Shown here piece by piece: positions 1 to 64,000 of a stretch of DNA of 64,000 nucleotides. Each line of letters opens with the position of its first letter. Position 1 is the first letter of the stretch. The notes below the pieces were generated by a model that did not search any database, was not told the origin of the DNA, and worked only from the letters and a program-made list of their open reading frames with translations. The stretch is taken from IMG/VR virus record IMGVR_UViG_3300049793_000366, positions 124,001 to 188,000 of that record; one strand, given 5' to 3'. The position numbers were made by a program, and so were the translations under genes.

Positions 1-609
1 GATTGTTTGTGTCTTAACAAGATTCTGTTGATTTCTTCTAATTTCATTAAAGTCAGCACGAGCGATGATACCACCTCTCATACCCTTATCATTCATATTA
101 TATCCTTCTGGTGGTAAACGGTAGAAAGATCCGGTAAATGTCATTGATAATATACGGTCTGCTCTGAATAAACGCCAGATTTTCTTAATATGTGAGTTCT
201 GTGATACAGACCAACCATTTAAGTGATAACCTCTAAGTAAAAGTTTACCCTTTGATGATTTACCATATACCATAGGATAGATAACCCTCTCGTGACCAGC
301 AAAGTGCTTATCTTTTTCACCCTTATAGTTAATAAGGAAAATCATACCGTATTTAATAGCTCTGATTAATATATCAGGATTGAATTTAATTGGTTCGTTT
401 ACTGGAATATCTTTAAAGATGGCTACATCATTTAATGAGAATCGAGGTACGAAAGATGTATCTTCAATTAAATCATTATAGTTTTCCCTTAATACAAACT
501 CAAGTGGCTTTTTAACAGAATTATACACTGGTGGTTGCCAAGTATCTTCAAGCTTATTAAGAGCTTCGTTTGTTTTCTTTATAAAGGATTCTTTGTTATT
601 ATCAACCAT
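1..609 (-). CDS. WYL-like domain protein (runs off the window start; not in ORF track)
   Basis: Manual translation from ATG 609: MVDNNKESF...INYKGEKDKHFAGHERVIYPMVYG...LLRGYHLNGWS...WRLFRADRILSM, resembling the WYL pattern R-x-[VI]-x-P...R-x-FRxDRI; TATATATT motif at 614-621 upstream. Confidence 0.6.
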   Translation of the reverse strand, partial: MVDNNKESFIKKTNEALNKLEDTWQPPVYNSVKKPLEFVLRENYNDLIEDTSFVPRFSLNDVAIFKDIPVNEPIKFNPDILIRAIKYGMIFLINYKGEKDKHFAGHERVIYPMVYGKSSKGKLLLRGYHLNGWSVSQNSHIKKIWRLFRADRILSMTFTGSFYRLPPEGYNMNDKGMRGGIIARADFNEIRRNQQNLVKTQTI

Positions 610-646
610 GTGTTATATATTAATTTCACCATGACCAAAAACAAAA

Positions 647-670
647 AAAGAGACCCATAAGGTCTCTTTT
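647..670. terminator. Intrinsic terminator hairpin, likely ending the small lipoprotein transcript
   Basis: AAAAGAGACC-cata-AGGTCTCTTTT inverted repeat flanked by A/T runs. Confidence 0.75.
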
Positions 671-692
671 CTGTAAGTATCGCGATTAACGA

Positions 693-866
693 TTACTTTG
701 TAGTGTCAACTGCTGTTGTAGTTGAACAAGCTGCTGTTGTGTCAACGGCAACTACTGCTGAATCAACTGCTGTTGAATCAGTCTTTGGAGCTTCAGCTTC
801 CGTAGTGCTACCACCACAAGATGCAAGAACTACTACAAAGCCAAGTGCTAAGAATAAATTTTTCAT
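693..866 (-). CDS. Small lipoprotein, 57 aa (not in ORF track)
   Basis: MKNLFLALGFVVVLASC|GGSTTEAEAPKTDSTAVDSAVVAVDTTAACSTTTAVDTTK*: signal peptide II with lipobox LASC and A-rich initiation region. Confidence 0.8.
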   Translation of the reverse strand: MKNLFLALGFVVVLASCGGSTTEAEAPKTDSTAVDSAVVAVDTTAACSTTTAVDTTK

Positions 867-975
867 AATTTGTTTTGTTTTATTGTTTTTTAATTATTGT
901 TTGAGTAGTATATATAAAGATGAACATCTTTAGTTTAGTGTGTTTTTGAAAAAAATTAAAATAATATATACATTT

Positions 976-1701
976 ATGAAGCAGAAGATTGAAAACCGAA
1001 AACAGCTAAATGACTTTTTCAAAAAAGTAAACGAAGAAGTTGATAAGTATCTTATTGAACATCAAATCAAACCAAGTAGACTTGCTAAGTATATTATCAG
1101 TAATGGTGGGATAGATAAGTTTGTTGAAGAGATTGGACTATCTGAAATTGATGGTATAAATAAAGTTGTTGACCAGGTTCTTAAATCAAGAGTTCATATG
1201 GAAAGGGATGGTATTATGAAGTTTGAGTCATTCAGACTAAATGAAGATGCTGTTGTAACTGGACCCAGCCTATTGACAGTAGATGTATTATTTGATACAA
1301 TCGGTAAGGCTACTATTGAACACGAGAAGATATTAGGGGATTACTTTGATACATCACTTGGTCACATAGAAGAATTTAATGCTTTAAAACATCTTTATAT
1401 CGTTGATTCAACAGAAGGTAAGTATTATGCTTATGCCTTCACTGATAGTGATATGGACACAATGTTCAATAACATTAAAGAGTTCGTATATAACAACATA
1501 CCACTTGAGGTAGAAGTTAAACTAACCGCTAATAAGTCAATTAGTATTCCGGTAACAGAAGCGAACGTAGAAGCTAAAGTAAATTCTTTGGATGTTACTT
1601 CAATATTGGAAGAATTATTTAGTGATTACACGATAGAGAAATTCGATACATCAAGTGATAATCACAACGAAGCTATCGTAATCTATAAGAAGAGTAACTA
1701 A
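976..1701 (+). CDS. Hypothetical protein, possibly a virion internal protein
   Basis: ORF 940..1701; ATG 976 follows AATATATA (963-970); internal IMKFESFRLNE motif. Confidence 0.6.
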   Translation: MKQKIENRKQLNDFFKKVNEEVDKYLIEHQIKPSRLAKYIISNGGIDKFVEEIGLSEIDGINKVVDQVLKSRVHMERDGIMKFESFRLNEDAVVTGPSLLTVDVLFDTIGKATIEHEKILGDYFDTSLGHIEEFNALKHLYIVDSTEGKYYAYAFTDSDMDTMFNNIKEFVYNNIPLEVEVKLTANKSISIPVTEANVEAKVNSLDVTSILEELFSDYTIEKFDTSSDNHNEAIVIYKKSN

Positions 1702-2513
1702 TTTTTAGTCACAAACTTAACGTAATTCTTAGTCTCTTTAATGTTTGGAACATTTTCATTTGCTTCCAATACATTAACTATACCAGCATTATATTCAGAT
1801 AGTGCTAATTCCCACGCTTTGTCTTCATCGTATTTCTTATTCCACTTATCATACAGAACGTGTAATAGATACACGCCTACTTTTATATTATTTTCAGGTG
1901 TATGTCCACCAGTCAAATTTAGCTTTTTATAATTTGACGAGAATGTACCAGGCATTATTTGCATATAACCCTTGGCACCAGCAGAGCTTATAGCTTTTGA
2001 TTTGAACCTATTCTCTTTCCATGCTACGCGAAATAGTATCTTATATGGTACTTCATACTTATCTGCTTCTTCGAGCATGAGTTCTAAGTGTTCAGTTGGA
2101 AACCACTCTGGTATCAATATATTTGACTCATTATAGACTTTATACTTCATATACTCTCGCGTAGAGAAGAAAGCTGATAAATCCTCAATCGTATTTGTTT
2201 TGTTGTAGATGTCAGAGTTTAATGCGTGTATATGGTCATATGAACCAGTTAGCTTAAACTTTAGATACTCAATAACTGAGAACGATTGCTTCTGACCGGC
2301 TCTATATGATAACCCGATAGATAGCGTGAAAATCAGAAAGCACGTAAGTACAAATCTGTTCTTGAAGAATAATTTACTGAACTTAGTCAGAGCAAATGGT
2401 TCGTTGGCTAAGAATAAAAGAAGATTAGTGAGTGGTTGTGTTACATACCGCTCCACCAAAGGATGTCTTTGTCTCATCACCAGTGTATTTATTACTACGT
2501 TTAGTTTTTTCAT
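1698..2513 (-). CDS. Membrane-anchored lytic transglycosylase (SLT domain)
   Basis: Catalytic E in WKENRF, GAKGYMQIMPGT, ENNIKVGVYLL, ALSEYNAG and ETKNYV motifs; N-terminal hydrophobic segment; TAnnTTTG on minus strand at 2540-2547. Confidence 0.85.
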   Translation of the reverse strand: MKKLNVVINTLVMRQRHPLVERYVTQPLTNLLLFLANEPFALTKFSKLFFKNRFVLTCFLIFTLSIGLSYRAGQKQSFSVIEYLKFKLTGSYDHIHALNSDIYNKTNTIEDLSAFFSTREYMKYKVYNESNILIPEWFPTEHLELMLEEADKYEVPYKILFRVAWKENRFKSKAISSAGAKGYMQIMPGTFSSNYKKLNLTGGHTPENNIKVGVYLLHVLYDKWNKKYDEDKAWELALSEYNAGIVNVLEANENVPNIKETKNYVKFVTKN

Positions 2514-2575
2514 ATTTAATATTCAAAATCTAATATATACAAATATAATATAAAAAACTATATATCCAATAAAAT

Positions 2576-3205
2576 ATGAAAAAATTTTCCACAATTACCG
2601 GAGTAAAAGTAGGTCAACTACCTGAAAGTAAGCAAGATAATGATGTCCAAGATAATTCGGACAATCTTAGATTTATCATAGATTCTATGATAAATAGCTA
2701 CTTAAAAATCGAGTTTAATGGACCTTATACAACTGAACACTTCCAACAAACTTCTAAAATAGAAGGTAGAGAGACATTTATTGATGCTCTTATCGGTCTT
2801 CTTAAAGAAAAAGAAGTTCAACAACAGATTAAGGTTTTAGAATCATTAAAATCTGATGTTCGTGATTGGAAAGCAATTGATGAGAAGATTGATGGATTGA
2901 ATTTACTATTAGAAAAGCAAACAGCGGGTGATACTGCTAAACATAAGAAAAGAATTGAAGACCTTTTGAAAAAAGAGGATCCAATTGAAATGGCTAAAAT
3001 ACAAGCATCAAGAATGACAGACGGTGAAAAAGCTCACTATCGTTATCTTATGGCTAAATCTATGAAAGATTTATCTTCAATGGAAGGACTTTTAAAGAGA
3101 CTTAAGAAGGATAAAGTTGAACGTACAAAAACTCAAGTGGTTAAATTACTTGAAGAAATCGCGAACATCTTTAAATTCAAAGCTGACCAATTAGGATATA
3201 AATAA
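2576..3205 (+). CDS. Hypothetical helical protein, late-motif gene
   Basis: 209-aa ORF; AATATATA at 2532-2539; MKKFS N-terminus. Confidence 0.6.
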   Translation: MKKFSTITGVKVGQLPESKQDNDVQDNSDNLRFIIDSMINSYLKIEFNGPYTTEHFQQTSKIEGRETFIDALIGLLKEKEVQQQIKVLESLKSDVRDWKAIDEKIDGLNLLLEKQTAGDTAKHKKRIEDLLKKEDPIEMAKIQASRMTDGEKAHYRYLMAKSMKDLSSMEGLLKRLKKDKVERTKTQVVKLLEEIANIFKFKADQLGYK

Positions 3206-3216
3206 TATTTAATACT

Positions 3217-3462
3217 ATGATTAAGAAATTTAGCGACTTCGATAAGATAAATGAATCAGCGCCTATTGCTGAGTTAGAATCAGCATTTCAACACACTAGT
3301 GCGTATGCTGATGCAAGAGCAAAAGTAAAGGCAATAACAGATGAGTTAGAATTTAAATTTCACGACTTCTGTGAGCAAAACGGTCACCCAGGTGCCGAAG
3401 GTGACAATGACTGTGAGATGACATTCAATAACATCTTAATGGAACTTGTAAGTAGATACTAA
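3217..3462 (+). CDS. Hypothetical protein with capsid-targeting-like N-terminus
   Basis: MIKKFSDFDKINES. Confidence 0.6.
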   Translation: MIKKFSDFDKINESAPIAELESAFQHTSAYADARAKVKAITDELEFKFHDFCEQNGHPGAEGDNDCEMTFNNILMELVSRY

Positions 3463-3464
3463 TT

Positions 3465-3944
3465 ATGAAGCATCTTAAACGTTTTAATGAAGCCATTGAG
3501 AAATTTAAGTATTCAAAAAAGGATATAGAAGACGCATATAAGTTTGTAAATGTTTATGCAAGGTCTGCTAGATTTGAACCAGAGTTCGATGCTGAAACTT
3601 ACTATTACGATAAGATAGGAACACCAAATTCATTTACATATTTAGAAAAGAATCAGAAAACATCGGGTGGTGGTAAGGTTAAATCTGCTAATATAGTGGC
3701 TTATGATAAAAAAGGTAAATTGGTTGGGTTATTAAGTATTTCATTAACTGAACCAGTTGGAGCATTTAAAATCGTAGTAGCCGAAGATTCTGCCCGAAAA
3801 GGATGGGGATTAAAACTATTAGATGAAGCAGAAAAAAGAGGGTTTGATATGGTTAACTATATGAAAAACAATACGTTCACTCACTCCGGAAGACGCTTAT
3901 GCGAAAAATGGTTGGAAATAAAATTAGAAAAATTTGAACTTTAG
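3465..3944 (+). CDS. GNAT-like acetyltransferase with capsid-targeting-like N-terminus
   Basis: MKHLKRFNEA; acetyl-CoA-binding motif A-like IVVAEDSARKGWGLKLL. Confidence 0.55.
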   Translation: MKHLKRFNEAIEKFKYSKKDIEDAYKFVNVYARSARFEPEFDAETYYYDKIGTPNSFTYLEKNQKTSGGGKVKSANIVAYDKKGKLVGLLSISLTEPVGAFKIVVAEDSARKGWGLKLLDEAEKRGFDMVNYMKNNTFTHSGRRLCEKWLEIKLEKFEL

Positions 3945-3964
3945 TAAATTTTTTACTATATTTG
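3933..3964 (+). promoter_or_regulatory. Bacteroidota primary-sigma promoter (-33 TTTG / -7 TATATTTG) of leuS leader
   Basis: TTTG 3933-3936, 20-nt spacer, TATATTTG 3957-3964. Confidence 0.75.
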
Positions 3965-3980
3965 TATTATGATTACAACA

Positions 3981-4016
3981 ATGAACACAAACTTACTCCT
4001 ATTAGCAGACTCATAA
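3981..4016 (+). CDS. Leucine leader peptide MNTNLLLLADS (upstream in-frame ATG at 3969 also possible)
   Basis: Four tandem Leu codons TTA CTC CTA TTA (3993-4004) between promoter and terminator, directly upstream of leuS. Confidence 0.75.
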   Translation: MNTNLLLLADS

Positions 4017-4018
4017 AC

Positions 4019-4082
4019 GTGCCTGACTGATAAACTATTATATCTACCCTTGGCACCAAAAATGTCAAGGGTTTTTTATTTT
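4019..4082 (+). promoter_or_regulatory. Transcription attenuator (antiterminator and terminator)
   Basis: Terminator stem ACCCTTGGCA 4046-4055 / TGTCAAGGGT 4063-4072 plus T-tract; GTGCC 4019-4023 is complementary to GGCAC 4052-4056 in the stem. Confidence 0.75.
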
Positions 4083-4102
4083 AAAAATTAATTATACAAA
4101 CA

Positions 4103-5368
4103 ATGAAAGAAGAAAAATATATCGCAGTAATGTTTCCTTACCCATCTGGTAGCGGATTGCACATAGGTCACTTTTATAACTATGCTATAATCGATTCATA
4201 TTGTCGTTATTGGCGATATAAGGGAGTTAATGTATTTCAGCCATTTGGTTATGATTCATTTGGCTTGCCTGCTGAGAATTACGCGAAGAAAGTAGGTCGA
4301 GATCCTAAAGATGTTACATATGAAAACATCGAGAGGTTCAGAGCGCAAATGGATAAGATGGACACTCAATATGAAGAGAAGTTGATAACATCTGACCCTT
4401 CTTACCAGAAATGGACTCAGTGGTTGTTCACTAAATTGAAAGAACACGGTTTGGTTTATAAAGCTAAAGGGGATGTGAATTACTGCCCTTCTTGTGAGAC
4501 AGTATTGGCTCGTGAACAGGTTAAGAATGATAAGTGTGATAGATGTTCATCTGTTGTTGAAACCAGAAGCTTGGAGCAGTGGTATTTTAAGATAACTGCT
4601 TATAAAGACCGTTTGATTAAAAACTTGGATAAGATTGATTATCCACAAAGTACGATTAATGCTCAAAGAGCTTGGTTGGAGAATTTGCACGATTGGTGTG
4701 TTTCAAGACAACGTAGTTGGGGTTGCCCTATTCCAATAGAGGGTGAAACTGATACATTGGACACATTTGTAGATTCATCATTCTATTATATCAGATATTG
4801 CGACCCATATAATGACAACGAAATTTGTGCTAAAGATAAGTACAAACAAGTTGATGTTTATGTAGGTGGTAATGAACACGCTTGTATGCATTTGATTTAC
4901 GCGAGGTTCATCAATATGTTCTTGTATGATATTGGTGTTGTCTCAGAAGAAGAACCATTTAAAAGAGTAATACATCAAGGTATGATTTTGAACAATGGTG
5001 CTAAAATGGCTAAATCGACTGGTAATGTTATTAATCCAGATGATTATAACTCTGATGAATTGAAATTTTATTTGATGTTCATTGGTCACTATTTCGATGG
5101 TGGTTCTTGGTCTGACCAAAACATATCTGGTATTAAACGCTTTGTCAATAGATTTAAAGAATGGATGTCGAGAGAGGGTGATGAAACGATTGACTTGGTT
5201 AAGTTTAAAGAAACTGTATTTGGTTATACAGAAGCTTTTAAATTCAATAAGGTTGTTAGTGAATTCATGGTGTTGGTAAATCAGAACAGAACTAAAAATA
5301 TCACAAAGGAATGTAAGAAGGAGATTGTTGATATTATTAAGATTTATATGCCATCAATAGAGGTATAA
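4103..5368 (+). CDS. leuS: Minimal leucyl-tRNA synthetase lacking the CP1 editing domain, with reduced C-terminus
   Basis: MFPYPSG..LHIGH, GYDSFGLPAEN, CPSC/CDRC zinc knuckle, QWYFKIT, DWCVSRQRSWGCPIP, DTLDTFVDSSFY, YVGGNEHACMHL, KMAKS. Confidence 0.92.
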   Translation: MKEEKYIAVMFPYPSGSGLHIGHFYNYAIIDSYCRYWRYKGVNVFQPFGYDSFGLPAENYAKKVGRDPKDVTYENIERFRAQMDKMDTQYEEKLITSDPSYQKWTQWLFTKLKEHGLVYKAKGDVNYCPSCETVLAREQVKNDKCDRCSSVVETRSLEQWYFKITAYKDRLIKNLDKIDYPQSTINAQRAWLENLHDWCVSRQRSWGCPIPIEGETDTLDTFVDSSFYYIRYCDPYNDNEICAKDKYKQVDVYVGGNEHACMHLIYARFINMFLYDIGVVSEEEPFKRVIHQGMILNNGAKMAKSTGNVINPDDYNSDELKFYLMFIGHYFDGGSWSDQNISGIKRFVNRFKEWMSREGDETIDLVKFKETVFGYTEAFKFNKVVSEFMVLVNQNRTKNITKECKKEIVDIIKIYMPSIEV

Positions 5369-5370
5369 GA

Positions 5371-5398
5371 AAAAACCCACTCAATTGAGTGGGTTTTT
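5371..5398. terminator. Bidirectional intrinsic terminator
   Basis: AAAAACCCACTC-AATT-GAGTGGGTTTTT between convergent genes. Confidence 0.8.
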
Positions 5399-5400
5399 AA

Positions 5401-5586
5401 TTAAGCTTCAGTTTTCTTAGCCTGTACATCATTTCTAACTTCTTTAAGAAGTTTGATTATGTCTTGAGCTTGTTTCCTTACTCGTGTTCCAGCGGCTTTA
5501 TTACCTTTAATAAAAGTCTTTTCATAGTCTTCTTTTAATGAAGATACAAGTTCAACAAGCTTGTCGTACTTATCTAAGTTATCCAT
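5401..5586 (-). CDS. Histone H1-like (Hc1-family) small DNA-binding protein
   Basis: KGNKAAGTRVRK motif typical of Bacteroidota Hc1-like proteins. Confidence 0.75.
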   Translation of the reverse strand: MDNLDKYDKLVELVSSLKEDYEKTFIKGNKAAGTRVRKQAQDIIKLLKEVRNDVQAKKTEA

Positions 5587-5641
5587 ACTAAATGTTTATT
5601 TTTTGTACAGTATATATTAAAACTACTGCCCTCTAAACACT

Positions 5642-6481
5642 TTAATAGTAATTAACAACTAAAATTTCTTGCGAATCACCAACGTTTTTGCGTCTTGCTA
5701 CTTTTTCGTAGTCATAACTAAGGTTCATTACAGTGTATTTCGATAATCTTTCCATAAAAGGATTTGGTACACCTTTGTGTATTGAAACACCACTAAAGGC
5801 GAATCTGATACCTCGTGCGTCTAAATCATCAATTGTGTCGTATAGTTGATTCTCTAATTCCTTTGACCAGAAAGCATTATAACCAGCTTCCGTTCCAATA
5901 TAAGGTGGGTCAAAATAAACAAAGTCATTCTTTTTTGGCGGGTTTATAGCCAAGAGGTCAACAAATGATAAATTGGTGAATTCAATATTTTTAGTGCTAA
6001 GTGCGTGACAGTATTTACGAATTTTTTGTATAGTGCTTTCATTGATGGCTCTTTTCCCCCATGTCTGGTTGAATTCAAATTTTTTATTAAATCGCATAAG
6101 ATTATTTGTACAAGAAGAAACCAACGAGAAAAATTGATACGGATCTTTAGTCTGATTGAATTCTGCCCTTAATTTAACGAATTCTTCTTGTGAGTCTTTA
6201 TCGATTTTAGATTCTAATATTTTCAATATTTCATCTTCAACAGTTTTTGTTTGTCCTGCCCTTTGTAGATTAATATAGAATTCTATTAGTGGTGTGATGA
6301 TATCATTTGCTATAACCTTGTCGTAGCAACAATTTATACTAACGGCTAAACCACCAGCAAATAAATCATAGAATTTATCAACCCCATTTGGATGAGGAAA
6401 GATAGTTAATAACTGGTTCATAAGTCTATCTTTAGAACCAGTATAATTTGTAGGTGGCTTAAGAAATCCTTGACTTATCAT
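5642..6481 (-). CDS. dam: Dam-like (D12 class) DNA adenine methyltransferase
   Basis: NYTGSK, YDLFAGG (motif I), FVYFDPPY (motif IV), EILVVNY C-terminus. Confidence 0.88.
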   Translation of the reverse strand: MISQGFLKPPTNYTGSKDRLMNQLLTIFPHPNGVDKFYDLFAGGLAVSINCCYDKVIANDIITPLIEFYINLQRAGQTKTVEDEILKILESKIDKDSQEEFVKLRAEFNQTKDPYQFFSLVSSCTNNLMRFNKKFEFNQTWGKRAINESTIQKIRKYCHALSTKNIEFTNLSFVDLLAINPPKKNDFVYFDPPYIGTEAGYNAFWSKELENQLYDTIDDLDARGIRFAFSGVSIHKGVPNPFMERLSKYTVMNLSYDYEKVARRKNVGDSQEILVVNYY

Positions 6482-6899
6482 CTTTTCTCTTTTTAGTCAT
6501 TAATTCATCAAGGTCTTTCACGATTAACATACGTTTCTCATGTTCACAACCTCTTAATTTTCTTTCCATCTCAGTGTCAAATGCTTCACATAGCTCAGAG
6601 CCGGTATTACTTGATACATCAACATCATAGATATTGTGTTTATTACTTTCATCGATAACGGTCATTATATAACCATTGGATGAACTGTAAAGCATTATTA
6701 ATAGCTCACCGTTGCGTATGTGCCTTTTGCTGGTTTTAATAGAGCAGATAAGCTCTGATTCTGAATCTTTTACGTATAATTTGAAAAGTTCATATGCTTT
6801 CTTCTGAAGCATATTCATACCATCTTTCTTTGGTAGGTTCCAGGAAAAGAATCTTCTGGAACTAACCATGAATTTTGATAACTTGTAATTTAAGCTCAT
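6459..6899 (-). CDS. Hypothetical protein
   Basis: ORF in tightly packed minus-strand operon. Confidence 0.6.
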   Translation of the reverse strand: MSLNYKLSKFMVSSRRFFSWNLPKKDGMNMLQKKAYELFKLYVKDSESELICSIKTSKRHIRNGELLIMLYSSSNGYIMTVIDESNKHNIYDVDVSSNTGSELCEAFDTEMERKLRGCEHEKRMLIVKDLDELMTKKRKDDKSRIS

Positions 6900-6900
6900 T

Positions 6901-8031
6901 TTAGTATATGTTAAAGTATGACTTAATGGTTTCTATTGCACTATCTTTGTCCTTCGCGAAGTATCTTGAAGAACCGGACACTCTTAATATCTTCAAAGAG
7001 GTCAAAAGTTTAGTAAATTCTTGAACATCTCTGTTTAAAAGTATAAATCCGTTGGTTCTACACATATCAGAAATAGCCTTATTGGATGGTACTCTGTCAT
7101 TTACCTTAGTTTCGTTCAAGTAAAGAATTTCTAAAATAGCTGAGAATTGACTCCATTTTTGATAATTAGGGTCTCTGTCTAATTTCTGCTTCATATCTGA
7201 ATATGAACGCCATTTATAATATTTGTTAAAATATACACCAACTAAGATAATAATCTCAATCAAAGTAGATATTATGATGAACATGAATGAATTGTTGCTA
7301 TTCTCGGACTTTTTATTATCCGCATCTTTGATAAGATTTGCTTCGTGTGTTGTAATCTTATCAGCTAATTCTTTCTTAACATCATTTTCTTTACCTTCAC
7401 TTTTTGTTACCTCAGTGCGTAAATCATCCTTTTCCTTCTTAAGGTCACGTATTCTTTGTCGCTGTTGATAAGTTAATGGGCTTGATGCTTCTAAATCTGT
7501 TTGTTCTTTATCTTTTACTTCAATCTTAGATTTATATCCTTTAATTTCTTTTTCGATATCATCAATCTTAACATTATATACAGTAGTTAATGAATCTTTA
7601 AATTGTGTGATGTTGCTTTTTGCTTGCTCTTCAATAAGAGCAGATTTTGATGAGAATTCTTTTGCTCCGTTTAGTGAGCAGTAAAAAGAGAATGATATTA
7701 CCAGTAAACTAAATAATACAAGGTTTAGCACTTCTTTTTTCAGAAGATTTTTAAATCTTAAATACTCCATTGAAAACTTATCGAATATATCACGTTTTAG
7801 TAGTTCTAAGCCACCAAGTAATATTACTGATATAATCATCACTATTGTTTGGTTCGACTCGGAAACAGCGTTTGTGATGATTTTGGATATGAAAAAGAAA
7901 GCAAGAAATATAGAAGCAACATTTCCAAATATTGATAGAAATAATAAGACGCGATTAATCATCTTATATGACTTGTTAAAGTCTTGCTTCTTTATCTGAG
8001 TTTCTAAATCCTTAAATTCGTTAATGTTCAT
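6901..8031 (-). CDS. Membrane protein with about 4 TM segments and a long coiled coil
   Basis: Three N-terminal hydrophobic helices, K/E-rich coiled coil, a further TM (FMFIIISTLIEIIILVGVYF). Confidence 0.7.
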   Translation of the reverse strand: MNINEFKDLETQIKKQDFNKSYKMINRVLLFLSIFGNVASIFLAFFFISKIITNAVSESNQTIVMIISVILLGGLELLKRDIFDKFSMEYLRFKNLLKKEVLNLVLFSLLVISFSFYCSLNGAKEFSSKSALIEEQAKSNITQFKDSLTTVYNVKIDDIEKEIKGYKSKIEVKDKEQTDLEASSPLTYQQRQRIRDLKKEKDDLRTEVTKSEGKENDVKKELADKITTHEANLIKDADNKKSENSNNSFMFIIISTLIEIIILVGVYFNKYYKWRSYSDMKQKLDRDPNYQKWSQFSAILEILYLNETKVNDRVPSNKAISDMCRTNGFILLNRDVQEFTKLLTSLKILRVSGSSRYFAKDKDSAIETIKSYFNIY

Positions 8032-8366
8032 TATTTATCTTTCTTTTTTGGGATAATTAACTTACCCATAAGTCTTTCTCTGAAAGTTAGCTTTCTACTA
8101 ACTACTTCGTTATTTTCTTTTTTCAAATCCTCTATTTCGGTATTCTTTTCCGTCAAAATCCTATCGATATATTCTTTAAGATTTTTCAATTCATCCTTCA
8201 CTGTGTCAGAGTCGTGTTTTAAACTTTGTTGTTTGGCATTCAATAGCCTGTAAAAAAATCTAAACTTATGAAGTAAATACTTATATTCTTCTGCGGTAAA
8301 AATGTCTTCAAACTCTGATGTTAAAAAGAAGTTCATTAATTCCTCGTCTGTTAATTCTGTATTCAT
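8031..8366 (-). CDS. Hypothetical coiled-coil protein
   Basis: ORF; TATATATT at 8373-8380 upstream. Confidence 0.6.
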   Translation of the reverse strand: MNTELTDEELMNFFLTSEFEDIFTAEEYKYLLHKFRFFYRLLNAKQQSLKHDSDTVKDELKNLKEYIDRILTEKNTEIEDLKKENNEVVSRKLTFRERLMGKLIIPKKKDK

Positions 8367-8387
8367 AGTCGATATATATTTGTTTTA

Positions 8388-9491
8388 CTAGTACCCAATC
8401 TCGTTATCTGGTGCTTGTTCTTTTAAGCCCTTTACAACATCGACAACTCTTGCTGGATTCTTGTATGTTTTATTTTTACCTAAGAATTTACTCAATTCAT
8501 TAGCCTTTTCAACATCCAATTCTTCAAACTGAATGTCTGCTACAATTGAGTTACAATCCATGTATTCATTTGTTATATCGTCTGAATCCTCAGTATTTGT
8601 TATCAATATGATATGTACATTTAAATGGTCTGATAGTATACCATCAACCAACTGTTTAATATTATTGATAGACATACTAAGTCTATAATGTTGATGTTCA
8701 GTAAACATATCACAATCATCCAATAATATTATTGAATTATTATTTCTTTCTAAGAAAGTTAGAAACTCAGGACTATTGATGGTAGCATCAATCATCACTG
8801 ATGGTACGTATATTACTTGTTTTTCAACCTGAGTAGTGATATAGCTTGCGAAATTGGTTTTACCAGTTCCTCTTTCTCCCCATAATACAGTCAGTCCACG
8901 AGGTAACTTATTGATTTGTTTAATTAGCTTATTAGCTTGTGTTATAACATCATCATTATAGTAATACTCAATGTTCTCTTTATCGGTCTGTGTTTTAAAA
9001 GGACTTAGTTCATAACCGTTCGCACCTATTCTTAGGTAGAAGTTTTTCTCTTGTGAACCACTCTCTGGTGCCAAGATAGCACTATCGAATTTATGTATAA
9101 GTTTAGTAAGTTCTTCACTATTAACCTTTGTGTGATTATAGAATACCGTAAAATTTGTTATCACTCTTTCATCTTCTTCTGCTGAATCTAATTCAAGGAA
9201 AGAAAGATATAAATCATCGCTTAATTTAACGCAATATTTATTATTGAATATAAATCTATCACCATCAGGTATAATCTCTGATGTTTTGTTTATATTTTTA
9301 TCAGTTGATTCAAATTCATCTGTTATAATACCCCATACGGCAGGGGCATCAAATTGAGAGTAAAATACCAATTTACTTGGTCGTAAACCAAACTCATGTG
9401 TAATAAAGAGGAAATCATTCACGTCAACATCATCCTTTGTGACATTGATGTTTAGATTGTATTCTTTATTTGTGTTCTGTTGAGACTTCAT
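8388..9491 (-). CDS. AAA+ family ATPase
   Basis: Walker A GERGTGKT, Walker B IILLDDCD, sensor-1-like ILITN. Confidence 0.8.
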   Translation of the reverse strand: MKSQQNTNKEYNLNINVTKDDVDVNDFLFITHEFGLRPSKLVFYSQFDAPAVWGIITDEFESTDKNINKTSEIIPDGDRFIFNNKYCVKLSDDLYLSFLELDSAEEDERVITNFTVFYNHTKVNSEELTKLIHKFDSAILAPESGSQEKNFYLRIGANGYELSPFKTQTDKENIEYYYNDDVITQANKLIKQINKLPRGLTVLWGERGTGKTNFASYITTQVEKQVIYVPSVMIDATINSPEFLTFLERNNNSIILLDDCDMFTEHQHYRLSMSINNIKQLVDGILSDHLNVHIILITNTEDSDDITNEYMDCNSIVADIQFEELDVEKANELSKFLGKNKTYKNPARVVDVVKGLKEQAPDNEIGY

Positions 9492-9543
9492 CTAAAAATG
9501 AGTTTATTTTTTAATATATACATAAAAATGTACATTTCTACAA

Positions 9544-9711
9544 ATGGAAAAACACATTAGTGGAATATTAATTGCCAATAACTACTTAACTAAGTGTAAG
9601 TTGGAGGATTCTAATATAGAATTGGCGAGAAGGCTTCTATCGTTTAAGATAAAAGAAGCTTTGGCGGCTCTACATTCGAATACTCAACAAAGTAAGAAGG
9701 CAAAAAGTTAG
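9544..9711 (+). CDS. Possible small protein, 55 aa (not in ORF track)
   Basis: MEKHISGILIANNYL...KKAKS* fills an otherwise empty gap; AATATATA about 30 nt upstream. Confidence 0.4.
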   Translation: MEKHISGILIANNYLTKCKLEDSNIELARRLLSFKIKEALAALHSNTQQSKKAKS

Positions 9712-9920
9712 ATTTGAGGACCCTCAATCACTTGTGGACCGTCAACTCCTGGAATGCCTGGGATTGTTGTTGGGTTGTCAAACTTACCACTTTCCTTTTC
9801 TCTTCTAATTAGTTCTTCAATAAAATTCTTTTGCGCTTTCATGTAAGCGTTTTTCTCTTGCTTTAAACGTTCATTACGTTTAGCAACTTTCTTTCTGTGT
9901 TCTTTTCTATTTTTTCCCAT
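9708..9920 (-). CDS. Small basic hypothetical protein
   Basis: MGKNRKEHRKKVAKRN, K/R-rich. Confidence 0.6.
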   Translation of the reverse strand: MGKNRKEHRKKVAKRNERLKQEKNAYMKAQKNFIEELIRREKESGKFDNPTTIPGIPGVDGPQVIEGPQI

Positions 9921-9974
9921 ACACTTTTATGTATTTTTATAGGGTTATATAACAAAGAAAGTTAGAAGTTGAAG

Positions 9975-12900
9975 TTAGTAGTTGAAAATAAAATCATAAC
10001 CACCATTATCTTCGAGCCATTGTTCCAGCTCTTCTCGATTCAAGTCTCTGAGCTGTCTACCATCGGACGTTTTAATCTCAAATATAAAGTCATAATTTGA
10101 TCCGAGTGAATTATTCTCACCCTCGTCACCAGTAAGCACTAATTTATCAAAGTCAATATCAGCGATGTTACTGCTTTCTGGACCAGTATCAGTCATACCA
10201 CCACTCAATACTTGCATAATTTCCTCTAATGTCATGTCATCCTGGTGTTTCTTACACAATTTTATATGTGGTGCTTTTAATATAGCAGCTAATCCCAGTA
10301 ATGCCCATACAAAGTCAATAAATCCGTTAATTATGGCTTCAATTAAACATAATATGGCATTCAAGAAGTATAGTGGTTGTTTTAACAACGTTTTAAACTG
10401 TGCTTTATTCACTTTGAATAGCTTAGGTATAAACACGATGTCAATAACTTCACTCAAGTCGAAAATATAATCATCTGGTAAGTTCTTAAGGTCTTTAACC
10501 CATCCTGTAAATTTAGGAATATCGAATTTAATACCAATAAGAGCCAATAGATTCATAGGGTCGAAAAATTCCATAATCCATTTAAAGCTTAAGAATTCTT
10601 TTAATTTACTGACTAAGTTACCAGGATTAAGCTCCTTAAAGAAGTTCATTATATACTCAATAATACCAAAGATAATTTTCAATGGTGTTGTAATTAAGCT
10701 TAATAATAAATTAAATAATGGGTGTGGATAGATAGAGAATTTCTTTCTAAGTTTATCGATTTTATCTCTTATTAATTTATTACCTCTATCTTTCTTTTGT
10801 GCTTCTTCATATAAATCAAGAGCTTGTTGAGCCATATTAGGGTCATCTGGATTGTTGTTTATTAAATCATCAGCTTGTTTAACCATTGTAGCTATTTCCT
10901 CTGATAGATAAGTATATTCATAGTCAATACCATCAACAAATTTACCAGTTGAATACCATTCGGTTATAACGTCATCGTAGTGTAAACCATTTATGTCAGC
11001 ACTATATTGTTGTGAACCATTTATACTAGTAGCTTGAGCATTATTATTTGCGTTTGTACCCGCTTCTTTTATACCGGCTAAATCTTTTAGGTTATCATTT
11101 ATGAATTTATCAAAAGCGTCCACATCTGGATCTTTTAGTAGTTTAAATATCAAAGTCAACGGTGGTTTTTTATCGAATAACGCGAATAATTCCCACTTAA
11201 TACCAAATACAACAGATAAGAATTTAACAGCCGCAGAACCATCCCAAATGAATTTTGGAACACCAGTTTCAGGATGTATATGAATCCAGTTACTTGCTGG
11301 TGTACTCTTAATTTTATTAGTTAAGTCTTTGATATATTTCTCTTTCTGCTTAATATTACCAGCTAAGTCAGCTTGTTTTATTTTAGCAACATATGTTGGT
11401 ATCGCTTTAACAGCTTTCTTAAATTCTGGTCCAAATATTTCAAAGTTTTCACCCAATTTCTCTGTTAGAATATCAAATAAGAAACTAGCGGGATTCTTTA
11501 TTAAATCCATTAACTGCTTAATCTTAGGAATAAGCTTAGTCATTATATCTGATAAAATAGATAAGAAAACCTTAACGCCACCAATAGCGTGTGGTCTTTT
11601 ATACCACATTGGACTTCCACCGCCTCCACCGCCACCTTGATTACCACCACCTGTACTTGGTTCACCAGGATTAGCTTCCGGTAAAACTGCTTCTATTAAA
11701 TAGATTGTTTCTAAGTCATCTTCGTTTGTAGGATATCTGAATATTTGAAATGGGTTTGGTTCTCCATACCCAGGTGTTTTTAATTCGGATGGTGCGGATG
11801 GTATCGCAAACTTAGAAGTAGCATAAGGATCCCCAACTTTAAGAAAGTTATTTGTAACTTGATTACCAGCTATAATTTGACCAGAAGGAATATCTGCTGT
11901 TACTCTTATTGCATTAACTGGTAAATCACTAATATTTGTTGTTATCGTGGGTGTTTGTATATTATTTATACTGACAACTTTTCTCTTATTCATAAGAGGT
12001 GATATTGGCCCCTTGTATGATTGCCATTTGACGATAGTATTAGAATCGGTGTAGAATGTGAATCCATTTGCTGTGTGATTCATATTAGGAACACCAACTT
12101 CACTTAATGTAGTTGTTACATATGTTTTCTTAACAGTATCACCTTGTGTTAATTTATAGTTGTTGAGTGTTACTGAATTGTTTTGATTTAAAGTAGCAAC
12201 AGTCCAATTAGCTGATACAGTACCCCATGTTGATGGTTTTGTGTTAGTAGTTGTTCCATCATCAAAATAATATGTGATGACTTTACCGATACTTGAACCA
12301 GAACCAACTTTAATAGTTGTAACAGTTTTACCGCTAACTAGTGGTGTTGATAATTGTGCAACTGAATATGTACCACCAGATACATCTTGTTCTGCTGATG
12401 GTGAACCACCAGTTAAGTCATACTTTCTATATTCCCAGTTATCACCGATTTTTTTAATTTCATTAAATCTTAATCCATCATAGAAACTAAATTGTGTAAA
12501 GTCTGATGGTGCTGTTCTTGCCCATACATCAATATTAAAGGTTTTGTCATAATCAAGATTTCTCTGAAAGTTTAACCCAATATTATCATAAGATACGGAA
12601 GTAACATTATACGATGATTGTGTTGCTACTTCTGGGAATGTTTTATATTTTTCAAATAACGTTATATCAAATGGTTTGTTATCAGACATTGATATATCAT
12701 GTGAGTTATGTACAAATCTTAATATTGTAGCTGATTTCTCTGGTGTATTTTGTAAAGTATCATAAGTAATATTAAATGTAGTATCTACTTTTATAATTCT
12801 CATCTCATAATCACCTTCTGGGTCAATCAATAGTGGTTTACCGCCTATTACTTTTTCAACTGGCATGAATGGTTGCTTAGGTACTTTTCCTAAGTTGTAT

Positions 12901-14348
12901 TGTGATATTATATTACCAGGAATCCCAGGTAAAAACCCACCAGTTGATATAGCATCTAATTGTTTTTCAGATTCAGATGCATCAAATTTAGATAGTACAA
13001 AAGACCTTGCTTCTGCCTTTCTTGAAGGGAAATCGCTCACTACTTTGTTTCTAACTAACTTATCAAAATTAGTATCAGGCTTCGCCGCATCTACTTTTAG
13101 ATTAACGAATTTATGTATGAAGTTTTTATACTCAACGATTTGACTACCTGTGAAATATTTCTCATAGTTACCACCTGGATTCTCTGGGTCATCAGGCATA
13201 TCATCACCATTGTCATCTTTCTTCTTTACTCTCTCCCAAGAACGAGGGTCATTTTCATATTTAGGTCCAGGATAATTTATACTAGATTCTCTATCACCCC
13301 AGTTTGATTTCCACCACCACACTGTTGGTCCCACAAAGCCGAATTGCCCGTACCATTTACCACTTTGTTCTAACCAAGATGGAGCCGCCATTGGCGAACC
13401 GTTAGAGTCAAATACTGCTAATACAATATTTTCAGGAAAGTCTTCTGTTGGATTGTCTTCATCTAATCCTAAGTCACCGTCTCCTACAACACCATCTAAA
13501 TCTTCGAGACTTATACCACCTAAAAATTGAACAATATCATGATATGTTGTTTCATAATCTATACCGTTTAATTTCTTACCAGTGGAATATACCTCTGATA
13601 TAGTTTCATACTCCGCTTCATAGCCAGTGGTATCTACTGCACCATTTTGTGTTGATGGTAATTCGTCATTTAGTGATTCATCACCACCAGTTCCGGTATT
13701 GTTAGTGTTATTAGCATTACCAGCAGAGCTTGGAATACCACCCTTGACTTGTAAGTTTGATAACTTACTTAATTTCTCTTGTAATAGAGATTTATCATAG
13801 TTAATCGCTCTTGGGTTTTTCTTTGGTCTAAGTCCTTTTGGTTTTGCTGGGTTTGTATAATCCAATGGCACCGAAAGTCTTGCCGCACAATCTTCTAATT
13901 TAGCAAGAATACCAACGAAAATTTTAACAATTTCCATATATGGTTTTTGCGATTCAAATATGGCTTTAATAGCTGTCTTCTCAAGAGCTTTTAACCCCAT
14001 GAAGTTATCAGCAGAAGTAAGAGAAATATCTCCTTCTGGTACAGAAATTTTACCGTTTGATTTAACGTAAGATTTAGGATCCTTAGCCATCTTAGAGTTA
14101 CTAACACTTTCGAAAATCTTAAGTGATTCTAAGCTTGGTGGTTTAGCCATACCTCTGGCTACCATTTGCTTCTTAAGTGTATCAGCGATTCCAAGTTCAC
14201 CGTTTGCGAACTTAACCAAATATGAAATATCTGGAATTAATAGAATAGGCTTACTTTTATCCTTACCATCTGATGGCGGACCTGTAATTGCTTGTGTAAG
14301 CGGTAATGGTATTTTCGGTTGTAACGGTAAGTGAAATTCTATTGGCAT
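9975..14348 (-). CDS. Large (1457 aa) probable virion protein
   Basis: Long ORF, beta-rich T/S/G centre, amphipathic helical ends, duplicated YSTGK..GIDYE.TY motif; TATATATT upstream. Confidence 0.6.
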   Translation of the reverse strand: MPIEFHLPLQPKIPLPLTQAITGPPSDGKDKSKPILLIPDISYLVKFANGELGIADTLKKQMVARGMAKPPSLESLKIFESVSNSKMAKDPKSYVKSNGKISVPEGDISLTSADNFMGLKALEKTAIKAIFESQKPYMEIVKIFVGILAKLEDCAARLSVPLDYTNPAKPKGLRPKKNPRAINYDKSLLQEKLSKLSNLQVKGGIPSSAGNANNTNNTGTGGDESLNDELPSTQNGAVDTTGYEAEYETISEVYSTGKKLNGIDYETTYHDIVQFLGGISLEDLDGVVGDGDLGLDEDNPTEDFPENIVLAVFDSNGSPMAAPSWLEQSGKWYGQFGFVGPTVWWWKSNWGDRESSINYPGPKYENDPRSWERVKKKDDNGDDMPDDPENPGGNYEKYFTGSQIVEYKNFIHKFVNLKVDAAKPDTNFDKLVRNKVVSDFPSRKAEARSFVLSKFDASESEKQLDAISTGGFLPGIPGNIISQYNLGKVPKQPFMPVEKVIGGKPLLIDPEGDYEMRIIKVDTTFNITYDTLQNTPEKSATILRFVHNSHDISMSDNKPFDITLFEKYKTFPEVATQSSYNVTSVSYDNIGLNFQRNLDYDKTFNIDVWARTAPSDFTQFSFYDGLRFNEIKKIGDNWEYRKYDLTGGSPSAEQDVSGGTYSVAQLSTPLVSGKTVTTIKVGSGSSIGKVITYYFDDGTTTNTKPSTWGTVSANWTVATLNQNNSVTLNNYKLTQGDTVKKTYVTTTLSEVGVPNMNHTANGFTFYTDSNTIVKWQSYKGPISPLMNKRKVVSINNIQTPTITTNISDLPVNAIRVTADIPSGQIIAGNQVTNNFLKVGDPYATSKFAIPSAPSELKTPGYGEPNPFQIFRYPTNEDDLETIYLIEAVLPEANPGEPSTGGGNQGGGGGGGSPMWYKRPHAIGGVKVFLSILSDIMTKLIPKIKQLMDLIKNPASFLFDILTEKLGENFEIFGPEFKKAVKAIPTYVAKIKQADLAGNIKQKEKYIKDLTNKIKSTPASNWIHIHPETGVPKFIWDGSAAVKFLSVVFGIKWELFALFDKKPPLTLIFKLLKDPDVDAFDKFINDNLKDLAGIKEAGTNANNNAQATSINGSQQYSADINGLHYDDVITEWYSTGKFVDGIDYEYTYLSEEIATMVKQADDLINNNPDDPNMAQQALDLYEEAQKKDRGNKLIRDKIDKLRKKFSIYPHPLFNLLLSLITTPLKIIFGIIEYIMNFFKELNPGNLVSKLKEFLSFKWIMEFFDPMNLLALIGIKFDIPKFTGWVKDLKNLPDDYIFDLSEVIDIVFIPKLFKVNKAQFKTLLKQPLYFLNAILCLIEAIINGFIDFVWALLGLAAILKAPHIKLCKKHQDDMTLEEIMQVLSGGMTDTGPESSNIADIDFDKLVLTGDEGENNSLGSNYDFIFEIKTSDGRQLRDLNREELEQWLEDNGGYDFIFNY

Positions 14349-14370
14349 TCAATATATATTCCAAAAGAAC

Positions 14371-15750
14371 TTACTCCTGAGGTTTAGACATCTCGGAAAT
14401 TGTAAAGTTAAAATCATCCGCTAAAGTAAATTTATACTTAGCTGATAACTTACCAGACATCTCACCACCAGTGAACATAACGTGAATATCTAAAGTAATA
14501 AATTGTTTATTATCCAATTCTAATATAATATTGAATTTGAAATCATTGTTATCCTCTTCAACAGTGTCAACCGTTAATTTAACGTGATAGTCAAACTTAG
14601 CAGTAATTCTATCATAGTTATCTCTGAAAAATTTACGAGATGGTAATCTATAAAATACGTTACCGTTGTTACCTGAATAATAGATATCTCTATCTAAACA
14701 ACCAAGTTTATTTACAACAGTTTTAACTAACTTCATTTTAATTCTACCGTCTGCTAATTTAAGACCATCTTCAAGTCTTGTAATATCCTCTGATGAATCT
14801 TTTTTAAGAGTTTCAGTAAGAGCGTGTTCTAATATCTTAGAGTTAAGAATTAATATCTTTCTTTCTGTCCATTCCTTTTCAGTAGTAGCAGCGTCTTTTA
14901 AAAATTTATCCTTTTCTTTCCAAATTTCTGTAAGTAAATCTGAAAACTGTAATATGTTCTGGTCAAGTGAACGGAAAAATTCACCTAAATGTTGAAATTG
15001 TCTATCTCTGTGTTTGATTGCGAATAACCCAAAGTAGGTCATTGAATCAATTCTCTGTGGGTCAATAAATTTCTCAATCATTTGACGAGCCTCTGAGTTA
15101 CCACCTTCATAAATTAATTTAACCCATTCCTGTGCTAACTTATCCCATTTAGGCATATATGTCTCGTGAAATAATATTTCCATTGGTTGTGCTAATAAAT
15201 CTTCTGCGAAATTAGCGAATGATGCAGACTTAGATAGGTTTAAATTCTTATTTACGAAAACTGAATATTGTCTACCATCATGTGTTTCGATGATGATATC
15301 TTCATTATTCTCTTTTGTCTTATTTGGTCCCAACCAGTAAACAGCTTTAACCATTTCTTCTCTTAGCTTCTCATCTAATAATAATTTATCATAGATATTA
15401 CGAGCGGTAATACGAGCATTTATTAATTTATTCCAGTCTCTTTCAACATTAAAGTCAACTGAGCTAAATTCTCCATTTATTTTACCTAAGTTATCATCTT
15501 CAACACATTTACCATCTACAACGGCACCTAGCATTAGTCTATTTTTAGCATATACTAAGTTTTTTAAATCGTTTAAGAATACAGAAGAATCCTCTGTATA
15601 GCGACCTTTAATACCCTTGTCGAGTAGATTGTCAAGAAAGTTAGGATTGATAATAAGCATAGCTACGCAAAGTTCAGTAACTATATTAGAGTTATTGTAT
15701 TTGTATTCTTTAGCTTCTTTAAATAGGGAGTATTGCTTTAACCATTTCAT
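14371..15750 (-). CDS. Hypothetical protein with capsid-targeting-like N-terminus
   Basis: MKWLKQYSLFKEA. Confidence 0.65.
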   Translation of the reverse strand: MKWLKQYSLFKEAKEYKYNNSNIVTELCVAMLIINPNFLDNLLDKGIKGRYTEDSSVFLNDLKNLVYAKNRLMLGAVVDGKCVEDDNLGKINGEFSSVDFNVERDWNKLINARITARNIYDKLLLDEKLREEMVKAVYWLGPNKTKENNEDIIIETHDGRQYSVFVNKNLNLSKSASFANFAEDLLAQPMEILFHETYMPKWDKLAQEWVKLIYEGGNSEARQMIEKFIDPQRIDSMTYFGLFAIKHRDRQFQHLGEFFRSLDQNILQFSDLLTEIWKEKDKFLKDAATTEKEWTERKILILNSKILEHALTETLKKDSSEDITRLEDGLKLADGRIKMKLVKTVVNKLGCLDRDIYYSGNNGNVFYRLPSRKFFRDNYDRITAKFDYHVKLTVDTVEEDNNDFKFNIILELDNKQFITLDIHVMFTGGEMSGKLSAKYKFTLADDFNFTISEMSKPQE

Positions 15751-15774
15751 GCTACTATATATAAATTATTTGAT

Positions 15775-16296
15775 TTATAATATCTCTTGTGCGTGTTTTT
15801 GTAGATTATCAATTAAATTCTGTAAATCCACATCACTCATAGTAAATGGACCATTTTTAATGATGTATTTCATTTCACTTTTACTTTCAACAACTTCGAA
15901 GTCAAAGTTTTCCAACCTTAGTTTCTGCTCAACCTTGTCAAATAGTTTCGGCTCTTTCTTATAGATAGACCATTCCTGATTAGTTAAGTTTTTCATAACC
16001 TCTTCGATATCATTGTTTCCAATTGATATAACAACACCTCTTTTAAATAATGGAAGTCTTACGATAGTTTGTTCAGTATCAAACTTACTTGTGAACATCA
16101 GCTTATAATCCTTCCGAAAACCACGCATATGTAGTGTATTAAGTGGATTACCTCTTTCATACATTATATCATCAACTATTACATCATAACCTAAATCGAT
16201 GACCTCTTGGAAGATGTCTTTTATCACATCAGTTGTTAAGTCATTACTGCGGTTAACTATTGATTCATATAACCTAAATGGTTTCAAGTATTTCAT
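15775..16296 (-). CDS. Hypothetical protein with capsid-targeting-like N-terminus
   Basis: MKYLKPFRLYES. Confidence 0.65.
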   Translation of the reverse strand: MKYLKPFRLYESIVNRSNDLTTDVIKDIFQEVIDLGYDVIVDDIMYERGNPLNTLHMRGFRKDYKLMFTSKFDTEQTIVRLPLFKRGVVISIGNNDIEEVMKNLTNQEWSIYKKEPKLFDKVEQKLRLENFDFEVVESKSEMKYIIKNGPFTMSDVDLQNLIDNLQKHAQEIL

Positions 16297-16300
16297 ATTT

Positions 16301-16310
16301 AATATATATT
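16301..16310. promoter_or_regulatory. Palindromic putative late-promoter motif serving divergent genes
   Basis: AATATATATT between the 16296(-) and 16330(+) starts; the motif recurs before many virion-type genes. Confidence 0.5.
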
Positions 16311-16329
16311 AAAGACTTAATCTAACAAT

Positions 16330-16953
16330 ATGAAATATATAAAAAGGTACAATAATTACAAGGAGTCAATACAAATAGATACGTCTATGTTTGACTGGAA
16401 TATCAAGGAATCTTTGTCAATTTGGCAAGATTCTCTTCTTAATTCTATTAATGCTGAAAAGGTAGATTTTCATGATGCTTTGAAGCTTGATAGACAATTG
16501 AAGCTTGACTTAGATTATCTGTCGGATAGTAATTCATTTATAAATTCATTATCCAGTTTAGGGTTAAAGAAGTCAACAGTTCAAAATACTGATGACTATG
16601 AAACCTTACTTAACAAGTCTTGTAAATTCATGCCAATATACACGATTGAATCTAATGAGTTAGAGAATCCTATGTATATAGCAATTCAGTTTTGGATTGA
16701 TTCACTATCGAGATGGGATGAAGCGGCTTTGTATCGCGTTAAAGAAGATATGAGAAAGTTTTACGATAAGTTGACATCAAAGACTATTGAAATAGTTGAT
16801 GGTGATAAGAAATACTTATATAAAACTGGTAATGGTGGTAATGATTGGACTCTACAAGGTGGTGAAGCTACCGAAGAGTTTATGAAGAATCTTAGACAAG
16901 AGGAACTACAAGCATTGGTTTCTAATAAAAATATTAGAATTAATATTATATAA
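16330..16953 (+). CDS. Hypothetical protein with capsid-targeting-like N-terminus
   Basis: MKYIKRYNNYKES. Confidence 0.65.
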   Translation: MKYIKRYNNYKESIQIDTSMFDWNIKESLSIWQDSLLNSINAEKVDFHDALKLDRQLKLDLDYLSDSNSFINSLSSLGLKKSTVQNTDDYETLLNKSCKFMPIYTIESNELENPMYIAIQFWIDSLSRWDEAALYRVKEDMRKFYDKLTSKTIEIVDGDKKYLYKTGNGGNDWTLQGGEATEEFMKNLRQEELQALVSNKNIRINII

Positions 16954-17789
16954 TGGGTTTTGAGAAAAAGATATACATAGATTATAATCTCAATAAGAAC
17001 CAATTAAAACAGGTTCTATTGGAGAACAATACCTATGATGTTATACCAACTCCGAATTCTGGTGAAGATAAGGGTCTTATATACTTTGATACCAATTTAA
17101 ATAGAATTTTAGTTTGGGATGGTGATAACTGGAAGATAGTTCAATACTTAGATGATAGGGATTTATCTAACACACAAGATGTTATTGTTGAAAATATATG
17201 GGTTGAATCTGATTTAATCCCAACAGTATTAGCAACAGCAAGTTCATCTGATATAGTTGAAGAGATAATTGGAACAACTATGTCTTATGTTAGTAATTCC
17301 TATTCATTCAGATATAGCATCTCGGAAGATGTTGTACCATCGTCTTATGGTTCATTTTATGAGCCTGTATTAAAAACATATAATGATATAACTGTTCCCG
17401 TTGGGTTTAAAAACTGGACAGTTGAATATGGTTCGGATTTTATACAAGTGACTTTATACGGTGGGTTTTCAACATCTGGCTCGTATATTATCACACCAAC
17501 AAACCCACCTAAGCTTGACTATTGGAGATATACTGGTAGAAAAGGTTCGTTCAAATTTATAGGTGGTTTCACAAACATAATGGAGATTACACCATTATCA
17601 ATTCCTTATAACTTATTATCACTACCTACTTATGTTAGAAGAGATAATATCGTTTCTCTAACTGTTAATGGTGTTGTTATATACGAATGGACTTATGATG
17701 AGAATACACAAATTATTACAATAGATGAATTTTTACTTGGGTACGCTATAGATGGTACTGATACTCTACGAATAGAGTTAAATGTGTAA
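16953..17789 (+). CDS. Probable virion structural protein
   Basis: GLIYFDTNLNRILVWDGDNW motif common in tail-fibre/structural proteins; adjacent to fibre gene. Confidence 0.55.
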   Translation: MGFEKKIYIDYNLNKNQLKQVLLENNTYDVIPTPNSGEDKGLIYFDTNLNRILVWDGDNWKIVQYLDDRDLSNTQDVIVENIWVESDLIPTVLATASSSDIVEEIIGTTMSYVSNSYSFRYSISEDVVPSSYGSFYEPVLKTYNDITVPVGFKNWTVEYGSDFIQVTLYGGFSTSGSYIITPTNPPKLDYWRYTGRKGSFKFIGGFTNIMEITPLSIPYNLLSLPTYVRRDNIVSLTVNGVVIYEWTYDENTQIITIDEFLLGYAIDGTDTLRIELNV

Positions 17790-17838
17790 AAGATTATTCT
17801 TAATAATAATATATAGCTTATAAAAACAAATTTAAAAG

Positions 17839-19719
17839 ATGGCATCAAAAATACATGGTAAGCAAATTAAAGATACCAGTATCTCGTTAGCTAAAATTAG
17901 TCCAATTACTGGTCAAGTTTTAACATTAGCAGGTACAACAAAAATTCAACAAAATGCATTACCAACGATTGCAACTGATTTAACCAACAAGCAATATGTT
18001 GATTCTGTTGCTGCTGGTTTTGATCCGAAAGCATCTGTAAGAGTTGCCACAACTGGTAATATAAACTTAGCGAGTGCGCCTGCTACTATTGATGGTGTTT
18101 CGTTATCAAATGGTGATAGAGTTTTAGTTTGGCAACAATCATCTAATACTGAAAATGGTATTTATGATTACAATGGTTCTGGTTCAGCGATGACAAGGTC
18201 AACTGATATGGATGGTGCGCCAACCTCTGAGGTTTCTACTGGTAATAATACTTTCGTTACAGAAGGTCCAACTTATCAAGGTAATGGATATGTTGTTATA
18301 GCATCTGGTACTTGGTCTGGAAATTTAACTGTTGGTGTTGCTCCGATTGTTTGGACGCAATTTTCTGGTGCTGGTTCTTTTGTTTGGGGTGATGGTATCT
18401 CAAATACTGGTAATAATATTTTTGTGGATTTAGCTGGTGCATCTGGCTTAACATTCTCTGCTAATAAGTTGACTGTTGATTCAAATATCGCTGGTAGTGG
18501 ATTATCATTTTTATCTGGTGTTTTAAACGTAAATACAGGTAGTGGTTTAACTATCACTGCTGATAATGTTGTCGTTGATTATAGTACTGTTGGGAATATA
18601 ATGGGTGGTGCTGGTTTAACAGTATCGGGTAATACTTTAGGTGTTGGTGCTGGTTCTGGTATATCTGTTGGTGCTGATTCTGTTGCGGTTGATTATAACA
18701 CTGTTGGAAATGTGATGGGTGGTGCTGGTTTAACCGTATCAGGAAATACATTAGGTGTTGGATCTGGAAATACTGGTATATTAGTAACTGCTGATGGTGT
18801 TGGTTTATCAATGTCTGTTACAACTGACTCGTCATTATCTTTAATAGCTGATGGTTTAAAATTAAACAGAACTACATTAGCTAACAATATGTTAGGTTTA
18901 GGTACTTCTTCATCTTTAACTGCTTCTGCTGGTAACTTACAAGTTTTAGTAGATGGTACAACAATAACAAGAAATGTAAATGGTCAATTAGTAGCGAATG
19001 TTACTGATGCTTCAACTCTTGCTGGTGCTGGTTTAACATCATCTGGTAATGTGTTAAATATATTATCTGGTAACACTGGTATCTTAGTAACGGCTGATGC
19101 TGTTGGTTTATCGATGTCAGCGACAACAGATTCATCATTATCTTTAGTCGGTGATGGTTTAAACTTAAATATAACTACATTAGCTACTAACTTAGAGGGT
19201 ACTGGTTTAACATCAAGTGCTGGTAAGTTAAACGTAGTCACTGGTACTGGTATTACAATATCTGGTGATGCTATCACAACAAATGCGGCTCTTATTAATA
19301 CTACTGCTTATTTAAATACAACTAACGTAGCTACTGGTTCATCTGTTCAAGCGGCTTTAAGTGCTATTGACACTGCATTAGCAATGTTGAGTGGTACAAT
19401 AGAAACAATTTCTGTTAGTAGTAATCCTACTGGCACATTCTTAGCATCTGTTACAACGCCTGTTGCTATTAATACGGGTGTTACATACTCAAGATTATCA
19501 AGTGGTGAAGCATTTGTTTTTGTAAATGGTGTTAGTTACGGAGTTGGTAATTCTGGTACAGCATCAGATTTCTTCTTCGCTGCTACTACATCATATTCTG
19601 GTTCATTAACTGCGTCATCTACTGTATATGTGGGTTCATATTTATGGTCTACTGTATCAGCATTAGGTTTCGACTTAGATACGACAGATGAAGTTCTCGT
19701 AAAATATAACGCTTATTAA
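17839..19719 (+). CDS. Tail-fibre/whisker-like structural protein with internal repeats
   Basis: TNKQYVD, IDGVSLSNGDRVLVWQQ..ENGIY head domain, many GxGL-T-x-SG repeats. Confidence 0.75.
   Translation: MASKIHGKQIKDTSISLAKISPITGQVLTLAGTTKIQQNALPTIATDLTNKQYVDSVAAGFDPKASVRVATTGNINLASAPATIDGVSLSNGDRVLVWQQSSNTENGIYDYNGSGSAMTRSTDMDGAPTSEVSTGNNTFVTEGPTYQGNGYVVIASGTWSGNLTVGVAPIVWTQFSGAGSFVWGDGISNTGNNIFVDLAGASGLTFSANKLTVDSNIAGSGLSFLSGVLNVNTGSGLTITADNVVVDYSTVGNIMGGAGLTVSGNTLGVGAGSGISVGADSVAVDYNTVGNVMGGAGLTVSGNTLGVGSGNTGILVTADGVGLSMSVTTDSSLSLIADGLKLNRTTLANNMLGLGTSSSLTASAGNLQVLVDGTTITRNVNGQLVANVTDASTLAGAGLTSSGNVLNILSGNTGILVTADAVGLSMSATTDSSLSLVGDGLNLNITTLATNLEGTGLTSSAGKLNVVTGTGITISGDAITTNAALINTTAYLNTTNVATGSSVQAALSAIDTALAMLSGTIETISVSSNPTGTFLASVTTPVAINTGVTYSRLSSGEAFVFVNGVSYGVGNSGTASDFFFAATTSYSGSLTASSTVYVGSYLWSTVSALGFDLDTTDEVLVKYNAY
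18574..19190 (+). repeat. Intragenic duplications in the fibre gene
   Basis: VDY[SN]TVGN[IV]MGGAGLTVSGNTLGVG occurs twice; GNTGILVTAD[GA]VGLSMS[VA]TTDSSLSL..DGL.LN occurs twice. Confidence 0.75.
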
Positions 19720-19723
19720 AAAC

Positions 19724-19752
19724 AAAGCCCTCTTAACTAAGAGGGCTTTTTT
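19724..19752. terminator. Bidirectional intrinsic terminator
   Basis: AAAGCCCTCTTA-ac-TAAGAGGGCTTTTTT between convergent genes. Confidence 0.8.
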
Positions 19753-19753
19753 A

Positions 19754-20386
19754 TTAGCTTATTTGTCTTCTTATAAATTCAACTATTAATGAATTCTTAA
19801 GTGCATCAGTTGGTGAGTGATACCATTTCCATGTATATGTACTTTCGGTAAATGTAACCTTATCCTTTAGCTCTACTATTTTTGACTCAAGCTTTTCTAT
19901 TTCGGTTTCTTCCATCTCATATTGGATGTTTAATTGGTCACATATTCTATAAAGATTGTGTATGTCTAATTTCTCATAATATTTAGTTGCTTGTATATAC
20001 AATTCATTCAATCTTTTATCATTGATTTTATCTGGGTGAGTTAACTTAACTATGGCTCTATATAATATTTTAAGTCTACCGTCAACTGGTGCTTTTTCTT
20101 CCTCTTCAAGTACTTCATCTATTTGTTCATCTATAACAGAAATTTCTTCTGTTTCGGATAATTCTTGTTTTTTCTTAATTTGGTCAAATATAATATCGAT
20201 TTTTTGCTGAGTCTTCTTCTCATACAATTCTTTAAGGTCTGGGAATTTAACTAAGAACTCATTTACACTTTTAATAAAATCTACATCAATCTCGGATATC
20301 AACTCTTGTCGATATTCGCATTCTGATTGTAAATACTCAAACTCCTTAAATGCCTTTTTAAGTTTAAGCTGTTTTATCTTATCCAT
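19754..20386 (-). CDS. J-domain-like (DnaJ/HscB-like) co-chaperone
   Basis: LKILYRAIVKLTHPDK with HPD motif. Confidence 0.65.
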   Translation of the reverse strand: MDKIKQLKLKKAFKEFEYLQSECEYRQELISEIDVDFIKSVNEFLVKFPDLKELYEKKTQQKIDIIFDQIKKKQELSETEEISVIDEQIDEVLEEEEKAPVDGRLKILYRAIVKLTHPDKINDKRLNELYIQATKYYEKLDIHNLYRICDQLNIQYEMEETEIEKLESKIVELKDKVTFTESTYTWKWYHSPTDALKNSLIVEFIRRQIS

Positions 20387-20450
20387 ACAGTTTATATATA
20401 AATCGCTTCAATCTTTGATGAAATAATATTTAAAATTTAATATATACTTT

Positions 20451-21347
20451 ATGGTAAATAGACTAGCAGAACCGATTAGAATAATGAATGATTATAGGAA
20501 TGACTATGAAAAGATGAAAGAAGAATTTTCTAAGTTAGATAATATTACATTATTTAGATTTAAGAACTACCTTACGAATGGTGGTGATAATCACGTTTTT
20601 AGAGATGTTGTGAATAATCTTAAAGAGGTTATTGATGCTAAAATCATCAAGGTTGTAGAGGGTTTACTTAATGAAGATGATGGTGGTGCTGGTTCTACTG
20701 GTACTGCAATGGTTGGTCAAGGTTCTGTATCTGGAATGGGTAATGTTGTTTCAGCACAACCTGGTGTAGTACCAGGTACATTTGGAACTGATGGTTCTGG
20801 TGATATTGGTGTTCCATTCAATGCGATTGGTGGTTCTAAATTAGCACAGAAAATTCCATCTGCTAAATTTATTCGCGATAGAAGAACTAAAAAGGGTATG
20901 TCACATGGTCCAAGAACTGGAAAGCCATCGAGATTAAAACCACCAGTTACAGATTTAAAATATCTTAAACCAGCTAAAACAACTAAAATAGACGATATGA
21001 AACCAAAAAAGGTGATGAGTTATAATGACTTTCAAGTTGATACAATCAGTACTGTAACAAATGTAAGAGAATCAATAAATGAAGGAGCTGTTAAACACGT
21101 AATGATGAATTTACAAGAAATGACAAATGATATCGCTCTATCTAAATTGAAGTCTGTTGAACTTGGTTTAAAAGATTCTGATTTGCAAACATTATCACAA
21201 TTTATATCGGATAAAGCATCTGAGATGGTCGAAGATGGTAGTCTTGAACCAGTATTTTCAAAAGATATGCCAATTGATATTCTTAGTAAGTCAAAACTTG
21301 ATACAGTTACGAACTTAGTAAACGATATCTTATTCGGCAGAAAGTAA
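20451..21347 (+). CDS. Hypothetical protein, probable head-internal/scaffold protein
   Basis: AATATATA 20439-20446; LLNED and SINEG cleavage-like sites; Gly-rich linker. Confidence 0.55.
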   Translation: MVNRLAEPIRIMNDYRNDYEKMKEEFSKLDNITLFRFKNYLTNGGDNHVFRDVVNNLKEVIDAKIIKVVEGLLNEDDGGAGSTGTAMVGQGSVSGMGNVVSAQPGVVPGTFGTDGSGDIGVPFNAIGGSKLAQKIPSAKFIRDRRTKKGMSHGPRTGKPSRLKPPVTDLKYLKPAKTTKIDDMKPKKVMSYNDFQVDTISTVTNVRESINEGAVKHVMMNLQEMTNDIALSKLKSVELGLKDSDLQTLSQFISDKASEMVEDGSLEPVFSKDMPIDILSKSKLDTVTNLVNDILFGRK

Positions 21348-21412
21348 TCATAATATTTTGAATATTCAAACATTTTGCTTATATTTACGTATAAGAAGAA
21401 AAAGTGAGTTGA

Positions 21413-21979
21413 ATGACTGAAACTGATTTATCACAAAAGTCTGAAAAAATTATCATCGTTGGTCCTGCCGCTTCTGGTAAAGACTATCTTATACAATATT
21501 GCATTGAACACGGATTAAAGCGCGGAATGAAATGGACAACACGACCATCACGAAAGGGTGAAGTGGAAGGTGTTGATTATCATTTTGTTAACGACTCCAA
21601 ATTTGAAAATATGATTACTGAATGTAGATTTCACGAGTGGCAAACTTTTGAAGTTACTGAAAGAGGTCATAAGAAGACTTGGTACTATGGTTCTACTTGG
21701 GAAGATTTCGATGAAGGGCAAGTTTTTATAAAAACACCAGCCGCCGTAGAAAAATTAACCGATGAACAACGAAAAAGATGCTTTATCGTTTATTTAGATA
21801 TACCATTAGAGGTTAGGAGAAATAGGTTAATTGAACGTTTAAACACATTGGATGATACTGATTCATTCGAAAGAAGAATAAGCGGTGATAATAAAGACTT
21901 TGAAGATTTTAAAGATTATGATATGCGAATACAGGATCCGGATTTTGATGCTGATATGATATTAGGATTTCTTAACTAA
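21413..21979 (+). CDS. gmk: Guanylate kinase
   Basis: GPAASGKD P-loop, TTRPSRKGEVEGVDYHFV, WYYGS; upstream TTTG-N19-TATATTTA promoter variant. Confidence 0.88.
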   Translation: MTETDLSQKSEKIIIVGPAASGKDYLIQYCIEHGLKRGMKWTTRPSRKGEVEGVDYHFVNDSKFENMITECRFHEWQTFEVTERGHKKTWYYGSTWEDFDEGQVFIKTPAAVEKLTDEQRKRCFIVYLDIPLEVRRNRLIERLNTLDDTDSFERRISGDNKDFEDFKDYDMRIQDPDFDADMILGFLN

Positions 21980-21983
21980 AACA

Positions 21984-22007
21984 AAAGCCCTCACTGAGGG
22001 CTTTTTT
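21984..22007. terminator. Bidirectional intrinsic terminator
   Basis: AAAGCCCTC-act-GAGGGCTTTTTT. Confidence 0.75.
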
Positions 22008-22009
22008 AA

Positions 22010-22291
22010 TTATTTCTTATTTCGTTTACTTTCCACTACTTCATCACCAATTACGGGTCTTCTTAATGTATCAGAAGTCGGTGGTGCTGTATTTCTTCTT
22101 CTATAAGCGTTTGTATTTACTGGAATTGTTTCTTCCTGTGAACAACAAACATCACAACATTCACCCTTACCACATTCCTCACAATCGCAATTTTTACAAG
22201 AGCTTTCAGCTCCCTCTGGTTGTTCATCGTCTACCGGAATTCTATCCGCATCGATGAAAAAGAATTCGTTAAACGATTTGAGTTTTTTCAT
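22010..22291 (-). CDS. Small Cys-rich protein with capsid-targeting-like N-terminus
   Basis: MKKLKSFNEF; CKNCDCEECGKGECCDVCC metallothionein-like cluster. Confidence 0.6.
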   Translation of the reverse strand: MKKLKSFNEFFFIDADRIPVDDEQPEGAESSCKNCDCEECGKGECCDVCCSQEETIPVNTNAYRRRNTAPPTSDTLRRPVIGDEVVESKRNKK

Positions 22292-22347
22292 AGTGGTGTT
22301 TTATTTCTTTTATATATTAAAGATTTATGAAAGAAAATCCTTTTTCC

Positions 22348-23043
22348 TTACTGATTCCGGCGCATTATTTCTTTTTTTATAAAAGTTAATATCATTTTTC
22401 TACTTTTGCGTTCTATGTGTTGTTTAAAAATAAATTTAACTCTATCATTGTTGTTATACCAACCATACCAGTTATCATTTATCTTATCAATGTGTTTATT
22501 GAGTGTGATTAACTGACCACGCGAAAGTGATGAAACATCAATTATCAATCCAGTATTTGTCTTAACGATATTTAGCATTTCTGCTCTAATTGATGAATTA
22601 TAGATGCTTGTAGCGTTCCTATGTACACGAGACTGAAAGGAAATTAAATCCTCATTAACATCAGATGCATCTTCTATATCAATGTGTATGACATCTACGG
22701 TAATATTATCCAATTTAAAATCAACATACGTTTTTCCTAAATCCGCTTGTAATCTTTTACTACATGATTTAACAACTGTTACTAATTCGGTAATCTCATC
22801 AAGTTCATTAACGGACAGCCCTCGATAATCATCTTTTATTCGTCTGAATTCCAGCCTATAACAGGGTTTATATCCGTTTTTAGGGTTGCATTCGTGTTCT
22901 ATTCTATATCCCAAGTCTCGCCCGTAGTATTTATAGACATCTTCTGATAATTCGAAGCCGCTATCGATTAATGAGTAGAATATTTCCTCAAAATATGAGT
23001 TATTTTTGATATGGTCTTTTGTCCATAAGTCTATTGTGTCCAT
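22348..23043 (-). CDS. Hypothetical protein
   Basis: 231-aa ORF. Confidence 0.55.
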   Translation of the reverse strand: MDTIDLWTKDHIKNNSYFEEIFYSLIDSGFELSEDVYKYYGRDLGYRIEHECNPKNGYKPCYRLEFRRIKDDYRGLSVNELDEITELVTVVKSCSKRLQADLGKTYVDFKLDNITVDVIHIDIEDASDVNEDLISFQSRVHRNATSIYNSSIRAEMLNIVKTNTGLIIDVSSLSRGQLITLNKHIDKINDNWYGWYNNNDRVKFIFKQHIERKSRKMILTFIKKEIMRRNQ

Positions 23044-23110
23044 GATTCGTTGTATGAAATTTGGTAGTTAATGTTTTTTATAGTATATTTGTGTACTAAA
23101 AGTTCTAAGA

Positions 23111-23737
23111 ATGATAAAAGTTGGATTAACTGGTAATAGATATTCTGGTAAAAAAACAGTAGCTAAGTATTTTAAATCGCTTGGTGTGCCTGTGTTTGAC
23201 GCTGATGTGGTGATGAAATTCATCATAAATTATAATACTCAAATATTTAAAAAAATTAAACAAGAGTTCGGGGAAAATATTTCGAATTTGGGTTTAATTG
23301 ATACTCAGAGGTTTGATAGCGATGTTAAAATGAATAAGCTAATTGACCTGATTGAGTTTGATATGTGGGAATCGTACAGTAGATGGTTGGTGAAAAATAG
23401 CGATGCGCCTTATACGATTTTTAAATCATCAATTTTATTTGAGAGAAATCTGAAAAGAAGTTTCGATAAGACGATAAATGTCTTCTGTCCTGCGAAGGTT
23501 CGCTCTGAGAGATATGCGAATGACTCGATAGCAGGGATTAGTAAGTGGACTGTACTTGAGATTATGAAGCAAGAAATGGATGAATATGAGAAAAACGTAT
23601 TGTCAGACTTCATTATACACAATTATGATGCTATATCACCAATTGATAATCAGGTTAATTTTATCCACAAAGATTTAATTGAACTGGATGGGTCAAGTAA
23701 AAAGAAGTCAGACGAATTTGAAACTATTTTACCTTAA
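23111..23737 (+). CDS. coaE: Dephospho-CoA kinase
   Basis: MIKVGLTGNRYSGKKTV, GVPVFDAD, SDFIIHN; promoter TTTG 23060-23063 / TATATTTG 23084-23091. Confidence 0.82.
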   Translation: MIKVGLTGNRYSGKKTVAKYFKSLGVPVFDADVVMKFIINYNTQIFKKIKQEFGENISNLGLIDTQRFDSDVKMNKLIDLIEFDMWESYSRWLVKNSDAPYTIFKSSILFERNLKRSFDKTINVFCPAKVRSERYANDSIAGISKWTVLEIMKQEMDEYEKNVLSDFIIHNYDAISPIDNQVNFIHKDLIELDGSSKKKSDEFETILP

Positions 23738-23939
23738 TCATGAAGTTTTTACCCTCTTCAACTTTACCCTTAAGTGTGTTCAATGCCTTGCTAATCATGG
23801 CTTTATCCACCTCTGTGTATATGTCTGGGTTAGCACAAGCGATGTCTATCGCGCTAATTAATATGTTAACTGCTGTAGTTGGAGTAATATCCTTGTCTAA
23901 AATCTCAACTATTGCTTCTTGTTTAGTTACTGCGTCCAT
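23724..23939 (-). CDS. Hypothetical protein
   Basis: ATG ORF with TATATA motif upstream. Confidence 0.5.
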   Translation of the reverse strand: MDAVTKQEAIVEILDKDITPTTAVNILISAIDIACANPDIYTEVDKAMISKALNTLKGKVEEGKNFMIKVK

Positions 23940-24027
23940 AATAAATTTAAAATTTTCAGTATATATAATTTTTAGTGCAATTCATGCAACATCATGATAT
24001 ACTTAATACTCTTATAATTAGTTAAAA

Positions 24028-24669
24028 ATGGTTGGATATATTTTAATAGGCTTAGTTGTTGTCGGACTGACAATCGGACTTTGTAAGTATTGTGGTTATA
24101 ATCCCTTTGCTAAGAAGAAAACTCAAACTAAATTAGTCTCTGTTACCAATGAACAAGGTGAAGAGGTTATAGTTAAAGTTGAAGTAAAAGAAGAAGTGAA
24201 GAAGTATATGAAAATAGAAGAGTTTGATGTGAAGAAAGAAACTGCTCAGTTATTTTCAAACACATTCTATTCGATAATGAATGAAGCGGGTTGGAAAATG
24301 TCTCATTGGTACGACAGTATTAAATTTGAGAAAGAAGACAAGACTCGTCCGATAAGAAAATGGTGTACTTATACTAAAACCCATGTTAATGAGTTTTTAA
24401 AATTATGTGTTGAGGTAAATTACGAATTTAACCACAAGACTGGTCTAATGAGTATGAAGAAGACCGAGTTAGAGTGTGATACTAAATACACATTCGAGGG
24501 TGAATATGATGAAGAATTTGTCGATTATATTTATAATTGCTATTATGCTCATAAAACCGCTGAAAACAAGCAGAAACAAGACGCATTTGATAATTCATGT
24601 AGAACCATAAACAGCATTTTAGGGAAAACTGTTGAACGTGGTAGTAAACTTAATGAACTTTTGAAATAA
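24028..24669 (+). CDS. Membrane-anchored hypothetical protein with C-terminal RxxKLxxLL tag
   Basis: N-terminal TM; ends VERGSKLNELLK. Confidence 0.65.
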   Translation: MVGYILIGLVVVGLTIGLCKYCGYNPFAKKKTQTKLVSVTNEQGEEVIVKVEVKEEVKKYMKIEEFDVKKETAQLFSNTFYSIMNEAGWKMSHWYDSIKFEKEDKTRPIRKWCTYTKTHVNEFLKLCVEVNYEFNHKTGLMSMKKTELECDTKYTFEGEYDEEFVDYIYNCYYAHKTAENKQKQDAFDNSCRTINSILGKTVERGSKLNELLK

Positions 24670-24677
24670 AATAAGTA

Positions 24678-25007
24678 ATGTATTTATTAGTGCTAATACT
24701 GGGTAGTATTTTAGGGATAATTCTCTATAAGAAAGTCCCTGTATGGTTACATCACTACAAACCAGTTTTTTTCCCACCGAGAAAAACATATGAAATTCAA
24801 TTCAGACTTACTTGGTTATCACAGCCAAGTATATTCACCACTGATTTAAATGGTGATTTAGTTAAAACGAAGCCAATTACTGTTAGAATTACTGCTGACT
24901 CAGAACATGACGCATTGATGTATTTAAACGAATTGATTTTACAAGAAACTAAACCTGACTTGATAGCAATTAAAGAAGCAGATGAACAGGTTCAAGTTAA
25001 TAATTGA
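24678..25007 (+). CDS. Membrane-anchored hypothetical protein
   Basis: N-terminal TM helix. Confidence 0.55.
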   Translation: MYLLVLILGSILGIILYKKVPVWLHHYKPVFFPPRKTYEIQFRLTWLSQPSIFTTDLNGDLVKTKPITVRITADSEHDALMYLNELILQETKPDLIAIKEADEQVQVNN

Positions 25008-25182
25008 TGCTTTATCAAGTCTCATTATCCCAAATGATGAAATAAGAAAATTAGCGCATAATCGTGCCGCTAAATGCTCAGAATGTCCTTTCAATAAACA
25101 TAATTTCTGTACAGAATGTAAATGTTTTATTCCATTAAAAATACTCTCAAAAAGAGATAGATGTCCTATTGACAAATGGTAA
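24982..25182 (+). CDS. Small Cys-rich zinc-binding-like protein
   Basis: CSEC...CTECKC...CPIDKW. Confidence 0.6.
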   Translation: MNRFKLIIDALSSLIIPNDEIRKLAHNRAAKCSECPFNKHNFCTECKCFIPLKILSKRDRCPIDKW

Positions 25183-25508
25183 AAATTCGTGATGCGTTTA
25201 ATATAACGGGTAGAGGTATAGTCATTGTCGTTGATTCATTTGTTAAATGGGTACACGGTGATGAATTAGTAATCATATTGGAGGACAGATACTTACATTA
25301 TAAATTAACTGGTATAGAAAGCTTTACTCGAATGTCTGGTGTAAATGATGATTCAACCAAGAATGGATTTTTATTAAAACCAATTGATGCTAATTTTTAT
25401 TTAGGTCTGAATTCAATTGAAAAGAAGAAATACACTACTTCGCTTATTGGTAAAGAGATTATAGCAAAAGCCGAGTTAAGAAATCATAAATTAAATAATT
25501 TGCTATAA
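25176..25508 (+). CDS. Hypothetical protein with C-terminal RxxKLxxLL tag
   Basis: N-terminus resembles EF-Tu domain II start (DAFNITGRGIV); ends ELRNHKLNNLL. Confidence 0.55.
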   Translation: MVKIRDAFNITGRGIVIVVDSFVKWVHGDELVIILEDRYLHYKLTGIESFTRMSGVNDDSTKNGFLLKPIDANFYLGLNSIEKKKYTTSLIGKEIIAKAELRNHKLNNLL

Positions 25509-25544
25509 ACTTGCAAATTAGATATAATGTCCGTATATTTGTAT

Positions 25545-26165
25545 ATGGAAAAACATAATAAACTTCAGATTTCGCTTCGCTATTGGTTATTGGGTATAGC
25601 TCAAGAAAACCCAGAATACTACAAATGTATTGAAGCGATGGAATTTGCTTCTAAATTCCATAGTGGTAAAAGAAAAGATGGTGTAACTCCTGAGTTTACA
25701 CATCAGTTGACAATCGCGCATTATATCCGAACAATCAAAAACTCTTTGATGTTTCCTGCTGACACAATTACAACGGTTTTCTTACACGATGTACCAGAAG
25801 ATTATGATGTTGCCATTCCAGAAATACAAAATCTTTTCGGTGAAAGAGTAGCACACTCTACGTGGTTACTTACAAAATTTCACAAAGGAGTTAAGAAAAC
25901 TGATGAAGTCTACTTCGGTGATATGGCTAAAGATCCAATCGCATCAATTGGTAAAGGTGGTGATAGAATGCACAATCTTCAAAGTATGGTTGGAGTGTTT
26001 ACTATACCTAAGCAAAAAGACTATGTGAAAGAAGCAGAGGATAAAATTAAACCTATGATGAAAGAAGCACGTAGATTGTTTCCTCAGCAAGAATTAGCGT
26101 ATGAAAATACTAAACTAATTATCAATTCACAGATTGAATTAATCAAAGCTACCTGGGTTAAATAA
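25545..26165 (+). CDS. Small alarmone hydrolase-like (RelA/SpoT HD domain, Mesh1-like)
   Basis: FASKFHSGKRKDGVTPEFTH, LHDVPED, FGERVA, KGGDRMHNL; promoter TATATTTG 25534-25541 implies start at ATG 25545. Confidence 0.8.
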   Translation: MEKHNKLQISLRYWLLGIAQENPEYYKCIEAMEFASKFHSGKRKDGVTPEFTHQLTIAHYIRTIKNSLMFPADTITTVFLHDVPEDYDVAIPEIQNLFGERVAHSTWLLTKFHKGVKKTDEVYFGDMAKDPIASIGKGGDRMHNLQSMVGVFTIPKQKDYVKEAEDKIKPMMKEARRLFPQQELAYENTKLIINSQIELIKATWVK

Positions 26166-26704
26166 TGAAGCCGAATTTAAATACAATCTCAATAGAGATA
26201 CTTAAATCATTAGAACCTACCATAAAGGAGTTAGTGAAGCAACCTGAGATTTGGAATACACTTGATGTAGATTATTTCCCACCTCGTGTTGAAAGACTCT
26301 ATACTGACTATGATGGGTATCGTATCTATTTACACTATATCCACCCAACAGATAAGCCTTGTCTATTTCACAAACACAGATGGCCTGCCGCATTTAAGCA
26401 AGTAGCTGGTGCGTATGAAATGGGTATCTCATATAGCGAAAAAGAAATTACATCAGATGAAGCATATGACTTACCAATTTTAGCAAGATTCATTATTGGT
26501 ATCAACTCTTACTATGAAATGACACAGACTGATTGTTTACATTTTGTTAGTCCTAAGGGTGAGTATTCAGCGAGTATTATGATTACACCAAAGGATAAAT
26601 ATCCGGAGGCTGAATTCAGAAAAGAAGTTTTGGATAGAAAATTAGAAACATTTAGTGAACTTCGTAAGGTTACTTTACTACAATTCTTTAGTAAGGCAAT
26701 TTAA
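26165..26704 (+). CDS. Cupin-like hypothetical protein
   Basis: LHYIHP...FHKHRWP...GAYE...DCLHFV His-rich cupin-like pattern. Confidence 0.45.
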   Translation: MKPNLNTISIEILKSLEPTIKELVKQPEIWNTLDVDYFPPRVERLYTDYDGYRIYLHYIHPTDKPCLFHKHRWPAAFKQVAGAYEMGISYSEKEITSDEAYDLPILARFIIGINSYYEMTQTDCLHFVSPKGEYSASIMITPKDKYPEAEFRKEVLDRKLETFSELRKVTLLQFFSKAI

Positions 26705-26708
26705 TTAA

Positions 26709-26939
26709 GTGGAGTTAACTGAGAAACAATTCGAAATACTATACGAAGCGACAGATTGGCATTTGAAATTCTATAAGACTTATTCAAATGACCCACCAAC
26801 CTATGCTGAATTACTTAGATTGAATCATCAGAAAATTACAGACATTATTGAGGATGATATGAGTGAAGATGATATCACTTACTATCTCAATAAGATGAAG
26901 GATAATTATACAAATTTATACAATAGTTACAATACATGA
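26709..26939 (+). CDS. Hypothetical protein
   Basis: ORF in operon. Confidence 0.5.
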   Translation: MELTEKQFEILYEATDWHLKFYKTYSNDPPTYAELLRLNHQKITDIIEDDMSEDDITYYLNKMKDNYTNLYNSYNT

Positions 26940-27364
26940 TTTTAAAACTAATATATTATTTAATCTCACTACCTGTTCTGCTACACGAACATAATAGATT
27001 ATTGTCCGGTAAATCTGACACCAAGCAATTGAAATCGGAAGTAGAATTGCTATCTGATATGAATAAAAAGGGTGGTACTCTTGGTTCGATGAATGGTGCT
27101 GAGAAATCGATAGCAAAATCAATACTATATAAAATTTTATTTCAAATAACCTATATTATATGGGTTGTCGTTGGTCTAATGACCTTTAATTGGTGGATAT
27201 TTACTATCATACTTCTTATGTCTCAAATACCTAAGAAGAGTACTGTGGCTGTACGTTTGGATGCCGCGCTGACTATAATTATGGTCGTTTTTGCTATATT
27301 GAATACCTATGTTTATAAAATAGATGTAACTTTTTACATAAAAACATGGCTCGGACTTTTTTAA
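26936..27364 (+). CDS. Membrane protein
   Basis: Multiple hydrophobic helices. Confidence 0.6.
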   Translation: MILKLIYYLISLPVLLHEHNRLLSGKSDTKQLKSEVELLSDMNKKGGTLGSMNGAEKSIAKSILYKILFQITYIIWVVVGLMTFNWWIFTIILLMSQIPKKSTVAVRLDAALTIIMVVFAILNTYVYKIDVTFYIKTWLGLF

Positions 27365-27391
27365 TTAGAATTAAATACATATCTTTGTAGT

Positions 27392-27880
27392 ATGAATACG
27401 TTTAAATTTAAAGAACCGTTTGTTGGAATTTTAGTGGGTCCACCGCTATCAGGTAAGTCCACATGGCTTCGCGAGAATTTTGACGCTTCTGAAATAGTTA
27501 TTATTTCTCGTGACCAAATTGTTTTGGACGTATATGGTTCTAACAATTACTCCGATGCTTTTAATAATGTAAATCAGAAAGATGTAGATAGACAACTAAT
27601 TGAAAATATCACTGATGCATCTAAAGGCACAAAAAACGTTATCATTGATATGACTCATATGTCCTCTAAAAGACGTAGATATAACCTCTCACATTTTCCG
27701 AATCACTATAAAGTAGCTTTCCTTTTCCCTATCTTGGATGAAGTTGAATATGCTCGTAGAAATGAAATGCGTAGACTTGAAGAGAATAAATGGATACCTG
27801 AACACGTAATCAAGAATATGATTTCTAGCTATCAACCAATTAAAGAAGAAGAAGGATTTAATAAAGTTATTTCAATATGA
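27392..27880 (+). CDS. Polynucleotide kinase-like P-loop kinase (AAA_33)
   Basis: GPPLSGKSTW, ISRD, VIIDMT..S.KRR, RN..R....IPEHVI; TATCTTTG promoter 27380-27387. Confidence 0.8.
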   Translation: MNTFKFKEPFVGILVGPPLSGKSTWLRENFDASEIVIISRDQIVLDVYGSNNYSDAFNNVNQKDVDRQLIENITDASKGTKNVIIDMTHMSSKRRRYNLSHFPNHYKVAFLFPILDEVEYARRNEMRRLEENKWIPEHVIKNMISSYQPIKEEEGFNKVISI

Positions 27881-28326
27881 AGAAGAAAAGAATATACATA
27901 GACATGGATGGTGTTTTGTGTGATTTCTATGGTGCTGCACGAAAAGCATTAAAAGAAAACCCAAAACAACCATTTCCTCAAGCACAGTGGGGATTTTTCC
28001 TTAAGCTTAAACCAATTGATGGTGCGCTTGAAGCATTTAATTACTTATTCGAAAATTATGATGTTTGGATCTTAACCAGACCATCTACACGTAATGTTAA
28101 TTGCTATACAGAAAAAGCACAATGGGTTTGGGACCACTTAGGTGAGAAAGCAGTTGATAAGCTTATTCTATCATGTGATAAGAATTTATTAAAGGGTGAT
28201 TATTTGATTGATGATAATCACTGGGATTTTGAAGGGGAGCATATTCATTTCAATACTGAAAAATTTCCTAACTGGGAAACAGTAGTTAAGTATATAGATT
28301 CTTCTTGTAAACAACAATTAAATTAA
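27877..28326 (+). CDS. HAD-family 5'(3')-deoxyribonucleotidase (NT5C-like)
   Basis: IYIDMDGVLCDF, EKAQWV, GDYLIDD. Confidence 0.85.
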   Translation: MKKKRIYIDMDGVLCDFYGAARKALKENPKQPFPQAQWGFFLKLKPIDGALEAFNYLFENYDVWILTRPSTRNVNCYTEKAQWVWDHLGEKAVDKLILSCDKNLLKGDYLIDDNHWDFEGEHIHFNTEKFPNWETVVKYIDSSCKQQLN

Positions 28327-28333
28327 TTAACCT

Positions 28334-28519
28334 GGCGAGGTGGTGAAAGTAGACACTGGTGTTATCTGTTAACCAATTGTAGAGAGCCGAAAGATGGGAA
28401 GCATTGACTTACTATTCGGGTAGCTTTAATAAACAGACGGAAAGACATTGGTCTTTTATTATCGAAAGATAGTTGCGAAGGAAACAACACAAATGCGGGT
28501 TCAAGCCCTGCTCTCGTCA
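28334..28519 (+). ncRNA. tRNA-like RNA with a large branched insertion replacing the anticodon loop
   Basis: Acceptor GGCGAGG/TCTCGTC plus A73; D-arm GTG-AAAGTAGA-CAC; T-arm GCGGG-TTCAAGC-CCTGC; stem GTGTT 28359-63 / AACAC 28486-90 encloses about 120 nt with further hairpins. Confidence 0.75.
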
Positions 28520-28533
28520 CAAAAAATAACAAC

Positions 28534-28935
28534 ATGGCAAACGCATGGATTCATTCAGTATCATCAGTTAGAAAGTTTGGCGGTAAGCCAGAAGATTATT
28601 TAGAAATTCATCGTAAAATGGATTGTTCTAAATCGTATATTTCTGATAATCGACACAGAGCATTAACACATACAATGTTTTGGGTTAATGAGGTAATGGT
28701 TCCTCTATTTGGTTATACAATGACTAATAGTGATAACCGCGTAATTGCTGTCAAGGATATATGTGAAAGACATATACTCGAAGATTTCCATATGAAATTT
28801 ATTCCCACCGCACAAGATTATCTTGAACACATGGAGTTCAAAGATTGGATGCAAAATGGTGTTAAAGGACACCCATCTTCTTATAATAAGCTTGCTGAAA
28901 AGAATGCTGAAAAAGAGAAAGAGACAACCGATTAA
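28534..28935 (+). CDS. Conserved phage protein (DUF6915-like)
   Basis: HSVSSVRKFGG..EDY..IH..MD.SK....DNRHRALTH pattern. Confidence 0.6.
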   Translation: MANAWIHSVSSVRKFGGKPEDYLEIHRKMDCSKSYISDNRHRALTHTMFWVNEVMVPLFGYTMTNSDNRVIAVKDICERHILEDFHMKFIPTAQDYLEHMEFKDWMQNGVKGHPSSYNKLAEKNAEKEKETTD

Positions 28936-28937
28936 TT

Positions 28938-29387
28938 GTGCATAAAGAACTACAGACCCTACTACAAACCGATACTATACTTGTACGTAGGTTATCATAC
29001 CGTAAAGTATTAATAGAGTATTCCGTGCCTGTTTTAGTAGAGGGTTCATCCGAACCTATTGAACAGGTTTATATAAAACTTCGCTATCAGATAGCTCCTG
29101 AGTTTTTAGATTCAGAGAGTCAGTCTATTCTTCCCGTATCTCAAATCAGATGCTTGATAAAGGATAAGTCCTATGACTATCCAATGCGTAATATTAATGG
29201 ACGCTGGGGTGTCAAAAGAACAACAGTTAAATGTATTCAAACTTTGAATAAAACAATAAGTTTAGGAAATGTCCTTTATGTTCTAAACTTTTTTCCAACT
29301 GAATATCAAATAGTTACGCAAGAGTCGGTCAATCGAGTGACAACTAAGTTAAGAGAAATTCATTTAAGTAGATTATTAACCTCTTAA
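28938..29387 (+). CDS. Hypothetical protein with C-terminal tag variant
   Basis: Ends KLREIHLSRLLTS. Confidence 0.5.
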   Translation: MHKELQTLLQTDTILVRRLSYRKVLIEYSVPVLVEGSSEPIEQVYIKLRYQIAPEFLDSESQSILPVSQIRCLIKDKSYDYPMRNINGRWGVKRTTVKCIQTLNKTISLGNVLYVLNFFPTEYQIVTQESVNRVTTKLREIHLSRLLTS

Positions 29388-29397
29388 CAAATCTAAC

Positions 29398-29847
29398 ATG
29401 AACGTAACAGACGAATTAAAAAAGCTGAATGAAGAATTTGTGCAACAGAAAAAAGAGTTAATGCTTCGAACAAGAGTTTTATTCGATAAGGCATTAATTG
29501 AAGTATTTGATAAGCACGAAGGACTTGAATCATTTGGTTGGACACAGTACACTCCGTATTTCAATGATGGTGATGAATGTACTTTCAGCGCACATACAGA
29601 TTATCTCTACATCAATGGTGTAAACGAAGATGATATGGACGACATCAGTGAGAAAACATATGACTACACAAGTGGTAAGAGATTACCGAATGAAAAATAT
29701 AATAGCGCGAAAGCCGCTATGATTAGTGAAATTAAATCTATCCTTAATACTGTTGATGAGGAATTCTTAAAAGAGACGTATAATGACCATGTTAAGGTCA
29801 CTATTACTCGTGAGGGTTCATCTGTTACGAATTATAGACATGATTAG
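29398..29847 (+). CDS. Conserved phage hypothetical protein
   Basis: WTQYTPYFNDGDECTF motif. Confidence 0.6.
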   Translation: MNVTDELKKLNEEFVQQKKELMLRTRVLFDKALIEVFDKHEGLESFGWTQYTPYFNDGDECTFSAHTDYLYINGVNEDDMDDISEKTYDYTSGKRLPNEKYNSAKAAMISEIKSILNTVDEEFLKETYNDHVKVTITREGSSVTNYRHD

Positions 29848-29910
29848 TGGTGTAACCGAAAAACCGAAGAGTAGGAAATTAACAATTAAACAATTTAAAA
29901 CAAAAACAAA

Positions 29911-31833
29911 ATGCACAGTATCTTAGATTTTATGAGCAATTATTGGTGGATTGGAGCTATTTTATTAGCACTGGTTGCCTACAAATTAATTTTCCGTTTA
30001 TTCGGTATCGTTATGATACCTGAGGATAAAATTGGATTAGTTACAAAGAAGTTTGTTTTACTTGGCGCGGATAAATCATTACCCGATGGTAGGATTATCG
30101 CAACTAAAGGTGAAGCAGGTTTTCAAGCAAAAGCAATGGCACCGGGTATTTATTTCTGGATGTGGCCATGGCAATATGAAATCGATATGCAAGGTTTCGT
30201 ATTAATTCCTGAGGGTAAAATTGGTTTAGTGGCTGCGAGAGACGGTGTTGTACCTCAAAATGGTAGAATACTTGGTCGTAAAGTATCTTGTGATAACTTC
30301 CAAGATAGTGAGCAGTTCTTAACTAATGGTGGACAGAAAGGTCGTCAGTCGGCATATCTTGTTGCTGGTTCTTACCGTATCAATACACACTTATTTGAAG
30401 TGTCTGTTGTTGACCAGGTTAAGATTAATGAGAACATGGTGGGTATTGTTACTACTCTTGATGGTGAGCCTCTTGATGATGGACAAATCGCTGCTAAAGT
30501 AAATGAAGCAGGGCATAATAAGTTCCAAAACTTTGATGTGTTTCTTGAGAATGGTGGACAAAGAGGTTTACAACAAGACGTAATTCTTGCTGGTACTTAT
30601 AACATCAATCCTTGGGCTGTTCAGATTGAAGAAGTTCCAATGACAAGTATCGCAATTGGATTTGTTGGTGTTGTTATCTCTTATGTAGGTAGCGAAGGAC
30701 AAGATGTATCTGGTACTGCTTTCAAACATGGTAACATCGTTAGTAAAGGACAGAAGGGTGTTTGGAATGAACCATTAGGTCCAGGAAAATATCCTATCAA
30801 TACATATGCTTATCGCATTGAAGTTGTTCCAACAACAAACCTTGTATTAAACTGGGCAAGCGCGAGAACTGAATCACACAACTTAGATAAGAACTTAAGT
30901 ACTATCACAGTACGTTCTAAAGATGGTTTCCCATTCAATTTAGATGTGTCTCAAATTATTCACATTCCAATGACAGAAGCACCTAAAGTAATTGCGCGAT
31001 TTGGTGCTATGCAAAACTTAGTTTCTCAAGTACTTGAGCCAACTATTGGTAACTATTTCCGTAACTCTGCTCAAGATTCAGATGTAATCTCTTTCTTAAG
31101 CTCTCGTAAAGAGCGTCAGGAGTCTGCTAAACAGCATATCTCTAAAGTTCTTGAAGAGTATAACGTTCACGCTGTTGATACGCTTATAGGTGATATTACA
31201 CCTCCTGAGTCACTTATGAAAACTCTTACTGACCGTAAGATTGCTGAAGAGCAAAAAGTAACATATGAAACTCAGCGTAAAGCACAAATCGAGCGTCAAT
31301 CTTACGAGAAAGAAAATGCTGTTGCTGATATGCAAAAGGATGTAGTTAAAGCTGACCAGTCAGTATTAATTGCTGATAAAACTGCTCAAGCTTCTATTAA
31401 GCAAGCAGAAGGTAATGCTAAGTCAGTAGAGCTTAACGCTAATGCTGATGCGAATGCTACTAAATTACGTGCTGGTGCCGAAGCAGAAAGAATTACCTTA
31501 ACTGGTAATGCCGAAGCAGAAAGAACATTAGCGATTGGTAAGTCTAACGCAGAAGCTTATAAACTTGCTGTTGAAGCAATGGGTGAAGAAAACTTTACTC
31601 GCCTTAAAGTAACAGAAGCTATTGGTATTAATAAAGTACAGGTAATTCCTAACGTACTTATCAATGGTGGTGGTAACGGAAGCGGTTCATTAGAAGGTAT
31701 GATGAGCCTTCAAATGATGGAAATGATGAGCGAAAAGGGTTACTTAAATAAAAAAGACATCAAGGATGTCAAAGAAGTAACATCTAAAGCTGTTGTTGAA
31801 GAGAAAGCAGAAGACGACAAGAAGAAGAAGTAA
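29911..31833 (+). CDS. SPFH/band-7 flotillin-like membrane protein
   Basis: N-terminal TM, repeated GxxGxQ..L.PGxY units, ITVRSKDGFPFNLDV SPFH core, AEA-rich flotillin coil. Confidence 0.85.
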   Translation: MHSILDFMSNYWWIGAILLALVAYKLIFRLFGIVMIPEDKIGLVTKKFVLLGADKSLPDGRIIATKGEAGFQAKAMAPGIYFWMWPWQYEIDMQGFVLIPEGKIGLVAARDGVVPQNGRILGRKVSCDNFQDSEQFLTNGGQKGRQSAYLVAGSYRINTHLFEVSVVDQVKINENMVGIVTTLDGEPLDDGQIAAKVNEAGHNKFQNFDVFLENGGQRGLQQDVILAGTYNINPWAVQIEEVPMTSIAIGFVGVVISYVGSEGQDVSGTAFKHGNIVSKGQKGVWNEPLGPGKYPINTYAYRIEVVPTTNLVLNWASARTESHNLDKNLSTITVRSKDGFPFNLDVSQIIHIPMTEAPKVIARFGAMQNLVSQVLEPTIGNYFRNSAQDSDVISFLSSRKERQESAKQHISKVLEEYNVHAVDTLIGDITPPESLMKTLTDRKIAEEQKVTYETQRKAQIERQSYEKENAVADMQKDVVKADQSVLIADKTAQASIKQAEGNAKSVELNANADANATKLRAGAEAERITLTGNAEAERTLAIGKSNAEAYKLAVEAMGEENFTRLKVTEAIGINKVQVIPNVLINGGGNGSGSLEGMMSLQMMEMMSEKGYLNKKDIKDVKEVTSKAVVEEKAEDDKKKK

Positions 31834-31854
31834 TAAACTTCAATAATTATATTA

Positions 31855-31887
31855 AAACCCTTAGATAGAAATATCTAAGGGTTTTTT
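31855..31887 (+). terminator. Intrinsic terminator
   Basis: AAACCCTTAGATA-gaaa-TATCTAAGGGTTTTTT. Confidence 0.8.
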
Positions 31888-31902
31888 ATTTATATATACA
31901 TC

Positions 31903-32268
31903 ATGGCATTTATTAACTTCACAGCAGGACCAATCGTTGTACTACCTAACTTGAGACCATTCGTATCTAAATTGAGTAGTATACCAGTATTAATTGATGA
32001 TGCTGTTAACTATACTGACGCAGAAAAGAACAGAATAGGAGAGATTGTAACTAGATTAGCATCACTTGATGAATACGTAAGTGGTAGTGATGTTATATTT
32101 GATTTAGAGAATATTGCTGTACTGAGTGTAGATCCAAACGAGCTTTATAATCCAACTAGGGAAACAGTATTGTTACTATTTGAATCTATATGTGATACTT
32201 CTGGTTATCCTTATAAGGATGAAGTTATGGATGGCGTTAATGATTTATATACAATATTAACACAATAA
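31903..32268 (+). CDS. Hypothetical acidic protein
   Basis: ORF after TATATA motif. Confidence 0.55.
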   Translation: MAFINFTAGPIVVLPNLRPFVSKLSSIPVLIDDAVNYTDAEKNRIGEIVTRLASLDEYVSGSDVIFDLENIAVLSVDPNELYNPTRETVLLLFESICDTSGYPYKDEVMDGVNDLYTILTQ

Positions 32269-32300
32269 AAAAACCCTCAAGTATTTCTACTGAGGGTTTT
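32269..32300. terminator. Bidirectional intrinsic terminator
   Basis: AAAACCCTCA...TGAGGGTTTT between convergent genes. Confidence 0.7.
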
Positions 32301-32322
32301 AATTTTTAATCTTAATGGAATT

Positions 32323-33426
32323 TTATCCCATTGTTAAGAAGATTTTTCTGTTTAATCTATCAACAGCAAGTACTTTAACTTGGATGTCTTGACCAGCAGA
32401 GAATTGTTTGGTGTTACTGAACTTTTCAACTTCTGATGTGTGAATTAAACCGATTGTCTCTTCGTCAAGGTTAACAAGAACACCAAATGCTTTGTTATCT
32501 TTAACTTTACCTTTGAACTTCTGTCCAACTTTGATACCATCCCAAAGTGATTCTTTTAGAATCTGGGTAAGAATAATCTTATCCTTGATGATTTCTTTTA
32601 CGTAGAAGTCAACTGCTGTTCCAGCTTGAATTTGGTCAATTTTATCAGCCCATTCAGGATTGATGTTTGATTTGTGAATCATACCAGTTAAACATTCGTT
32701 GAATTCGACGAACACACCGAATGGAGTAGTTCCAGTTACGTGTCCTGTGTAAACAGACTCAGCATCTAACTTCTTAATCTCTTTTGGTATTAAAGATTGT
32801 AAGTATTTTTTGCGAGATACTATATACGTTCCTTTCTCGTCTGAAAAAGACTCCACCATAACGTTGAATGTTTTACCAACAATAACGCTTGGGTCATGTA
32901 GCTTGTTAACACCAGCTAAAGTGTTTGGCATGAATGCCGGGATTGTAACACCGTTGTATAGAATATCTAAATCATATCCAGCTGGGTTAAGTTCTTTAAC
33001 TTTTGCTTCAACGAAGTCAGTAGATTCTAACGATTGTAACCCTAAGTGAATCGCTTGTTCATAAATAGCTGAAATGCTACCTTTAATGAAGAATGGATTT
33101 TCTTGTTGGTCTGTTACTAACACGTCAATGTATTGACCATGTTTTAAATTTTGAGTATAAGAAAGTTCTTTCTTATTTGATTCAACACGAAGATAATCTT
33201 TATATCCAATATCGAATACTAAATATTCGTTGGTTGTTTCGATAAACTTTGCGTTGGTAATTTCACCAGTCTTCGGCAAAACAAATTTGCCCAATTGGTA
33301 GAGCTTTAACATTTGCTCTGCATAAGGTTCAGTACAATAAAGTACATAACCGTCTTTTGTTTTTCTTGGTTTCTTAGACCACTCAAAAACATCTTTAAAT
33401 TCTGCGTTTCCGTAGGTTTCTGTCAT
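32323..33426 (-). CDS. rpsA: Ribosomal protein bS1-like protein (tandem S1 domains)
   Basis: IVSRKK, YTGHVTGTTPFGVFVEF..GMIHKS, GKVKDNKAFGVLV..GLIHTSE, VKVLAVDRLNRKIFLT. Confidence 0.8.
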   Translation of the reverse strand: MTETYGNAEFKDVFEWSKKPRKTKDGYVLYCTEPYAEQMLKLYQLGKFVLPKTGEITNAKFIETTNEYLVFDIGYKDYLRVESNKKELSYTQNLKHGQYIDVLVTDQQENPFFIKGSISAIYEQAIHLGLQSLESTDFVEAKVKELNPAGYDLDILYNGVTIPAFMPNTLAGVNKLHDPSVIVGKTFNVMVESFSDEKGTYIVSRKKYLQSLIPKEIKKLDAESVYTGHVTGTTPFGVFVEFNECLTGMIHKSNINPEWADKIDQIQAGTAVDFYVKEIIKDKIILTQILKESLWDGIKVGQKFKGKVKDNKAFGVLVNLDEETIGLIHTSEVEKFSNTKQFSAGQDIQVKVLAVDRLNRKIFLTMG

Positions 33427-33479
33427 TTATTTAATTTTTAAAAGGTTATAAATGTTATAATGAATGTGATGTTGAAAGT

Positions 33480-33881
33480 TTAGAGTTTTTTTATATTATG
33501 TTTCATCATGTAGTCTCTTATGCGAACAGCATCTTCATACCTCTCATCGCTAAGAGCCTTTGATAGCTTATCATTCAGCTCTTTTTCGAGTTGTTCAATA
33601 GATAGTTTATTATTTTTTTCATTAACTATAATTGATTGATAATGTTCATTGATACCAGTGATATCATATAAAGTTTGGTTCTCAAATTCTTCTGCTATCT
33701 TATCGAGTTCCTTCTGGTCAAGCTCATTCAGCTTGGTGGAACTTAAAATTTTATCCAGGAATTTTTTATTAAATGAATTATTATCTAATAAAAATTTAGC
33801 TAAATGATTGGGTCTATTTCTAAACATCTTTAATAGCAAAACTAAATTTCGATATACTTTATCGTTTCTGTCTCCGTCCAT
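33480..33881 (-). CDS. Protein with C-terminal UvrB/UvrC (UVR) motif
   Basis: LSKALSDERYEDAVRIRD. Confidence 0.65.
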   Translation of the reverse strand: MDGDRNDKVYRNLVLLLKMFRNRPNHLAKFLLDNNSFNKKFLDKILSSTKLNELDQKELDKIAEEFENQTLYDITGINEHYQSIIVNEKNNKLSIEQLEKELNDKLSKALSDERYEDAVRIRDYMMKHNIKKL

Positions 33882-33917
33882 AATATTTATATCAAAAATT
33901 TATACTTGGTTTACTAC

Positions 33918-34607
33918 TTATGCTCTTTCAAAATATACGTTGTAATAATAACTGAATGTAAACTCGCTACTCGGTTTCTCTTGTTGGAATCTAAGTGTCA
34001 ACTTTTTCTTATCATAAGTTATCTCAGATTCCATTTTTTGTAAAACTAATCCTGGGTCTTCTGCACCAGCATCATATTGAATTTGAAATCTTCTTATATT
34101 CTGTGATTTTAAATCCGTGTATTTAACGAATAACTCTACTGATTTGAATACATATCTTGACCACAGATTATATTCGATGTAGTCATTTATAGAAATGTTT
34201 ACATTATTATTAATGGTCTGATTGTTTGGTATTCCTTCGAAAGTTCTTGCTTCTTTTAATTTAGCAAAGATGTATTCAAATAGCAATGATTTTAAATCTA
34301 TATCAATTATCCATTTAGTGAATTTATCCTTATCTGATGGTGATTGTGTTGGATTTAACTGAATAACGTGTCTATCCTTTTTAGATATTGGTTCACTATA
34401 TACAATAGGGTCTAAGGCAGATTCGACTACCGCATCCATCTGTTCGCCATTTGCGTTTTGATAGTAAATTACGTTACTGTTTTTAATACCAATAACATCT
34501 TCAACGTCAACCATTTTAGAACCAAAGAATGAACGTAGCTCAATCATGTTGTAAGTACCGTTTGTTTCGGTATATGTAAACTCTGGTGATATATAATTTC
34601 TTCTCAT
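33918..34607 (-). CDS. Hypothetical protein, probably structural
   Basis: Last gene of the large-protein operon. Confidence 0.55.
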   Translation of the reverse strand: MRRNYISPEFTYTETNGTYNMIELRSFFGSKMVDVEDVIGIKNSNVIYYQNANGEQMDAVVESALDPIVYSEPISKKDRHVIQLNPTQSPSDKDKFTKWIIDIDLKSLLFEYIFAKLKEARTFEGIPNNQTINNNVNISINDYIEYNLWSRYVFKSVELFVKYTDLKSQNIRRFQIQYDAGAEDPGLVLQKMESEITYDKKKLTLRFQQEKPSSEFTFSYYYNVYFERA

Positions 34608-34608
34608 G

Positions 34609-37600
34609 TTATAAACTTTGATTAGTGTTGCTATTTGATTGTGCTATTTGATTGACAACACTTTTTTGTGTCGGATCAGCTTCATCACATTCTATATAGT
34701 ATTTATTATCCCATGTGCTTTTGAATATAAAATAGTGTTTGAAGCCATAGCCATATTCATCAATCATTGGATAGATAGATTTTAAATCCTTAGCATCCTT
34801 TAGTTTAAGTATATTCTTCTTTCTGTTTATTTTTGAGAATTTTCTCTCTTTCATAATACCGAAATTAGATAAGCTTGTATCAAATTTGCAATTGTGGTTA
34901 TCTACCTTATTGAATAGTTCGATATCATAGAATATAGGCATATAATATCCACTGAATCTATATAGACTCGTAGTTGTTAGATTTTTAAGCCCGTGAATAT
35001 TATCAACTACTAAATTATCACCTTTGTGTTGGATTATATTTGTAGCTAATGGTATATCATTATAGTAGTTTAATTCATTAGTAGATTTAACTGTACCTTT
35101 GTCTAATAAGAATTTTGCTTTAATTAAATTTTTATTTGGTGATACGGGTTCAACCTTATATGAGTTCAACTTCGTGGTTACTTGGTCTGGTGCTTCTGCT
35201 AATAATATAACAGGTAAATTAGTCCAATTGTATGATTGTGTTGCACCATCGATGTAGTATTTAATCGTATCGCTGAATCCATACTTCTCACTCACATTAT
35301 TCATATAGTTGATGAAGTTATTAGCAGTAAGTTTTGAGAATAATTCATTATATAAATCATCCCTCTCCTTATTCTTAATAGAAGTATAGGTGTTGTCATT
35401 TATGTAGATATGAAGAAGAATTTCCTTATTCTTGTTGTTTATATACATATTGATACCATTCTCTAATGTTGAGTTAGAAGTAGGTGATGTACAATAGTAA
35501 TATCTACTATTGAATTTAATAATATTATTATTCGTTATACTATATGGTAGTGTTGTATCATCAACCAATGAGTATTCACGAGTCCAAGATGCATTAGTTC
35601 CTGGTTCATCAAGATACGAACCAACTAACCTCCATAATATATCATTATGAACAGCGTATTTACCATTCAATGCTACAATTGCTGGTGGTGTTATTTTACT
35701 CCATAATATTACCTTGTTCCATTTAAGTGTAGATGTCGGTAATGTATTATCTACTCTCCAAGATTTAGATGTGAGTGGATAAGAACGGTTTGTCGATTTA
35801 AGTGACCTATAATATTCACCATTGAATATAATATATTCATTAGCATTGTAGTTTTGCTTTGGATTCCAGAAGCTAACTGTACCAGCACTATATGAATAGT
35901 AATCACCGTGGTGATATACTGCGCTATCATAAACCACTGTTGGTGATAATGTATAAGTCTTGGTTGGATTCCATAATATAGATGTTATACCACTTATAGT
36001 TCCCCAAGATACCGTACCATTTGTATATCCAACATCTGTTGTTAATAGTGGTGTGAATAATGATTGTGGTCCAACGGTTGTAGTAAGTGTTGAATTATTA
36101 AGTGTTGGGCTACCTGGATATACAGACATATTTGTTAGTGTATATGGTGTAGAACCTACGTAGACGAATACAATGTCATTAAATATAAACTTCTCACCGA
36201 ATGTGTATTCTTCTTCTTGATTAAACTGTGAGAATGTTTCCCATGTTAATTCATTCTTTATTGGAAATACAGACCCAGTTGCCGAATCAGCCATTAGTAC
36301 GGAGAATTTATATCCTTCGTAATCATTTGTTGATTTAGTTATGATTGAATCAATAGACCCATTTTTAATAATTAGCTTATCAACATCATATAGATAAAAC
36401 TTAATACCCTTAAATACTGTGTGATTAGTTATGACTGAATCCTTTGCGTTAAATCTTGAATACTTTTTAGTATTTCTAATAGTAGAACCACTATCTAATA
36501 TTTCCTTCTTATCAAATAGAGAAGCGAAATAAGATATCGTACCAGAGTATGTACCTTGATATGCCCATGTAGCCGCAGTAGCAGCTATTCCAGTGAAGAA
36601 TAAATCAGGATTAAATGTAAAAGAATCTATGTTTTTATTACTATCTAATATCTGTACGTGTAAACTTTGCTCAACATAAGATGTTGTTGATGAATTTATT
36701 GTATAGAAATAATCTAAATTATTTTCCATACGTATAGGTCTTGTTTCATATACATTAGCAACCCTATTAAAGTCATCAGCTATAAATGAATTATTCAAAC
36801 GATATTCCTCATCAAAATGAGAGTTTGAATGTTGATATCCCCATTTTGTTGACGTGATATTCTTTCTCCATAGTGAGTTAAGTTCATTATTGTGAACTTC
36901 AAATAACTCACCAGTAGCGATGTATTCAGATGATGTTGGTATATGTACTAATTCTTTATTAAATACATACTCACTAAGTCTTTGTGGGTACTCAAGTGAA
37001 TCTATATCCTTAGAATATAATTTTAATTGTTGTGTATCGGTAAGTGAATCTGATTTTTCATATTCAAATTTCGAAAAGTTTGTATCAATGATAGATGTTT
37101 CAAAATCCTTAATATCAGAAAAGTAAACCTTGTATATTTTAAATACTGGTGGTTGATGGTCTTTATCGATAATTAATGGTATAACCGTTTTATAAGCTGG
37201 GTCACCCTCGTTTATATAATATTCGAATGTTAATTCAGTAGATTTGAATCCATAATCAGATTGTATGTGTAGAGATCCATTACTATCAACTCTTATTACG
37301 TGCCATTTATCATCTATCTCAATGACAAATAAATCACAGTTCTTAGCTTCGTTTATAAATTTATTATAACTAGCTTGATTATTAACGAAAGTTAGTATGT
37401 TGCTTGAATCAACATTTATAATATTAGCATCTATTATACCTTCTAATCCAGATAAATCTAAATCAGATATAATTCTGTAATTTACAACGTTTAATAGTTG
37501 TAATTCATCAGTAGCTAAACCTTTTCTTGACTTAGTTCTTTTGTTTAATCTACGTGTATTTGTGAATTTCTCTACCTTATAAAAGATACCATTTATTTCA

Positions 37601-38571
37601 ACATATGTATTCTCTGTCCACCCACCTACGAATGGATCTCCACCCTCTGACTCACTTATTATATTACCCGCCGTGATAACTGTACCAGTTACTAATTTCT
37701 GAGCTTTATATGGTGACACTGAAAGAAATTCTTCTAATTTTTCAATATAAAATCCGAAGTATCTGTTTATTGACCATTTTCTTAAAGCCTTTGGTGTAGC
37801 TGGTGTATCATTGAATAAGAAACTAAAGTTTACTATATTTGGAAATACAACTTTATTGTTTCTATAACCATCTGTGATAAGCGACTCGAATGAATGAAAT
37901 GTTTGCTCAGTAGATATAGTCTCATCTAAGAAAAAAGACTTAGAACAATATCCACCTGATTCATATTCAATACCATTCCACTTAGAGAATTCTAAAGTTC
38001 TCCAATCTATTTCAAATGGTGCTGTTGGAAATGATGCATCGTCAACGAAGTTTCTTTTAATCCATTCACCAACATTTGTTTTAGGAGTTAAGTCGAAAAC
38101 AGTGACACATTTAAACTTATCTAATATCTCTGTCTTGAAATTATCCTTAGTTAAGTTTATAATACCAGGACCATCTACTCTGAAAATAATGAAATTTTCC
38201 GGAATAGAAGACGGGTCTATATACAAAGGCGCAAAGCATTCAAATTCTTCTTGATAGAATGTATCAGAGATATACTTACATCCCATTTGATATATGTCAT
38301 CAAACTGATGCTCGAACGTGTTAAACATTTTATCGGCATCGTCTTCATATTTAACTTTGAAGGCAACATCAGCGGGTGTGTTCTTGTAAAAAAACGGAAC
38401 CAATTCATTAAAGAAGTTATCCTTATTGAATAGTACGTGTTTATATTTAGAAGCACATAGTTCAGGACTTGATTCAATTGATTCTAAGTATAATGAATAA
38501 CTTGCTGTTACTATTACTTTAGCATTTGTTGAAAGTGCTGGGTTTGCTCTAATTACCGAAAATGATTTCAT
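34609..38571 (-). CDS. Large (1320 aa) probable baseplate/tail protein with CBM-like W-N-P..Y repeats
   Basis: WNPTKTY, WNPKQNYNANEYIIFNGEYY, FNQEEEYTFGEKFIFNDIVF repeats. Confidence 0.55.
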   Translation of the reverse strand: MKSFSVIRANPALSTNAKVIVTASYSLYLESIESSPELCASKYKHVLFNKDNFFNELVPFFYKNTPADVAFKVKYEDDADKMFNTFEHQFDDIYQMGCKYISDTFYQEEFECFAPLYIDPSSIPENFIIFRVDGPGIINLTKDNFKTEILDKFKCVTVFDLTPKTNVGEWIKRNFVDDASFPTAPFEIDWRTLEFSKWNGIEYESGGYCSKSFFLDETISTEQTFHSFESLITDGYRNNKVVFPNIVNFSFLFNDTPATPKALRKWSINRYFGFYIEKLEEFLSVSPYKAQKLVTGTVITAGNIISESEGGDPFVGGWTENTYVEINGIFYKVEKFTNTRRLNKRTKSRKGLATDELQLLNVVNYRIISDLDLSGLEGIIDANIINVDSSNILTFVNNQASYNKFINEAKNCDLFVIEIDDKWHVIRVDSNGSLHIQSDYGFKSTELTFEYYINEGDPAYKTVIPLIIDKDHQPPVFKIYKVYFSDIKDFETSIIDTNFSKFEYEKSDSLTDTQQLKLYSKDIDSLEYPQRLSEYVFNKELVHIPTSSEYIATGELFEVHNNELNSLWRKNITSTKWGYQHSNSHFDEEYRLNNSFIADDFNRVANVYETRPIRMENNLDYFYTINSSTTSYVEQSLHVQILDSNKNIDSFTFNPDLFFTGIAATAATWAYQGTYSGTISYFASLFDKKEILDSGSTIRNTKKYSRFNAKDSVITNHTVFKGIKFYLYDVDKLIIKNGSIDSIITKSTNDYEGYKFSVLMADSATGSVFPIKNELTWETFSQFNQEEEYTFGEKFIFNDIVFVYVGSTPYTLTNMSVYPGSPTLNNSTLTTTVGPQSLFTPLLTTDVGYTNGTVSWGTISGITSILWNPTKTYTLSPTVVYDSAVYHHGDYYSYSAGTVSFWNPKQNYNANEYIIFNGEYYRSLKSTNRSYPLTSKSWRVDNTLPTSTLKWNKVILWSKITPPAIVALNGKYAVHNDILWRLVGSYLDEPGTNASWTREYSLVDDTTLPYSITNNNIIKFNSRYYYCTSPTSNSTLENGINMYINNKNKEILLHIYINDNTYTSIKNKERDDLYNELFSKLTANNFINYMNNVSEKYGFSDTIKYYIDGATQSYNWTNLPVILLAEAPDQVTTKLNSYKVEPVSPNKNLIKAKFLLDKGTVKSTNELNYYNDIPLATNIIQHKGDNLVVDNIHGLKNLTTTSLYRFSGYYMPIFYDIELFNKVDNHNCKFDTSLSNFGIMKERKFSKINRKKNILKLKDAKDLKSIYPMIDEYGYGFKHYFIFKSTWDNKYYIECDEADPTQKSVVNQIAQSNSNTNQSL

Positions 38572-38574
38572 TTA

Positions 38575-41500
38575 TTATAATGATATGTTTTGTCCTGTTG
38601 GTAGGTTCGAAAGATTCTTTTGAACAGCTACTTTATTTCTACTTAAATTGAACTTAATTGTAAACGTGAATGGTCTATTTTCAGCTTCATTTTCTAAGAA
38701 GAACTTTAACTTTTTAATATGTTTAACTGTTTGTGTAACGTTATTTAATACGATATACTTGTAGTTATTACCAGTTCCAGCATTCGGATCCAATGAATTC
38801 ATCTTGAAATAGATATTGATTGGAATATTGATTGCGTTATTAGGACCACCTGGTACTGTGTGTACTTTATCTGAATTAGTTTCAACTAATTTATCTAAGT
38901 CTTGAACTACTGGATGAATTGTTGTTAGTAATTTAGTTGTACTTGATACTGACACTGAATTCTCAACCCATTTACTTGTTTCAAGTAATGATGTATTTGA
39001 ATTATTAAATGATAGTAAAGTAGTTTCAGAATAACCAATATTATATTCAGTAGATGCTAATGCTGGTACAATTGAATTGTTAGCATTTGTAGTAAATGCA
39101 TTTCCAATATTATCAGCCAATTTAGTAACTGTTGATGTATCTTCGATTGTAGAGTAATTAACTGACCAAGCAAACTGATTGTTCTTCTGTGTTAATGTTT
39201 TACCAGTTGTATTTGAAAACAATAGCTGATTTAATTCATTTACCCAGAAGATTTGAGGAGCCGCTGTGTTATATAACTCAGTACTTGTATTGTATATTCT
39301 ACTTGATAATAATCCAAGTGGTGATTCAACTGATTTATTCTCAATCTTTAATAGGAAATCTTTAATTACATAAATGTTGTTTTGATAAACACGTCCTGTT
39401 GGTACACCAGTATCACTGAATGTATCTAAGTAGTCTTCACACTCAACGTTGAATGTTATTTCAGAGTTATTCTTGATAACAAATGGTTGGTTATTTCTAA
39501 ACATAGTTATTACAAGCTCACCCTTAGCACGTTTAATCTTCTCTTCTAAAGCGATTACTCTGTCTTGAAGAGATTTTAAATATCCGTGTAAGTCAATAGC
39601 AGTACCGTTATCATCTTTGAAACCAGATAAAATACTATCAGAACTTGTTACATATGTTTTATTTCCAACAACAGTGATACCATCTAATATTGTTGATAAA
39701 CCTCTCGCATCAAGCTCAGATTGCATTCTAACTTTAAGCTCTTCTTGTGTAGCTTCTTTTAAAATGAATTGGTCATCAGCCATAACATCATTTAAATCAT
39801 CTGGGAAATCCAGTGATATGATTTGTGACCAATCAGATTCTACCGGAGATTCTGGCCAACCAACTTCTGAAATTGATTTAATTCTTATTTCAACTCTTTC
39901 ATTTGGTGAAATAGGAATATCTAACTGATTGATATTTGGAGTATCAGCATCAGAAACATCCTCTATTGTCCATGAGTATTGTTTAGTTTTAGGATCCTGA
40001 ATTCTTTTTCTAGCATCCGTTTTAATTTCTTTCCAATTTGAAAAGGCACCAGTTTTAATATTCTCACCATTTTTTACTGGCTTAAGTTTGAATGTTGTAG
40101 TAGTTGGCTCCTTACCATCTTTTGTTGTGTATTTATATTGTATTCTAAACTGAACAATTTCTTGAGGCTTAGTACCACGAGTTATAATTGCATCAGGAAT
40201 AGTCCAGAATCCTCTTATGGAGAACTTCGGAGATTGCTTGCCTATACTTGTAGTCTTAGATATATCTAATATATCCTTTACTAACGATGATTGTAAAGAA
40301 AGCTTTGATTCCTTTTGCTTTTGTAATTTATCTACTTCTAATTCGAATTGTTTTCTTTGTGCATCAGATGTGAATCGAGTAACCTTTATTTGCTTATTCT
40401 TAGCAATTAATGAATCCGAAATTTGTTGAATTTCAGACTTTAAGTTTTTCTGTTCATTGTGCTTTGTCTTAATTAGATTACCATTTGGTGTATCTGTTAA
40501 GTGTTTATTTATTTGAACTACTTTAAAGTTATCAGCATTTAATGTTGGTGCTGGTGGCGTACCCGCTAATTGATTTGGTATCTTCTTAGCAACTAAGTCT
40601 TTTAATACTTCACCATAGTCATATACATTTTCAGTATAGAATTGTTCCATTGACTTACCATTGTTTGGGTCTTCTGAATTCAATCTAAGGTCATTAGTCC
40701 AATATCCAGTACCAAGACTCCAATCCTTAGCCAATAAGTGATTATCAGCATTTAGTGGCTTAACGAAAACCACATTTCTCTCATCATATCCTACTGATAT
40801 TTTAACGTTTTTATTAAAAACAACAGGTGAATATACTTTAAGCGTACCGATACCTACTGCAATCGGTTGTAAACCTTCAACTCTTTCAAATCTAACTCTG
40901 AAATTAGAAGCAAGTGTTGATACTTCAACCACTTTATATCTTGTTGTAGATATGTCTACATTAACGATAACTTCGTCACCGTGTGCTAATTGTCTGATTT
41001 CATTTGTACCAGTAACTAAGTAGTCAATAGTATCTAAGTGATACCATAACTTTCTATTAAGTGTATCTTGTTCTACTTTTATAACAGTGAATAAACCGTT
41101 GTATAATAATTCATTTGGGTCTAAGTCGAAGATTTGCTCATCGTAATTAGGTTCATTTGGACTTGTGATACCAGGTGTTGTTCTGTGCCAACGGTCAAAC
41201 TCGTCTATTTTAATAGCAGTCTGCCCTCTGAATAATGTATTGAATGAATTTAAAGCAGATTGTCCTAAGTTGGTAAGATTACCCGCGTCATCCTTAGCGA
41301 ATTCAACAATATATCTTCTAACTTGACACTTTCTAACATTATTTTCTATTTTACCATTTAAATCAATGATTATATTTAGCATTGGGTTTAGTAAACCATC
41401 AAAAATCCAGTTTTTGTTGGTAACAAAGGAACTTACTACGTTTAGTGAACCGATAGTAGCAGGCTCTCGGTTTAAATCAGCAGTAATTATCTTCTTAAAT

Positions 41501-41775
41501 TTATTATTAGCTGGTTGTATAATAGATCCAGCAGAATCGATAGAATATAGGGTATTGATATTGTTGTTTAATCTATCAATTTCGGACTTTAAAAATCCAA
41601 TGGTTGGTAGGTTAAATTGTCTCAAAACGCCATTCTCATCAGTTATTTTTACACTGATTGAGTTTTCTGTTGTTGTTACTAAATCGTTTAGTTTAGATAG
41701 TAATTCTACCGCATTGCGGTTATAACTTATGATTTGTTCTGCTACGGTTGTAAAGGAATTTCTTATTGTTGACAT
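38575..41775 (-). CDS. Large (1066 aa) probable virion structural protein
   Basis: Coiled coil plus FnIII-like VEIRIKSISEVGWPESPVESDWS segment; TATATA motif upstream. Confidence 0.55.
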   Translation of the reverse strand: MSTIRNSFTTVAEQIISYNRNAVELLSKLNDLVTTTENSISVKITDENGVLRQFNLPTIGFLKSEIDRLNNNINTLYSIDSAGSIIQPANNKFKKIITADLNREPATIGSLNVVSSFVTNKNWIFDGLLNPMLNIIIDLNGKIENNVRKCQVRRYIVEFAKDDAGNLTNLGQSALNSFNTLFRGQTAIKIDEFDRWHRTTPGITSPNEPNYDEQIFDLDPNELLYNGLFTVIKVEQDTLNRKLWYHLDTIDYLVTGTNEIRQLAHGDEVIVNVDISTTRYKVVEVSTLASNFRVRFERVEGLQPIAVGIGTLKVYSPVVFNKNVKISVGYDERNVVFVKPLNADNHLLAKDWSLGTGYWTNDLRLNSEDPNNGKSMEQFYTENVYDYGEVLKDLVAKKIPNQLAGTPPAPTLNADNFKVVQINKHLTDTPNGNLIKTKHNEQKNLKSEIQQISDSLIAKNKQIKVTRFTSDAQRKQFELEVDKLQKQKESKLSLQSSLVKDILDISKTTSIGKQSPKFSIRGFWTIPDAIITRGTKPQEIVQFRIQYKYTTKDGKEPTTTTFKLKPVKNGENIKTGAFSNWKEIKTDARKRIQDPKTKQYSWTIEDVSDADTPNINQLDIPISPNERVEIRIKSISEVGWPESPVESDWSQIISLDFPDDLNDVMADDQFILKEATQEELKVRMQSELDARGLSTILDGITVVGNKTYVTSSDSILSGFKDDNGTAIDLHGYLKSLQDRVIALEEKIKRAKGELVITMFRNNQPFVIKNNSEITFNVECEDYLDTFSDTGVPTGRVYQNNIYVIKDFLLKIENKSVESPLGLLSSRIYNTSTELYNTAAPQIFWVNELNQLLFSNTTGKTLTQKNNQFAWSVNYSTIEDTSTVTKLADNIGNAFTTNANNSIVPALASTEYNIGYSETTLLSFNNSNTSLLETSKWVENSVSVSSTTKLLTTIHPVVQDLDKLVETNSDKVHTVPGGPNNAINIPINIYFKMNSLDPNAGTGNNYKYIVLNNVTQTVKHIKKLKFFLENEAENRPFTFTIKFNLSRNKVAVQKNLSNLPTGQNISL

Positions 41776-41888
41776 TTCTTCCTGCTAATTTTTTATTATA
41801 TATAAAAAAAATATGGTTATGTACCATAGTTGGAATCGCTATTTGTGTGGATTTCGCCATTTGGATTTTTTTGCTTATATTTGTAATT

Positions 41889-42206
41889 ATGGACAAATCT
41901 TGGTCATTAAAGAATAAGCGTGATATTGAAAATTTATTCAGTAAGGGTAAATCATATACATCTGGTTGCATTGTAGCCAGATATGTGGACTCGACTGAAA
42001 CTAAGTTTCTATTCGCTGTTAGTACCCGTCTGTATAAGCGCGCCAATAAGAGAAATAGAGTTAAGAGGTTGATGCGTGTTGCTGTTGCTGAGATAAAGAA
42101 TACGGTAGTCAACAAACACGTTGCTTTTATCTATATAGATACTGATATTAAATCATTAAGTGATATAAAAAATAGCATAGCTGGTCTTAAATGTCTGAAC
42201 CCTTAG
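41889..42206 (+). CDS. rnpA: Ribonuclease P protein component
   Basis: SLKNKRDIENLFSKGK, FAVSTRLYKRANKRNRVKRLMR (RNR motif); TATATTTG 41876-41883 points to ATG 41889. Confidence 0.85.
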   Translation: MDKSWSLKNKRDIENLFSKGKSYTSGCIVARYVDSTETKFLFAVSTRLYKRANKRNRVKRLMRVAVAEIKNTVVNKHVAFIYIDTDIKSLSDIKNSIAGLKCLNP

Positions 42207-42514
42207 AGCGGATTAAATATGATATATTGTCGGATATGCTGATTGATATGCTGTCCATCGAAGAGTCATTTTATACCAAACATAAAGATAAACCATCGGT
42301 TAATTATGAGATAGTTAAACAATCTTGTAGGTTCAATATTGATGATAATGGAAAGAAGTCATTTGTTACATCCCTTAGTTCGTTGTATAAACACACTAAA
42401 AACTATGGGGCTAAACTACATAATCGAGGATTATATCATTTAAATGAAGAAGAGATAGAAATTGATATTGATAAAAGAATAAATAGAGCTTACAATCTCA
42501 ATAGATTATTATGA
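42191..42514 (+). CDS. Hypothetical protein with C-terminal tag variant
   Basis: Ends INRAYNLNRLL. Confidence 0.55.
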   Translation: MSEPLERIKYDILSDMLIDMLSIEESFYTKHKDKPSVNYEIVKQSCRFNIDDNGKKSFVTSLSSLYKHTKNYGAKLHNRGLYHLNEEEIEIDIDKRINRAYNLNRLL

Positions 42515-42861
42515 TAAAGATAGCATTAAATATTGGATATAGTAGCCCTAATTTTGGTGGCTCGATACTGAATACCTTCCCATTTATGTGGGAATTTAAT
42601 TCGGTTAGAGAGTGCTTTGACTGGATTAGAACACAAGCATTCAATTTTCTTACTTGGTCATATCATCAACACGTACCTAAATCCTCTATGTGCTTATATT
42701 TATACATGGAAGATGAAGAGAATTTCTGGGAATATAAAATAATGTGTGCTAATATCAGAGAGTATAAAGCTATTATGTCATACACCAGAGAAGACATTGA
42801 GGTTAAAATGAGGGAATCTACAATTGATAGTATTTTAATTGAAGAGAAAACAAATGATTAA
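42511..42861 (+). CDS. Hypothetical protein with C-terminal tag variant
   Basis: KMRESTIDSIL near C-terminus. Confidence 0.55.
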   Translation: MIKIALNIGYSSPNFGGSILNTFPFMWEFNSVRECFDWIRTQAFNFLTWSYHQHVPKSSMCLYLYMEDEENFWEYKIMCANIREYKAIMSYTREDIEVKMRESTIDSILIEEKTND

Positions 42862-42881
42862 TAAAAATATATAACAATCCG

Positions 42882-43238
42882 ATGATAAGAAGTAAAATAC
42901 TAAACTCTACATCACCAAAAGACTTAACGACTGATGGTAAACAGGTTGAATTAGTAACAATAGGACTTTTTAGTACTACGACACAATTGTGGAAGTACTA
43001 TGTTTGTTCAGTTGTTGGTAGTAACAATAATTATAAAATGACTACTGATTTACATACGTTTGCTTCCACTGCTACGAATGATAACGTTGAGAGCTATGGT
43101 AAGCAATTTAAAACAGTAGATGAAGCTAAGAAGTTTATAGATAACTTCAGAGATAAGTGGGAAACAGGTTCGAATGAACCAAAGCAAGAAGTCCGAGACG
43201 CTAAGATTAAGGATATTCTACAAGAAACAGAAAATTAA
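42882..43238 (+). CDS. Hypothetical protein with C-terminal tag
   Basis: EVRDAKIKDILQETEN. Confidence 0.6.
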   Translation: MIRSKILNSTSPKDLTTDGKQVELVTIGLFSTTTQLWKYYVCSVVGSNNNYKMTTDLHTFASTATNDNVESYGKQFKTVDEAKKFIDNFRDKWETGSNEPKQEVRDAKIKDILQETEN

Positions 43239-43240
43239 AT

Positions 43241-43582
43241 ATGTCAGAATCAAGAAAAGCATTTGAAAACACAATATCAGTTATACCTGATGGATTAGTA
43301 GATAAAAAAGCATTAATGGAAAAGACTTCCGTTTTTTGGGATTTCCAGGATTATGTAATGGCTAAATACAGCCTTACTGAAAAGGAATCAGAAGAAAAAT
43401 TTAAATCTTATATTTTTACAAAGATGGCGGCTACACCAGAAAAGATGTCTGACCCATCTGCTTATCTTGAGCATTTGCGTTTATACGCAGTAGAGTGTGG
43501 ATTTACCAGTCCAGATAAGCTAGTAGAAGGTTTTCAGTATATGACTGACCTAAATGCTAAGATTAAAATGAGCGAAGATTAA
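43241..43582 (+). CDS. Hypothetical protein
   Basis: ORF in operon. Confidence 0.55.
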   Translation: MSESRKAFENTISVIPDGLVDKKALMEKTSVFWDFQDYVMAKYSLTEKESEEKFKSYIFTKMAATPEKMSDPSAYLEHLRLYAVECGFTSPDKLVEGFQYMTDLNAKIKMSED

Positions 43583-43600
43583 CATTTTTTTAGAAAAATA

Positions 43601-43632
43601 TTTGCACAATCAAAAAAAGTGTTTTATATTTG
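43601..43632 (+). promoter_or_regulatory. Bacteroidota-type promoter of the Pth2/HD operon
   Basis: TTTG 43601-43604, 20-nt spacer, TATATTTG 43625-43632. Confidence 0.75.
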
Positions 43633-43682
43633 CAGAGTAAACAATTATTAATATATAAACTATAAACAAAAAACAAAACAAC

Positions 43683-44048
43683 ATGAAGTAGATTAACAAC
43701 AAAAACGAAACCAAGCTGGTAACTGTAACCAGAGCTGATATAGCTCCTGGGTATCAAGTGGTTCAATCAGCACATTCAATTGCCGATTTCGCGGCTGAAT
43801 TTCCACAAATTTTCTCCCAGTGGAAGATGGAGTCAAACTCTATCATTTGTCTTTCTGTGAAAGATGAACAAGAATTACTAAAACTGTACGATAAGTTAAG
43901 AACGCAAGGTGTCTCTGTGGTCAAATTTTTTGAACCCGATATTGACGCTGATACTTCTATTTGCCTATATGGCACCCCAGAAGTTAGAAAGAAATTATCT
44001 AGCCTTCCATTGTCTTTGCGTACAAAAGAATCAGTATTAACAAACTAA
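43683..44048 (+). CDS. Peptidyl-tRNA hydrolase type 2 (PTH2)-like protein with in-frame TAG at codon 3
   Basis: ATG AAG TAG ATT...: MK*INNKNETKLVTVTRADIAPGYQVVQSAHS...; the PTH2 N-terminal motif (KLVxVxRxD..G...Q.AH) lies upstream of the ORF-track GTG start 43758; FFEPD...TSIC. Confidence 0.7.
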
Positions 44049-44060
44049 AAATCAAACAAC

Positions 44061-44660
44061 ATGAAAACAACTCACGATTTGTAGATTACATTCAAAGAAT
44101 TGCTCAGTGATATGAAGAACTGTGAGCAGACCAAAGGTCAGTCAGTTCTACAACATGGTATTTCTGTAAAGAACTACTTCTTTGATTTAATCAATCATTT
44201 AAAACATGGTACACCACTTAAATATACGTGGAAGTTACCGGATTGGGTCTATGAAAACAAAGACCAATTATTATCGAGTCTACCTAATGATAGGACTCTA
44301 AAACTCTACACCATTCTACATGATTGTGGTAAGCCATATTCTCGTGTAGTTGATAGTGATGGAAAAGTACACTTCCCTAATCACGCTGAGATATCCTATC
44401 AAACATTCAAAAATCTTTATGATGATCCTATTGCCTCTTTTTTAATTAAAAGTGACATGGATATACACACCCTAAAATCTGATGGTGTTGAAGAATTTTC
44501 TAAAAATCCATATGCCTTAACGTTATTGTTGAGTGGCTTAGCCGAAATTCATTCAAATGCTCAGATGTTTGGTGGTATAGATTCCACGTCCTTTAAAATT
44601 AAGTGGAAATGCATCAATCAAAGAGGTAAGCAAATTATTAATCAATTAAACAAAAAATAA
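44061..44660 (+). CDS. HD-domain phosphohydrolase with in-frame TAG at codon 8
   Basis: ATG 44061 MKTTHDL*ITFKELLSDMK in frame with ORF 44100; QHG..V, LHDCGKP, HFPNHAEIS. Confidence 0.7.
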
Positions 44661-44671
44661 AAACAGAAATC

Positions 44672-45028
44672 ATGAAAACAACAGAACAAATCAAAACAGA
44701 AGTAGTTAATTATTTAACAAGAACATCACAACACTTATTTACTGATACGAAAGGTAGCTTTTATAAAGTATTCGTTGACGGTGATAACTTCATTGTTATC
44801 AAAGACGATAAGACAACCGTGTATGACATTAATAAGTACATCCAGTGGTACGCACAGCATACTGAGTGTGTAGTGAAGCATTTATTATTTTTAATCCCAT
44901 CATATTCATATGTTGGATCTTTAAAAGATAATAATACAAACAAGTTAAAGTCAATTCCATATTTCAAAGCTATGCGAGAAAAGCATACTGAAATTTTAGC
45001 AGAAATGAAAAAACAAACAGCTAAGTAA
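44672..45028 (+). CDS. Hypothetical protein
   Basis: ORF with A-rich initiation region. Confidence 0.6.
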   Translation: MKTTEQIKTEVVNYLTRTSQHLFTDTKGSFYKVFVDGDNFIVIKDDKTTVYDINKYIQWYAQHTECVVKHLLFLIPSYSYVGSLKDNNTNKLKSIPYFKAMREKHTEILAEMKKQTAK

Positions 45029-45029
45029 T

Positions 45030-45557
45030 ATGAAGTTACAAGAGTGGCAATCGAAAATGCTTACCAATCCAAATGTGCGAGTGAAGGAATTCCTCGCACA
45101 CTATGGGATTGATAAAATAAGCAAGATGGATGAATTTACCTTTAAGCACAGCTTATCTCATCATACTAAATTTTCATATGATGAACAGTGTCAATTTTGG
45201 ATGGATAAAGTATTTGAGTGTGTTTATTATGTAGATTATTCAAATCCTGATTTACTGAGTCATTTTCTAATCTATGATGATGGTGAATATTGGGTATTCG
45301 AAAATAAAATGGGAAGAGCCAGTTATTGTGTATATCGACTAGACCATAGACATATTGAATATGATGATAGGGTTGATAAATACACATTTATTGCTAATTG
45401 GAAACGTCAAATAGAGACGACATTTTATATCAGATTATATGATGTTGAGTTTGCACATCAGTTTCTTGAAAATATACTTGATAGAAGAGTAGAGTTTAAA
45501 AAAGACTACGTGCGTTCACTTAAAAGAAATGAAAAACTTAAAAATATTTTAAAATGA
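45030..45557 (+). CDS. Hypothetical protein with C-terminal tag
   Basis: Ends LKRNEKLKNILK. Confidence 0.6.
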   Translation: MKLQEWQSKMLTNPNVRVKEFLAHYGIDKISKMDEFTFKHSLSHHTKFSYDEQCQFWMDKVFECVYYVDYSNPDLLSHFLIYDDGEYWVFENKMGRASYCVYRLDHRHIEYDDRVDKYTFIANWKRQIETTFYIRLYDVEFAHQFLENILDRRVEFKKDYVRSLKRNEKLKNILK

Positions 45558-45979
45558 GAGAATTGATAAGAGACTATAAACTGAATAGGGATAACTATAA
45601 ACAAATGGAGGGTAAATATAAAAGGGCTAAGAGCAATTTATCCGATAGAATATTGAGTGTTATAAAAATAATGCACGATATTGAATATAAAGAAATTAAA
45701 AAATTAGAATCAGATAAGAAAACATATCTGAATGCTTTTCCTCGATGGAGTGGAAATCCAAATTTAATTGACCTTGATTCGGTTAGTATTAAGGATGATA
45801 TGATGAAGGTTAGATATGGATTTCACTACTCGTATAGTTGTGGCGATGAAGAATCTTGGCATTCGATTAAAATTCCGATTAGTTATTTCAATCTTAATTA
45901 TAAGGAACTAAATAGCATACACACTGAATTTTCAATAGCAAGAGTATTGAAAATCTACAATGATAAAAATAAAATTTAA
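45554..45979 (+). CDS. Hypothetical protein
   Basis: Overlapping start/stop in operon. Confidence 0.55.
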   Translation: MRELIRDYKLNRDNYKQMEGKYKRAKSNLSDRILSVIKIMHDIEYKEIKKLESDKKTYLNAFPRWSGNPNLIDLDSVSIKDDMMKVRYGFHYSYSCGDEESWHSIKIPISYFNLNYKELNSIHTEFSIARVLKIYNDKNKI

Positions 45980-45981
45980 TA

Positions 45982-46827
45982 ATGAGATATATTGATAACC
46001 GATACTGTATAGGTAAAGTAAGAAGACTATTTAAAGAAGCTCCTGAGTCACTGAAAGACTGTGTTGTAGAGTTTTGTAGAATATTAGAAGAAGTGAAAGC
46101 TAGTTGTGGCGAACCAAGTTATAGTATTAAAGAAGACTTCTTTAAAATATGGTCTGGGTACTATAATAGAAAAACTGAATTTATGATTCTTAGACATAAA
46201 ACAATATTCACAAAAGAATCATTTGAGTTAAAGGTCGAGTTTAAATTCAACAAAGAGGTTGGTTATAAAAAATATAGTTGGGAGGATAGATACCAAGCGG
46301 CTAAGGATATTTCGGAGTGGCAAAACAAACCAGATGCCTTACCACCAGATGAATCTTTCAGGGAGACGATTAGAGGATATAATGAGTATGGTACGGATTG
46401 GAGTAGTTACTGTTGTAATGAAGTTTCAAAGAAATGTATAGAGAAAGCACTAACATTATACGATGAGTTTTGTTTTTTACGTGAGTATGGATTTTCAATA
46501 TCAACGTATGCGGTTGCTGATGGTGGTCACGCATACAAGAGACCGCCTGATACATCTCGTTCTGGTGTTACTATGACTATTTCATATCAAAATAAAGATT
46601 TGGAAATTGAATTATCTGAATATAATGGTGTAATGACAGTTGAGACTATGCTTATAACTGAGGGTTGGAATGAAGAGAAGAATCAACACGAGAATGAGTA
46701 CTACCAGCACTATGACAGCGAAGGTGGTGAAAATATCAATTCATATTCGGACATTAAACCATATATTGATATTATGGCACCTGGTGTATTACGAGGCCAG
46801 AAATTAGAGGACATTTTAGGTAATTAA
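45982..46827 (+). CDS. Hypothetical protein with C-terminal tag
   Basis: Ends VLRGQKLEDILGN. Confidence 0.6.
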   Translation: MRYIDNRYCIGKVRRLFKEAPESLKDCVVEFCRILEEVKASCGEPSYSIKEDFFKIWSGYYNRKTEFMILRHKTIFTKESFELKVEFKFNKEVGYKKYSWEDRYQAAKDISEWQNKPDALPPDESFRETIRGYNEYGTDWSSYCCNEVSKKCIEKALTLYDEFCFLREYGFSISTYAVADGGHAYKRPPDTSRSGVTMTISYQNKDLEIELSEYNGVMTVETMLITEGWNEEKNQHENEYYQHYDSEGGENINSYSDIKPYIDIMAPGVLRGQKLEDILGN

Positions 46828-46895
46828 CATCCGAATGTTTATAATTATTGGATTATGATAAACTGTGACATACAATTTTGATATATATTTACATA

Positions 46896-47084
46896 ATGAG
46901 ACTTTTTAGACTAAAGAAAAAATTTAAAAAAGAAGACAAGACTTCCGTGTACTGTTTACAGGAGCGTAAGTTTTTTGTCTGGGTAACTATTGAGGAAATT
47001 GCTGATAAAGAGCAAGCTAAGAGAGCCATCGCTGAAACCAGAGAAGGTGCTTTTTATAGCTGGTTGCTAAAGAGTCCAAAATAG
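46896..47084 (+). CDS. Small basic hypothetical protein
   Basis: MRLFRLKKK... (ATG inside ORF 46878..47084). Confidence 0.45.
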   Translation: MRLFRLKKKFKKEDKTSVYCLQERKFFVWVTIEEIADKEQAKRAIAETREGAFYSWLLKSPK

Positions 47085-47146
47085 TTAAGTCCGTATTTGC
47101 ACAATACGTTAAAAGTCCGTATATTTACGTCAAATTGTAAATTCAT

Positions 47147-48346
47147 ATGATAATTCAGTCACTTCTCGATTTAGACTATTACAAACTAACAATGGGTCAA
47201 TTAGCTTTCTTAAGCTTCCCTGATGTTGAAATTGAAGCCGCCTTTAAAAACAGAAAATCAAATATTCGATTAGCGGATATTATCCCGGTTGACCGATTGA
47301 TATCCGAACTCAATCATGTTAGAACTCTGGTTCTTAGTAAAGAACAGTTAAAGTTCGTTGAAAAACAGGGCATATTTAAGCCAGAATACCGAGAGTATCT
47401 ATATCAGATAAACCGTAGCAATCCTCTATCCGAAGTACGAGTAGAGGTTGTTGATGGTCAATTTGATGTGAGAACAAAGGGTAAATGGCCTAATGCCATT
47501 TTGTGGGAAACAATAGTATTAGCTGTTATTAACGAGCTATATTATGAGTATAAATACCCAAATCTCTCTTATGATGAGGGTCTTACTAGACTTGCGAATA
47601 AGATTAAAATTCTTAAAAAGCATCCACAAATTAAATTCTCTGACTTCGGTACTCGAAGAAGAGCATCAAGAACATGGCAAGCACTTGTTGTTAATAAATT
47701 AAGACAAGCATTACCTAATCAGTTTCTTGGAACATCGAATGTTCAGTTGGCTATGGATTATAACATAACTCCAATTGGAACATTCGCACATGAAATGCCA
47801 ATGGTTGCTTCTGGTGTTTGGTATGATACTGATGTTGAATTAAAAGCATCACATGGTAGAGTACTTGATATGTGGTATGAGTTATATGATGTTAAATTAT
47901 CAATTGCTCTTACTGATACATTTGGAACCAAATTCTTCTTTGAAGACTTCGTAGACCGCGCACCAGTTTGGAATGGTTTACGACACGATTCTGGTGATCC
48001 ATTTGAATTTGGTCATAAAGTATTAGCTTACTACGCATCACTGGGTATTGATTCTAAAACAAAAACTATTGTGTTTAGTGATGGTTTGGATTTAGATATC
48101 ATCATCCGACTCGAAGCAATATTTGGTAAATTAATTAAATGCGTTTTCGGTTGGGGTACGACTCTGACAAATGACATTGGGTATGAAACATTATCTATTG
48201 TTATGAAAGCCATCCGTGCTAATGGTAATGAATTGGTTAAGCTTTCTGATAACTTAAATAAAGCTACTGGTTCCGATGCTACTAAATCTCGATACATTAG
48301 TGTATTTGGGTATGACAATCAAAAGCGTGAAGAGTGTGTAGTCTAA
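47147..48346 (+). CDS. pncB: Nicotinate phosphoribosyltransferase
   Basis: DLDYYKLTM, DFGTRRR, GTSNV, PIGTFAHE (phospho-His), LTDTFG, LRHDSGDP, IVFSDGL, FGWGT, VKLSDN..KATG. Confidence 0.93.
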   Translation: MIIQSLLDLDYYKLTMGQLAFLSFPDVEIEAAFKNRKSNIRLADIIPVDRLISELNHVRTLVLSKEQLKFVEKQGIFKPEYREYLYQINRSNPLSEVRVEVVDGQFDVRTKGKWPNAILWETIVLAVINELYYEYKYPNLSYDEGLTRLANKIKILKKHPQIKFSDFGTRRRASRTWQALVVNKLRQALPNQFLGTSNVQLAMDYNITPIGTFAHEMPMVASGVWYDTDVELKASHGRVLDMWYELYDVKLSIALTDTFGTKFFFEDFVDRAPVWNGLRHDSGDPFEFGHKVLAYYASLGIDSKTKTIVFSDGLDLDIIIRLEAIFGKLIKCVFGWGTTLTNDIGYETLSIVMKAIRANGNELVKLSDNLNKATGSDATKSRYISVFGYDNQKREECVV

Positions 48347-48372
48347 TAAGTAAAACCTAAAAACAAAAACAC

Positions 48373-48672
48373 ATGGAATATAACGGTCAAACAAAAAAGG
48401 AATACGAGAAAAACTTCACACGTATTCGTGATATTATCACTAAGGCTGATGGTGATAAGGAAAAAGCTCTTCGACTTGCTAAAACACAAGCAGACAGAAT
48501 AGAAGATGAATATAAAGCAATCAATCGTTCAAATGCCGCAGTAAAGCTTGGACATGAGTGGTTAGCTGACCCTTTCTTCGAAAGAGCTTATGAGCTTGGT
48601 GCTGTGGGTAAAATGGAGTACCGCGAATACAAGCTTAAGAAATTATTTGAAATGCAAGAAGAAGGAGCCTAA
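48373..48672 (+). CDS. Hypothetical protein with C-terminal tag
   Basis: EYREYKLKKLF. Confidence 0.6.
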   Translation: MEYNGQTKKEYEKNFTRIRDIITKADGDKEKALRLAKTQADRIEDEYKAINRSNAAVKLGHEWLADPFFERAYELGAVGKMEYREYKLKKLFEMQEEGA

Positions 48673-48875
48673 TGAGACAGCAGATTCTTAAATACTTACC
48701 TATTAAAATTGCAATATTATTCTCTTTTATTACTGTGCCTCTTATCGCAGCAATATTCGTTAATAGTGTTGTAATTTCTTACTTAATTGGTGCTATTTTT
48801 TTCGGTTTGCTACTGTTAGTTTACTATATAGTGAAGGGAAGGAAATCTCACCCAGAATTAAAAAATAAAATTTGA
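48672..48875 (+). CDS. Small 2-TM membrane protein
   Basis: Two hydrophobic helices. Confidence 0.55.
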   Translation: MRQQILKYLPIKIAILFSFITVPLIAAIFVNSVVISYLIGAIFFGLLLLVYYIVKGRKSHPELKNKI

Positions 48876-48876
48876 A

Positions 48877-49134
48877 ATGAAAGAAGTAAGAATTCTATTA
48901 ACGGAAGAAACATTCACACTTTTGTGTAAGCAGGGCTATGTTGCATATAAGAATAATATGTTTAGCGTATCTCAGATAAACATCACAAAAGCCGACTTGG
49001 AGAAGTTGATAAGCGGTGATATCATCGATAAACCACAGGATGGTGTTGACTTTAAAATTGCGTTAATGGATATCGGTTATGATAGGATTTTACCAATAAT
49101 TAAACGTTCACCATTCTATGGTAATTCTATATAA
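48877..49134 (+). CDS. Hypothetical protein
   Basis: ORF in operon. Confidence 0.55.
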   Translation: MKEVRILLTEETFTLLCKQGYVAYKNNMFSVSQINITKADLEKLISGDIIDKPQDGVDFKIALMDIGYDRILPIIKRSPFYGNSI

Positions 49135-49399
49135 AAATTTAGTATTTTGTTCAAGTATATATGGTACTAAACTGACTGGTAGAAAGGATGTGAAATTTTT
49201 AGAAGTACATTATGGTAGCGATAAAGATTTTATTGAAAAGTATCAGAAAATTTACCCAAATCATCGAAAGGGAATATTCTTAGATGCTAGAAAACCTGTA
49301 CCGAGAGATTTCAGACTCGATGTTGAACATATGATTAAGTCAGACCCACTGTTAATTCAAACAATTCGTGATTTAAAGCTTGAAGAGTTATGTCAATAG
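49118..49399 (+). CDS. Hypothetical protein with C-terminal tag
   Basis: Ends TIRDLKLEELCQ. Confidence 0.55.
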   Translation: MVILYKNLVFCSSIYGTKLTGRKDVKFLEVHYGSDKDFIEKYQKIYPNHRKGIFLDARKPVPRDFRLDVEHMIKSDPLLIQTIRDLKLEELCQ

Positions 49400-49770
49400 A
49401 AGAGAAAATATTCATATATGGGTTTATGTTTATTATGCTTGGTGTTCTATACTTCATCGGATTTTTTATACGTGACTATAAACAAAAGTATCTACGTAAT
49501 AAAAGAATGCAGAGGTTGAATTGGAATAAGGTATTGAAAATATTCGCGTGTGTTACTGGATTTTGTTTACTTGGTTCTATCAACAATAAAATGTTTACTT
49601 GGTATGAAGCTCCGATAATGGGATTTACTATCACTGCTGTGATTTTGTTTGCTGGTATATTTAGACCAGAGAATGATACAAATGAGTATAAACAATTCGA
49701 TAATCCTGAGTTTAAGGTATATGAGAAAGCACATCAGAGAGATAGAAAAATTAAAGATATTTTAAAATGA
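49390..49770 (+). CDS. 3-TM membrane protein with C-terminal tag
   Basis: Ends HQRDRKIKDILK. Confidence 0.6.
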   Translation: MSIEEKIFIYGFMFIMLGVLYFIGFFIRDYKQKYLRNKRMQRLNWNKVLKIFACVTGFCLLGSINNKMFTWYEAPIMGFTITAVILFAGIFRPENDTNEYKQFDNPEFKVYEKAHQRDRKIKDILK

Positions 49771-50321
49771 AGGTAGGATTATTCTTTGGGTCATTTAACC
49801 CAATACACTTAGGTCACTTAGAGATTGCTGAGAAATCAGCTAAATATGTAGATGAAGTTTGGTTCATTGTTTCACCTCACAATCCATTTAAGGATCCGAG
49901 TATGTTGATAAACCAAACTTCTCGATTAGAAATGGTTAAGTTAGCCGTTGAGTCTACACCGCATTATAAAGTTAGTGATGTTGAATTTAATTTACCAACA
50001 CCTACGAGAACTCATGTTACTTTAGAAAAATTAATCGAAGAACACGAGCATGAATTTTTATTGATATTTGGTTCTGATTGTGTGAATACATTACACACAT
50101 GGGAAAGAGGTGATTGGATTTTAGAAACATTTCCTATCATCGCATTTAAGAGAGAATCTGAGGATGTAAATCCTGAAATTTATAAAAAGTTAATATCAGA
50201 AACTCATATATCATCTACGATAATACGAAATAATATTATAAATGGTTTGCCGGTTGATAGTCTTCTACCAACTTTAGTTGAGCAATACATATATAATAAT
50301 GGATTATGGTCACACAAGTAA
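49767..50321 (+). CDS. nadD: Nicotinate-nucleotide adenylyltransferase
   Basis: GLFFGSFNPIHLGH, VSPHNPFK, RLEMV, IFGSD, W, ISSTIIR. Confidence 0.92.
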   Translation: MKVGLFFGSFNPIHLGHLEIAEKSAKYVDEVWFIVSPHNPFKDPSMLINQTSRLEMVKLAVESTPHYKVSDVEFNLPTPTRTHVTLEKLIEEHEHEFLLIFGSDCVNTLHTWERGDWILETFPIIAFKRESEDVNPEIYKKLISETHISSTIIRNNIINGLPVDSLLPTLVEQYIYNNGLWSHK

Positions 50322-50575
50322 ATAAAGTACTACACTTTGATAATTCGAGAATAGAACTATCGCAAACTGGTCTTTGTTTTACTGCCTTTTTCTACACGAA
50401 TGATAGCGAGAAACCTTGTTTTCATTTTAAATTTTATTCGGATGGAAAGTCGATAATTGAGGATTTTAAGAAGGAAGCTCGTAACTATATGTCAACCAGT
50501 ATATTGACTGATTTTATCAACAAAAACCCTGATGTATTACGGACAATTAATTTTGATAATTTAATTGTTAATTGA
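50306..50575 (+). CDS. Hypothetical protein with C-terminal tag variant
   Basis: Ends VLRTINFDNLIVN. Confidence 0.5.
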   Translation: MVTQVNKVLHFDNSRIELSQTGLCFTAFFYTNDSEKPCFHFKFYSDGKSIIEDFKKEARNYMSTSILTDFINKNPDVLRTINFDNLIVN

Positions 50576-50629
50576 GAAAAAGTTTGTATATTTGTAATTG
50601 ATTAATGGACACTAAAAACCAAAACATAT

Positions 50630-51247
50630 ATGTTTAAATTAAAACCAAATACTCGTTCATTGTTCTGGAATGTTGACACTCAAGTTGACTTCATGAATTC
50701 AGAAGGTAAGTTATACGTTACTGACGCAGAACAAATCAAAGACACTTTAGCAAAAATAACCAAGTTCGCTAAAGACAACAATGTTCAGGTTGTTAATACT
50801 GCTGATTGGCATTATGCTGATTCTGCTGAGTTATCCGAAACACCTGATTTTATAAATACCTTCCCACCACACTGTATGGCTAATACGCCTGGTGCTGAGT
50901 TGATACCGGAAACAAAACCAGAAAAGTATGATTCTATCATTGATTGGAAAAATCCAAAATGTGATATTAAAACTGACTCTACAAACTTTTTAGTCTTGAA
51001 AGATAAGTTTGATGTCTTCACTGGAAATCAGTTCACTAAAAGATTAATTGATGCTTTAAACCCAGATGTTGTTTACGTCTATGGTGTAGCTACAAATGTC
51101 TGTGTTGACTGTGCTGTTAACGGTTTACTTGATAACGGTTATAAAGTGGTTGTGTTTGAAGATGCTATTAAAGAGCTTCCAAATATACCATCACCAATAC
51201 AAAATTGGATAGACAAAGGAGCAGAAATTATTAAATTCACAAACTAA
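50630..51247 (+). CDS. pncA: Nicotinamidase (isochorismatase family)
   Basis: VDTQVDF, TADWH, FPPHCM..TPGAEL, K, GVATNVCV; promoter TATATTTG 50587-50594. Confidence 0.88.
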   Translation: MFKLKPNTRSLFWNVDTQVDFMNSEGKLYVTDAEQIKDTLAKITKFAKDNNVQVVNTADWHYADSAELSETPDFINTFPPHCMANTPGAELIPETKPEKYDSIIDWKNPKCDIKTDSTNFLVLKDKFDVFTGNQFTKRLIDALNPDVVYVYGVATNVCVDCAVNGLLDNGYKVVVFEDAIKELPNIPSPIQNWIDKGAEIIKFTN

Positions 51248-51259
51248 AATATAAATACT

Positions 51260-52114
51260 ATGAATACGAAAAAAGTATCAAATCACATCACCAATTGGTT
51301 AAAAGATTTTGCATTAAATACTAAACAAAACGGTTACGTTATCGGAGTATCTGGTGGAATTGACTCCGCAGTTGTTTCGACACTATGCGCCCGTACTGGA
51401 TTACCACTTATTGTTGTGAGTATGCCTATTCATCAAGAAGCTAATCAAGTTTCTCGCGCACAAGAGCATATGGATTGGTTGAAAAAAAATTATCCAAATG
51501 TAACACAGTTTGAATTTGACTTAACATCAGTTTATGATTCATTCGTAACTAAGTTAGATGGTAAAACACATTTTATTTCAAAGCCTGAGCATGATACACA
51601 GGTTGCTGATAAAATGTTCTTAACACTTGCGAATACTCGCTCTCGTTTGAGAATGACAACACTTTATTCACTTGCCGGATTAAACAATATGCTTGTTGCT
51701 GGTACTGGTAATAAAGTAGAAGACTTTGGTGTAGGATTCTTCACTAAGTATGGTGATGGTGGAATTGATGTATCACCAATCGGTGAGTTGATGAAATCTG
51801 AGGTATACATATTGGGTGCTGAATTAGGTATAAACCAAGCAATACTTTCAGCAAGACCTACTGATGGTCTTTGGGATGATGGTAGAACAGATGAAGACCA
51901 AATTGGTGCTACTTATGATGAACTTGAGTGGGCTATGGGTGTTCAAGAAGAATTGGGAAATAATCCTGAGACTTTATACGAAATGAACGAAAGACAAACG
52001 ATAGTGTGGAATATTTATTTGTCTCGACACACCGCTAACTCACATAAAATGCAAATGCCACCAGTTTGCTCATTAAAAGGAATTAAATATGATGAAGAAG
52101 TTGTTGCACAGTAA
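51260..52114 (+). CDS. nadE: NH3-dependent NAD+ synthetase
   Basis: IGVSGGIDSA, NTRSRLRM, GTGNKVE, GFFTKYGDGG, PTDGLW, DEDQIGATYDELE, NSHK; no glutaminase domain. Confidence 0.93.
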   Translation: MNTKKVSNHITNWLKDFALNTKQNGYVIGVSGGIDSAVVSTLCARTGLPLIVVSMPIHQEANQVSRAQEHMDWLKKNYPNVTQFEFDLTSVYDSFVTKLDGKTHFISKPEHDTQVADKMFLTLANTRSRLRMTTLYSLAGLNNMLVAGTGNKVEDFGVGFFTKYGDGGIDVSPIGELMKSEVYILGAELGINQAILSARPTDGLWDDGRTDEDQIGATYDELEWAMGVQEELGNNPETLYEMNERQTIVWNIYLSRHTANSHKMQMPPVCSLKGIKYDEEVVAQ

Positions 52115-52460
52115 TCTATCTGGTGTTGAGAACACCAGTGATTTAAATTATGTTTTTTCTTTAATTAGAAAGGCATCAAATTCAATCGAAAGAACTGCTT
52201 TAATAAAAAAAGCATTGAAACTTAATGAAGAGGTTGGTGAATTATCAGCAGAAGTTTTAAGAGAAGATGGTTATAAAGACAGCACTTATACGAAAGAAGA
52301 AATTCGTAGAAGAATAATCGAAGAGGCAGTTGATTCATTAGTTATGATTGGTGATATTCTAAACGATGTTAAAGCAACCGATTCTGAAATAATTGACTGC
52401 ACCGAAGATGCTGTTACGAAATGGTTGACTAAACTCGATGAGAAGAAGAATAAAGTCTGA
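52089..52460 (+). CDS. MazG-like NTP pyrophosphohydrolase
   Basis: KLNEEVGELSAE...IIEEAVD. Confidence 0.75.
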   Translation: MMKKLLHSNLSGVENTSDLNYVFSLIRKASNSIERTALIKKALKLNEEVGELSAEVLREDGYKDSTYTKEEIRRRIIEEAVDSLVMIGDILNDVKATDSEIIDCTEDAVTKWLTKLDEKKNKV

Positions 52461-52686
52461 GTGGCGTAGTGAGACTAAAAATCTCACAGAGATTGGATAT
52501 CTTCAACACACCATCAATACGGTGAATGATATGATAGCAGAGACAGAGGTGTTGGTTGATAGATTGCTCGATAAGGGTGAATTAACTGACGTTGACCGTC
52601 TTATGCTTAGAGAATTGGAAGAATATAAAGTAGGATTAAGAGAGTTAAAAGCTCAAGGAATAAAAAATTTAAAAGAAGCACTATGA
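52438..52686 (+). CDS. Hypothetical protein
   Basis: ORF in operon. Confidence 0.5.
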   Translation: MRRRIKSEWRSETKNLTEIGYLQHTINTVNDMIAETEVLVDRLLDKGELTDVDRLMLRELEEYKVGLRELKAQGIKNLKEAL

Positions 52687-53090
52687 AAAAATTAACAGCT
52701 TATGTTGTATTCGAAAAGGGGTACGAGTACAATGACGAAATTTATCACTTACCTGATGTAAGCGGTGGTGATCCAAAGAGAGTAACATTCTCAAAAGAAG
52801 ATGCTAAGAATCTTATTACTGTGTTGAGCAGAGATTCATTCAGAGGATTGGATATTGGTAATTATACATATGACCTAAAAGATGTAGTTGATGAAATATC
52901 TCTAAAAGAGATATTCAAAATCAATAAGTGGAAATGGGATGAAGATAATTTAACTGTTCCTGAGAAAGCAACCGATGAACAAATCGATGAGGTTATGAAA
53001 TTTATTGATTTACAGTTTTATGACTTTCAGGAAGTTGAAATGGATATTGCATCAATGCGTAATGCAAAAATAGAAATAGTAGAAAGCTAA
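52683..53090 (+). CDS. Hypothetical protein with C-terminal tag variant
   Basis: Ends SMRNAKIEIVES. Confidence 0.55.
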   Translation: MKKLTAYVVFEKGYEYNDEIYHLPDVSGGDPKRVTFSKEDAKNLITVLSRDSFRGLDIGNYTYDLKDVVDEISLKEIFKINKWKWDEDNLTVPEKATDEQIDEVMKFIDLQFYDFQEVEMDIASMRNAKIEIVES

Positions 53091-53626
53091 TGAATTTTAA
53101 AAATAAACCGAACCATTGTATTAGTACTGAGAATGGTCAAGTGTGGGTGTCTCGTTCGGTAGCAGTAGTGGTTACTACCTTACTACGATGTAATGATGAA
53201 TTATATGCGCTTATGATTAAGCGTGGTGAGAGCGTTCATGCTTCGGGTAAATGGTGTATGCCTTGTGGTTACTTAGATTGGGATGAAACCGCGTCTGAGT
53301 GTGCTGTTAGAGAGATTTGGGAAGAATCTGGATTAGATGTTCTGGGTCTATCTAAATCTGAAATTGAACATAATGGTTTACATAATGTGTGGGATTTAAA
53401 TACTAATCCTGACTTAAATGATAGTCAAGATGTAGCTCTTCATTATTCAATAATAATATCTTCTGATAACTTTCCTAAGCTTAGTGATGAAAATGCCGAA
53501 GAGAATGAGGTAGTTGGCCTTGCGTGGGTTAAACTTTCTGAACTTGGTGAATATAACTTAGCATTCCGTCACGACGAAAGAATAAAAAAGTTTTTGGATT
53601 ACTATGAGAAGATTAAAGTTAAATAA
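53090..53626 (+). CDS. Nudix hydrolase (candidate ADP-ribose pyrophosphatase)
   Basis: GKWCMPCGYLDWDETASECAVREIWEESGL Nudix box; LAFRH C-terminal motif. Confidence 0.85.
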   Translation: MNFKNKPNHCISTENGQVWVSRSVAVVVTTLLRCNDELYALMIKRGESVHASGKWCMPCGYLDWDETASECAVREIWEESGLDVLGLSKSEIEHNGLHNVWDLNTNPDLNDSQDVALHYSIIISSDNFPKLSDENAEENEVVGLAWVKLSELGEYNLAFRHDERIKKFLDYYEKIKVK

Positions 53627-53780
53627 TGAGAATGCAAGAGTAGGCGGTGTATGCGCTGGTCTTGGTGAATACTTCAATATTGATCCTGTTTGGTTTAGAT
53701 TGCTTTTTGTAATTGGTTTTTTTACACCAATGATTCCTGCCGTGTTGACTTATATAATAATATTGATAGTTTTAGATTAA
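53604..53780 (+). CDS. pspC: PspC-domain membrane protein, 58 aa (not in ORF track)
   Basis: MRRLKLNNENARVGGVCAGLGEYFNIDPVWFRLLFV...LTYIIILIVLD*. Confidence 0.85.
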   Translation: MRRLKLNNENARVGGVCAGLGEYFNIDPVWFRLLFVIGFFTPMIPAVLTYIIILIVLD

Positions 53781-53781
53781 C

Positions 53782-54219
53782 ATGGAAATTTTAAATAGAA
53801 GAGCATATTACGATTATAGCATCATAGAACATTATGAAGCGGGTATTATGTTGACTGGTTCGGAGATAAAGTCAATACGAGGTGGTGAAGCAAACTTAAA
53901 TGAAGCATATGTATTCATCAATAACGGCGAGGTATTCGTTAAGAATATGTACATTTCTAAATTTGAACAATCTTCATATTTGAACCATGAAGAAAAGCGT
54001 GATAGAAAATTATTACTTTCTAAAACTCAAATTTTAAAAATTGAAAAATATCTACAAACAAAAGGTACTGTGATTATACCGATAAAAGTATTTTTCAGCA
54101 AACGCTGGGCAAAACTAAAAATCGGAGTTGGTCGTGGTAAGAAAACCTACGATAAGAGAGAATCGATAAAAGAAAGAGAATCAAAAAGAGAATTGTCTCG
54201 ACTGAACTCGAAAGTATAG
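53782..54219 (+). CDS. smpB: SsrA-binding protein SmpB
   Basis: NRRAYYDY, EAGIMLTGSEIKSIR, RDRKLLL, GRGKKTYDKRESIK. Confidence 0.93.
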   Translation: MEILNRRAYYDYSIIEHYEAGIMLTGSEIKSIRGGEANLNEAYVFINNGEVFVKNMYISKFEQSSYLNHEEKRDRKLLLSKTQILKIEKYLQTKGTVIIPIKVFFSKRWAKLKIGVGRGKKTYDKRESIKERESKRELSRLNSKV

Positions 54220-54330
54220 TAAATATTTAGTTTTTTATATGTGAAACCGATGTCTAAAGCATCGGTTTTTTCTTTATTGGATAAAATAAATAATATATAC
54301 TCCATATATAAAAACAAGACCCATAGCACT

Positions 54331-55056
54331 ATGCCGAATTTAGAAGAGATACTTAATATGATCCAAAATCATGGAATTTTTACCACAATTTTATTTTTAG
54401 TTGGTATTGGATTTTGGGGTTTAATGAAAACAGCTTGGTTTAGTGATTTGGTTTCTAAATTTGGAGATGCACTTATTGGAAAACTTTTTAAGAAAAAAAA
54501 GCACAATGATTTAGTTGCGATTACTGAAGTGGAAATAATTAACCACGATATATTTAACTATATTGACTTGTGGCAATTCTCTATAATTCCAACTCTTAAC
54601 TTTTCAACTGACTACAGAACCGTAGTATTTAGAAAGTATCTTAAAATATACTTACAGAAGCATAAAGAAAACTTAAGCAAGTTCATTACTGATGCTAAGT
54701 ATAAAGATATGCCCGAATCTGAGCTTTGGAAGAGCTTTCTTCAATTGATTAATGATATTATTCATGATTATGAGAAAGAGATGTCACACCAAGGAATTCC
54801 AGATGTAATCATCGAGAAGATGAAAGTTAAGAATAATGATACATTATCTCTTACTATTGATTTGATTGAGGGTATTTGTAACTCACAATTCTATGGTTCT
54901 GAGAATAACTTACTAAAAGTCTATTCTATATTGAATATTATGTTATCTATACTTGAGAATACTGTCTCTGGTTCAGCCAATGTTTGTAACTCTATTAATG
55001 GTCAATTAGCAGGGTTGGAGATGGATGGACGAAAAGAACCGGATTCAAATCACTAA
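54331..55056 (+). CDS. Membrane-anchored hypothetical protein
   Basis: ATG 54331 (MPNLEE) after AATATATA motif; N-terminal TM. Confidence 0.55.
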   Translation: MPNLEEILNMIQNHGIFTTILFLVGIGFWGLMKTAWFSDLVSKFGDALIGKLFKKKKHNDLVAITEVEIINHDIFNYIDLWQFSIIPTLNFSTDYRTVVFRKYLKIYLQKHKENLSKFITDAKYKDMPESELWKSFLQLINDIIHDYEKEMSHQGIPDVIIEKMKVKNNDTLSLTIDLIEGICNSQFYGSENNLLKVYSILNIMLSILENTVSGSANVCNSINGQLAGLEMDGRKEPDSNH

Positions 55057-55100
55057 GACAGGGTGCTATTTAATATATAAAAAATAAACAACAAACAGCT

Positions 55101-55439
55101 ATGATTAAAGAAAACATTAATAAAATCGACCACGAACTAAAAGGTTTATTCGAAAACGTTACGATTGAAGAAAAATCTGATAGAAATAGATTCTATTTTG
55201 AAATTAAGGTTTCTGGTTGTAAGCTGGATGAATCCCTGAGTGCTTGTGAAGTATCATTTCAAATCGATAAAGGTGATTTGACTGGTAAAGAAATTAAGTG
55301 GAATTATTGGGCTAACCCTAAAACACAAGAATATCAAGTACCTCGCTTATCTCACGTTGACTATATCACAAAGGATATATCAGATGTTGTAATGAAGGGT
55401 AGATTAGATGCTGACTATTTGAGCGGCTTAAAAAAATAA
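55101..55439 (+). CDS. Hypothetical protein, late-motif gene
   Basis: AATATATA 55072-55079. Confidence 0.6.
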   Translation: MIKENINKIDHELKGLFENVTIEEKSDRNRFYFEIKVSGCKLDESLSACEVSFQIDKGDLTGKEIKWNYWANPKTQEYQVPRLSHVDYITKDISDVVMKGRLDADYLSGLKK

Positions 55440-55448
55440 CTATAAATA

Positions 55449-57167
55449 GTGAATCTTAGTGAAATTACATATAGTAAAGTTAGAGCGGAAATAGAAACGT
55501 ACTTAAAAGACACCTATAATAAGGCTGGTGTTTTATTTTCACCTGCTTCGCCGTATGGTCAAATATTGAATGTGATGGAGAGTTTATATCAATATTCATT
55601 CCTTTACTTAAAGAACTCTATTAATCAATTCGACCTTAGCTTACCAAACTCTAATAATAAAAAGATTATTAGAAATGCTGCTATTTTCGCAGGACACATA
55701 CCTGGTCGCTCTATATCTGCTACTGGAACACTTAGATTTCACTTAAAGTCTGATATTGATATTGAAAAAGAAATACCTGGAAATAGAATAACATTATTTG
55801 ATAAGACAGCTATTAAGAATAAACAAAATGGTTTAGAATATATCATTAATCTTGGTGCTGAGAAAATATCATATAAAGTATCACCGGGATTTCAATTCTT
55901 CGCGAGTCTTACACAAGGTAAGTGGGACACCCAGATTTTAACTGGTAGTGGTCAACAAAATCAAACATTCCAGATTAATAATCCTGGTGGTCAAAAGGAG
56001 ATTGAGAATTTCAATATCACTGTGACTGTAAATGGTGACTTATGGGTGGTTAAAAAGCATCTATATGATATGTTACCAGATGAGAACGCTTGTGTTGTTA
56101 GAACAGGGTTTAATGGTGGTATAGACGTTATATTTGGTAATGGTGGCTTCGGTGCTATTCCAACTTTAGGAGCTGAAATAAAAGTGTCGTATATTATAAC
56201 TGATGGTTCGAGAGGATCTATTTTCAGAAGAACATTAAATGATTGGAAGATATTGGATAATGTTATGGATGGATTTGGAAACACTATCGACTTAGCTAAG
56301 ATATTTGACATCTATATACACACTGACATTAACTTTGGTGCTGATTCAGAGTCAATTCAATTTACAAAAAATGTATTACCAATCGTAAGTAATAACTTCG
56401 TACTTGGTTTACCTCAGCAATATGCTTATGAAATTAAGAAGCTGGGAGTATTCTCACATATAAATGCATATGAAAAAGATGGTGTAATACACGTTGTTGC
56501 TACACCGAATATTAAAGTATTTAAAAATCAGAATGCTAATTACTTTACAGTTGATAAGAGAGCATTTGAATTAGATACTTATGAGAAGATTAAGATTGAT
56601 AAGTATCTTAGAACTGCTGGTAATATACAATTAACAAGAAAGTATAAGATAGTAGCACCAGTTTTATCATATTATATTATGAACGTATTTGTTATAACAT
56701 ATTCTGATTCAATTGATGATAATGTTAATAATCAAATCTATGATAAGGTATCTGAATACTTCTTAAATTTAAGTCGTTTGAATAGAATACCAAAACTTGA
56801 TTTAATAAAAGAGTTATCATCGATTGATGATATACACTCTGTTGATATTCAATTTGTATCGAAGAAGAATGAAGATTATCACAAGTCTAATAAGATAAAT
56901 GATGCCAATAGACGTAATCAATTCGCTGCTAAAGGCGCATTGCGTTTAAGCAGACCTTTCATTGGATATGATAAGAGTAAAGTTCTTGGTATAGATCCAG
57001 TCATGGGTGATATTATGTATGATAGTGAAGAGCTACCAATTATCAGAGGTGGTTGGTATGATAGAAACAATATTTATTACTCAGATAACGTAACATCAAG
57101 TGGATTCAGCTCAGTTAATATTATTAAAAAGGGAGTGGTTGATGCTAAACAAAGACCTAAATTCTAA
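55449..57167 (+). CDS. Baseplate wedge subunit (T4 gp6/baseplate J-like)
   Basis: ITYSKVRAEIETYLK, NAAIFAGHIPGRSISATG, VIFGNGGFGAIP..GAEIKVSY..TDG..G, GADSES. Confidence 0.72.
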   Translation: MNLSEITYSKVRAEIETYLKDTYNKAGVLFSPASPYGQILNVMESLYQYSFLYLKNSINQFDLSLPNSNNKKIIRNAAIFAGHIPGRSISATGTLRFHLKSDIDIEKEIPGNRITLFDKTAIKNKQNGLEYIINLGAEKISYKVSPGFQFFASLTQGKWDTQILTGSGQQNQTFQINNPGGQKEIENFNITVTVNGDLWVVKKHLYDMLPDENACVVRTGFNGGIDVIFGNGGFGAIPTLGAEIKVSYIITDGSRGSIFRRTLNDWKILDNVMDGFGNTIDLAKIFDIYIHTDINFGADSESIQFTKNVLPIVSNNFVLGLPQQYAYEIKKLGVFSHINAYEKDGVIHVVATPNIKVFKNQNANYFTVDKRAFELDTYEKIKIDKYLRTAGNIQLTRKYKIVAPVLSYYIMNVFVITYSDSIDDNVNNQIYDKVSEYFLNLSRLNRIPKLDLIKELSSIDDIHSVDIQFVSKKNEDYHKSNKINDANRRNQFAAKGALRLSRPFIGYDKSKVLGIDPVMGDIMYDSEELPIIRGGWYDRNNIYYSDNVTSSGFSSVNIIKKGVVDAKQRPKF

Positions 57168-57169
57168 AT

Positions 57170-57424
57170 ATGCTATACGAAGATAAAGACATACCAGAGC
57201 TTCATTATATGAAGCACAGACATGATAACGTTAAGGGTACGCATAATTGGTGGGACACTATTTTAAGAAAGAACATCTCATCTTATATGTATAACAATAG
57301 TTTGATGGAGAAATATTTGGATAAATTGCAAAAACCTTTGACATTATTCTTCGACCAACACAATATTATAAAGAATTTTAAGAATTATATAGTAGATAAG
57401 TATCATTATAAGCATCCCGACTAA
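57170..57424 (+). CDS. Hypothetical protein, baseplate-associated candidate
   Basis: Directly follows the wedge gene. Confidence 0.5.
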   Translation: MLYEDKDIPELHYMKHRHDNVKGTHNWWDTILRKNISSYMYNNSLMEKYLDKLQKPLTLFFDQHNIIKNFKNYIVDKYHYKHPD

Positions 57425-57502
57425 ACATAAGTCGAAAAAGTAATAAAATAGAGGTATACATTTTAATATATAATTAATAATAAAAAATAAGATAAATCGA
57501 AG

Positions 57503-58189
57503 ATGCTTAGAAAACCAAGCGAGGGAAATAGAAAAATTGATGGGTTTAAGAAATTTACCGAGTTGAAAGGCGGTAAAGCTAAATCTTCTAAAGAGGCTGA
57601 TGAATTTGAAGCTGAAATGGAAGAGCAACCTCTTGATGGTAGTGAGCTTCCTGGTAATCCAAACTTACCAGAAGAAACTTCATACACTCAAGGTAAGAAA
57701 CCTTCTACTAAGAGTCCTAAGAGTATGTCTACTAAGCCAATCCAACCTGAGGAATTCGAAGGTGAAGATGATGACGATGATGACGATGAAGAGTTAAACG
57801 AAGATACCAAAGTTAGAATGATTGGTAAAGTTGCTAAATTCCCTAAAAAGGTAAAAGCATCTAAAGCGTATAACTTCCTTGAGAACGTAAAGATTTCTAA
57901 AAATTCTATTTGGTACATTATGGTTGAGAAACAAGATAATGAACTTCAAATGGTTAAGTATAATTATAAAAAAGGTGTTGATTTAGTTAAGTTTGTTAAC
58001 GAATTAAAGGGCTTTTATATTAGTAAATATGGTAAAATGAATAAAGATTTACCTAAGATACTTGAGAAAATAGAAGTTGATGGTACAGATAAGTATTCAA
58101 CAATTAAAAATATCCCTTTAATCGAGTTGGGTGGTCGAAAGCTTATCGGCATCATCACTGAAGACTTAATTAAGTTATTAAGTAAATAA
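57503..58189 (+). CDS. Acidic low-complexity protein, probable head-internal/scaffold protein
   Basis: FKKFTE, poly-D tract, ELNED; AATATATA 57465-57472. Confidence 0.55.
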   Translation: MLRKPSEGNRKIDGFKKFTELKGGKAKSSKEADEFEAEMEEQPLDGSELPGNPNLPEETSYTQGKKPSTKSPKSMSTKPIQPEEFEGEDDDDDDDEELNEDTKVRMIGKVAKFPKKVKASKAYNFLENVKISKNSIWYIMVEKQDNELQMVKYNYKKGVDLVKFVNELKGFYISKYGKMNKDLPKILEKIEVDGTDKYSTIKNIPLIELGGRKLIGIITEDLIKLLSK

Positions 58190-58193
58190 TTTT

Positions 58194-58218
58194 AAAACCC
58201 TCTATTGAGGGTTTTTTT
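58194..58218 (+). terminator. Intrinsic terminator
   Basis: AAAACCCTC-tatt-GAGGGTTTTTTT. Confidence 0.75.
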
Positions 58219-58239
58219 ATGAAATAAAAGTAACAGAAA

Positions 58240-58503
58240 ATGCAAGAAGTATTAGAGAAAGTAGCAGAAGAAATTAAAAGACCTAAGAGTAGGAGAAGAA
58301 AAAAGGTAGTAAGGCTCATCACACCGGAGTTGATATCTGATATTGAGTCTGAGATAATAAAGATTGATTATTACTTAACTGGTAAATGCATACAGTTGCG
58401 TGGTAAGGGTTATCGTCCAAACGATGCTGATGAAGACCAACCAAAAAGACTCAGGTTAGAATATTTAAGGGAGTTGAGGTTGAGGCTAATGCAATTGTCG
58501 TAA
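58240..58503 (+). CDS. Hypothetical basic protein
   Basis: ORF. Confidence 0.5.
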   Translation: MQEVLEKVAEEIKRPKSRRRKKVVRLITPELISDIESEIIKIDYYLTGKCIQLRGKGYRPNDADEDQPKRLRLEYLRELRLRLMQLS

Positions 58504-58857
58504 TTTATAATCACGTATATTGTCTAATCCAACTATCAATTCATTACCACTATACGTGACACCGTTTGATAGTACAAATGTTGCGTTATCATTATTTGAA
58601 TCTTCATTTAGTGTAAGCTTTGAGTGGCTTATTCGATGGTCAAGTAAACCCTTATCATTATAGAACATTTCAACGGATACCTTGTTGTTACAATTTATAT
58701 TGGTTGCTGACGGGTCAATCATACTTTGTGCAATTTTATCAAAACCATCTGGTAGAGTTAATTCAATTGACATCATGAGGCGTTTGTTTTCTATCGTGAA
58801 TACTTCGCCAGTTTCTTTAACTAAAGCCTGTTCTTTATTTTCCATCGATATAAACAA
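58486..58857 (-). CDS. Hypothetical protein with C-terminal tag
   Basis: Ends NIRDYKLRQLH. Confidence 0.55.
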   Translation of the reverse strand: MFISMENKEQALVKETGEVFTIENKRLMMSIELTLPDGFDKIAQSMIDPSATNINCNNKVSVEMFYNDKGLLDHRISHSKLTLNEDSNNDNATFVLSNGVTYSGNELIVGLDNIRDYKLRQLH

Positions 58858-59059
58858 TTTCTGGGTTATCTTGTGGTTTCCATCTACGTAGTGATACTAT
58901 CTTGTCTGGTTCGTTAAATACACGAGCATCTGAGACTTTATCTGTCCAAATTGGACCATCTGATTTTAGCCCAGCAAAATACATAGCATCTTTATTCATA
59001 ATCCAAAAGTCTCGTTTTGGTTCTGATACTATATTAACTTTTAATTTATACTTAGACAC
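58835..59059 (-). CDS. Hypothetical protein
   Basis: ORF in operon. Confidence 0.5.
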   Translation of the reverse strand: MSKYKLKVNIVSEPKRDFWIMNKDAMYFAGLKSDGPIWTDKVSDARVFNEPDKIVSLRRWKPQDNPEIVYIDGK

Positions 59060-60037
59060 TTATTCAGCGAATGAAAGGTTAAGCTGTTCGATTGATTGTT
59101 TCTCTTCAAGACTAATAATAGCCCTTGCTATCATTTTGTCGCATGATATAACGTGTAACTTGTCGGATTGTTTATTAACAGCTATTGTGTCTGATATAAT
59201 CAATTCAGTTAATACAGAAGAGTTAAGATTCTCGATAGCATTTCCGGATAGAATACCATGTGTAGCAATAGCACGTACTGACCTAGCACCATTTTCCATT
59301 ACCAACTCACTTGCTTTCTTTAAAGTACCTAATGTATCAGCCATATCATCTATGATAACAACATTGCGGTCTTTTACATCAGCACCCATTAATTCCATTG
59401 AATGAATTTCATTTGGTTTAACTCGGCGTTTATTTATCTGAGCGAAGTGTGCTTCTGGGAAATATTTAGCAAAGTCTAATGCTCTTTTTACACCACCTTG
59501 GTCTGGTGACATTATTGTTAGATTTTCAAGAGCAAGTGACTTGATGTAGTTTGTGAAAATTTTACCACCATTTAAGTGAATAACTGGTATGTTGAAGAAT
59601 CCTTGAATTGCAGATGCGTGTAAATCAATTGTGATGATTCGTGTTGCTCCACCTCTTTCATAGGCATCAGCCATAACCCTTGCTCCAATTGATGAACGAA
59701 GGTGGTCTACCTTATCTTGACGTGAGTAACCATAATATGGTGTCACGAGTGTTATTTCTTTAGCACCAGCTCTTTTAGCAGCATCTAATATCAACATAGT
59801 TTCCACGATAGAATCAGAAGAACTTGTTGTTTGTATAATATAGATATCTTTACCACGCACAGACTCATTGAAAGTTGGGAATATCTCACCATCTTTGAAT
59901 TTCTCAATCTTTAAATCACCAAGACCCGTACTTTGTGGTGTCAGTAGACTTGTAGCTTGTTGCGACAATACGATTTTATTAATACTATCAGCGAGTGATT
60001 CGCTTGATGTTCCAGAAAAAATAGTGAATGTGTTCAT
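59060..60037 (-). CDS. prs: Ribose-phosphate pyrophosphokinase (PRPP synthetase)
   Basis: KFKDGE, ESVRG, PYYGYSRQDK, IDLHASAIQGFF, SPDQGG, KRR, VIIDDMADTLGT, ATHGILSG; likely start MNTFTIFSG (60037). Confidence 0.93.
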   Translation of the reverse strand: MNTFTIFSGTSSESLADSINKIVLSQQATSLLTPQSTGLGDLKIEKFKDGEIFPTFNESVRGKDIYIIQTTSSSDSIVETMLILDAAKRAGAKEITLVTPYYGYSRQDKVDHLRSSIGARVMADAYERGGATRIITIDLHASAIQGFFNIPVIHLNGGKIFTNYIKSLALENLTIMSPDQGGVKRALDFAKYFPEAHFAQINKRRVKPNEIHSMELMGADVKDRNVVIIDDMADTLGTLKKASELVMENGARSVRAIATHGILSGNAIENLNSSVLTELIISDTIAVNKQSDKLHVISCDKMIARAIISLEEKQSIEQLNLSFAE

Positions 60038-60047
60038 AATAGTGGTA

Positions 60048-60569
60048 TTAATTTTTTGATGAAATGTTTTCATTTAATAAAGAATTAAGTGTTATATCTC
60101 TATATACAGCTTGTAGTGTTGATTCATATACTTCATCATCATAAATGAATGTATCTGGTTTTATAAATTGTGCTAGCTTTAATCCTCTGTACATAAACCC
60201 ATTTGTAGTTAATTCCGGGTCTTCTTCTGTCAATACGAATGGTATGCTAATTGTGAATGATTCTATGGTTATGTCAGATGGGTATATTGCTGGTAGTGAT
60301 GGAAATCCTGTATTTGAACTGAAAAAGAAATATGATGCTTCTGTGCTTTTTGGTGTTGAAAATATTGTATTGGTGTGTATTGGTGTGTTGTTGAAGCTTA
60401 GTGTGATACTCAGCGGATAACCTTCTGGTGTTTTTATAAATTTAGATTTGAAGTTCTTATCTATTTCTTTAAAAATACCATCTTTGATTACAAGTTCAGT
60501 TAGGTCGATTTCCTCACTGGTTCTGTAAACGTCAATACTTACTGTTTTATAATTATATTTTCTCGTCAC
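60048..60569 (-). CDS. Hypothetical protein with C-terminal tag variant
   Basis: VYRDITLNSLLNE. Confidence 0.55.
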   Translation of the reverse strand: MTRKYNYKTVSIDVYRTSEEIDLTELVIKDGIFKEIDKNFKSKFIKTPEGYPLSITLSFNNTPIHTNTIFSTPKSTEASYFFFSSNTGFPSLPAIYPSDITIESFTISIPFVLTEEDPELTTNGFMYRGLKLAQFIKPDTFIYDDEVYESTLQAVYRDITLNSLLNENISSKN

Positions 60570-60918
60570 TTAGAACTTCATTAAGTTTGTTTCCTCTGTA
60601 AATTGACTTATTTGGTTTAGTCGTTTTATATATCTTATTAAGCCAAGTACCTAAGTCTAAAGCTTGTCTTGAATTATAATAATGTGAAGACCTCTCGCTA
60701 TAAAATTTGCTATGAATATCTTCTTGTTCATGTTCCTCGAAAGAGTCCCACCATACAGGATCTATTAGCATTTTAACCTGAGTACCAAATGTTTTTAATT
60801 GCCTTTTCTTCTCACGTCTTCTCGCTCTATCATTATGATATTGAGAATCTTCGTTGTCTTGCTTTTCTCTCCAACGTTGTACTTGAGGTTCATTTAAATA
60901 TCTGTTATTTTTCATCAT
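60553..60918 (-). CDS. Hypothetical protein with C-terminal tag
   Basis: IYRGNKLNEVLSDEKI. Confidence 0.55.
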   Translation of the reverse strand: MMKNNRYLNEPQVQRWREKQDNEDSQYHNDRARRREKKRQLKTFGTQVKMLIDPVWWDSFEEHEQEDIHSKFYSERSSHYYNSRQALDLGTWLNKIYKTTKPNKSIYRGNKLNEVLSDEKI

Positions 60919-61549
60919 TCAGTTTTGCTTTTTTCCAATTTTTAGTCCAGTGAACATCTGTTTGTACGTGTCCTTTTCTTACCCACTTCATAACACTTGT
61001 TGAAAAATCATCGTTGTGAAATGCGTCAGCTTTTCTTATAACAATACCTTCTCTTTTTCCACCAAGTATAGACTCTTTTTGTGATAACTCTTCTACGGTG
61101 CTTCTGAGTTCTTTCTCATTGGTGATAATACCATTGAAGAGTACGGGTGTTGTCGGAAGGTCTAAAAGAAATGAATATTCTTCAACAGTAGACCATGGTA
61201 CCCATATTTCACCATCGCGTACACCGAACATATAAAAATATGATTTTAGATTTGAATATTCGATAGAGTGTATACCATACATATTCTCACCGAAGATGTA
61301 AGTATCTAAATCTATTGAAAGTTTTATGCGTTGCCATATATCCCACATTGGTCTATCCCAAGCATTTTCGGAGTGAGCGGCATGAGAACGTCCGAATACA
61401 CCGTATCTTTCAAGTGTTGTGTTGGAGCCATCAAGTTTTTCAGTTATGATAACTGGTATATTCAATAGTGAATCTACTGAATGTGAAATACGGTCATCCG
61501 ATGTAGCACCGGGTGAGAACGGTAAGTGGTATGTTCTTGCGTATTTCAT
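60905..61549 (-). CDS. ATP-dependent RNA ligase-family protein
   Basis: KYARTYHLPFSPG, motif I TEKLDGSN, FGEN, FYMFGV, EGIVIR, KWVRKGH; minus-strand TATATTTG 61554-61561. Confidence 0.85.
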   Translation of the reverse strand: MKYARTYHLPFSPGATSDDRISHSVDSLLNIPVIITEKLDGSNTTLERYGVFGRSHAAHSENAWDRPMWDIWQRIKLSIDLDTYIFGENMYGIHSIEYSNLKSYFYMFGVRDGEIWVPWSTVEEYSFLLDLPTTPVLFNGIITNEKELRSTVEELSQKESILGGKREGIVIRKADAFHNDDFSTSVMKWVRKGHVQTDVHWTKNWKKAKLNDEK

Positions 61550-61600
61550 AGAACAAATATACGGAAAAACTATTAATTAACCAAGAATTATGGACAATAA

Positions 61601-61626
61601 AAAAAGACGCAATTAAGCGTCTTTTT
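61601..61626 (-). terminator. Intrinsic terminator
   Basis: AAAAAGACGC-aattaa-GCGTCTTTTT. Confidence 0.65.
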
Positions 61627-61846
61627 CTAATATTTCTGATAATCTTCTATCTCTATCTTCAAGTCTCTCTTCTATTATCCGTAACCTATCCGCTGCATTT
61701 CTATCCATAATTTCATACCAAGTGCCTGATTTATAGCTCATTACACGCTCTGATTTTATATCAAAGTAACAATCACCGTCCACTGGATTCGTGGGTTGTG
61801 ATTGGTGGAATGTAACATCCACGAGTGTATAATCACTAATAGACAT
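61613..61846 (-). CDS. Hypothetical protein with C-terminal tag
   Basis: Ends EDRDRRLSEILEKDA. Confidence 0.55.
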   Translation of the reverse strand: MSISDYTLVDVTFHQSQPTNPVDGDCYFDIKSERVMSYKSGTWYEIMDRNAADRLRIIEERLEDRDRRLSEILEKDA

Positions 61847-62495
61847 TTCCTAATCCACCGCTTTGTGGACCTCCTGTTTGCTTTGGTGTGTCCATTTGAA
61901 TTACAGCACGAGGTTCTGGTTTAAGTTCAACTGTGCCTGTTTCTTCATCCCATTTAACATCAGCCTTGTAGTCATTTATGATGGTTTGAACATCATCAGT
62001 TTGTGTGCTTTCATCAGTGCTTTCATTATTGTAGATGATTTCACCTAATGATGCTGGTGAATAGTTTATAGACTTTAATACTTTGTTGTCTTTGGTTCTG
62101 AATACAATGAATCTACCTTCTGATTCTTCTATGTGTGCTTCAGTGTTATCCTTCTGTTTATAAAACTCAACTGTTTTTTGTGCTTCTTCTCGTGTCTCAC
62201 AAGATTTGCTCATGTTGCTTCTGTGTACTTCATCGGATAATGCTGGGAATTTATTACCTAATCCAAATTCTAATACAGCACCGCTTAAAACATATTGTAA
62301 GTCAGCTAAGGCATCTGCAATTTCGATGATGTTGTAGTTATTAATTGCTTCTTTTAACTCATCTAATTCTTCTTGTAAAAGACTAACACGTAAGTCACAT
62401 CTGTCCTGTGGTGGTATTTGTGGTGTATCTAAGATTGGAGCCTTGTTCGTCTTATGAAACTCAGCTACCTGATTGAGTGTGTCTAATTTATCCAT
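61836..62495 (-). CDS. MazG-like/PRA-PH-family NTP pyrophosphohydrolase
   Basis: VAEFH, LRVSLLQEELDEL, EIADALADLQYV, EVHRSNMSK, KVLKS..Y. Confidence 0.85.
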   Translation of the reverse strand: MDKLDTLNQVAEFHKTNKAPILDTPQIPPQDRCDLRVSLLQEELDELKEAINNYNIIEIADALADLQYVLSGAVLEFGLGNKFPALSDEVHRSNMSKSCETREEAQKTVEFYKQKDNTEAHIEESEGRFIVFRTKDNKVLKSINYSPASLGEIIYNNESTDESTQTDDVQTIINDYKADVKWDEETGTVELKPEPRAVIQMDTPKQTGGPQSGGLGNVY

Positions 62496-62549
62496 TTCTA
62501 TTTATTGATTTTAATATATAATATCACAAAAATTCAATAAAGTTTACTT

Positions 62550-63638
62550 ATGTCTAAATATATCAGAAGCTTCGAAAACCACAGACTTTCTTCAATAGAA
62601 GATAGAGCTATTGATAAATTTATCAATGAAGGTTGGTTAGATGACCAAATGAAAACAGCATCAGCAGCTATAAAAGGATATTTGGGACAAATTACTGCTC
62701 CTTTCAAGAGTGTTATTAAAGATATTAGAAAGGGTATGGATAATGAGAAGATAAAAACTTCATTATCAAACTCACTTGACAACGCATTTAAGAATGCTAA
62801 TAAGTCAGTGGATGCTATTAAAGACGAAGCAGATTTAGCTAAGATTGTACCAGACTTTCAGGGTGTTGTTTCTCAATTAGCACAACAATTGGAGAAAGAG
62901 ATAGCAACAGTAAAAGAATCTAAATTATTTGAAGCAAATGCTCAGGATTCATTAATTGGCGCGAAGGTTATACTTAATATGGTTACTGATAAAATGACCA
63001 AGTTGAAGCAAAATTTTGACCAGCAAGTTGCAAAGGCTAAAGATTTAGCTACTAAGAAAGCGGCTGTTAAGAAAGAGCTTAATAATATGTACACTCAATT
63101 ACAAAATGATATTAAGTCGATTGATATTGATGCACTGGTTAAGGAATATAAAGAGAAGAATAAGATAGAAGGAAATAAGAATGGTATAATTTTGGACTGG
63201 GGTGATGTTGAGATTACATTACAAAGTATGGAAGGTGAAACTAATCCATCTGGTCAGAAATTTGAAATTGGTTATTATAAAGTAGTTAAAACGGGGTCTA
63301 AGAAAATATTAGAAAATGACGTTGTTAAGATAACTGGTATTGTTAAGAAGGGTGATAAAGCTAAGTTTACCGAAGTACTAAGAGGTAACAAGCCATTTAA
63401 GATTGATAATAAAGACTTCTATGAAACTGGTAATATTGAAAGACTTGTAGTTGATGATAAAGAAGTTACGGAACATAACTTTGGTGGTGAGAATCAAGAT
63501 CCAAACTCTGACTTGAAATCTAAATTAGCGAAGATTAAAGGTGATGCTGATAAAATGGATGTAGTTAATAATTTAGTTGATAATCTTGACAATCCTGATA
63601 AGATGAAACAAGTCGCAGAAATTTTAGATAAAGGATAA
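62550..63638 (+). CDS. Hypothetical protein with capsid-targeting-like N-terminus
   Basis: MSKYIRSFEN...FINEG, KLFEA; AATATATA 62513-62520. Confidence 0.65.
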   Translation: MSKYIRSFENHRLSSIEDRAIDKFINEGWLDDQMKTASAAIKGYLGQITAPFKSVIKDIRKGMDNEKIKTSLSNSLDNAFKNANKSVDAIKDEADLAKIVPDFQGVVSQLAQQLEKEIATVKESKLFEANAQDSLIGAKVILNMVTDKMTKLKQNFDQQVAKAKDLATKKAAVKKELNNMYTQLQNDIKSIDIDALVKEYKEKNKIEGNKNGIILDWGDVEITLQSMEGETNPSGQKFEIGYYKVVKTGSKKILENDVVKITGIVKKGDKAKFTEVLRGNKPFKIDNKDFYETGNIERLVVDDKEVTEHNFGGENQDPNSDLKSKLAKIKGDADKMDVVNNLVDNLDNPDKMKQVAEILDKG

Positions 63639-63898
63639 TGATTAAGCAAATTAAAAAAGTAATTAGTGAGCTTGAATTGAAATCAAATGAAAGCTTTAGT
63701 GCCTTTTCTGACTACATTGAGAATATGAGAGAGAAGGGTAATTTTGAATTACTTAACAACGCTGTTTCGCGTAAGTTTGGATTTGACTATTATAGTTATA
63801 AAGGTATAACTATTGCTGACTATAAGAAAATTGTTTATAATGGATTTAAGAATAATGGTAGACTTGGTATAGAATCCGTTATTAGAAAAGCTATTTAA
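63638..63898 (+). CDS. Hypothetical protein
   Basis: Coupled start/stop. Confidence 0.5.
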   Translation: MIKQIKKVISELELKSNESFSAFSDYIENMREKGNFELLNNAVSRKFGFDYYSYKGITIADYKKIVYNGFKNNGRLGIESVIRKAI

Positions 63899-64000
63899 TA
63901 CCAAGAGTGTTCCGGATTCTCTTCGAATATAGAATCTAAATAATTCTCAATAACACTACTCATATCTTTTGTTTTATACATTTCAGCAGGACCTTCTGGT
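63895..64000 (-). CDS. 3' end of a gene entering from beyond the window
   Basis: ...PEGPAEMYKTKDMSSVIENYLDSIFEENPEHSWY* open frame. Confidence 0.45.
   Translation of the reverse strand, partial: PEGPAEMYKTKDMSSVIENYLDSIFEENPEHSWY

What the first reader, a model, noticed from the sequence alone, without database searches (positions are those of the whole stretch)
28334..28519. tRNA-shaped RNA whose anticodon loop is replaced by a ~120-nt multi-hairpin domain
Seen: Leu/Ser-like 5' end GGCGAGGTGGTGAAAGTAGACAC, 7-bp acceptor with A73 (no full encoded CCA), canonical T-arm. The anticodon-position stem GTGTT/AACAC encloses TCTGTT(28365-70)/AACAGA(28432-37), AAAGAC-ATTG-GTCTTT (28441-56) and ATTATC-GAAA-GATAGT (28458-73, GNRA loop), plus a short frame ending ...MGSIDLLFG-TAG-CTT-TAA-TAA (28394-28432). 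It looks too short for a group I intron and lacks the alanine G3:U70 identity of tmRNA. Inference: a new tRNA-mimic class, for example a decoy for anticodon nucleases, an intron-containing tRNA matured by the phage Pnk/ligase, or a miniature tmRNA-like RNA acting with the phage SmpB/bS1/RnpA/mini-LeuRS. It sits immediately downstream of the Pnk and phosphatase genes.
Basis: partly seen in the sequence, partly recalled or inferred. Interest (0 to 1): 0.8.

Follow-up and report, generated by a model that had tools for sequence, protein, structure and literature searches.

The report
Phage RNA in a tRNA frame
A small group of giant (about 700 kb) phages carries a conserved 186-base non-coding RNA in which a 125-base folded domain of unknown function sits inside a frame derived from a leucine tRNA; it is neither a working tRNA nor a small tmRNA, and it matches no described RNA family.

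Summary
Window 28334-28519 (+) has a 7-bp acceptor stem, a 3-bp D arm, a canonical T arm and A73. About 125 nt of hairpins sit where an anticodon loop belongs. Default ARAGORN and Rfam find nothing. ARAGORN in intron mode calls a tRNA here and nowhere else in the window or in 640 kb of shuffles.

Homologues reached through the flanking proteins give four distinct variants in the same slot (NT5C-like phosphatase, RNA, DUF6915). The RNA is 78-92% identical between variants, while 4-fold sites of the neighbouring genes are 39-54% identical, so it is under strong purifying selection.

Compensatory changes support hairpin 2, the T stem and the acceptor stem. The short ORF and its stop codons are not conserved, so it is not tmRNA-like.

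In one variant (L042) the tRNA frame is gone, replaced by a 15-bp helix, while the inner domain is kept. The "intron" is therefore the constant part.

My best reading is a stable non-coding RNA whose tRNA-Leu-derived frame serves as a processing and stabilising handle. The function of the inner domain is unknown. I judge it a new RNA family and a new variant of the tRNA-like RNA theme.

The parts
28334..28340 (+). Acceptor stem, 5' strand (GGCGAGG)
   Evidence: Pairs with 28512-28518. One-sided compatible changes occur in relatives: G2.U71 to A-U and G7.U66 to G-C. Called by ARAGORN -i.
28343..28356 (+). D arm: 3-bp stem GUG/CAC with a short loop AAAGUAGA (only one G where G18G19 is expected); class II, tRNA-Leu-like
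   Evidence: The 5' 23 nt align with tRNA-Leu genes of related phages. In L042 this stretch became the 5' strand of the replacement helix.
28359..28363 (+). P1 5' strand (GUGUU), the 'anticodon stem' position; uncertain helix
   Evidence: Pairs with 28486-28490. Four pairs are invariant; the middle pair is A.C in L030 and L042.
28365..28370 (+). P2 5' strand (UCUGUU)
   Evidence: Pairs with 28432-28437. Invariant in all four variants.
28380..28428 (+). Central irregular hairpin (UAGAG/CUUUA, CCGAA/UUCGG, UGG/CUA, AAG/CUU) with conserved internal loops and an apical loop of 5-7 nt
   Evidence: RNAalifold consensus. The sequence is nearly invariant. Apart from a few differences confined to L042, at the outermost predicted pairs of the hairpin and in the spacers beside it, the differences between variants (including the 1-nt indels) fall in predicted loops or bulges. 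There is no covariation, so the fold is a prediction.
28432..28437 (+). P2 3' strand (AACAGA)
28441..28456 (+). Hairpin 1 (AAAGAC-AUUG-GUCUUU)
   Evidence: The stem is constant and the loop is free to vary: AUUG, AUAG, UCG, AAAA.
28458..28473 (+). Hairpin 2 (AUUAUC-GAAA-GAUAGU)
   Evidence: Best-supported helix. The four variants read AUUAUC/GAUAGU, ACCAUU/GAUGGU, AUCAC/GUGAU and UCAC/GUGA. Four pairs show changes on both sides (three counted on the MAFFT alignment).
28474..28485 (+). Conserved purine-rich strand UGCGAAGGAAAC
   Evidence: Identical in three variants; one A fewer in L042. No partner found.
28486..28490 (+). P1 3' strand (AACAC)
28495..28511 (+). T arm (GCGGG-UUCAAGC-CCUGC)
   Evidence: Canonical T loop. 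In L043 the stem changes G52-C62 to A-U and G51.U63 to G-C. It is 91% identical over 23 nt to a tRNA-Leu(UAA) of a related phage.
28512..28519 (+). Acceptor stem 3' strand (UCUCGUC) and discriminator A73; no encoded CCA

Best explanation
This is a gene for a stable non-coding RNA of about 186 nt made of two modules.

Module 1 is a frame descended from a tRNA-Leu gene: acceptor stem, class-II-type D arm, T arm, A73 and no encoded CCA.

Module 2 is an inner domain of about 125 nt placed where the anticodon loop would be. It has a short closing helix (P1), helix P2 carrying a long irregular hairpin with very conserved internal loops, two small hairpins whose sequence is free, and a conserved 12-nt purine-rich strand.

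The inner domain is the working part. The tRNA frame is a handle.

Shown: the RNA is conserved, non-coding and structured. The frame is tRNA-like and has changed in ways that keep its base pairs. The inner domain persists when the frame is swapped for a plain 15-bp helix.

Inferred: the gene has no promoter or terminator of its own and lies inside a run of same-strand genes, so the RNA must be cut out of a longer transcript. The frame would recruit RNase P at the 5' end (the phage encodes its own RnpA), and RNase Z plus CCA addition at the 3' end. That would give a compact, nuclease-resistant RNA and at the same time separate the upstream and downstream messages. In the L042 lineage a long duplex, a typical RNase III substrate, would do the same job.

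Unknown: what the inner domain binds. My guess is a protein of the phage or host translation or RNA apparatus.
For: 1. The tRNA frame is real. ARAGORN -i gives one hit in the window and none in ten shuffles. The frames of all three frame-bearing variants are called tRNA once the insert is removed. Its ends resemble tRNA-Leu genes of related phages. Changes in the T stem and acceptor stem keep the pairing.

2. Selection is strong. The core is 78-92% identical and the frame 84-91%, against 39-54% at 4-fold sites and 55-61% at third codon positions of the flanking genes.

3. It is not coding. There are 1-nt indels and no shared open frame on either strand.

4. The inner domain does not depend on the frame. 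L042 has no acceptor stem or T arm (ARAGORN finds nothing). Instead it has a 15-bp closing helix whose 5' strand descends from the D-arm sequence, with fold z = -4.2. Its hairpin 2 carries compensatory changes.

5. No sigma-70-like promoter or intrinsic terminator flanks the RNA on its strand. It is tightly packed between genes on the same strand.

6. RnpA is encoded in the window.
Against: - Only four distinct sequences exist. Covariation is confined to hairpin 2 and the frame and is statistically weak on the tool's count (3 double changes; 101 of 500 shuffles do as well).
- The fold of the central domain rests on energy and on where the changes fall, not on covariation.
- P1 has an A.C mismatch in two variants.
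- The window RNA's own folding energy is unremarkable (z = -1.7).
- No expression or end-mapping data are available.
- Processing by RNase P, RNase Z or RNase III is inferred from shape only.
- The inner domain has no proposed partner.
- A frame kept this tRNA-like (canonical T loop, A73) could mean more than a processing handle.
Confidence: 0.6

Rival explanations
1. It is an intron-containing tRNA. The roughly 115-nt insert is removed by an endonuclease and the halves are healed and sealed by the phage kinase/phosphatase and RNA ligase. The product would be a 72-nt decoding tRNA whose anticodon depends on the cut site: GAA Phe, CAA Leu, CUA amber suppressor or CUG Gln.
For: ARAGORN -i calls tRNA-Phe(GAA) with a 115-nt intron at 32/33. 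Any splice point leaves a loop with U33 and A37. A Pnk-like kinase and a HAD phosphatase lie directly upstream, and an RNA ligase is in the window. Lak megaphages, also huge phages, have unexplained 79-114 nt tRNA 'introns' without an Rfam match (PMC6784885).
Against: - L042 keeps the 'intron' and has lost the 'exons'.
- The 'intron' is about as conserved as the exons.
- It is too short for group I, with no group I/II or ribozyme match even at E<=10.
- The two junctions are 48 nt apart on the 3' side of P2, so no bulge-helix-bulge can form.
- No splicing endonuclease was seen in the window.
- The anticodon stem has an A.C mismatch in L030.
- The D loop lacks G18G19.
- The kinase/phosphatase pair occurs unchanged in relatives without the RNA.
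- No intron-less allele was found.
Confidence: 0.12
2. It is a cis-acting leader of the DUF6915 gene: a riboswitch-like or protein-binding element that controls translation or stability of the downstream message.
For: It always lies 14-17 nt upstream of the DUF6915 start codon, on the same strand. Its architecture (a multi-helix junction with invariant joining regions and free hairpins) resembles aptamer domains. In relatives the slot holds an L7/L12-like ORF translationally coupled to DUF6915.
Against: There is no alternative pairing that could hide the start region. No terminator follows. The closing helix (tRNA frame or 15 bp) is too stable to switch. No Rfam riboswitch matches. A tRNA frame is not a feature of known leaders.
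Confidence: 0.1
3. It is a tRNA-shaped bait or acceptor. The Leu-type frame is recognised (and perhaps leucylated) by LeuRS, EF-Tu or tRNA-targeting defence toxins, and the inner domain modulates that interaction.
For: The frame keeps A73 and a class-II D arm. From established knowledge, LeuRS does not read the anticodon. The acceptor and T stems are maintained by pairing-preserving changes. The phage encodes a LeuRS core, SmpB, an S1-domain protein and RnpA.
Against: L042 dispenses with the frame. The mini-LeuRS occurs in well over 100 huge-phage lineages, including L042's genome, whereas the RNA occurs in four. The D loop is defective for the elbow contact. There is no direct evidence of charging.
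Confidence: 0.08
4. It is a miniature tmRNA-like RNA working with the phage SmpB.
For: It has tmRNA topology (ends form an acceptor stem and T arm, with a domain inside). SmpB is encoded 25 kb away. No canonical tmRNA is in the window.
Against: The tag-like frame is not conserved: frameshifting indels, and the stops are lost in L030. Position 3:70 is C-G, and the 2:71 G.U becomes A-U in L043. ARAGORN's tmRNA mode and Rfam find nothing, even with relaxed settings. L042 has no tRNA-like domain at all.
Confidence: 0.02
5. It is a decaying tRNA-Leu pseudogene with junk inserted, and has no function.
For: It is not detected as a tRNA by default tools. It has a short D loop and a narrow distribution.
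Against: It is 78-92% identical where neutral sites are saturated. Stems carry compensatory changes. A new, perfectly paired helix evolved in L042.
Confidence: 0.02

Closest known systems
'Enigmatic' intron-bearing tRNAs of Lak megaphages (Devoto et al. 2019, PMC6784885)
   Same: They occur in huge phages. A tRNA cloverleaf is interrupted in the anticodon loop by an insert of about 80-115 nt. The insert is highly conserved, has no Rfam match and no known splicing mechanism.
   Different: Lak inserts sit at 37/38, contain their own T-arm-like minihelix (GGTTCGAATCC), and intron-less alleles exist. Here the insert has a different sequence and fold, no internal T arm and no insert-less allele. 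One lineage keeps the insert without the tRNA.
tmRNA (SsrA)
   Same: The 5' and 3' ends form an acceptor stem and T arm, and a large domain replaces the anticodon arm. The phage also encodes SmpB.
   Different: There is no G3:U70, no conserved tag frame and no pseudoknots predicted. It is about half the usual size and has a real D stem. It is not found by ARAGORN or Rfam, and the frame is dispensable in L042.
Group I intron-containing bacterial tRNAs (for example cyanobacterial tRNA-Leu(UAA)); from established knowledge
   Same: A Leu-type tRNA is interrupted in the anticodon loop.
   Different: An insert of 115 nt is well below the size of known self-splicing group I introns (about 200 nt or more). 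There is no Intron_gpI match at E<=10.
tRNA-like stable RNAs and mimics: phage T4 species 1/2 RNAs (rnaC, rnaD) in its tRNA cluster, bacterial YrlA/Y RNA, mascRNA (recalled from memory, not tested)
   Same: These are non-decoding RNAs that borrow tRNA shape for processing by tRNA enzymes or for protein binding. Some are phage-encoded and of unknown function.
   Different: There is no sequence or family relationship. YrlA has the opposite topology (the tRNA-like part is internal). None carries this inner domain.
Engineered 'tRNA scaffold' for recombinant RNA (Ponchon and Dardel 2007; recalled from memory)
   Same: The design is the same: an RNA of interest is inserted in place of the anticodon loop, so the chimera is processed and stabilised like a tRNA.
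   Different: That scaffold is a laboratory construct. This would be a natural counterpart, which is unproven.

Membership tests
Canonical tRNA | Contiguous cloverleaf with a 7-nt anticodon loop, detected by standard tRNA models | tested here: not met
   Default ARAGORN finds 0 genes. Rfam finds nothing at the gathering threshold. The only tRNA-model hit is 13 bits, E = 9, on the 3' part.
Intron-containing tRNA | The exons alone fold into a cloverleaf | tested here: met
   ARAGORN -i, and ARAGORN on the insert-less frames of the window, L030 and L043.
Intron-containing tRNA | The insert belongs to a splicing-competent class (group I/II core, or a bulge-helix-bulge at the junctions) | tested here: not met
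   No intron or ribozyme family at E<=10. The insert is 115 nt. The junctions are not brought together by a 4-bp helix.
Intron-containing tRNA | The tRNA is the selected product: exons are retained and the intron is dispensable or more variable | tested here: not met
   L042 retains the insert and lacks the exons. Insert and frame are similarly conserved.
Intron-containing tRNA | A spliced, ligated tRNA exists in cells | not testable with these tools
   Needs tRNA-seq or a Northern blot.
tmRNA | tRNA-like domain with alanine identity (G3:U70) | tested here: not met
   3:70 is C-G in all three frame-bearing variants. 2:71 is G.U or A-U.
tmRNA | Conserved internal tag reading frame ending in a stop codon | tested here: not met
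   There are 1-nt indels inside the frame. In L030, TAG becomes AAG and TAA TAA becomes TAA AGA. No frame is shared.
tmRNA | Recognised by tmRNA models | tested here: not met
   ARAGORN -m, even at lowered thresholds, finds nothing. Rfam finds nothing.
Any Rfam 15 family | Covariance-model match | tested here: not met
   Window at gathering threshold. The 450-nt region at E<=10. L042 and L043 loci at E<=1.
Riboswitch or cis-regulatory leader | An aptamer coupled to an expression platform (terminator, or pairing that hides the start site) | tested here: not met
   There is no terminator-like site between the RNA and the start codon. The spacer is A-rich and unpaired. Ligand or protein binding is not testable here.
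Conserved structured non-coding RNA (generic) | Conservation above the neutral rate, no coding potential, and base pairs kept through compensatory change | tested here: met
   Covariation is limited to hairpin 2, the T stem and the acceptor stem, and is weak statistically with four sequences.

The most novel reading that the evidence does not exclude
The Leu-type frame is a working acceptor, not just a handle. After RNase P/Z processing and CCA addition, the RNA is leucylated by a LeuRS (which ignores the anticodon). It then enters the translation apparatus, or baits acceptor-end-directed defence toxins, while carrying the inner domain as cargo. Alternatively, the gene is dual-purpose: it is cut and re-ligated by the phage kinase/phosphatase/ligase set into both a free inner RNA and a decoding (possibly suppressor) tRNA. 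In either case the frame-less L042 form would be a secondary simplification.
Probability: 0.1. Interest if true: 0.85.

Novelty: new variant of a known kind. Interest (0 to 1): 0.58.

Why it matters
If the reading is right, this is a natural example of the "tRNA scaffold" design: a functional RNA domain carried inside a tRNA body so that the cell's tRNA enzymes cut it out and protect it. One lineage swapped the tRNA frame for a plain helix, which shows directly that the two modules are separable.

It adds an unknown structured RNA to the translation-related genes of the largest known phages (LeuRS core, SmpB, S1-domain protein, RnpA).

It also suggests a different way to look at the unexplained "introns" in Lak megaphage tRNAs: the insert, not the tRNA, may be the product that matters.

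The family is narrow (four lineages) and its function is unknown, which limits the immediate impact.

Tried and rejected
Searches for more copies that found nothing:
- blastn (words of 11 bases) of the 207-bp gap against GenBank phages gave only chance hits.
- The two huge phages with similar flanking genes, and the IMG/VR relative L005, have no RNA there.
- Exact or degenerate pattern scans of IMG/VR found only the source contig or chance hits.
It returned 12 chance hits and cannot be repeated.
- GTDB genome scans returned nothing or chance hits.
- A covariance model of the core found no further copy in 191 kb of window plus loci.
- The other members of the DUF6915 90% cluster are all of the type with an L12-like ORF.

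Ideas rejected:
- Class II tRNA-Ser(CGA) with an insert after the D arm (ARAGORN at 80% threshold). Its anticodon stem register is broken in L030, while the GAAA-tetraloop register covaries.
- The RNA as a remnant of the L12-like gene: no similarity.
- A loop-loop pairing CCAAU/AUUGG: not conserved.
- A specific link to the mini-LeuRS: the enzyme is widespread.
- A functional clue from DUF6915: no PDB sequence match, a model with pLDDT 70, and no informative fold match.

Full report
**Observation**

- A 7-bp acceptor stem (GGCGAGG/UCUCGUC, with G2.U71 and G7.U66), A73 and no encoded CCA.
- A 3-bp D stem with a short loop (GUG-AAAGUAGA-CAC), of the type seen in class II Leu tRNAs.
- A canonical T arm (GCGGG-UUCAAGC-CCUGC).
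- In place of an anticodon loop, about 125 nt holding UCUGUU/AACAGA, two small hairpins and a short ATG...TAG frame.

The element fills the 207-bp gap between an NT5C-family HAD phosphatase ORF (27877-28326) and a DUF6915 ORF (28534-28935). An AAA_33/Pnk-like kinase lies just upstream.

Default ARAGORN and Rfam 15 find no RNA gene anywhere in the 64 kb. A relaxed Rfam search of the region gives only a 13-bit tRNA hit on the 3' part.

It calls none in ten block shuffles of the window. The anticodon is arbitrary. Depending on where the insert is taken out, the 7-nt loop reads GAA, CAA, CUA or CUG.

**Source and relatives**

The window is part of IMGVR_UViG_3300049793_000366 (508 kb). The same protein is on record on a 711,805-bp JGI contig. 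Its nearest GenBank matches are 630-640 kb uncultured phages. DNA pattern scans of IMG/VR, JGI metagenomes and GTDB genomes found no other copy.

Homologues came from the flanking proteins instead, followed by retrieval of the contigs that encode them. Four distinct variants of the RNA occupy the same slot, kinase, phosphatase, RNA, DUF6915:
- the window;
- L030 1761-1945 (Logan SRR21686424);
- L043 2801-2983, with six identical copies in L044-L049;
- L042 2822-2983 (NCBI GCA_040384045.1, a 709-kb contig).

In all other relatives examined where the sequence upstream of DUF6915 is available, that place holds a protein gene. In most it is an L7/L12-like ORF of 141-165 aa (L028, L029, L031, L034-L040; also L001 and L005). 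In L032 and L033 it is a CoaE-family gene. All remaining members of the DUF6915 90% cluster are of the L028 or L031 type. The L12-like gene is therefore the older occupant of the slot. The RNA shows no similarity to it.

**Selection**

Between the four phages, 4-fold degenerate sites of the three flanking genes are 39-54% identical and third codon positions 55-61%. Neutral sites are close to saturation.

The RNA core is 78-92% identical and the tRNA frame 84-91%. That is comparable with first and second codon positions, at 86-91%.

The RNA does not encode a protein. Variants differ by 1-nt indels inside the putative frame, and no open frame is shared on either strand.

**Structure**

The best-supported helix is hairpin 2 (28458-73). 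It reads AUUAUC-GAAA-GAUAGU, ACCAUU-GAAA-GAUGGU, AUCAC-UAAG-GUGAU and UCAC-AAAA-GUGA in the four variants. Four pairs are changed on both sides.

Hairpin 1 keeps its stem while its loop varies (AUUG, AUAG, UCG, AAAA).

In the frame, L043 changes the T stem G52-C62 to A-U and G51.U63 to G-C. The acceptor pairs G2.U71 and G7.U66 become A-U and G-C in relatives.

P2 and the central irregular hairpin are invariant, so covariation cannot test them. Apart from a few differences confined to L042, at the outermost predicted pairs of the hairpin and in the spacers beside it, the substitutions and indels there fall in predicted loops or bulges.

P1 (GUGUU/AACAC, the "anticodon stem") has an A.C mismatch in L030 and L042 and is uncertain.

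On the MAFFT alignment the tool counts 96.7% of cells paired, against 39-49% for slid controls. It counts only three double changes, and 101 of 500 shuffles do as well. With four sequences the statistical support is weak, and I state it as such.

**The decisive variant**

L042 has no acceptor stem, no D stem and no T arm, and ARAGORN finds nothing there. Yet it keeps the inner domain at 78-83% identity, including a compensated hairpin 2.

Its inner domain is closed by a 15-bp helix (GAGUAUAAGUCACAC/GUGUGACUUAUAUUC), with fold z = -4.2. The 5' strand of that helix aligns with the D-arm sequence of the other variants. This suggests the tRNA frame was there first and was converted.

So the part that every lineage keeps is the "intron". 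The tRNA part can be replaced by a plain duplex.

**What this excludes**

- tmRNA-like. The tag frame is not conserved: TAG becomes AAG, TAA TAA becomes TAA AGA, and there are frameshifts. There is no G3:U70 and no tmRNA model match.
- A tRNA gene with a passive intron. This is unlikely given L042, the equal conservation of insert and frame, the absence of any group I/II or ribozyme match and of a bulge-helix-bulge, and the A.C mismatch in the anticodon stem. The upstream kinase/phosphatase pair also sits at the same place in relatives without the RNA.
- A pseudogene. This is excluded by the conservation.

**Most likely mechanism**

The gene has no promoter-like or terminator-like site of its own on its strand. 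It is packed between genes on the same strand, so the RNA must be released from a longer transcript.

A tRNA-shaped frame is the natural signal for RNase P, RNase Z and CCA addition, and the window encodes an RNase P protein (RnpA, 41766-42206). A 15-bp duplex is a typical RNase III substrate.

I therefore read the frame as a built-in processing and stabilising handle and the inner domain as the working part. This is the same logic as the laboratory "tRNA scaffold" (recalled from memory).

The processing steps are inferred, not shown. The ligand or partner of the inner domain is unknown. Its invariant internal loops and the 12-nt strand UGCGAAGGAAAC look like binding surfaces, but that is only an impression.

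A cis role on DUF6915 expression remains possible, because the RNA always ends 14-17 nt before its start codon. So does a role of the Leu-type frame as an acceptor or bait.

**Context**

The window carries several translation-related genes:
- a 421-aa LeuRS core that keeps HIGH and KMAKS but lacks the CP1 editing domain, the Leu-specific insert and the last ~120 residues;
- SmpB;
- an S1-domain protein;
- RnpA;
- an RNA ligase;
- a NAD salvage cluster.

The LeuRS core is tempting as a partner for a Leu-type frame. However, about 420-aa versions occur in well over 100 clusters from huge-phage contigs, including the 709-kb contig that carries the frame-less L042 RNA. There is no specific association.

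DUF6915 gave no functional clue.

**Comparison with known things**

The nearest precedent is the set of "enigmatic" tRNA introns of Lak megaphages (PMC6784885). Those are inserts of similar size, strongly conserved, with no Rfam match. But they sit at 37/38, contain their own T-arm-like minihelix and have insert-less alleles.

In topology the RNA resembles tmRNA. In logic it resembles tRNA-like stable RNAs.

It is not a member of any described family. I rate it a new variant of a known kind (tRNA-derived or tRNA-like non-coding RNA) and a new RNA family. Interest is moderate to fairly high, limited by the narrow distribution and the unknown function.

Noticed in passing
window 4103-5368 (+): A 421-aa LeuRS core (TIGR00396, 393 bits, below the cut-off). 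HIGH and KMAKS motifs and the zinc-binding cysteines are kept. The CP1 editing domain, the Leu-specific insert and the C-terminal ~120 residues (end of the anticodon-binding domain plus the C-terminal tRNA-binding domain) are missing. About 420-aa versions form more than 120 clusters at 72-84% identity on huge-phage contigs up to 780 kb.
   Followed up: partly
window 53782-54219 (+): A full-length SmpB (Pfam E = 6e-53), although no tmRNA gene is detectable in the 64 kb by ARAGORN or Rfam. A phage tmRNA may lie elsewhere in the genome, or the host's may be used.
   Followed up: no
window 41766-42206 (+) and 32323-33426 (-): A phage-encoded RNase P protein (RnpA) and a 367-aa protein with S1 domains. 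No RNase P RNA was found in the window.
   Followed up: no
L028 2690-3187; L031 588-1070; L034 2583-3008; also L001 and L005, upstream of DUF6915: In most relatives without the RNA, the slot before DUF6915 holds an ORF of 141-165 aa. Its N-terminal part resembles the C-terminal, factor-binding domain of ribosomal protein L7/L12 (Pfam weak; TIGR00855 E = 9e-6). It often overlaps the DUF6915 start. The window has no such gene.
   Followed up: partly
L008 1-2925, L009 1-2923, L010 5231-5847: Related phages have large tRNA arrays beside the NT5C homologue. Many nominally class I tRNAs in them are far too long (Asn 88 nt, Ile 90, Val 84, Cys 89, Thr 82, Lys 89, Trp 83, His 86), as if they carried long variable arms. 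They could be unusual or recoding tRNAs.
   Followed up: no
window 29847-29877 (+); L043 4469-4501; L042 4333-4365: A match to the Rfam DUF805b RNA motif (RF02914) lies just upstream of the 640-aa SPFH/Band 7 gene. It scores 37.6 bits in L043 (above the gathering score of 35.6), 29.7 in L042 and 27.4 in the window.
   Followed up: partly
window 47147-53626 (+), 59060-60073 (-): A NAD salvage and synthesis set: NAPRTase, a NadD-like cytidylyltransferase-fold enzyme, isochorismatase/nicotinamidase, NAD synthase and NUDIX, plus PRPP synthase. Such sets are often read as counter-measures to NAD-depleting defence.
   Followed up: no
window 60905-61549 (-), 27392-28326 (+): An RNA ligase (PF09414), and a separate Pnk-like kinase (AAA_33) and HAD phosphatase (NT5C family), which together look like a split RNA-repair set. 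The kinase/phosphatase pair is also present in relatives without the RNA.
   Followed up: partly
whole source genome: The IMG/VR record is 507,910 bp. Proteins of this window are also on record on a 711,805-bp JGI contig, and a close relative is on a 709,085-bp NCBI contig (GCA_040384045.1, filed as a genome assembly). These phages are among the largest known.
   Followed up: no
window 28534-28935 (+): DUF6915 has many invariant His, Cys, Asp and Glu residues (H7, H26, D30, C31, H41, H46, E53, C77, E78, H80, D84), which suggests metal binding or catalysis. Some JGI records name homologues 'cysteinyl-tRNA synthetase'. No structural match was found.
   Followed up: partly

What the first reader, a model, noticed from the sequence alone, without database searches (positions are those of the whole stretch)
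47147..60037. Complete phage-encoded deamidating NAD+ rebuilding pathway (pncA-pncB-nadD-nadE + Nudix + prs): candidate third NAD-reconstitution (anti-NADase) system
Seen: four Preiss-Handler salvage enzymes with intact catalytic motifs within about 5 kb (pncB 47147, nadD 49767, pncA 50630, nadE 51260), a Nudix hydrolase (53090) in the pncA/nadE operon, and prs (59060), with host-type early promoters. Known: SIR2/TIR/SEFIR defences cleave NAD+ to nicotinamide and ADP-ribose; the described phage countermeasures are NARP1 (Adps+Namat) and NARP2 (NAMPT+NMNAT), both amidated routes. Inference: this set could recycle both cleavage products. Nam goes to NA (PncA, releasing NH3 that the NH3-dependent NadE can reuse); ADPR goes to AMP+R5P (Nudix) and then PRPP (Prs); NA+PRPP goes to NaMN, NaAD and NAD+. 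That would be a six-enzyme route through deamidated intermediates, unlike NARP1/2.
Basis: partly seen in the sequence, partly recalled or inferred. Interest (0 to 1): 0.9.

Follow-up and report, generated by a model that had tools for sequence, protein, structure and literature searches.

The report
Megaphage NAD+ salvage gene cluster
A giant phage (a 0.5-0.7 Mb contig) carries a complete, conserved set of bacterial-type enzymes for rebuilding NAD+ from nicotinamide. Such clusters in jumbo phages, and the idea that they offset NAD+-depleting defences, are already published and still untested.

Summary
PncB, NadD, PncA and NadE lie within 4,968 bp. A Nudix hydrolase sits in the same tightly packed plus-strand unit. 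A genuine Prs lies 5.4 kb further on, on the opposite strand. All have intact catalytic motifs, are syntenic in two sister megaphage contigs, and are under purifying selection.

The contig is viral: an IMG/VR genome of 508 kb, also seen as a 712 kb contig, related to the 634-642 kb phages.

"Third NARP" is outdated, because NARP3 is PnuC+NadR. Preiss-Handler clusters in "NAD-jumbo phages", with a proposed counter-defence role, were described in 2024. The Nam/ADPR recycling loop is textbook bacterial NAD recycling; NrtR regulons have the same gene content.

Prs is not Adps and PncB is not Namat or NAMPT. The Nudix most resembles the ADPR-specific NadM/NrtR Nudix domains, but its specificity is unproven, and relatives of it elsewhere are not next to NAD genes. 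The promoter claim is unsupported.

One new supporting clue: both sister phages carry a Poa1p/Adpp-like Macro phosphatase directly after pncB.

Verdict: a new member of a known kind. A deamidated anti-NADase route remains an untested, worthwhile hypothesis.

The parts
47147..48346 (+). pncB, an ATP-coupled nicotinate phosphoribosyltransferase (NA + PRPP -> NaMN)
   Evidence: NF003704 417 bits (cut-off 379) and TIGR01514 332 bits (cut-off 270). NAPRTase_N plus NAPRTase domains. Only 54 bits to the phage NAMPT/Namat-type phrog_448. His215 lies in GTFAHE.
48373..49770 (+). Five small ORFs between pncB and nadD. They include orf99 (48373-48672, strongly conserved) and two small membrane proteins (48672-48875 and 49390-49770). 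Function unknown; probably not pathway enzymes.
   Evidence: No Pfam or PHROG hits. orf99 is 82-98% identical in the sister phages, but its homologues elsewhere are not tied to NAD genes.
49767..50321 (+). nadD, nicotinate-mononucleotide adenylyltransferase (NaMN + ATP -> NaAD)
   Evidence: TIGR00482 132 bits (cut-off 112). HLGH at 14-17 and ISSTIIR at 148-154.
50586..50593 (+). TATATTTG, a possible Bacteroidota-type -7 promoter element 43 nt upstream of pncA
   Evidence: Weak evidence: 10 of 91 TAnnTTTG hits are intergenic, against about 3.9 expected.
50630..51247 (+). pncA, nicotinamidase (Nam -> NA + NH3)
   Evidence: The ten best PDB matches are nicotinamidases or close structural relatives of them (1ILW, 3PL1, 2H0R and others). 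The catalytic residues D16/K124/C158 and metal ligands D59/H61/H81 are invariant in six phage homologues. The NCBIfam equivalog score is below cut-off (48 against 174).
51260..52114 (+). nadE, a single-domain (NH3-dependent type) NAD synthetase (NaAD + NH3 + ATP -> NAD+)
   Evidence: TIGR00552 161 bits (cut-off 64), with no glutaminase domain. PP-loop SGGIDS at 31-36. The best PDB match is Francisella NadE 3FIU. phrog_11189 'NAD synthetase' scores 251 bits.
52089..53090 (+). Three small overlapping ORFs (123, 82 and 135 aa) between nadE and the Nudix. Function unknown.
   Evidence: No Pfam, PHROG or PDB hits. The 123-aa and 135-aa ORFs are conserved in the sister phages.
53090..53626 (+). Nudix hydrolase, predicted ADP-ribose pyrophosphatase (ADPR -> AMP + ribose-5-P). 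The specificity is inferred.
   Evidence: Intact Nudix box at 60-82. AF2 model with pLDDT 94. Best TM-score to the NrtR Nudix domain bound to ADPR (3GZ8, rmsd 2.1 A); NadM-Nudix is also among the top hits. The top PDB hits of the family profile are NadM-Nudix ADPRase and NrtR. Its start overlaps the preceding ORF.
53604..54219 (+). A PspC-like 58-aa ORF and SmpB, the last genes of the same tightly packed unit. They are not part of the pathway.
   Evidence: SmpB Pfam E = 6e-53. PspC is annotated on the sister-phage homologues.
54243..54269 (+). Terminator-like hairpin followed by a T run, the likely end of the pncA-nadE-Nudix-SmpB unit
   Evidence: The best-scoring terminator-like site in 46-61 kb: 11 pairs.
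59060..60037 (-). prs, class I ribose-phosphate diphosphokinase (ribose-5-P + ATP -> PRPP + AMP). It lies in a separate leftward unit.
   Evidence: NF002320 328 bits (cut-off 297). It aligns with B. subtilis Prs through to the C-terminus. 85.5% identical in the sister phage. 63% and 59% identical in the 642 and 634 kb phages.

Best explanation
The window is part of a megaphage genome that carries a captured copy of the bacterial 'salvage I plus recycling' branch of NAD metabolism.

Shown at sequence level: four enzymes give a complete route.
- PncA deamidates nicotinamide to nicotinate.
- PncB joins nicotinate to PRPP, giving NaMN.
- NadD adenylates NaMN to NaAD.
- The single-domain, ammonia-type NadE amidates NaAD to NAD+.

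Inferred:
- The co-transcribed Nudix is an ADP-ribose pyrophosphatase that yields ribose-5-phosphate.
- The nearby phage Prs turns ribose-5-phosphate into the PRPP that PncB needs.
- Both products of NAD+ cleavage can therefore be recycled.

Inferred function: the module keeps the NAD+ pool of the infected cell up during a long megaphage infection. This covers the phage's own demand. By analogy with NARP2, it should also blunt NAD+-depleting (SIR2/TIR/SEFIR-type) defences.

It is a further example of the published 'NAD-jumbo phage' Preiss-Handler clusters, not a new biochemical pathway.
For: - Enzyme identities and intact motifs.
- Tight packing: overlapping or 12-bp-spaced genes run from pncA to SmpB, followed by a terminator-like hairpin.
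- Synteny and purifying selection in two sister contigs.
- The same four enzymes cluster in other viral contigs of 42-264 kb (L045, L002/L050, L023/L058, L064). PncB-NadE pairs occur in about 20 of 30 other PncB-bearing IMG/VR contigs. The 735 kb phage LR756501 has PncA-like, NadE, PncB and Prs within 27 kb.
- Nudix: its structural and profile neighbours are the ADPR-binding NrtR and NadM-Nudix domains. These families sit in bacterial pncA-pncB-nadD-nadE and prs-nadV operons.
- Sister phages add a Macro gene directly after pncB whose best solved relative is the ADPR-1''-phosphate phosphatase Poa1p. That is the same relationship reported for Adpp of the anti-aRES pathway NARP1-AP.
- Viral nature: an IMG/VR genome; large ORFs that match only the 634-642 kb phages; baseplate-wedge and virion-protein PHROG hits; the nearest cellular PncB is only 42-47% identical.
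- Literature: Li et al. 2024 describe such clusters and propose the same role.
Against: - No activity, expression or infection data exist for any of these genes.
- The Nudix fold is generic (17-22% identity to the ADPR-specific structures). Relatives of this Nudix at ~40% identity on other phage contigs have no NAD genes nearby.
- prs is on the other strand, behind SmpB and a structural gene. In the related 642 kb phage, nadE, Nudix and prs are hundreds of kb apart, so prs may simply serve nucleotide synthesis.
- The route costs about four ATP per NAD+ and needs PRPP. It is therefore a poorer emergency response than NARP1.
- The Macro gene is absent from this window.
- The host is unknown, so whether it has NADase defences or lacks salvage genes cannot be said.
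Confidence: 0.6

Rival explanations
1. This is a plain auxiliary metabolic module. The four enzymes top up NAD+ for the phage's own NAD+-consuming enzymes and a long replication cycle, or they complement a host that lacks Nam/NA salvage. They have no selected role against NADase defences. Nudix and prs are unrelated housekeeping genes: nucleotide sanitation or RNA decapping for the Nudix, and PRPP for nucleotide synthesis for prs.
For: - The window is rich in other cofactor, nucleotide and translation genes (CoaE, guanylate kinase, NT5C, aaRS, RNase P protein, PTH2, SmpB). This fits general metabolic autonomy in megaphages.
- Relatives of the Nudix are not linked to NAD genes; one lies 3 kb from an NAD-dependent ligase.
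- prs is in another transcription unit.
Against: - PncA makes nicotinamide the entry point, and nicotinamide arises inside the cell mainly from NAD+ cleavage.
- The sister phages insert a Poa1p/Adpp-like ADPR-1''-P phosphatase into the cluster. This is hard to explain by simple supply.
- The KVP40-type salvage genes, long regarded as an auxiliary pathway, proved to be the counter-defence NARP2.
- The two roles are not mutually exclusive.
Confidence: 0.33
2. The same genes work in a different order. NadE acts as an NMN synthetase (NaMN -> NMN), as in Francisella, and the adenylyltransferase then converts NMN to NAD+.
For: - The best solved relative of the phage NadE is Francisella NadE 3FIU, at 131 bits against 92 for the next match. 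The Francisella NadE homologue is reported to be an NMN synthetase with marginal NAD synthetase activity (PMC3376133).
- The best profile match of the Nudix is the Francisella NadM-Nudix domain.
Against: - The adenylyltransferase is of the NadD family (TIGR00482 above cut-off). In Francisella the switch goes together with replacement of NadD by NadM.
- About 40% identity does not fix substrate preference. Archaeal single-domain NadE, tested directly, is a NaAD enzyme.
Confidence: 0.12
3. The contig is a fragment of a small cellular genome (a CPR or DPANN-like symbiont) rather than a phage, so the cluster is ordinary host metabolism.
For: - The closest cellular PncBs are from CPR bacteria.
- The window holds translation-related genes.
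- The sister contig sits in an NCBI metagenome assembly.
Against: - IMG/VR lists the contig as a viral genome.
- Its giant ORFs match only the 634-642 kb phages.
- It has baseplate-wedge, head-decoration and virion-protein PHROG hits.
- Most ORFs are orphans, and there are no tRNA or rRNA genes in 64 kb.
- No cellular genome in the species set has a PncB above 47% identity.
Confidence: 0.03

Closest known systems
'NAD-jumbo phage' Preiss-Handler clusters (Li et al., Microbiome 2024, PMC11662467)
   Same: Jumbo and megaphages encode pncB, nadD and nadE as a physical cluster (for example Kuafu_71). pncA is listed among the phage genes. The ten largest gut phages (536-716 kb) all carry complete NAD pathways. 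A counter-defence role against Sir2-type NAD+ depletion is proposed.
   Different: That paper does not mention Nudix or PRPP at all (0 occurrences of each) and has no experiments. Whether this exact genome is in their set could not be checked, because the supplements are not held. Here the cluster also has PncA next to NadE, a co-transcribed ADPRase-like Nudix, and Prs 5 kb away.
Bacterial NAD salvage I and recycling operons of the NrtR regulon (Rodionov et al. 2008, PMC2330246)
   Same: The gene content matches: nrtR-pncA-pncB-nadD-nadE (Clostridium), pncB-nadD-nrtR-nadE (cyanobacteria), pncA-pncB-nadE (Pseudomonas) and prs-nadV-nrtR (Shewanella, Acinetobacter). The ADPR -> Rib-P -> PRPP recycling logic is stated there. 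The phage Nudix is most similar to the NrtR and NadM Nudix domains.
   Different: The phage protein is Nudix-only: 178 aa, no winged-helix DNA-binding domain, and an intact catalytic box. It is therefore an enzyme, not a repressor. The genes sit in a virus.
NARP2 (NAMPT + NMNAT, Vibrio phage KVP40 type)
   Same: Both use canonical salvage enzymes, start from nicotinamide and PRPP, and would build NAD+ whether or not it has been depleted. KVP40 NatV also carries a Nudix module.
   Different: NARP2 is an amidated two-enzyme route through NMN. Here there are four enzymes working through deamidated intermediates. PncB is not NAMPT, and the adenylyltransferase is of the NadD family.
NARP1 and NARP1-AP (Adps + Namat, with or without the Macro phosphatase Adpp)
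   Same: The aim of re-using ADPR and nicotinamide is shared. The sister phages carry a Poa1p-like Macro phosphatase inside the cluster, as NARP1-AP operons do.
   Different: No ADPR-pyrophosphate chemistry is involved. Prs keeps the C-terminal module that Adps lacks and scores as cellular Prs. PncB is not Namat. ADPR would be broken down to ribose-5-P rather than used whole.
NARP3 (PnuC + NadR, phage Bas30)
   Same: It is a phage pathway that restores NAD+ with ordinary salvage enzymes.
   Different: It imports nicotinamide riboside from outside the cell. No PnuC or NadR was found among the window ORFs scanned.

Membership tests
Preiss-Handler pathway in a jumbo phage ('NAD-jumbo phage') | pncB, nadD and nadE are all encoded by one phage genome larger than 200 kb | tested here: met
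   All three score above the NCBIfam cut-offs. The contig is 507,910 bp in IMG/VR, and the same protein is on a 711,805 bp contig.
Preiss-Handler pathway in a jumbo phage ('NAD-jumbo phage') | The contig is viral | tested here: met
   It is an IMG/VR viral genome. Its giant ORF matches only huge phages. It has baseplate-wedge and virion PHROG hits. The capsid and terminase genes lie outside the window and were not seen.
Nicotinamidase (PncA) | Asp-Lys-Cys catalytic triad plus an Asp/His/His metal site in an isochorismatase fold | tested here: met
   D16, K124 and C158, with D59, H61 and H81, align with P. horikoshii and M. tuberculosis PncA and are invariant in six phage homologues. The NCBIfam equivalog score is below cut-off (48 against 174).
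NH3-dependent NAD synthetase (NadE) | A single synthetase domain with a PP-loop and no glutaminase domain | tested here: met
   284 aa, matching NAD_synthase only. SGGIDS at 31-36.
NH3-dependent NAD synthetase (NadE) | Substrate is NaAD rather than NaMN | not testable with these tools
   The best solved relative is the Francisella enzyme, reported to be an NMN synthetase.
ADP-ribose pyrophosphatase (NadM-Nudix / NuhA type) | Intact Nudix box GX5EX7REUXEEXGU | tested here: met
   Residues 60-82. The box residues are invariant in 61 homologues.
ADP-ribose pyrophosphatase (NadM-Nudix / NuhA type) | Specific recognition and hydrolysis of ADPR | tested here: inconclusive
   The top profile hits are NadM-Nudix and NrtR (6e-12 and 8e-12). 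The best TM-score is to NrtR bound to ADPR. However, identity is 17-22%, other Nudix classes score nearly as well, and homologues elsewhere lack an NAD context.
NrtR transcriptional regulator | C-terminal winged-helix DNA-binding domain fused to the Nudix domain | tested here: not met
   The protein is 178 aa and the model shows a Nudix fold only.
NARP1 | Adps: a PRPS-like enzyme that lacks the C-terminal alpha11-alpha12 module | tested here: not met
   It aligns with B. subtilis Prs up to residue 315 of 317 and passes the Prs NCBIfam cut-off. It scores only 147 bits to the phage phrog_619.
NARP1 | Namat (a nicotinamide ADPR transferase of the NAMPT-like family) | tested here: not met
   The phosphoribosyltransferase is PncB: NF003704 and TIGR01514 are above cut-off and it has the NAPRTase_N domain. 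It scores 54 bits to phrog_448.
NARP2 | NAMPT plus an NMN adenylyltransferase of the NadM/NatV type | tested here: not met
   There is no NAMPT. The adenylyltransferase is NadD; the NadM and NadR models score far below cut-off.
NARP3 | PnuC transporter plus a bifunctional NadR-like enzyme | tested here: not met
   No PnuC or NadR family was found among the window ORFs scanned with Pfam. The rest of the genome was not seen.
NARP1-AP-like extension (Adpp) | A Poa1p-like Macro-domain phosphatase inside the NAD operon | tested here: not met
   It is absent from the window: the gap at 48347-48372 is only 26 bp. It is present in the sister phages (L004:5481-5939 and L003:5836-6294).

The most novel reading that the evidence does not exclude
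The PncA-PncB-NadD-NadE set would be a fourth, deamidated NAD+ reconstitution route. It would work together with the ADPRase-like Nudix and Prs and, in the sister phages, with a Poa1p/Adpp-like Macro phosphatase. It would rebuild NAD+ from nicotinamide and from ADPR or ADPR-1''-phosphate via ribose-5-P and PRPP. It would therefore protect megaphages against both canonical (SIR2/TIR/SEFIR) and RES-type NADase defences.
Probability: 0.3. Interest if true: 0.65.

Novelty: new member of a known kind. Interest (0 to 1): 0.4.

Why it matters
NAD+ depletion is one of the commonest bacterial anti-phage strategies. Three phage reconstitution pathways have been proven so far, and all run through amidated intermediates or whole ADPR.

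If the deamidated Preiss-Handler route also rescues phages, two things follow. The many pncA, pncB and nadE genes already catalogued in jumbo phages would be reclassified from 'auxiliary metabolism' to counter-defence. The route would also be insensitive to how the ADPR moiety is modified, because it needs only nicotinamide and PRPP.

The Adpp-like Macro gene wedged behind pncB in the sister phages is a concrete, cheap-to-test clue in that direction.

As it stands, the finding mainly confirms published genomics for one more megaphage.

Tried and rejected
- Megablast of the cluster against 50,697 phage records: no match. Protein-level searches were needed instead.
- Sigma-70 promoter scan: no enrichment.
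- The AGTCCGTAT repeat upstream of pncB is not a window-wide motif.
- TAnnTTTG is only mildly enriched in intergenic DNA.
- Riboswitches and other RNA families: none at gathering score in the whole window, and only chance-level hits in 46.5-54.5 kb.
- tRNA and tmRNA: none.
- Guilt by association for the Nudix: three contigs with ~40%-identical homologues showed no NAD synthesis genes nearby.
- Could orf99 (48373-48672) be an accessory factor of the pathway? Its homologues sit in a conserved megaphage backbone with or without NAD genes, so this was rejected.
- My guess that the 123-aa ORF (52089-52460) is MazG-like: no Pfam, PHROG or PDB support.
- Adps identity for prs: rejected.
- NAMPT or Namat identity for pncB: rejected.
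- Supplementary tables of Li et al. are not held, so I could not check whether this genome is one of theirs.
- The class I aminoacyl-tRNA synthetase domain reported for the window could not be assigned to an ORF.
- The scan of species-representative genomes did not return the sister contig's assembly, so it gave no host hint.

Full report
**1. What is there**

The region from 41.8 to 58.5 kb is one long run of plus-strand genes with almost no intergenic DNA. Family models identify the following within it:
- PncB, 47147-48346: NF003704 417 bits against a cut-off of 379.
- NadD, 49767-50321: TIGR00482 132 against 112.
- An isochorismatase-fold protein, 50630-51247.
- A single-domain NadE, 51260-52114: TIGR00552 161 against 64.
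- A Nudix protein, 53090-53626.

On the minus strand there is a Prs at 59060-60073: NF002320 328 against 297.

The isochorismatase-fold protein is a nicotinamidase. Its best solved relatives are all nicotinamidases. The Asp16/Lys124/Cys158 triad and the Asp59/His61/His81 metal site are invariant in six phage homologues.

The other motifs are intact as well:
- PncB: phospho-histidine motif GTFAHE and the PRPP motifs.
- NadD: HLGH and ISSTIIR.
- NadE: PP-loop SGGIDS.
- Nudix: box at 60-82.
- Prs: DLHA, NKRR and DDMADTLGT.

**2. Is it more than chance, and is it a phage?**

The window is part of IMGVR_UViG_3300049793_000366 (507,910 bp). The same proteins are also recorded on a 711,805 bp contig.

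Two sister contigs repeat the whole arrangement gene for gene at 60-90% amino-acid identity. One is 709,085 bp, in an NCBI metagenome assembly. The other is a 14.8 kb fragment. The six enzymes have dN/dS of 0.03-0.15 (synonymous sites are near saturation, so the values are rough).

Evidence that the contig is viral:
- The 1,457-aa ORF at 9975-14348 matches only the 642 and 634 kb uncultured phages.
- Prs is 63% and 59% identical to theirs.
- A 572-aa protein between the Nudix and prs matches a baseplate-wedge PHROG, and a 626-aa protein matches head-decoration and virion PHROGs.
- Most ORFs have no family at all.
- There is no tRNA, rRNA or other Rfam family.
- No species-representative cellular genome has a PncB above 47% identity.

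A cellular origin is therefore very unlikely.

**3. Transcription units**

From pncA onward the genes overlap or are 1-12 bp apart: pncA, nadE, three small ORFs, Nudix, a PspC-like ORF, then SmpB. The strongest terminator-like hairpin of the region follows SmpB, at 54243-54269. The claim that the Nudix is in the pncA/nadE operon is therefore reasonable.

A TATATTTG element lies 43 nt upstream of pncA. It fits the Bacteroidota -7 consensus, but the motif is only about 2.6-fold enriched in intergenic DNA. Sigma-70-type sites are at the shuffled expectation (73 against 72.3). 'Host-type early promoters' is thus not supported, and nothing can be said about timing.

prs belongs to a leftward unit with two unknown genes, an RNA ligase and a MazG-like pyrophosphohydrolase. 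It is near the NAD genes but not co-transcribed with them.

**4. PncB versus NAMPT/Namat, and Prs versus Adps**

- PncB passes two nicotinate-specific NCBIfam cut-offs and has the NAPRTase N-terminal domain. It scores only 54 bits against the phage 'nicotinamide phosphoribosyltransferase' PHROG.
- Adps is reported to lack the C-terminal alpha11-alpha12 module of PRPS as a family signature (PMC13586617).
- The window protein aligns with B. subtilis Prs to residue 315 of 317. It scores 328 bits on the cellular Prs model against 147 on the phage PRPS-like PHROG.

The enzymes are therefore not NARP1 components. There is no NAMPT, NadM, PnuC or NadR in the window, so it is not NARP2 or NARP3 either.

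**5. The Nudix**

A 61-sequence alignment gave a confident model (pLDDT 94).

Evidence for an ADPR-handling enzyme:
- The best TM-score is to the Shewanella NrtR Nudix domain bound to ADP-ribose (TM 0.67/0.76, rmsd 2.1 A). RenU and the Francisella NadM-Nudix ADP-ribose pyrophosphatase are also in the top seven.
- A profile of the family puts NadM-Nudix (6e-12) and NrtR (8e-12) first among all solved proteins. The NrtR alignment runs the full length and includes a shared C-terminal AF-x-H motif.
- These are the Nudix lineages tied to NAD metabolism. Members with an intact box, such as NuhA, are active ADPR pyrophosphatases (PMC2330246).
- The phage protein has the intact box and no DNA-binding domain.

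Evidence against certainty:
- Identities to the ADPR-specific structures are 17-22%.
- Many other Nudix classes score only slightly worse.
- Three contigs carrying ~40%-identical homologues show no NAD biosynthesis genes nearby.

I rate ADPR pyrophosphatase as the single most likely activity, at about one half. It is not established.

**6. How it most likely works**

Shown at sequence level: Nam -> NA (PncA) -> NaMN (PncB, using PRPP and ATP) -> NaAD (NadD) -> NAD+ (NadE, using NH3 and ATP).

Inferred: ADPR -> AMP + ribose-5-P (Nudix) -> PRPP (Prs).

This is not new chemistry. [quoted passage not shown] Operons such as nrtR-pncA-pncB-nadD-nadE and prs-nadV-nrtR are common there (PMC2330246).

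Re-use of PncA's ammonia by NadE is speculative. The only related observation is that pncA is immediately followed by nadE in several divergent viral contigs (L056/L063, L058, L064 and the window's clade).

An alternative order of steps, NaMN -> NMN -> NAD+, cannot be excluded. The closest solved NadE is the Francisella enzyme, reported to be an NMN synthetase. The presence of NadD rather than NadM argues for the canonical order.

**7. How common it is in phages**

Anchoring on PncB found 30 other IMG/VR contigs. About 20 have NadE within 10 kb, 7 have PncA, and some have NadD.

Anchoring on PncA found 28 other contigs. Seventeen have PncB and 12 have NadE. All four enzymes occur in L045, L050 (= L002), L058 (= L023) and L064, which are contigs of 42-264 kb. 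A further contig, L080, carries pncB-nadE-pncA side by side.

The 735 kb phage LR756501 has PncA-like, NadE, PncB and Prs within 27 kb.

Among the loci examined, Prs within 10 kb of the cluster was seen only in the window's own clade. A Nudix of this family within 10 kb was found in that clade and, at much weaker scores, in a few other contigs: L010, L012, L025, L030, L034 and L062.

**8. What is already known**

- Li et al. (Microbiome 2024, PMC11662467) assembled 668 gut jumbo phages. They reported 174 'NAD-jumbo phages' with complete salvage or Preiss-Handler pathways.
- They showed a pncB-nadD-nadE cluster and noted that their ten largest phages (536-716 kb, from the rumen and other guts) all belong to this group.
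[quoted passage not shown] They do not mention Nudix or PRPP.
- NARP3, published in 2026, is PnuC+NadR, so the 'third' label is taken.
- I found no paper in the library that tests a phage PncA or Preiss-Handler route against an NADase defence.

**9. A new clue**

In both sister phages a 152-aa gene starts at the stop codon of pncB. It is a Macro-domain protein:
- Pfam Macro at 27.6 bits (cut-off 22), plus a weak ThsA_Macro hit.
- phrog_335 'phosphatase' at 136 bits.
- Its best solved relative is yeast Poa1p, the ADP-ribose 1''-phosphate phosphatase.

A Poa1p-like Macro phosphatase (Adpp) is exactly what extends NARP1 to NARP1-AP. It converts the ADPR-1''-phosphate made by RES-type NADases back to ADPR (bioRxiv 10.64898/2026.01.28.702374). 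Its presence inside a Preiss-Handler cluster argues that, at least in this clade, the cluster deals with NAD+ breakdown products and not only with nutrient niacin.

The window itself lacks the gene: only 26 bp separate pncB from the next ORF. This evidence is therefore indirect for the window.

**10. Verdict**

The pathway is complete and viral, and it is distinct from NARP1, NARP2 and NARP3. However, it is a new member of an already described class of jumbo-phage NAD clusters. Its logic is textbook bacterial recycling, and its counter-defence role is an existing, untested hypothesis.

The closed six-enzyme loop depends on an unproven Nudix specificity and on a prs gene that is merely nearby. 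Interest is moderate (0.4). The experiments listed under the decisive next steps are simple and would settle the question.

Noticed in passing
L004:5481-5939 and L003:5836-6294 (sister phages); absent at window 48347-48372: A 152-aa Macro-domain gene starts at the stop codon of pncB in both sister phages. Its best solved relative is yeast Poa1p (ADPR-1''-phosphate phosphatase), as for Adpp of NARP1-AP. The window has lost it or never had it.
   Followed up: partly
window 53782-54219 (+): A phage-encoded SmpB (Pfam E = 6e-53) is the last gene of the pncA-nadE-Nudix unit. No tmRNA gene was found anywhere in the 64 kb window.
   Followed up: partly
window 51260-52114 (+): The closest solved relative of NadE is Francisella NadE 3FIU (131 bits against 92 for the next), an enzyme reported to be an NMN synthetase. 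The closest phage relatives are NadE of T4-like cyanophages and a pelagiphage (45-48% identity).
   Followed up: partly
L056, L058, L063, L064 and window 50630-52114: pncA is immediately followed by nadE in several divergent viral contigs (PncA 34-37% identical to the window's). An ammonia producer and an ammonia consumer are kept adjacent, with no evidence of channelling.
   Followed up: partly
L069 = LR756501.1:415000-455000: The 735 kb phage has PncA-like, NadE, PncB and Prs homologues within 27 kb. Li et al. 2024 credited it only with nadD. It may therefore have a complete Preiss-Handler route after all.
   Followed up: partly
window 48373-48672 (+): A 99-aa ORF of unknown function is extremely conserved (98% and 82% identity in the sister phages, dN/dS 0.02-0.07, and 54-87% in many other contigs, including one of 591 kb). 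It belongs to a conserved megaphage backbone near DUF7487/DUF2201 genes, with or without NAD genes beside it.
   Followed up: yes
window 60905-61549 (-) and 61836-62495 (-): An RNA ligase (PF09414) and a MazG-like PRA-PH pyrophosphohydrolase share the leftward unit with prs, which suggests an RNA-repair or nucleotide theme. No Tpt1/KptA was seen.
   Followed up: no
window 55449-57167 (+): A 572-aa protein with a weak baseplate-wedge PHROG match (E = 2e-10) is among the most conserved genes of the region (90.7% identity to the sister phage). It sits between the NAD genes and prs.
   Followed up: no
window 21413-21979, 23111-23737, 25527-26165, 27392-27880 (all +): Further cofactor and nucleotide genes are present: guanylate kinase, dephospho-CoA kinase (CoaE), a RelA/SpoT-type HD_4 domain protein and an AAA_33 kinase. 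Elsewhere in 1-46 kb there are Pfam hits to a class I (Met-type) aminoacyl-tRNA synthetase, RNase P protein, PTH2, NT5C, S1 and SPFH. I did not assign these to ORFs.
   Followed up: partly
window 47088-47096 and 47114-47122 (+): The 9-mer AGTCCGTAT occurs twice, 26 bp apart, just upstream of pncB and nowhere else exactly in the window. It could be a local operator or promoter element, or chance.
   Followed up: partly
window 48672-48875 and 49390-49770 (+): Two small predicted membrane proteins (67 and 126 aa) lie inside the cluster, and the second overlaps the nadD start. They match no known niacin transporter family. The 67-aa ORF is absent from the sister phages.
   Followed up: no
window 9975-14348 (-), 34609-38571 (-), 38575-41775 (-): Three giant ORFs of 1,457, 1,320 and 1,066 aa. 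The first matches only the 634-642 kb phages at about 30% identity, and the third matches an uncharacterised PHROG. Functions unknown.
   Followed up: no
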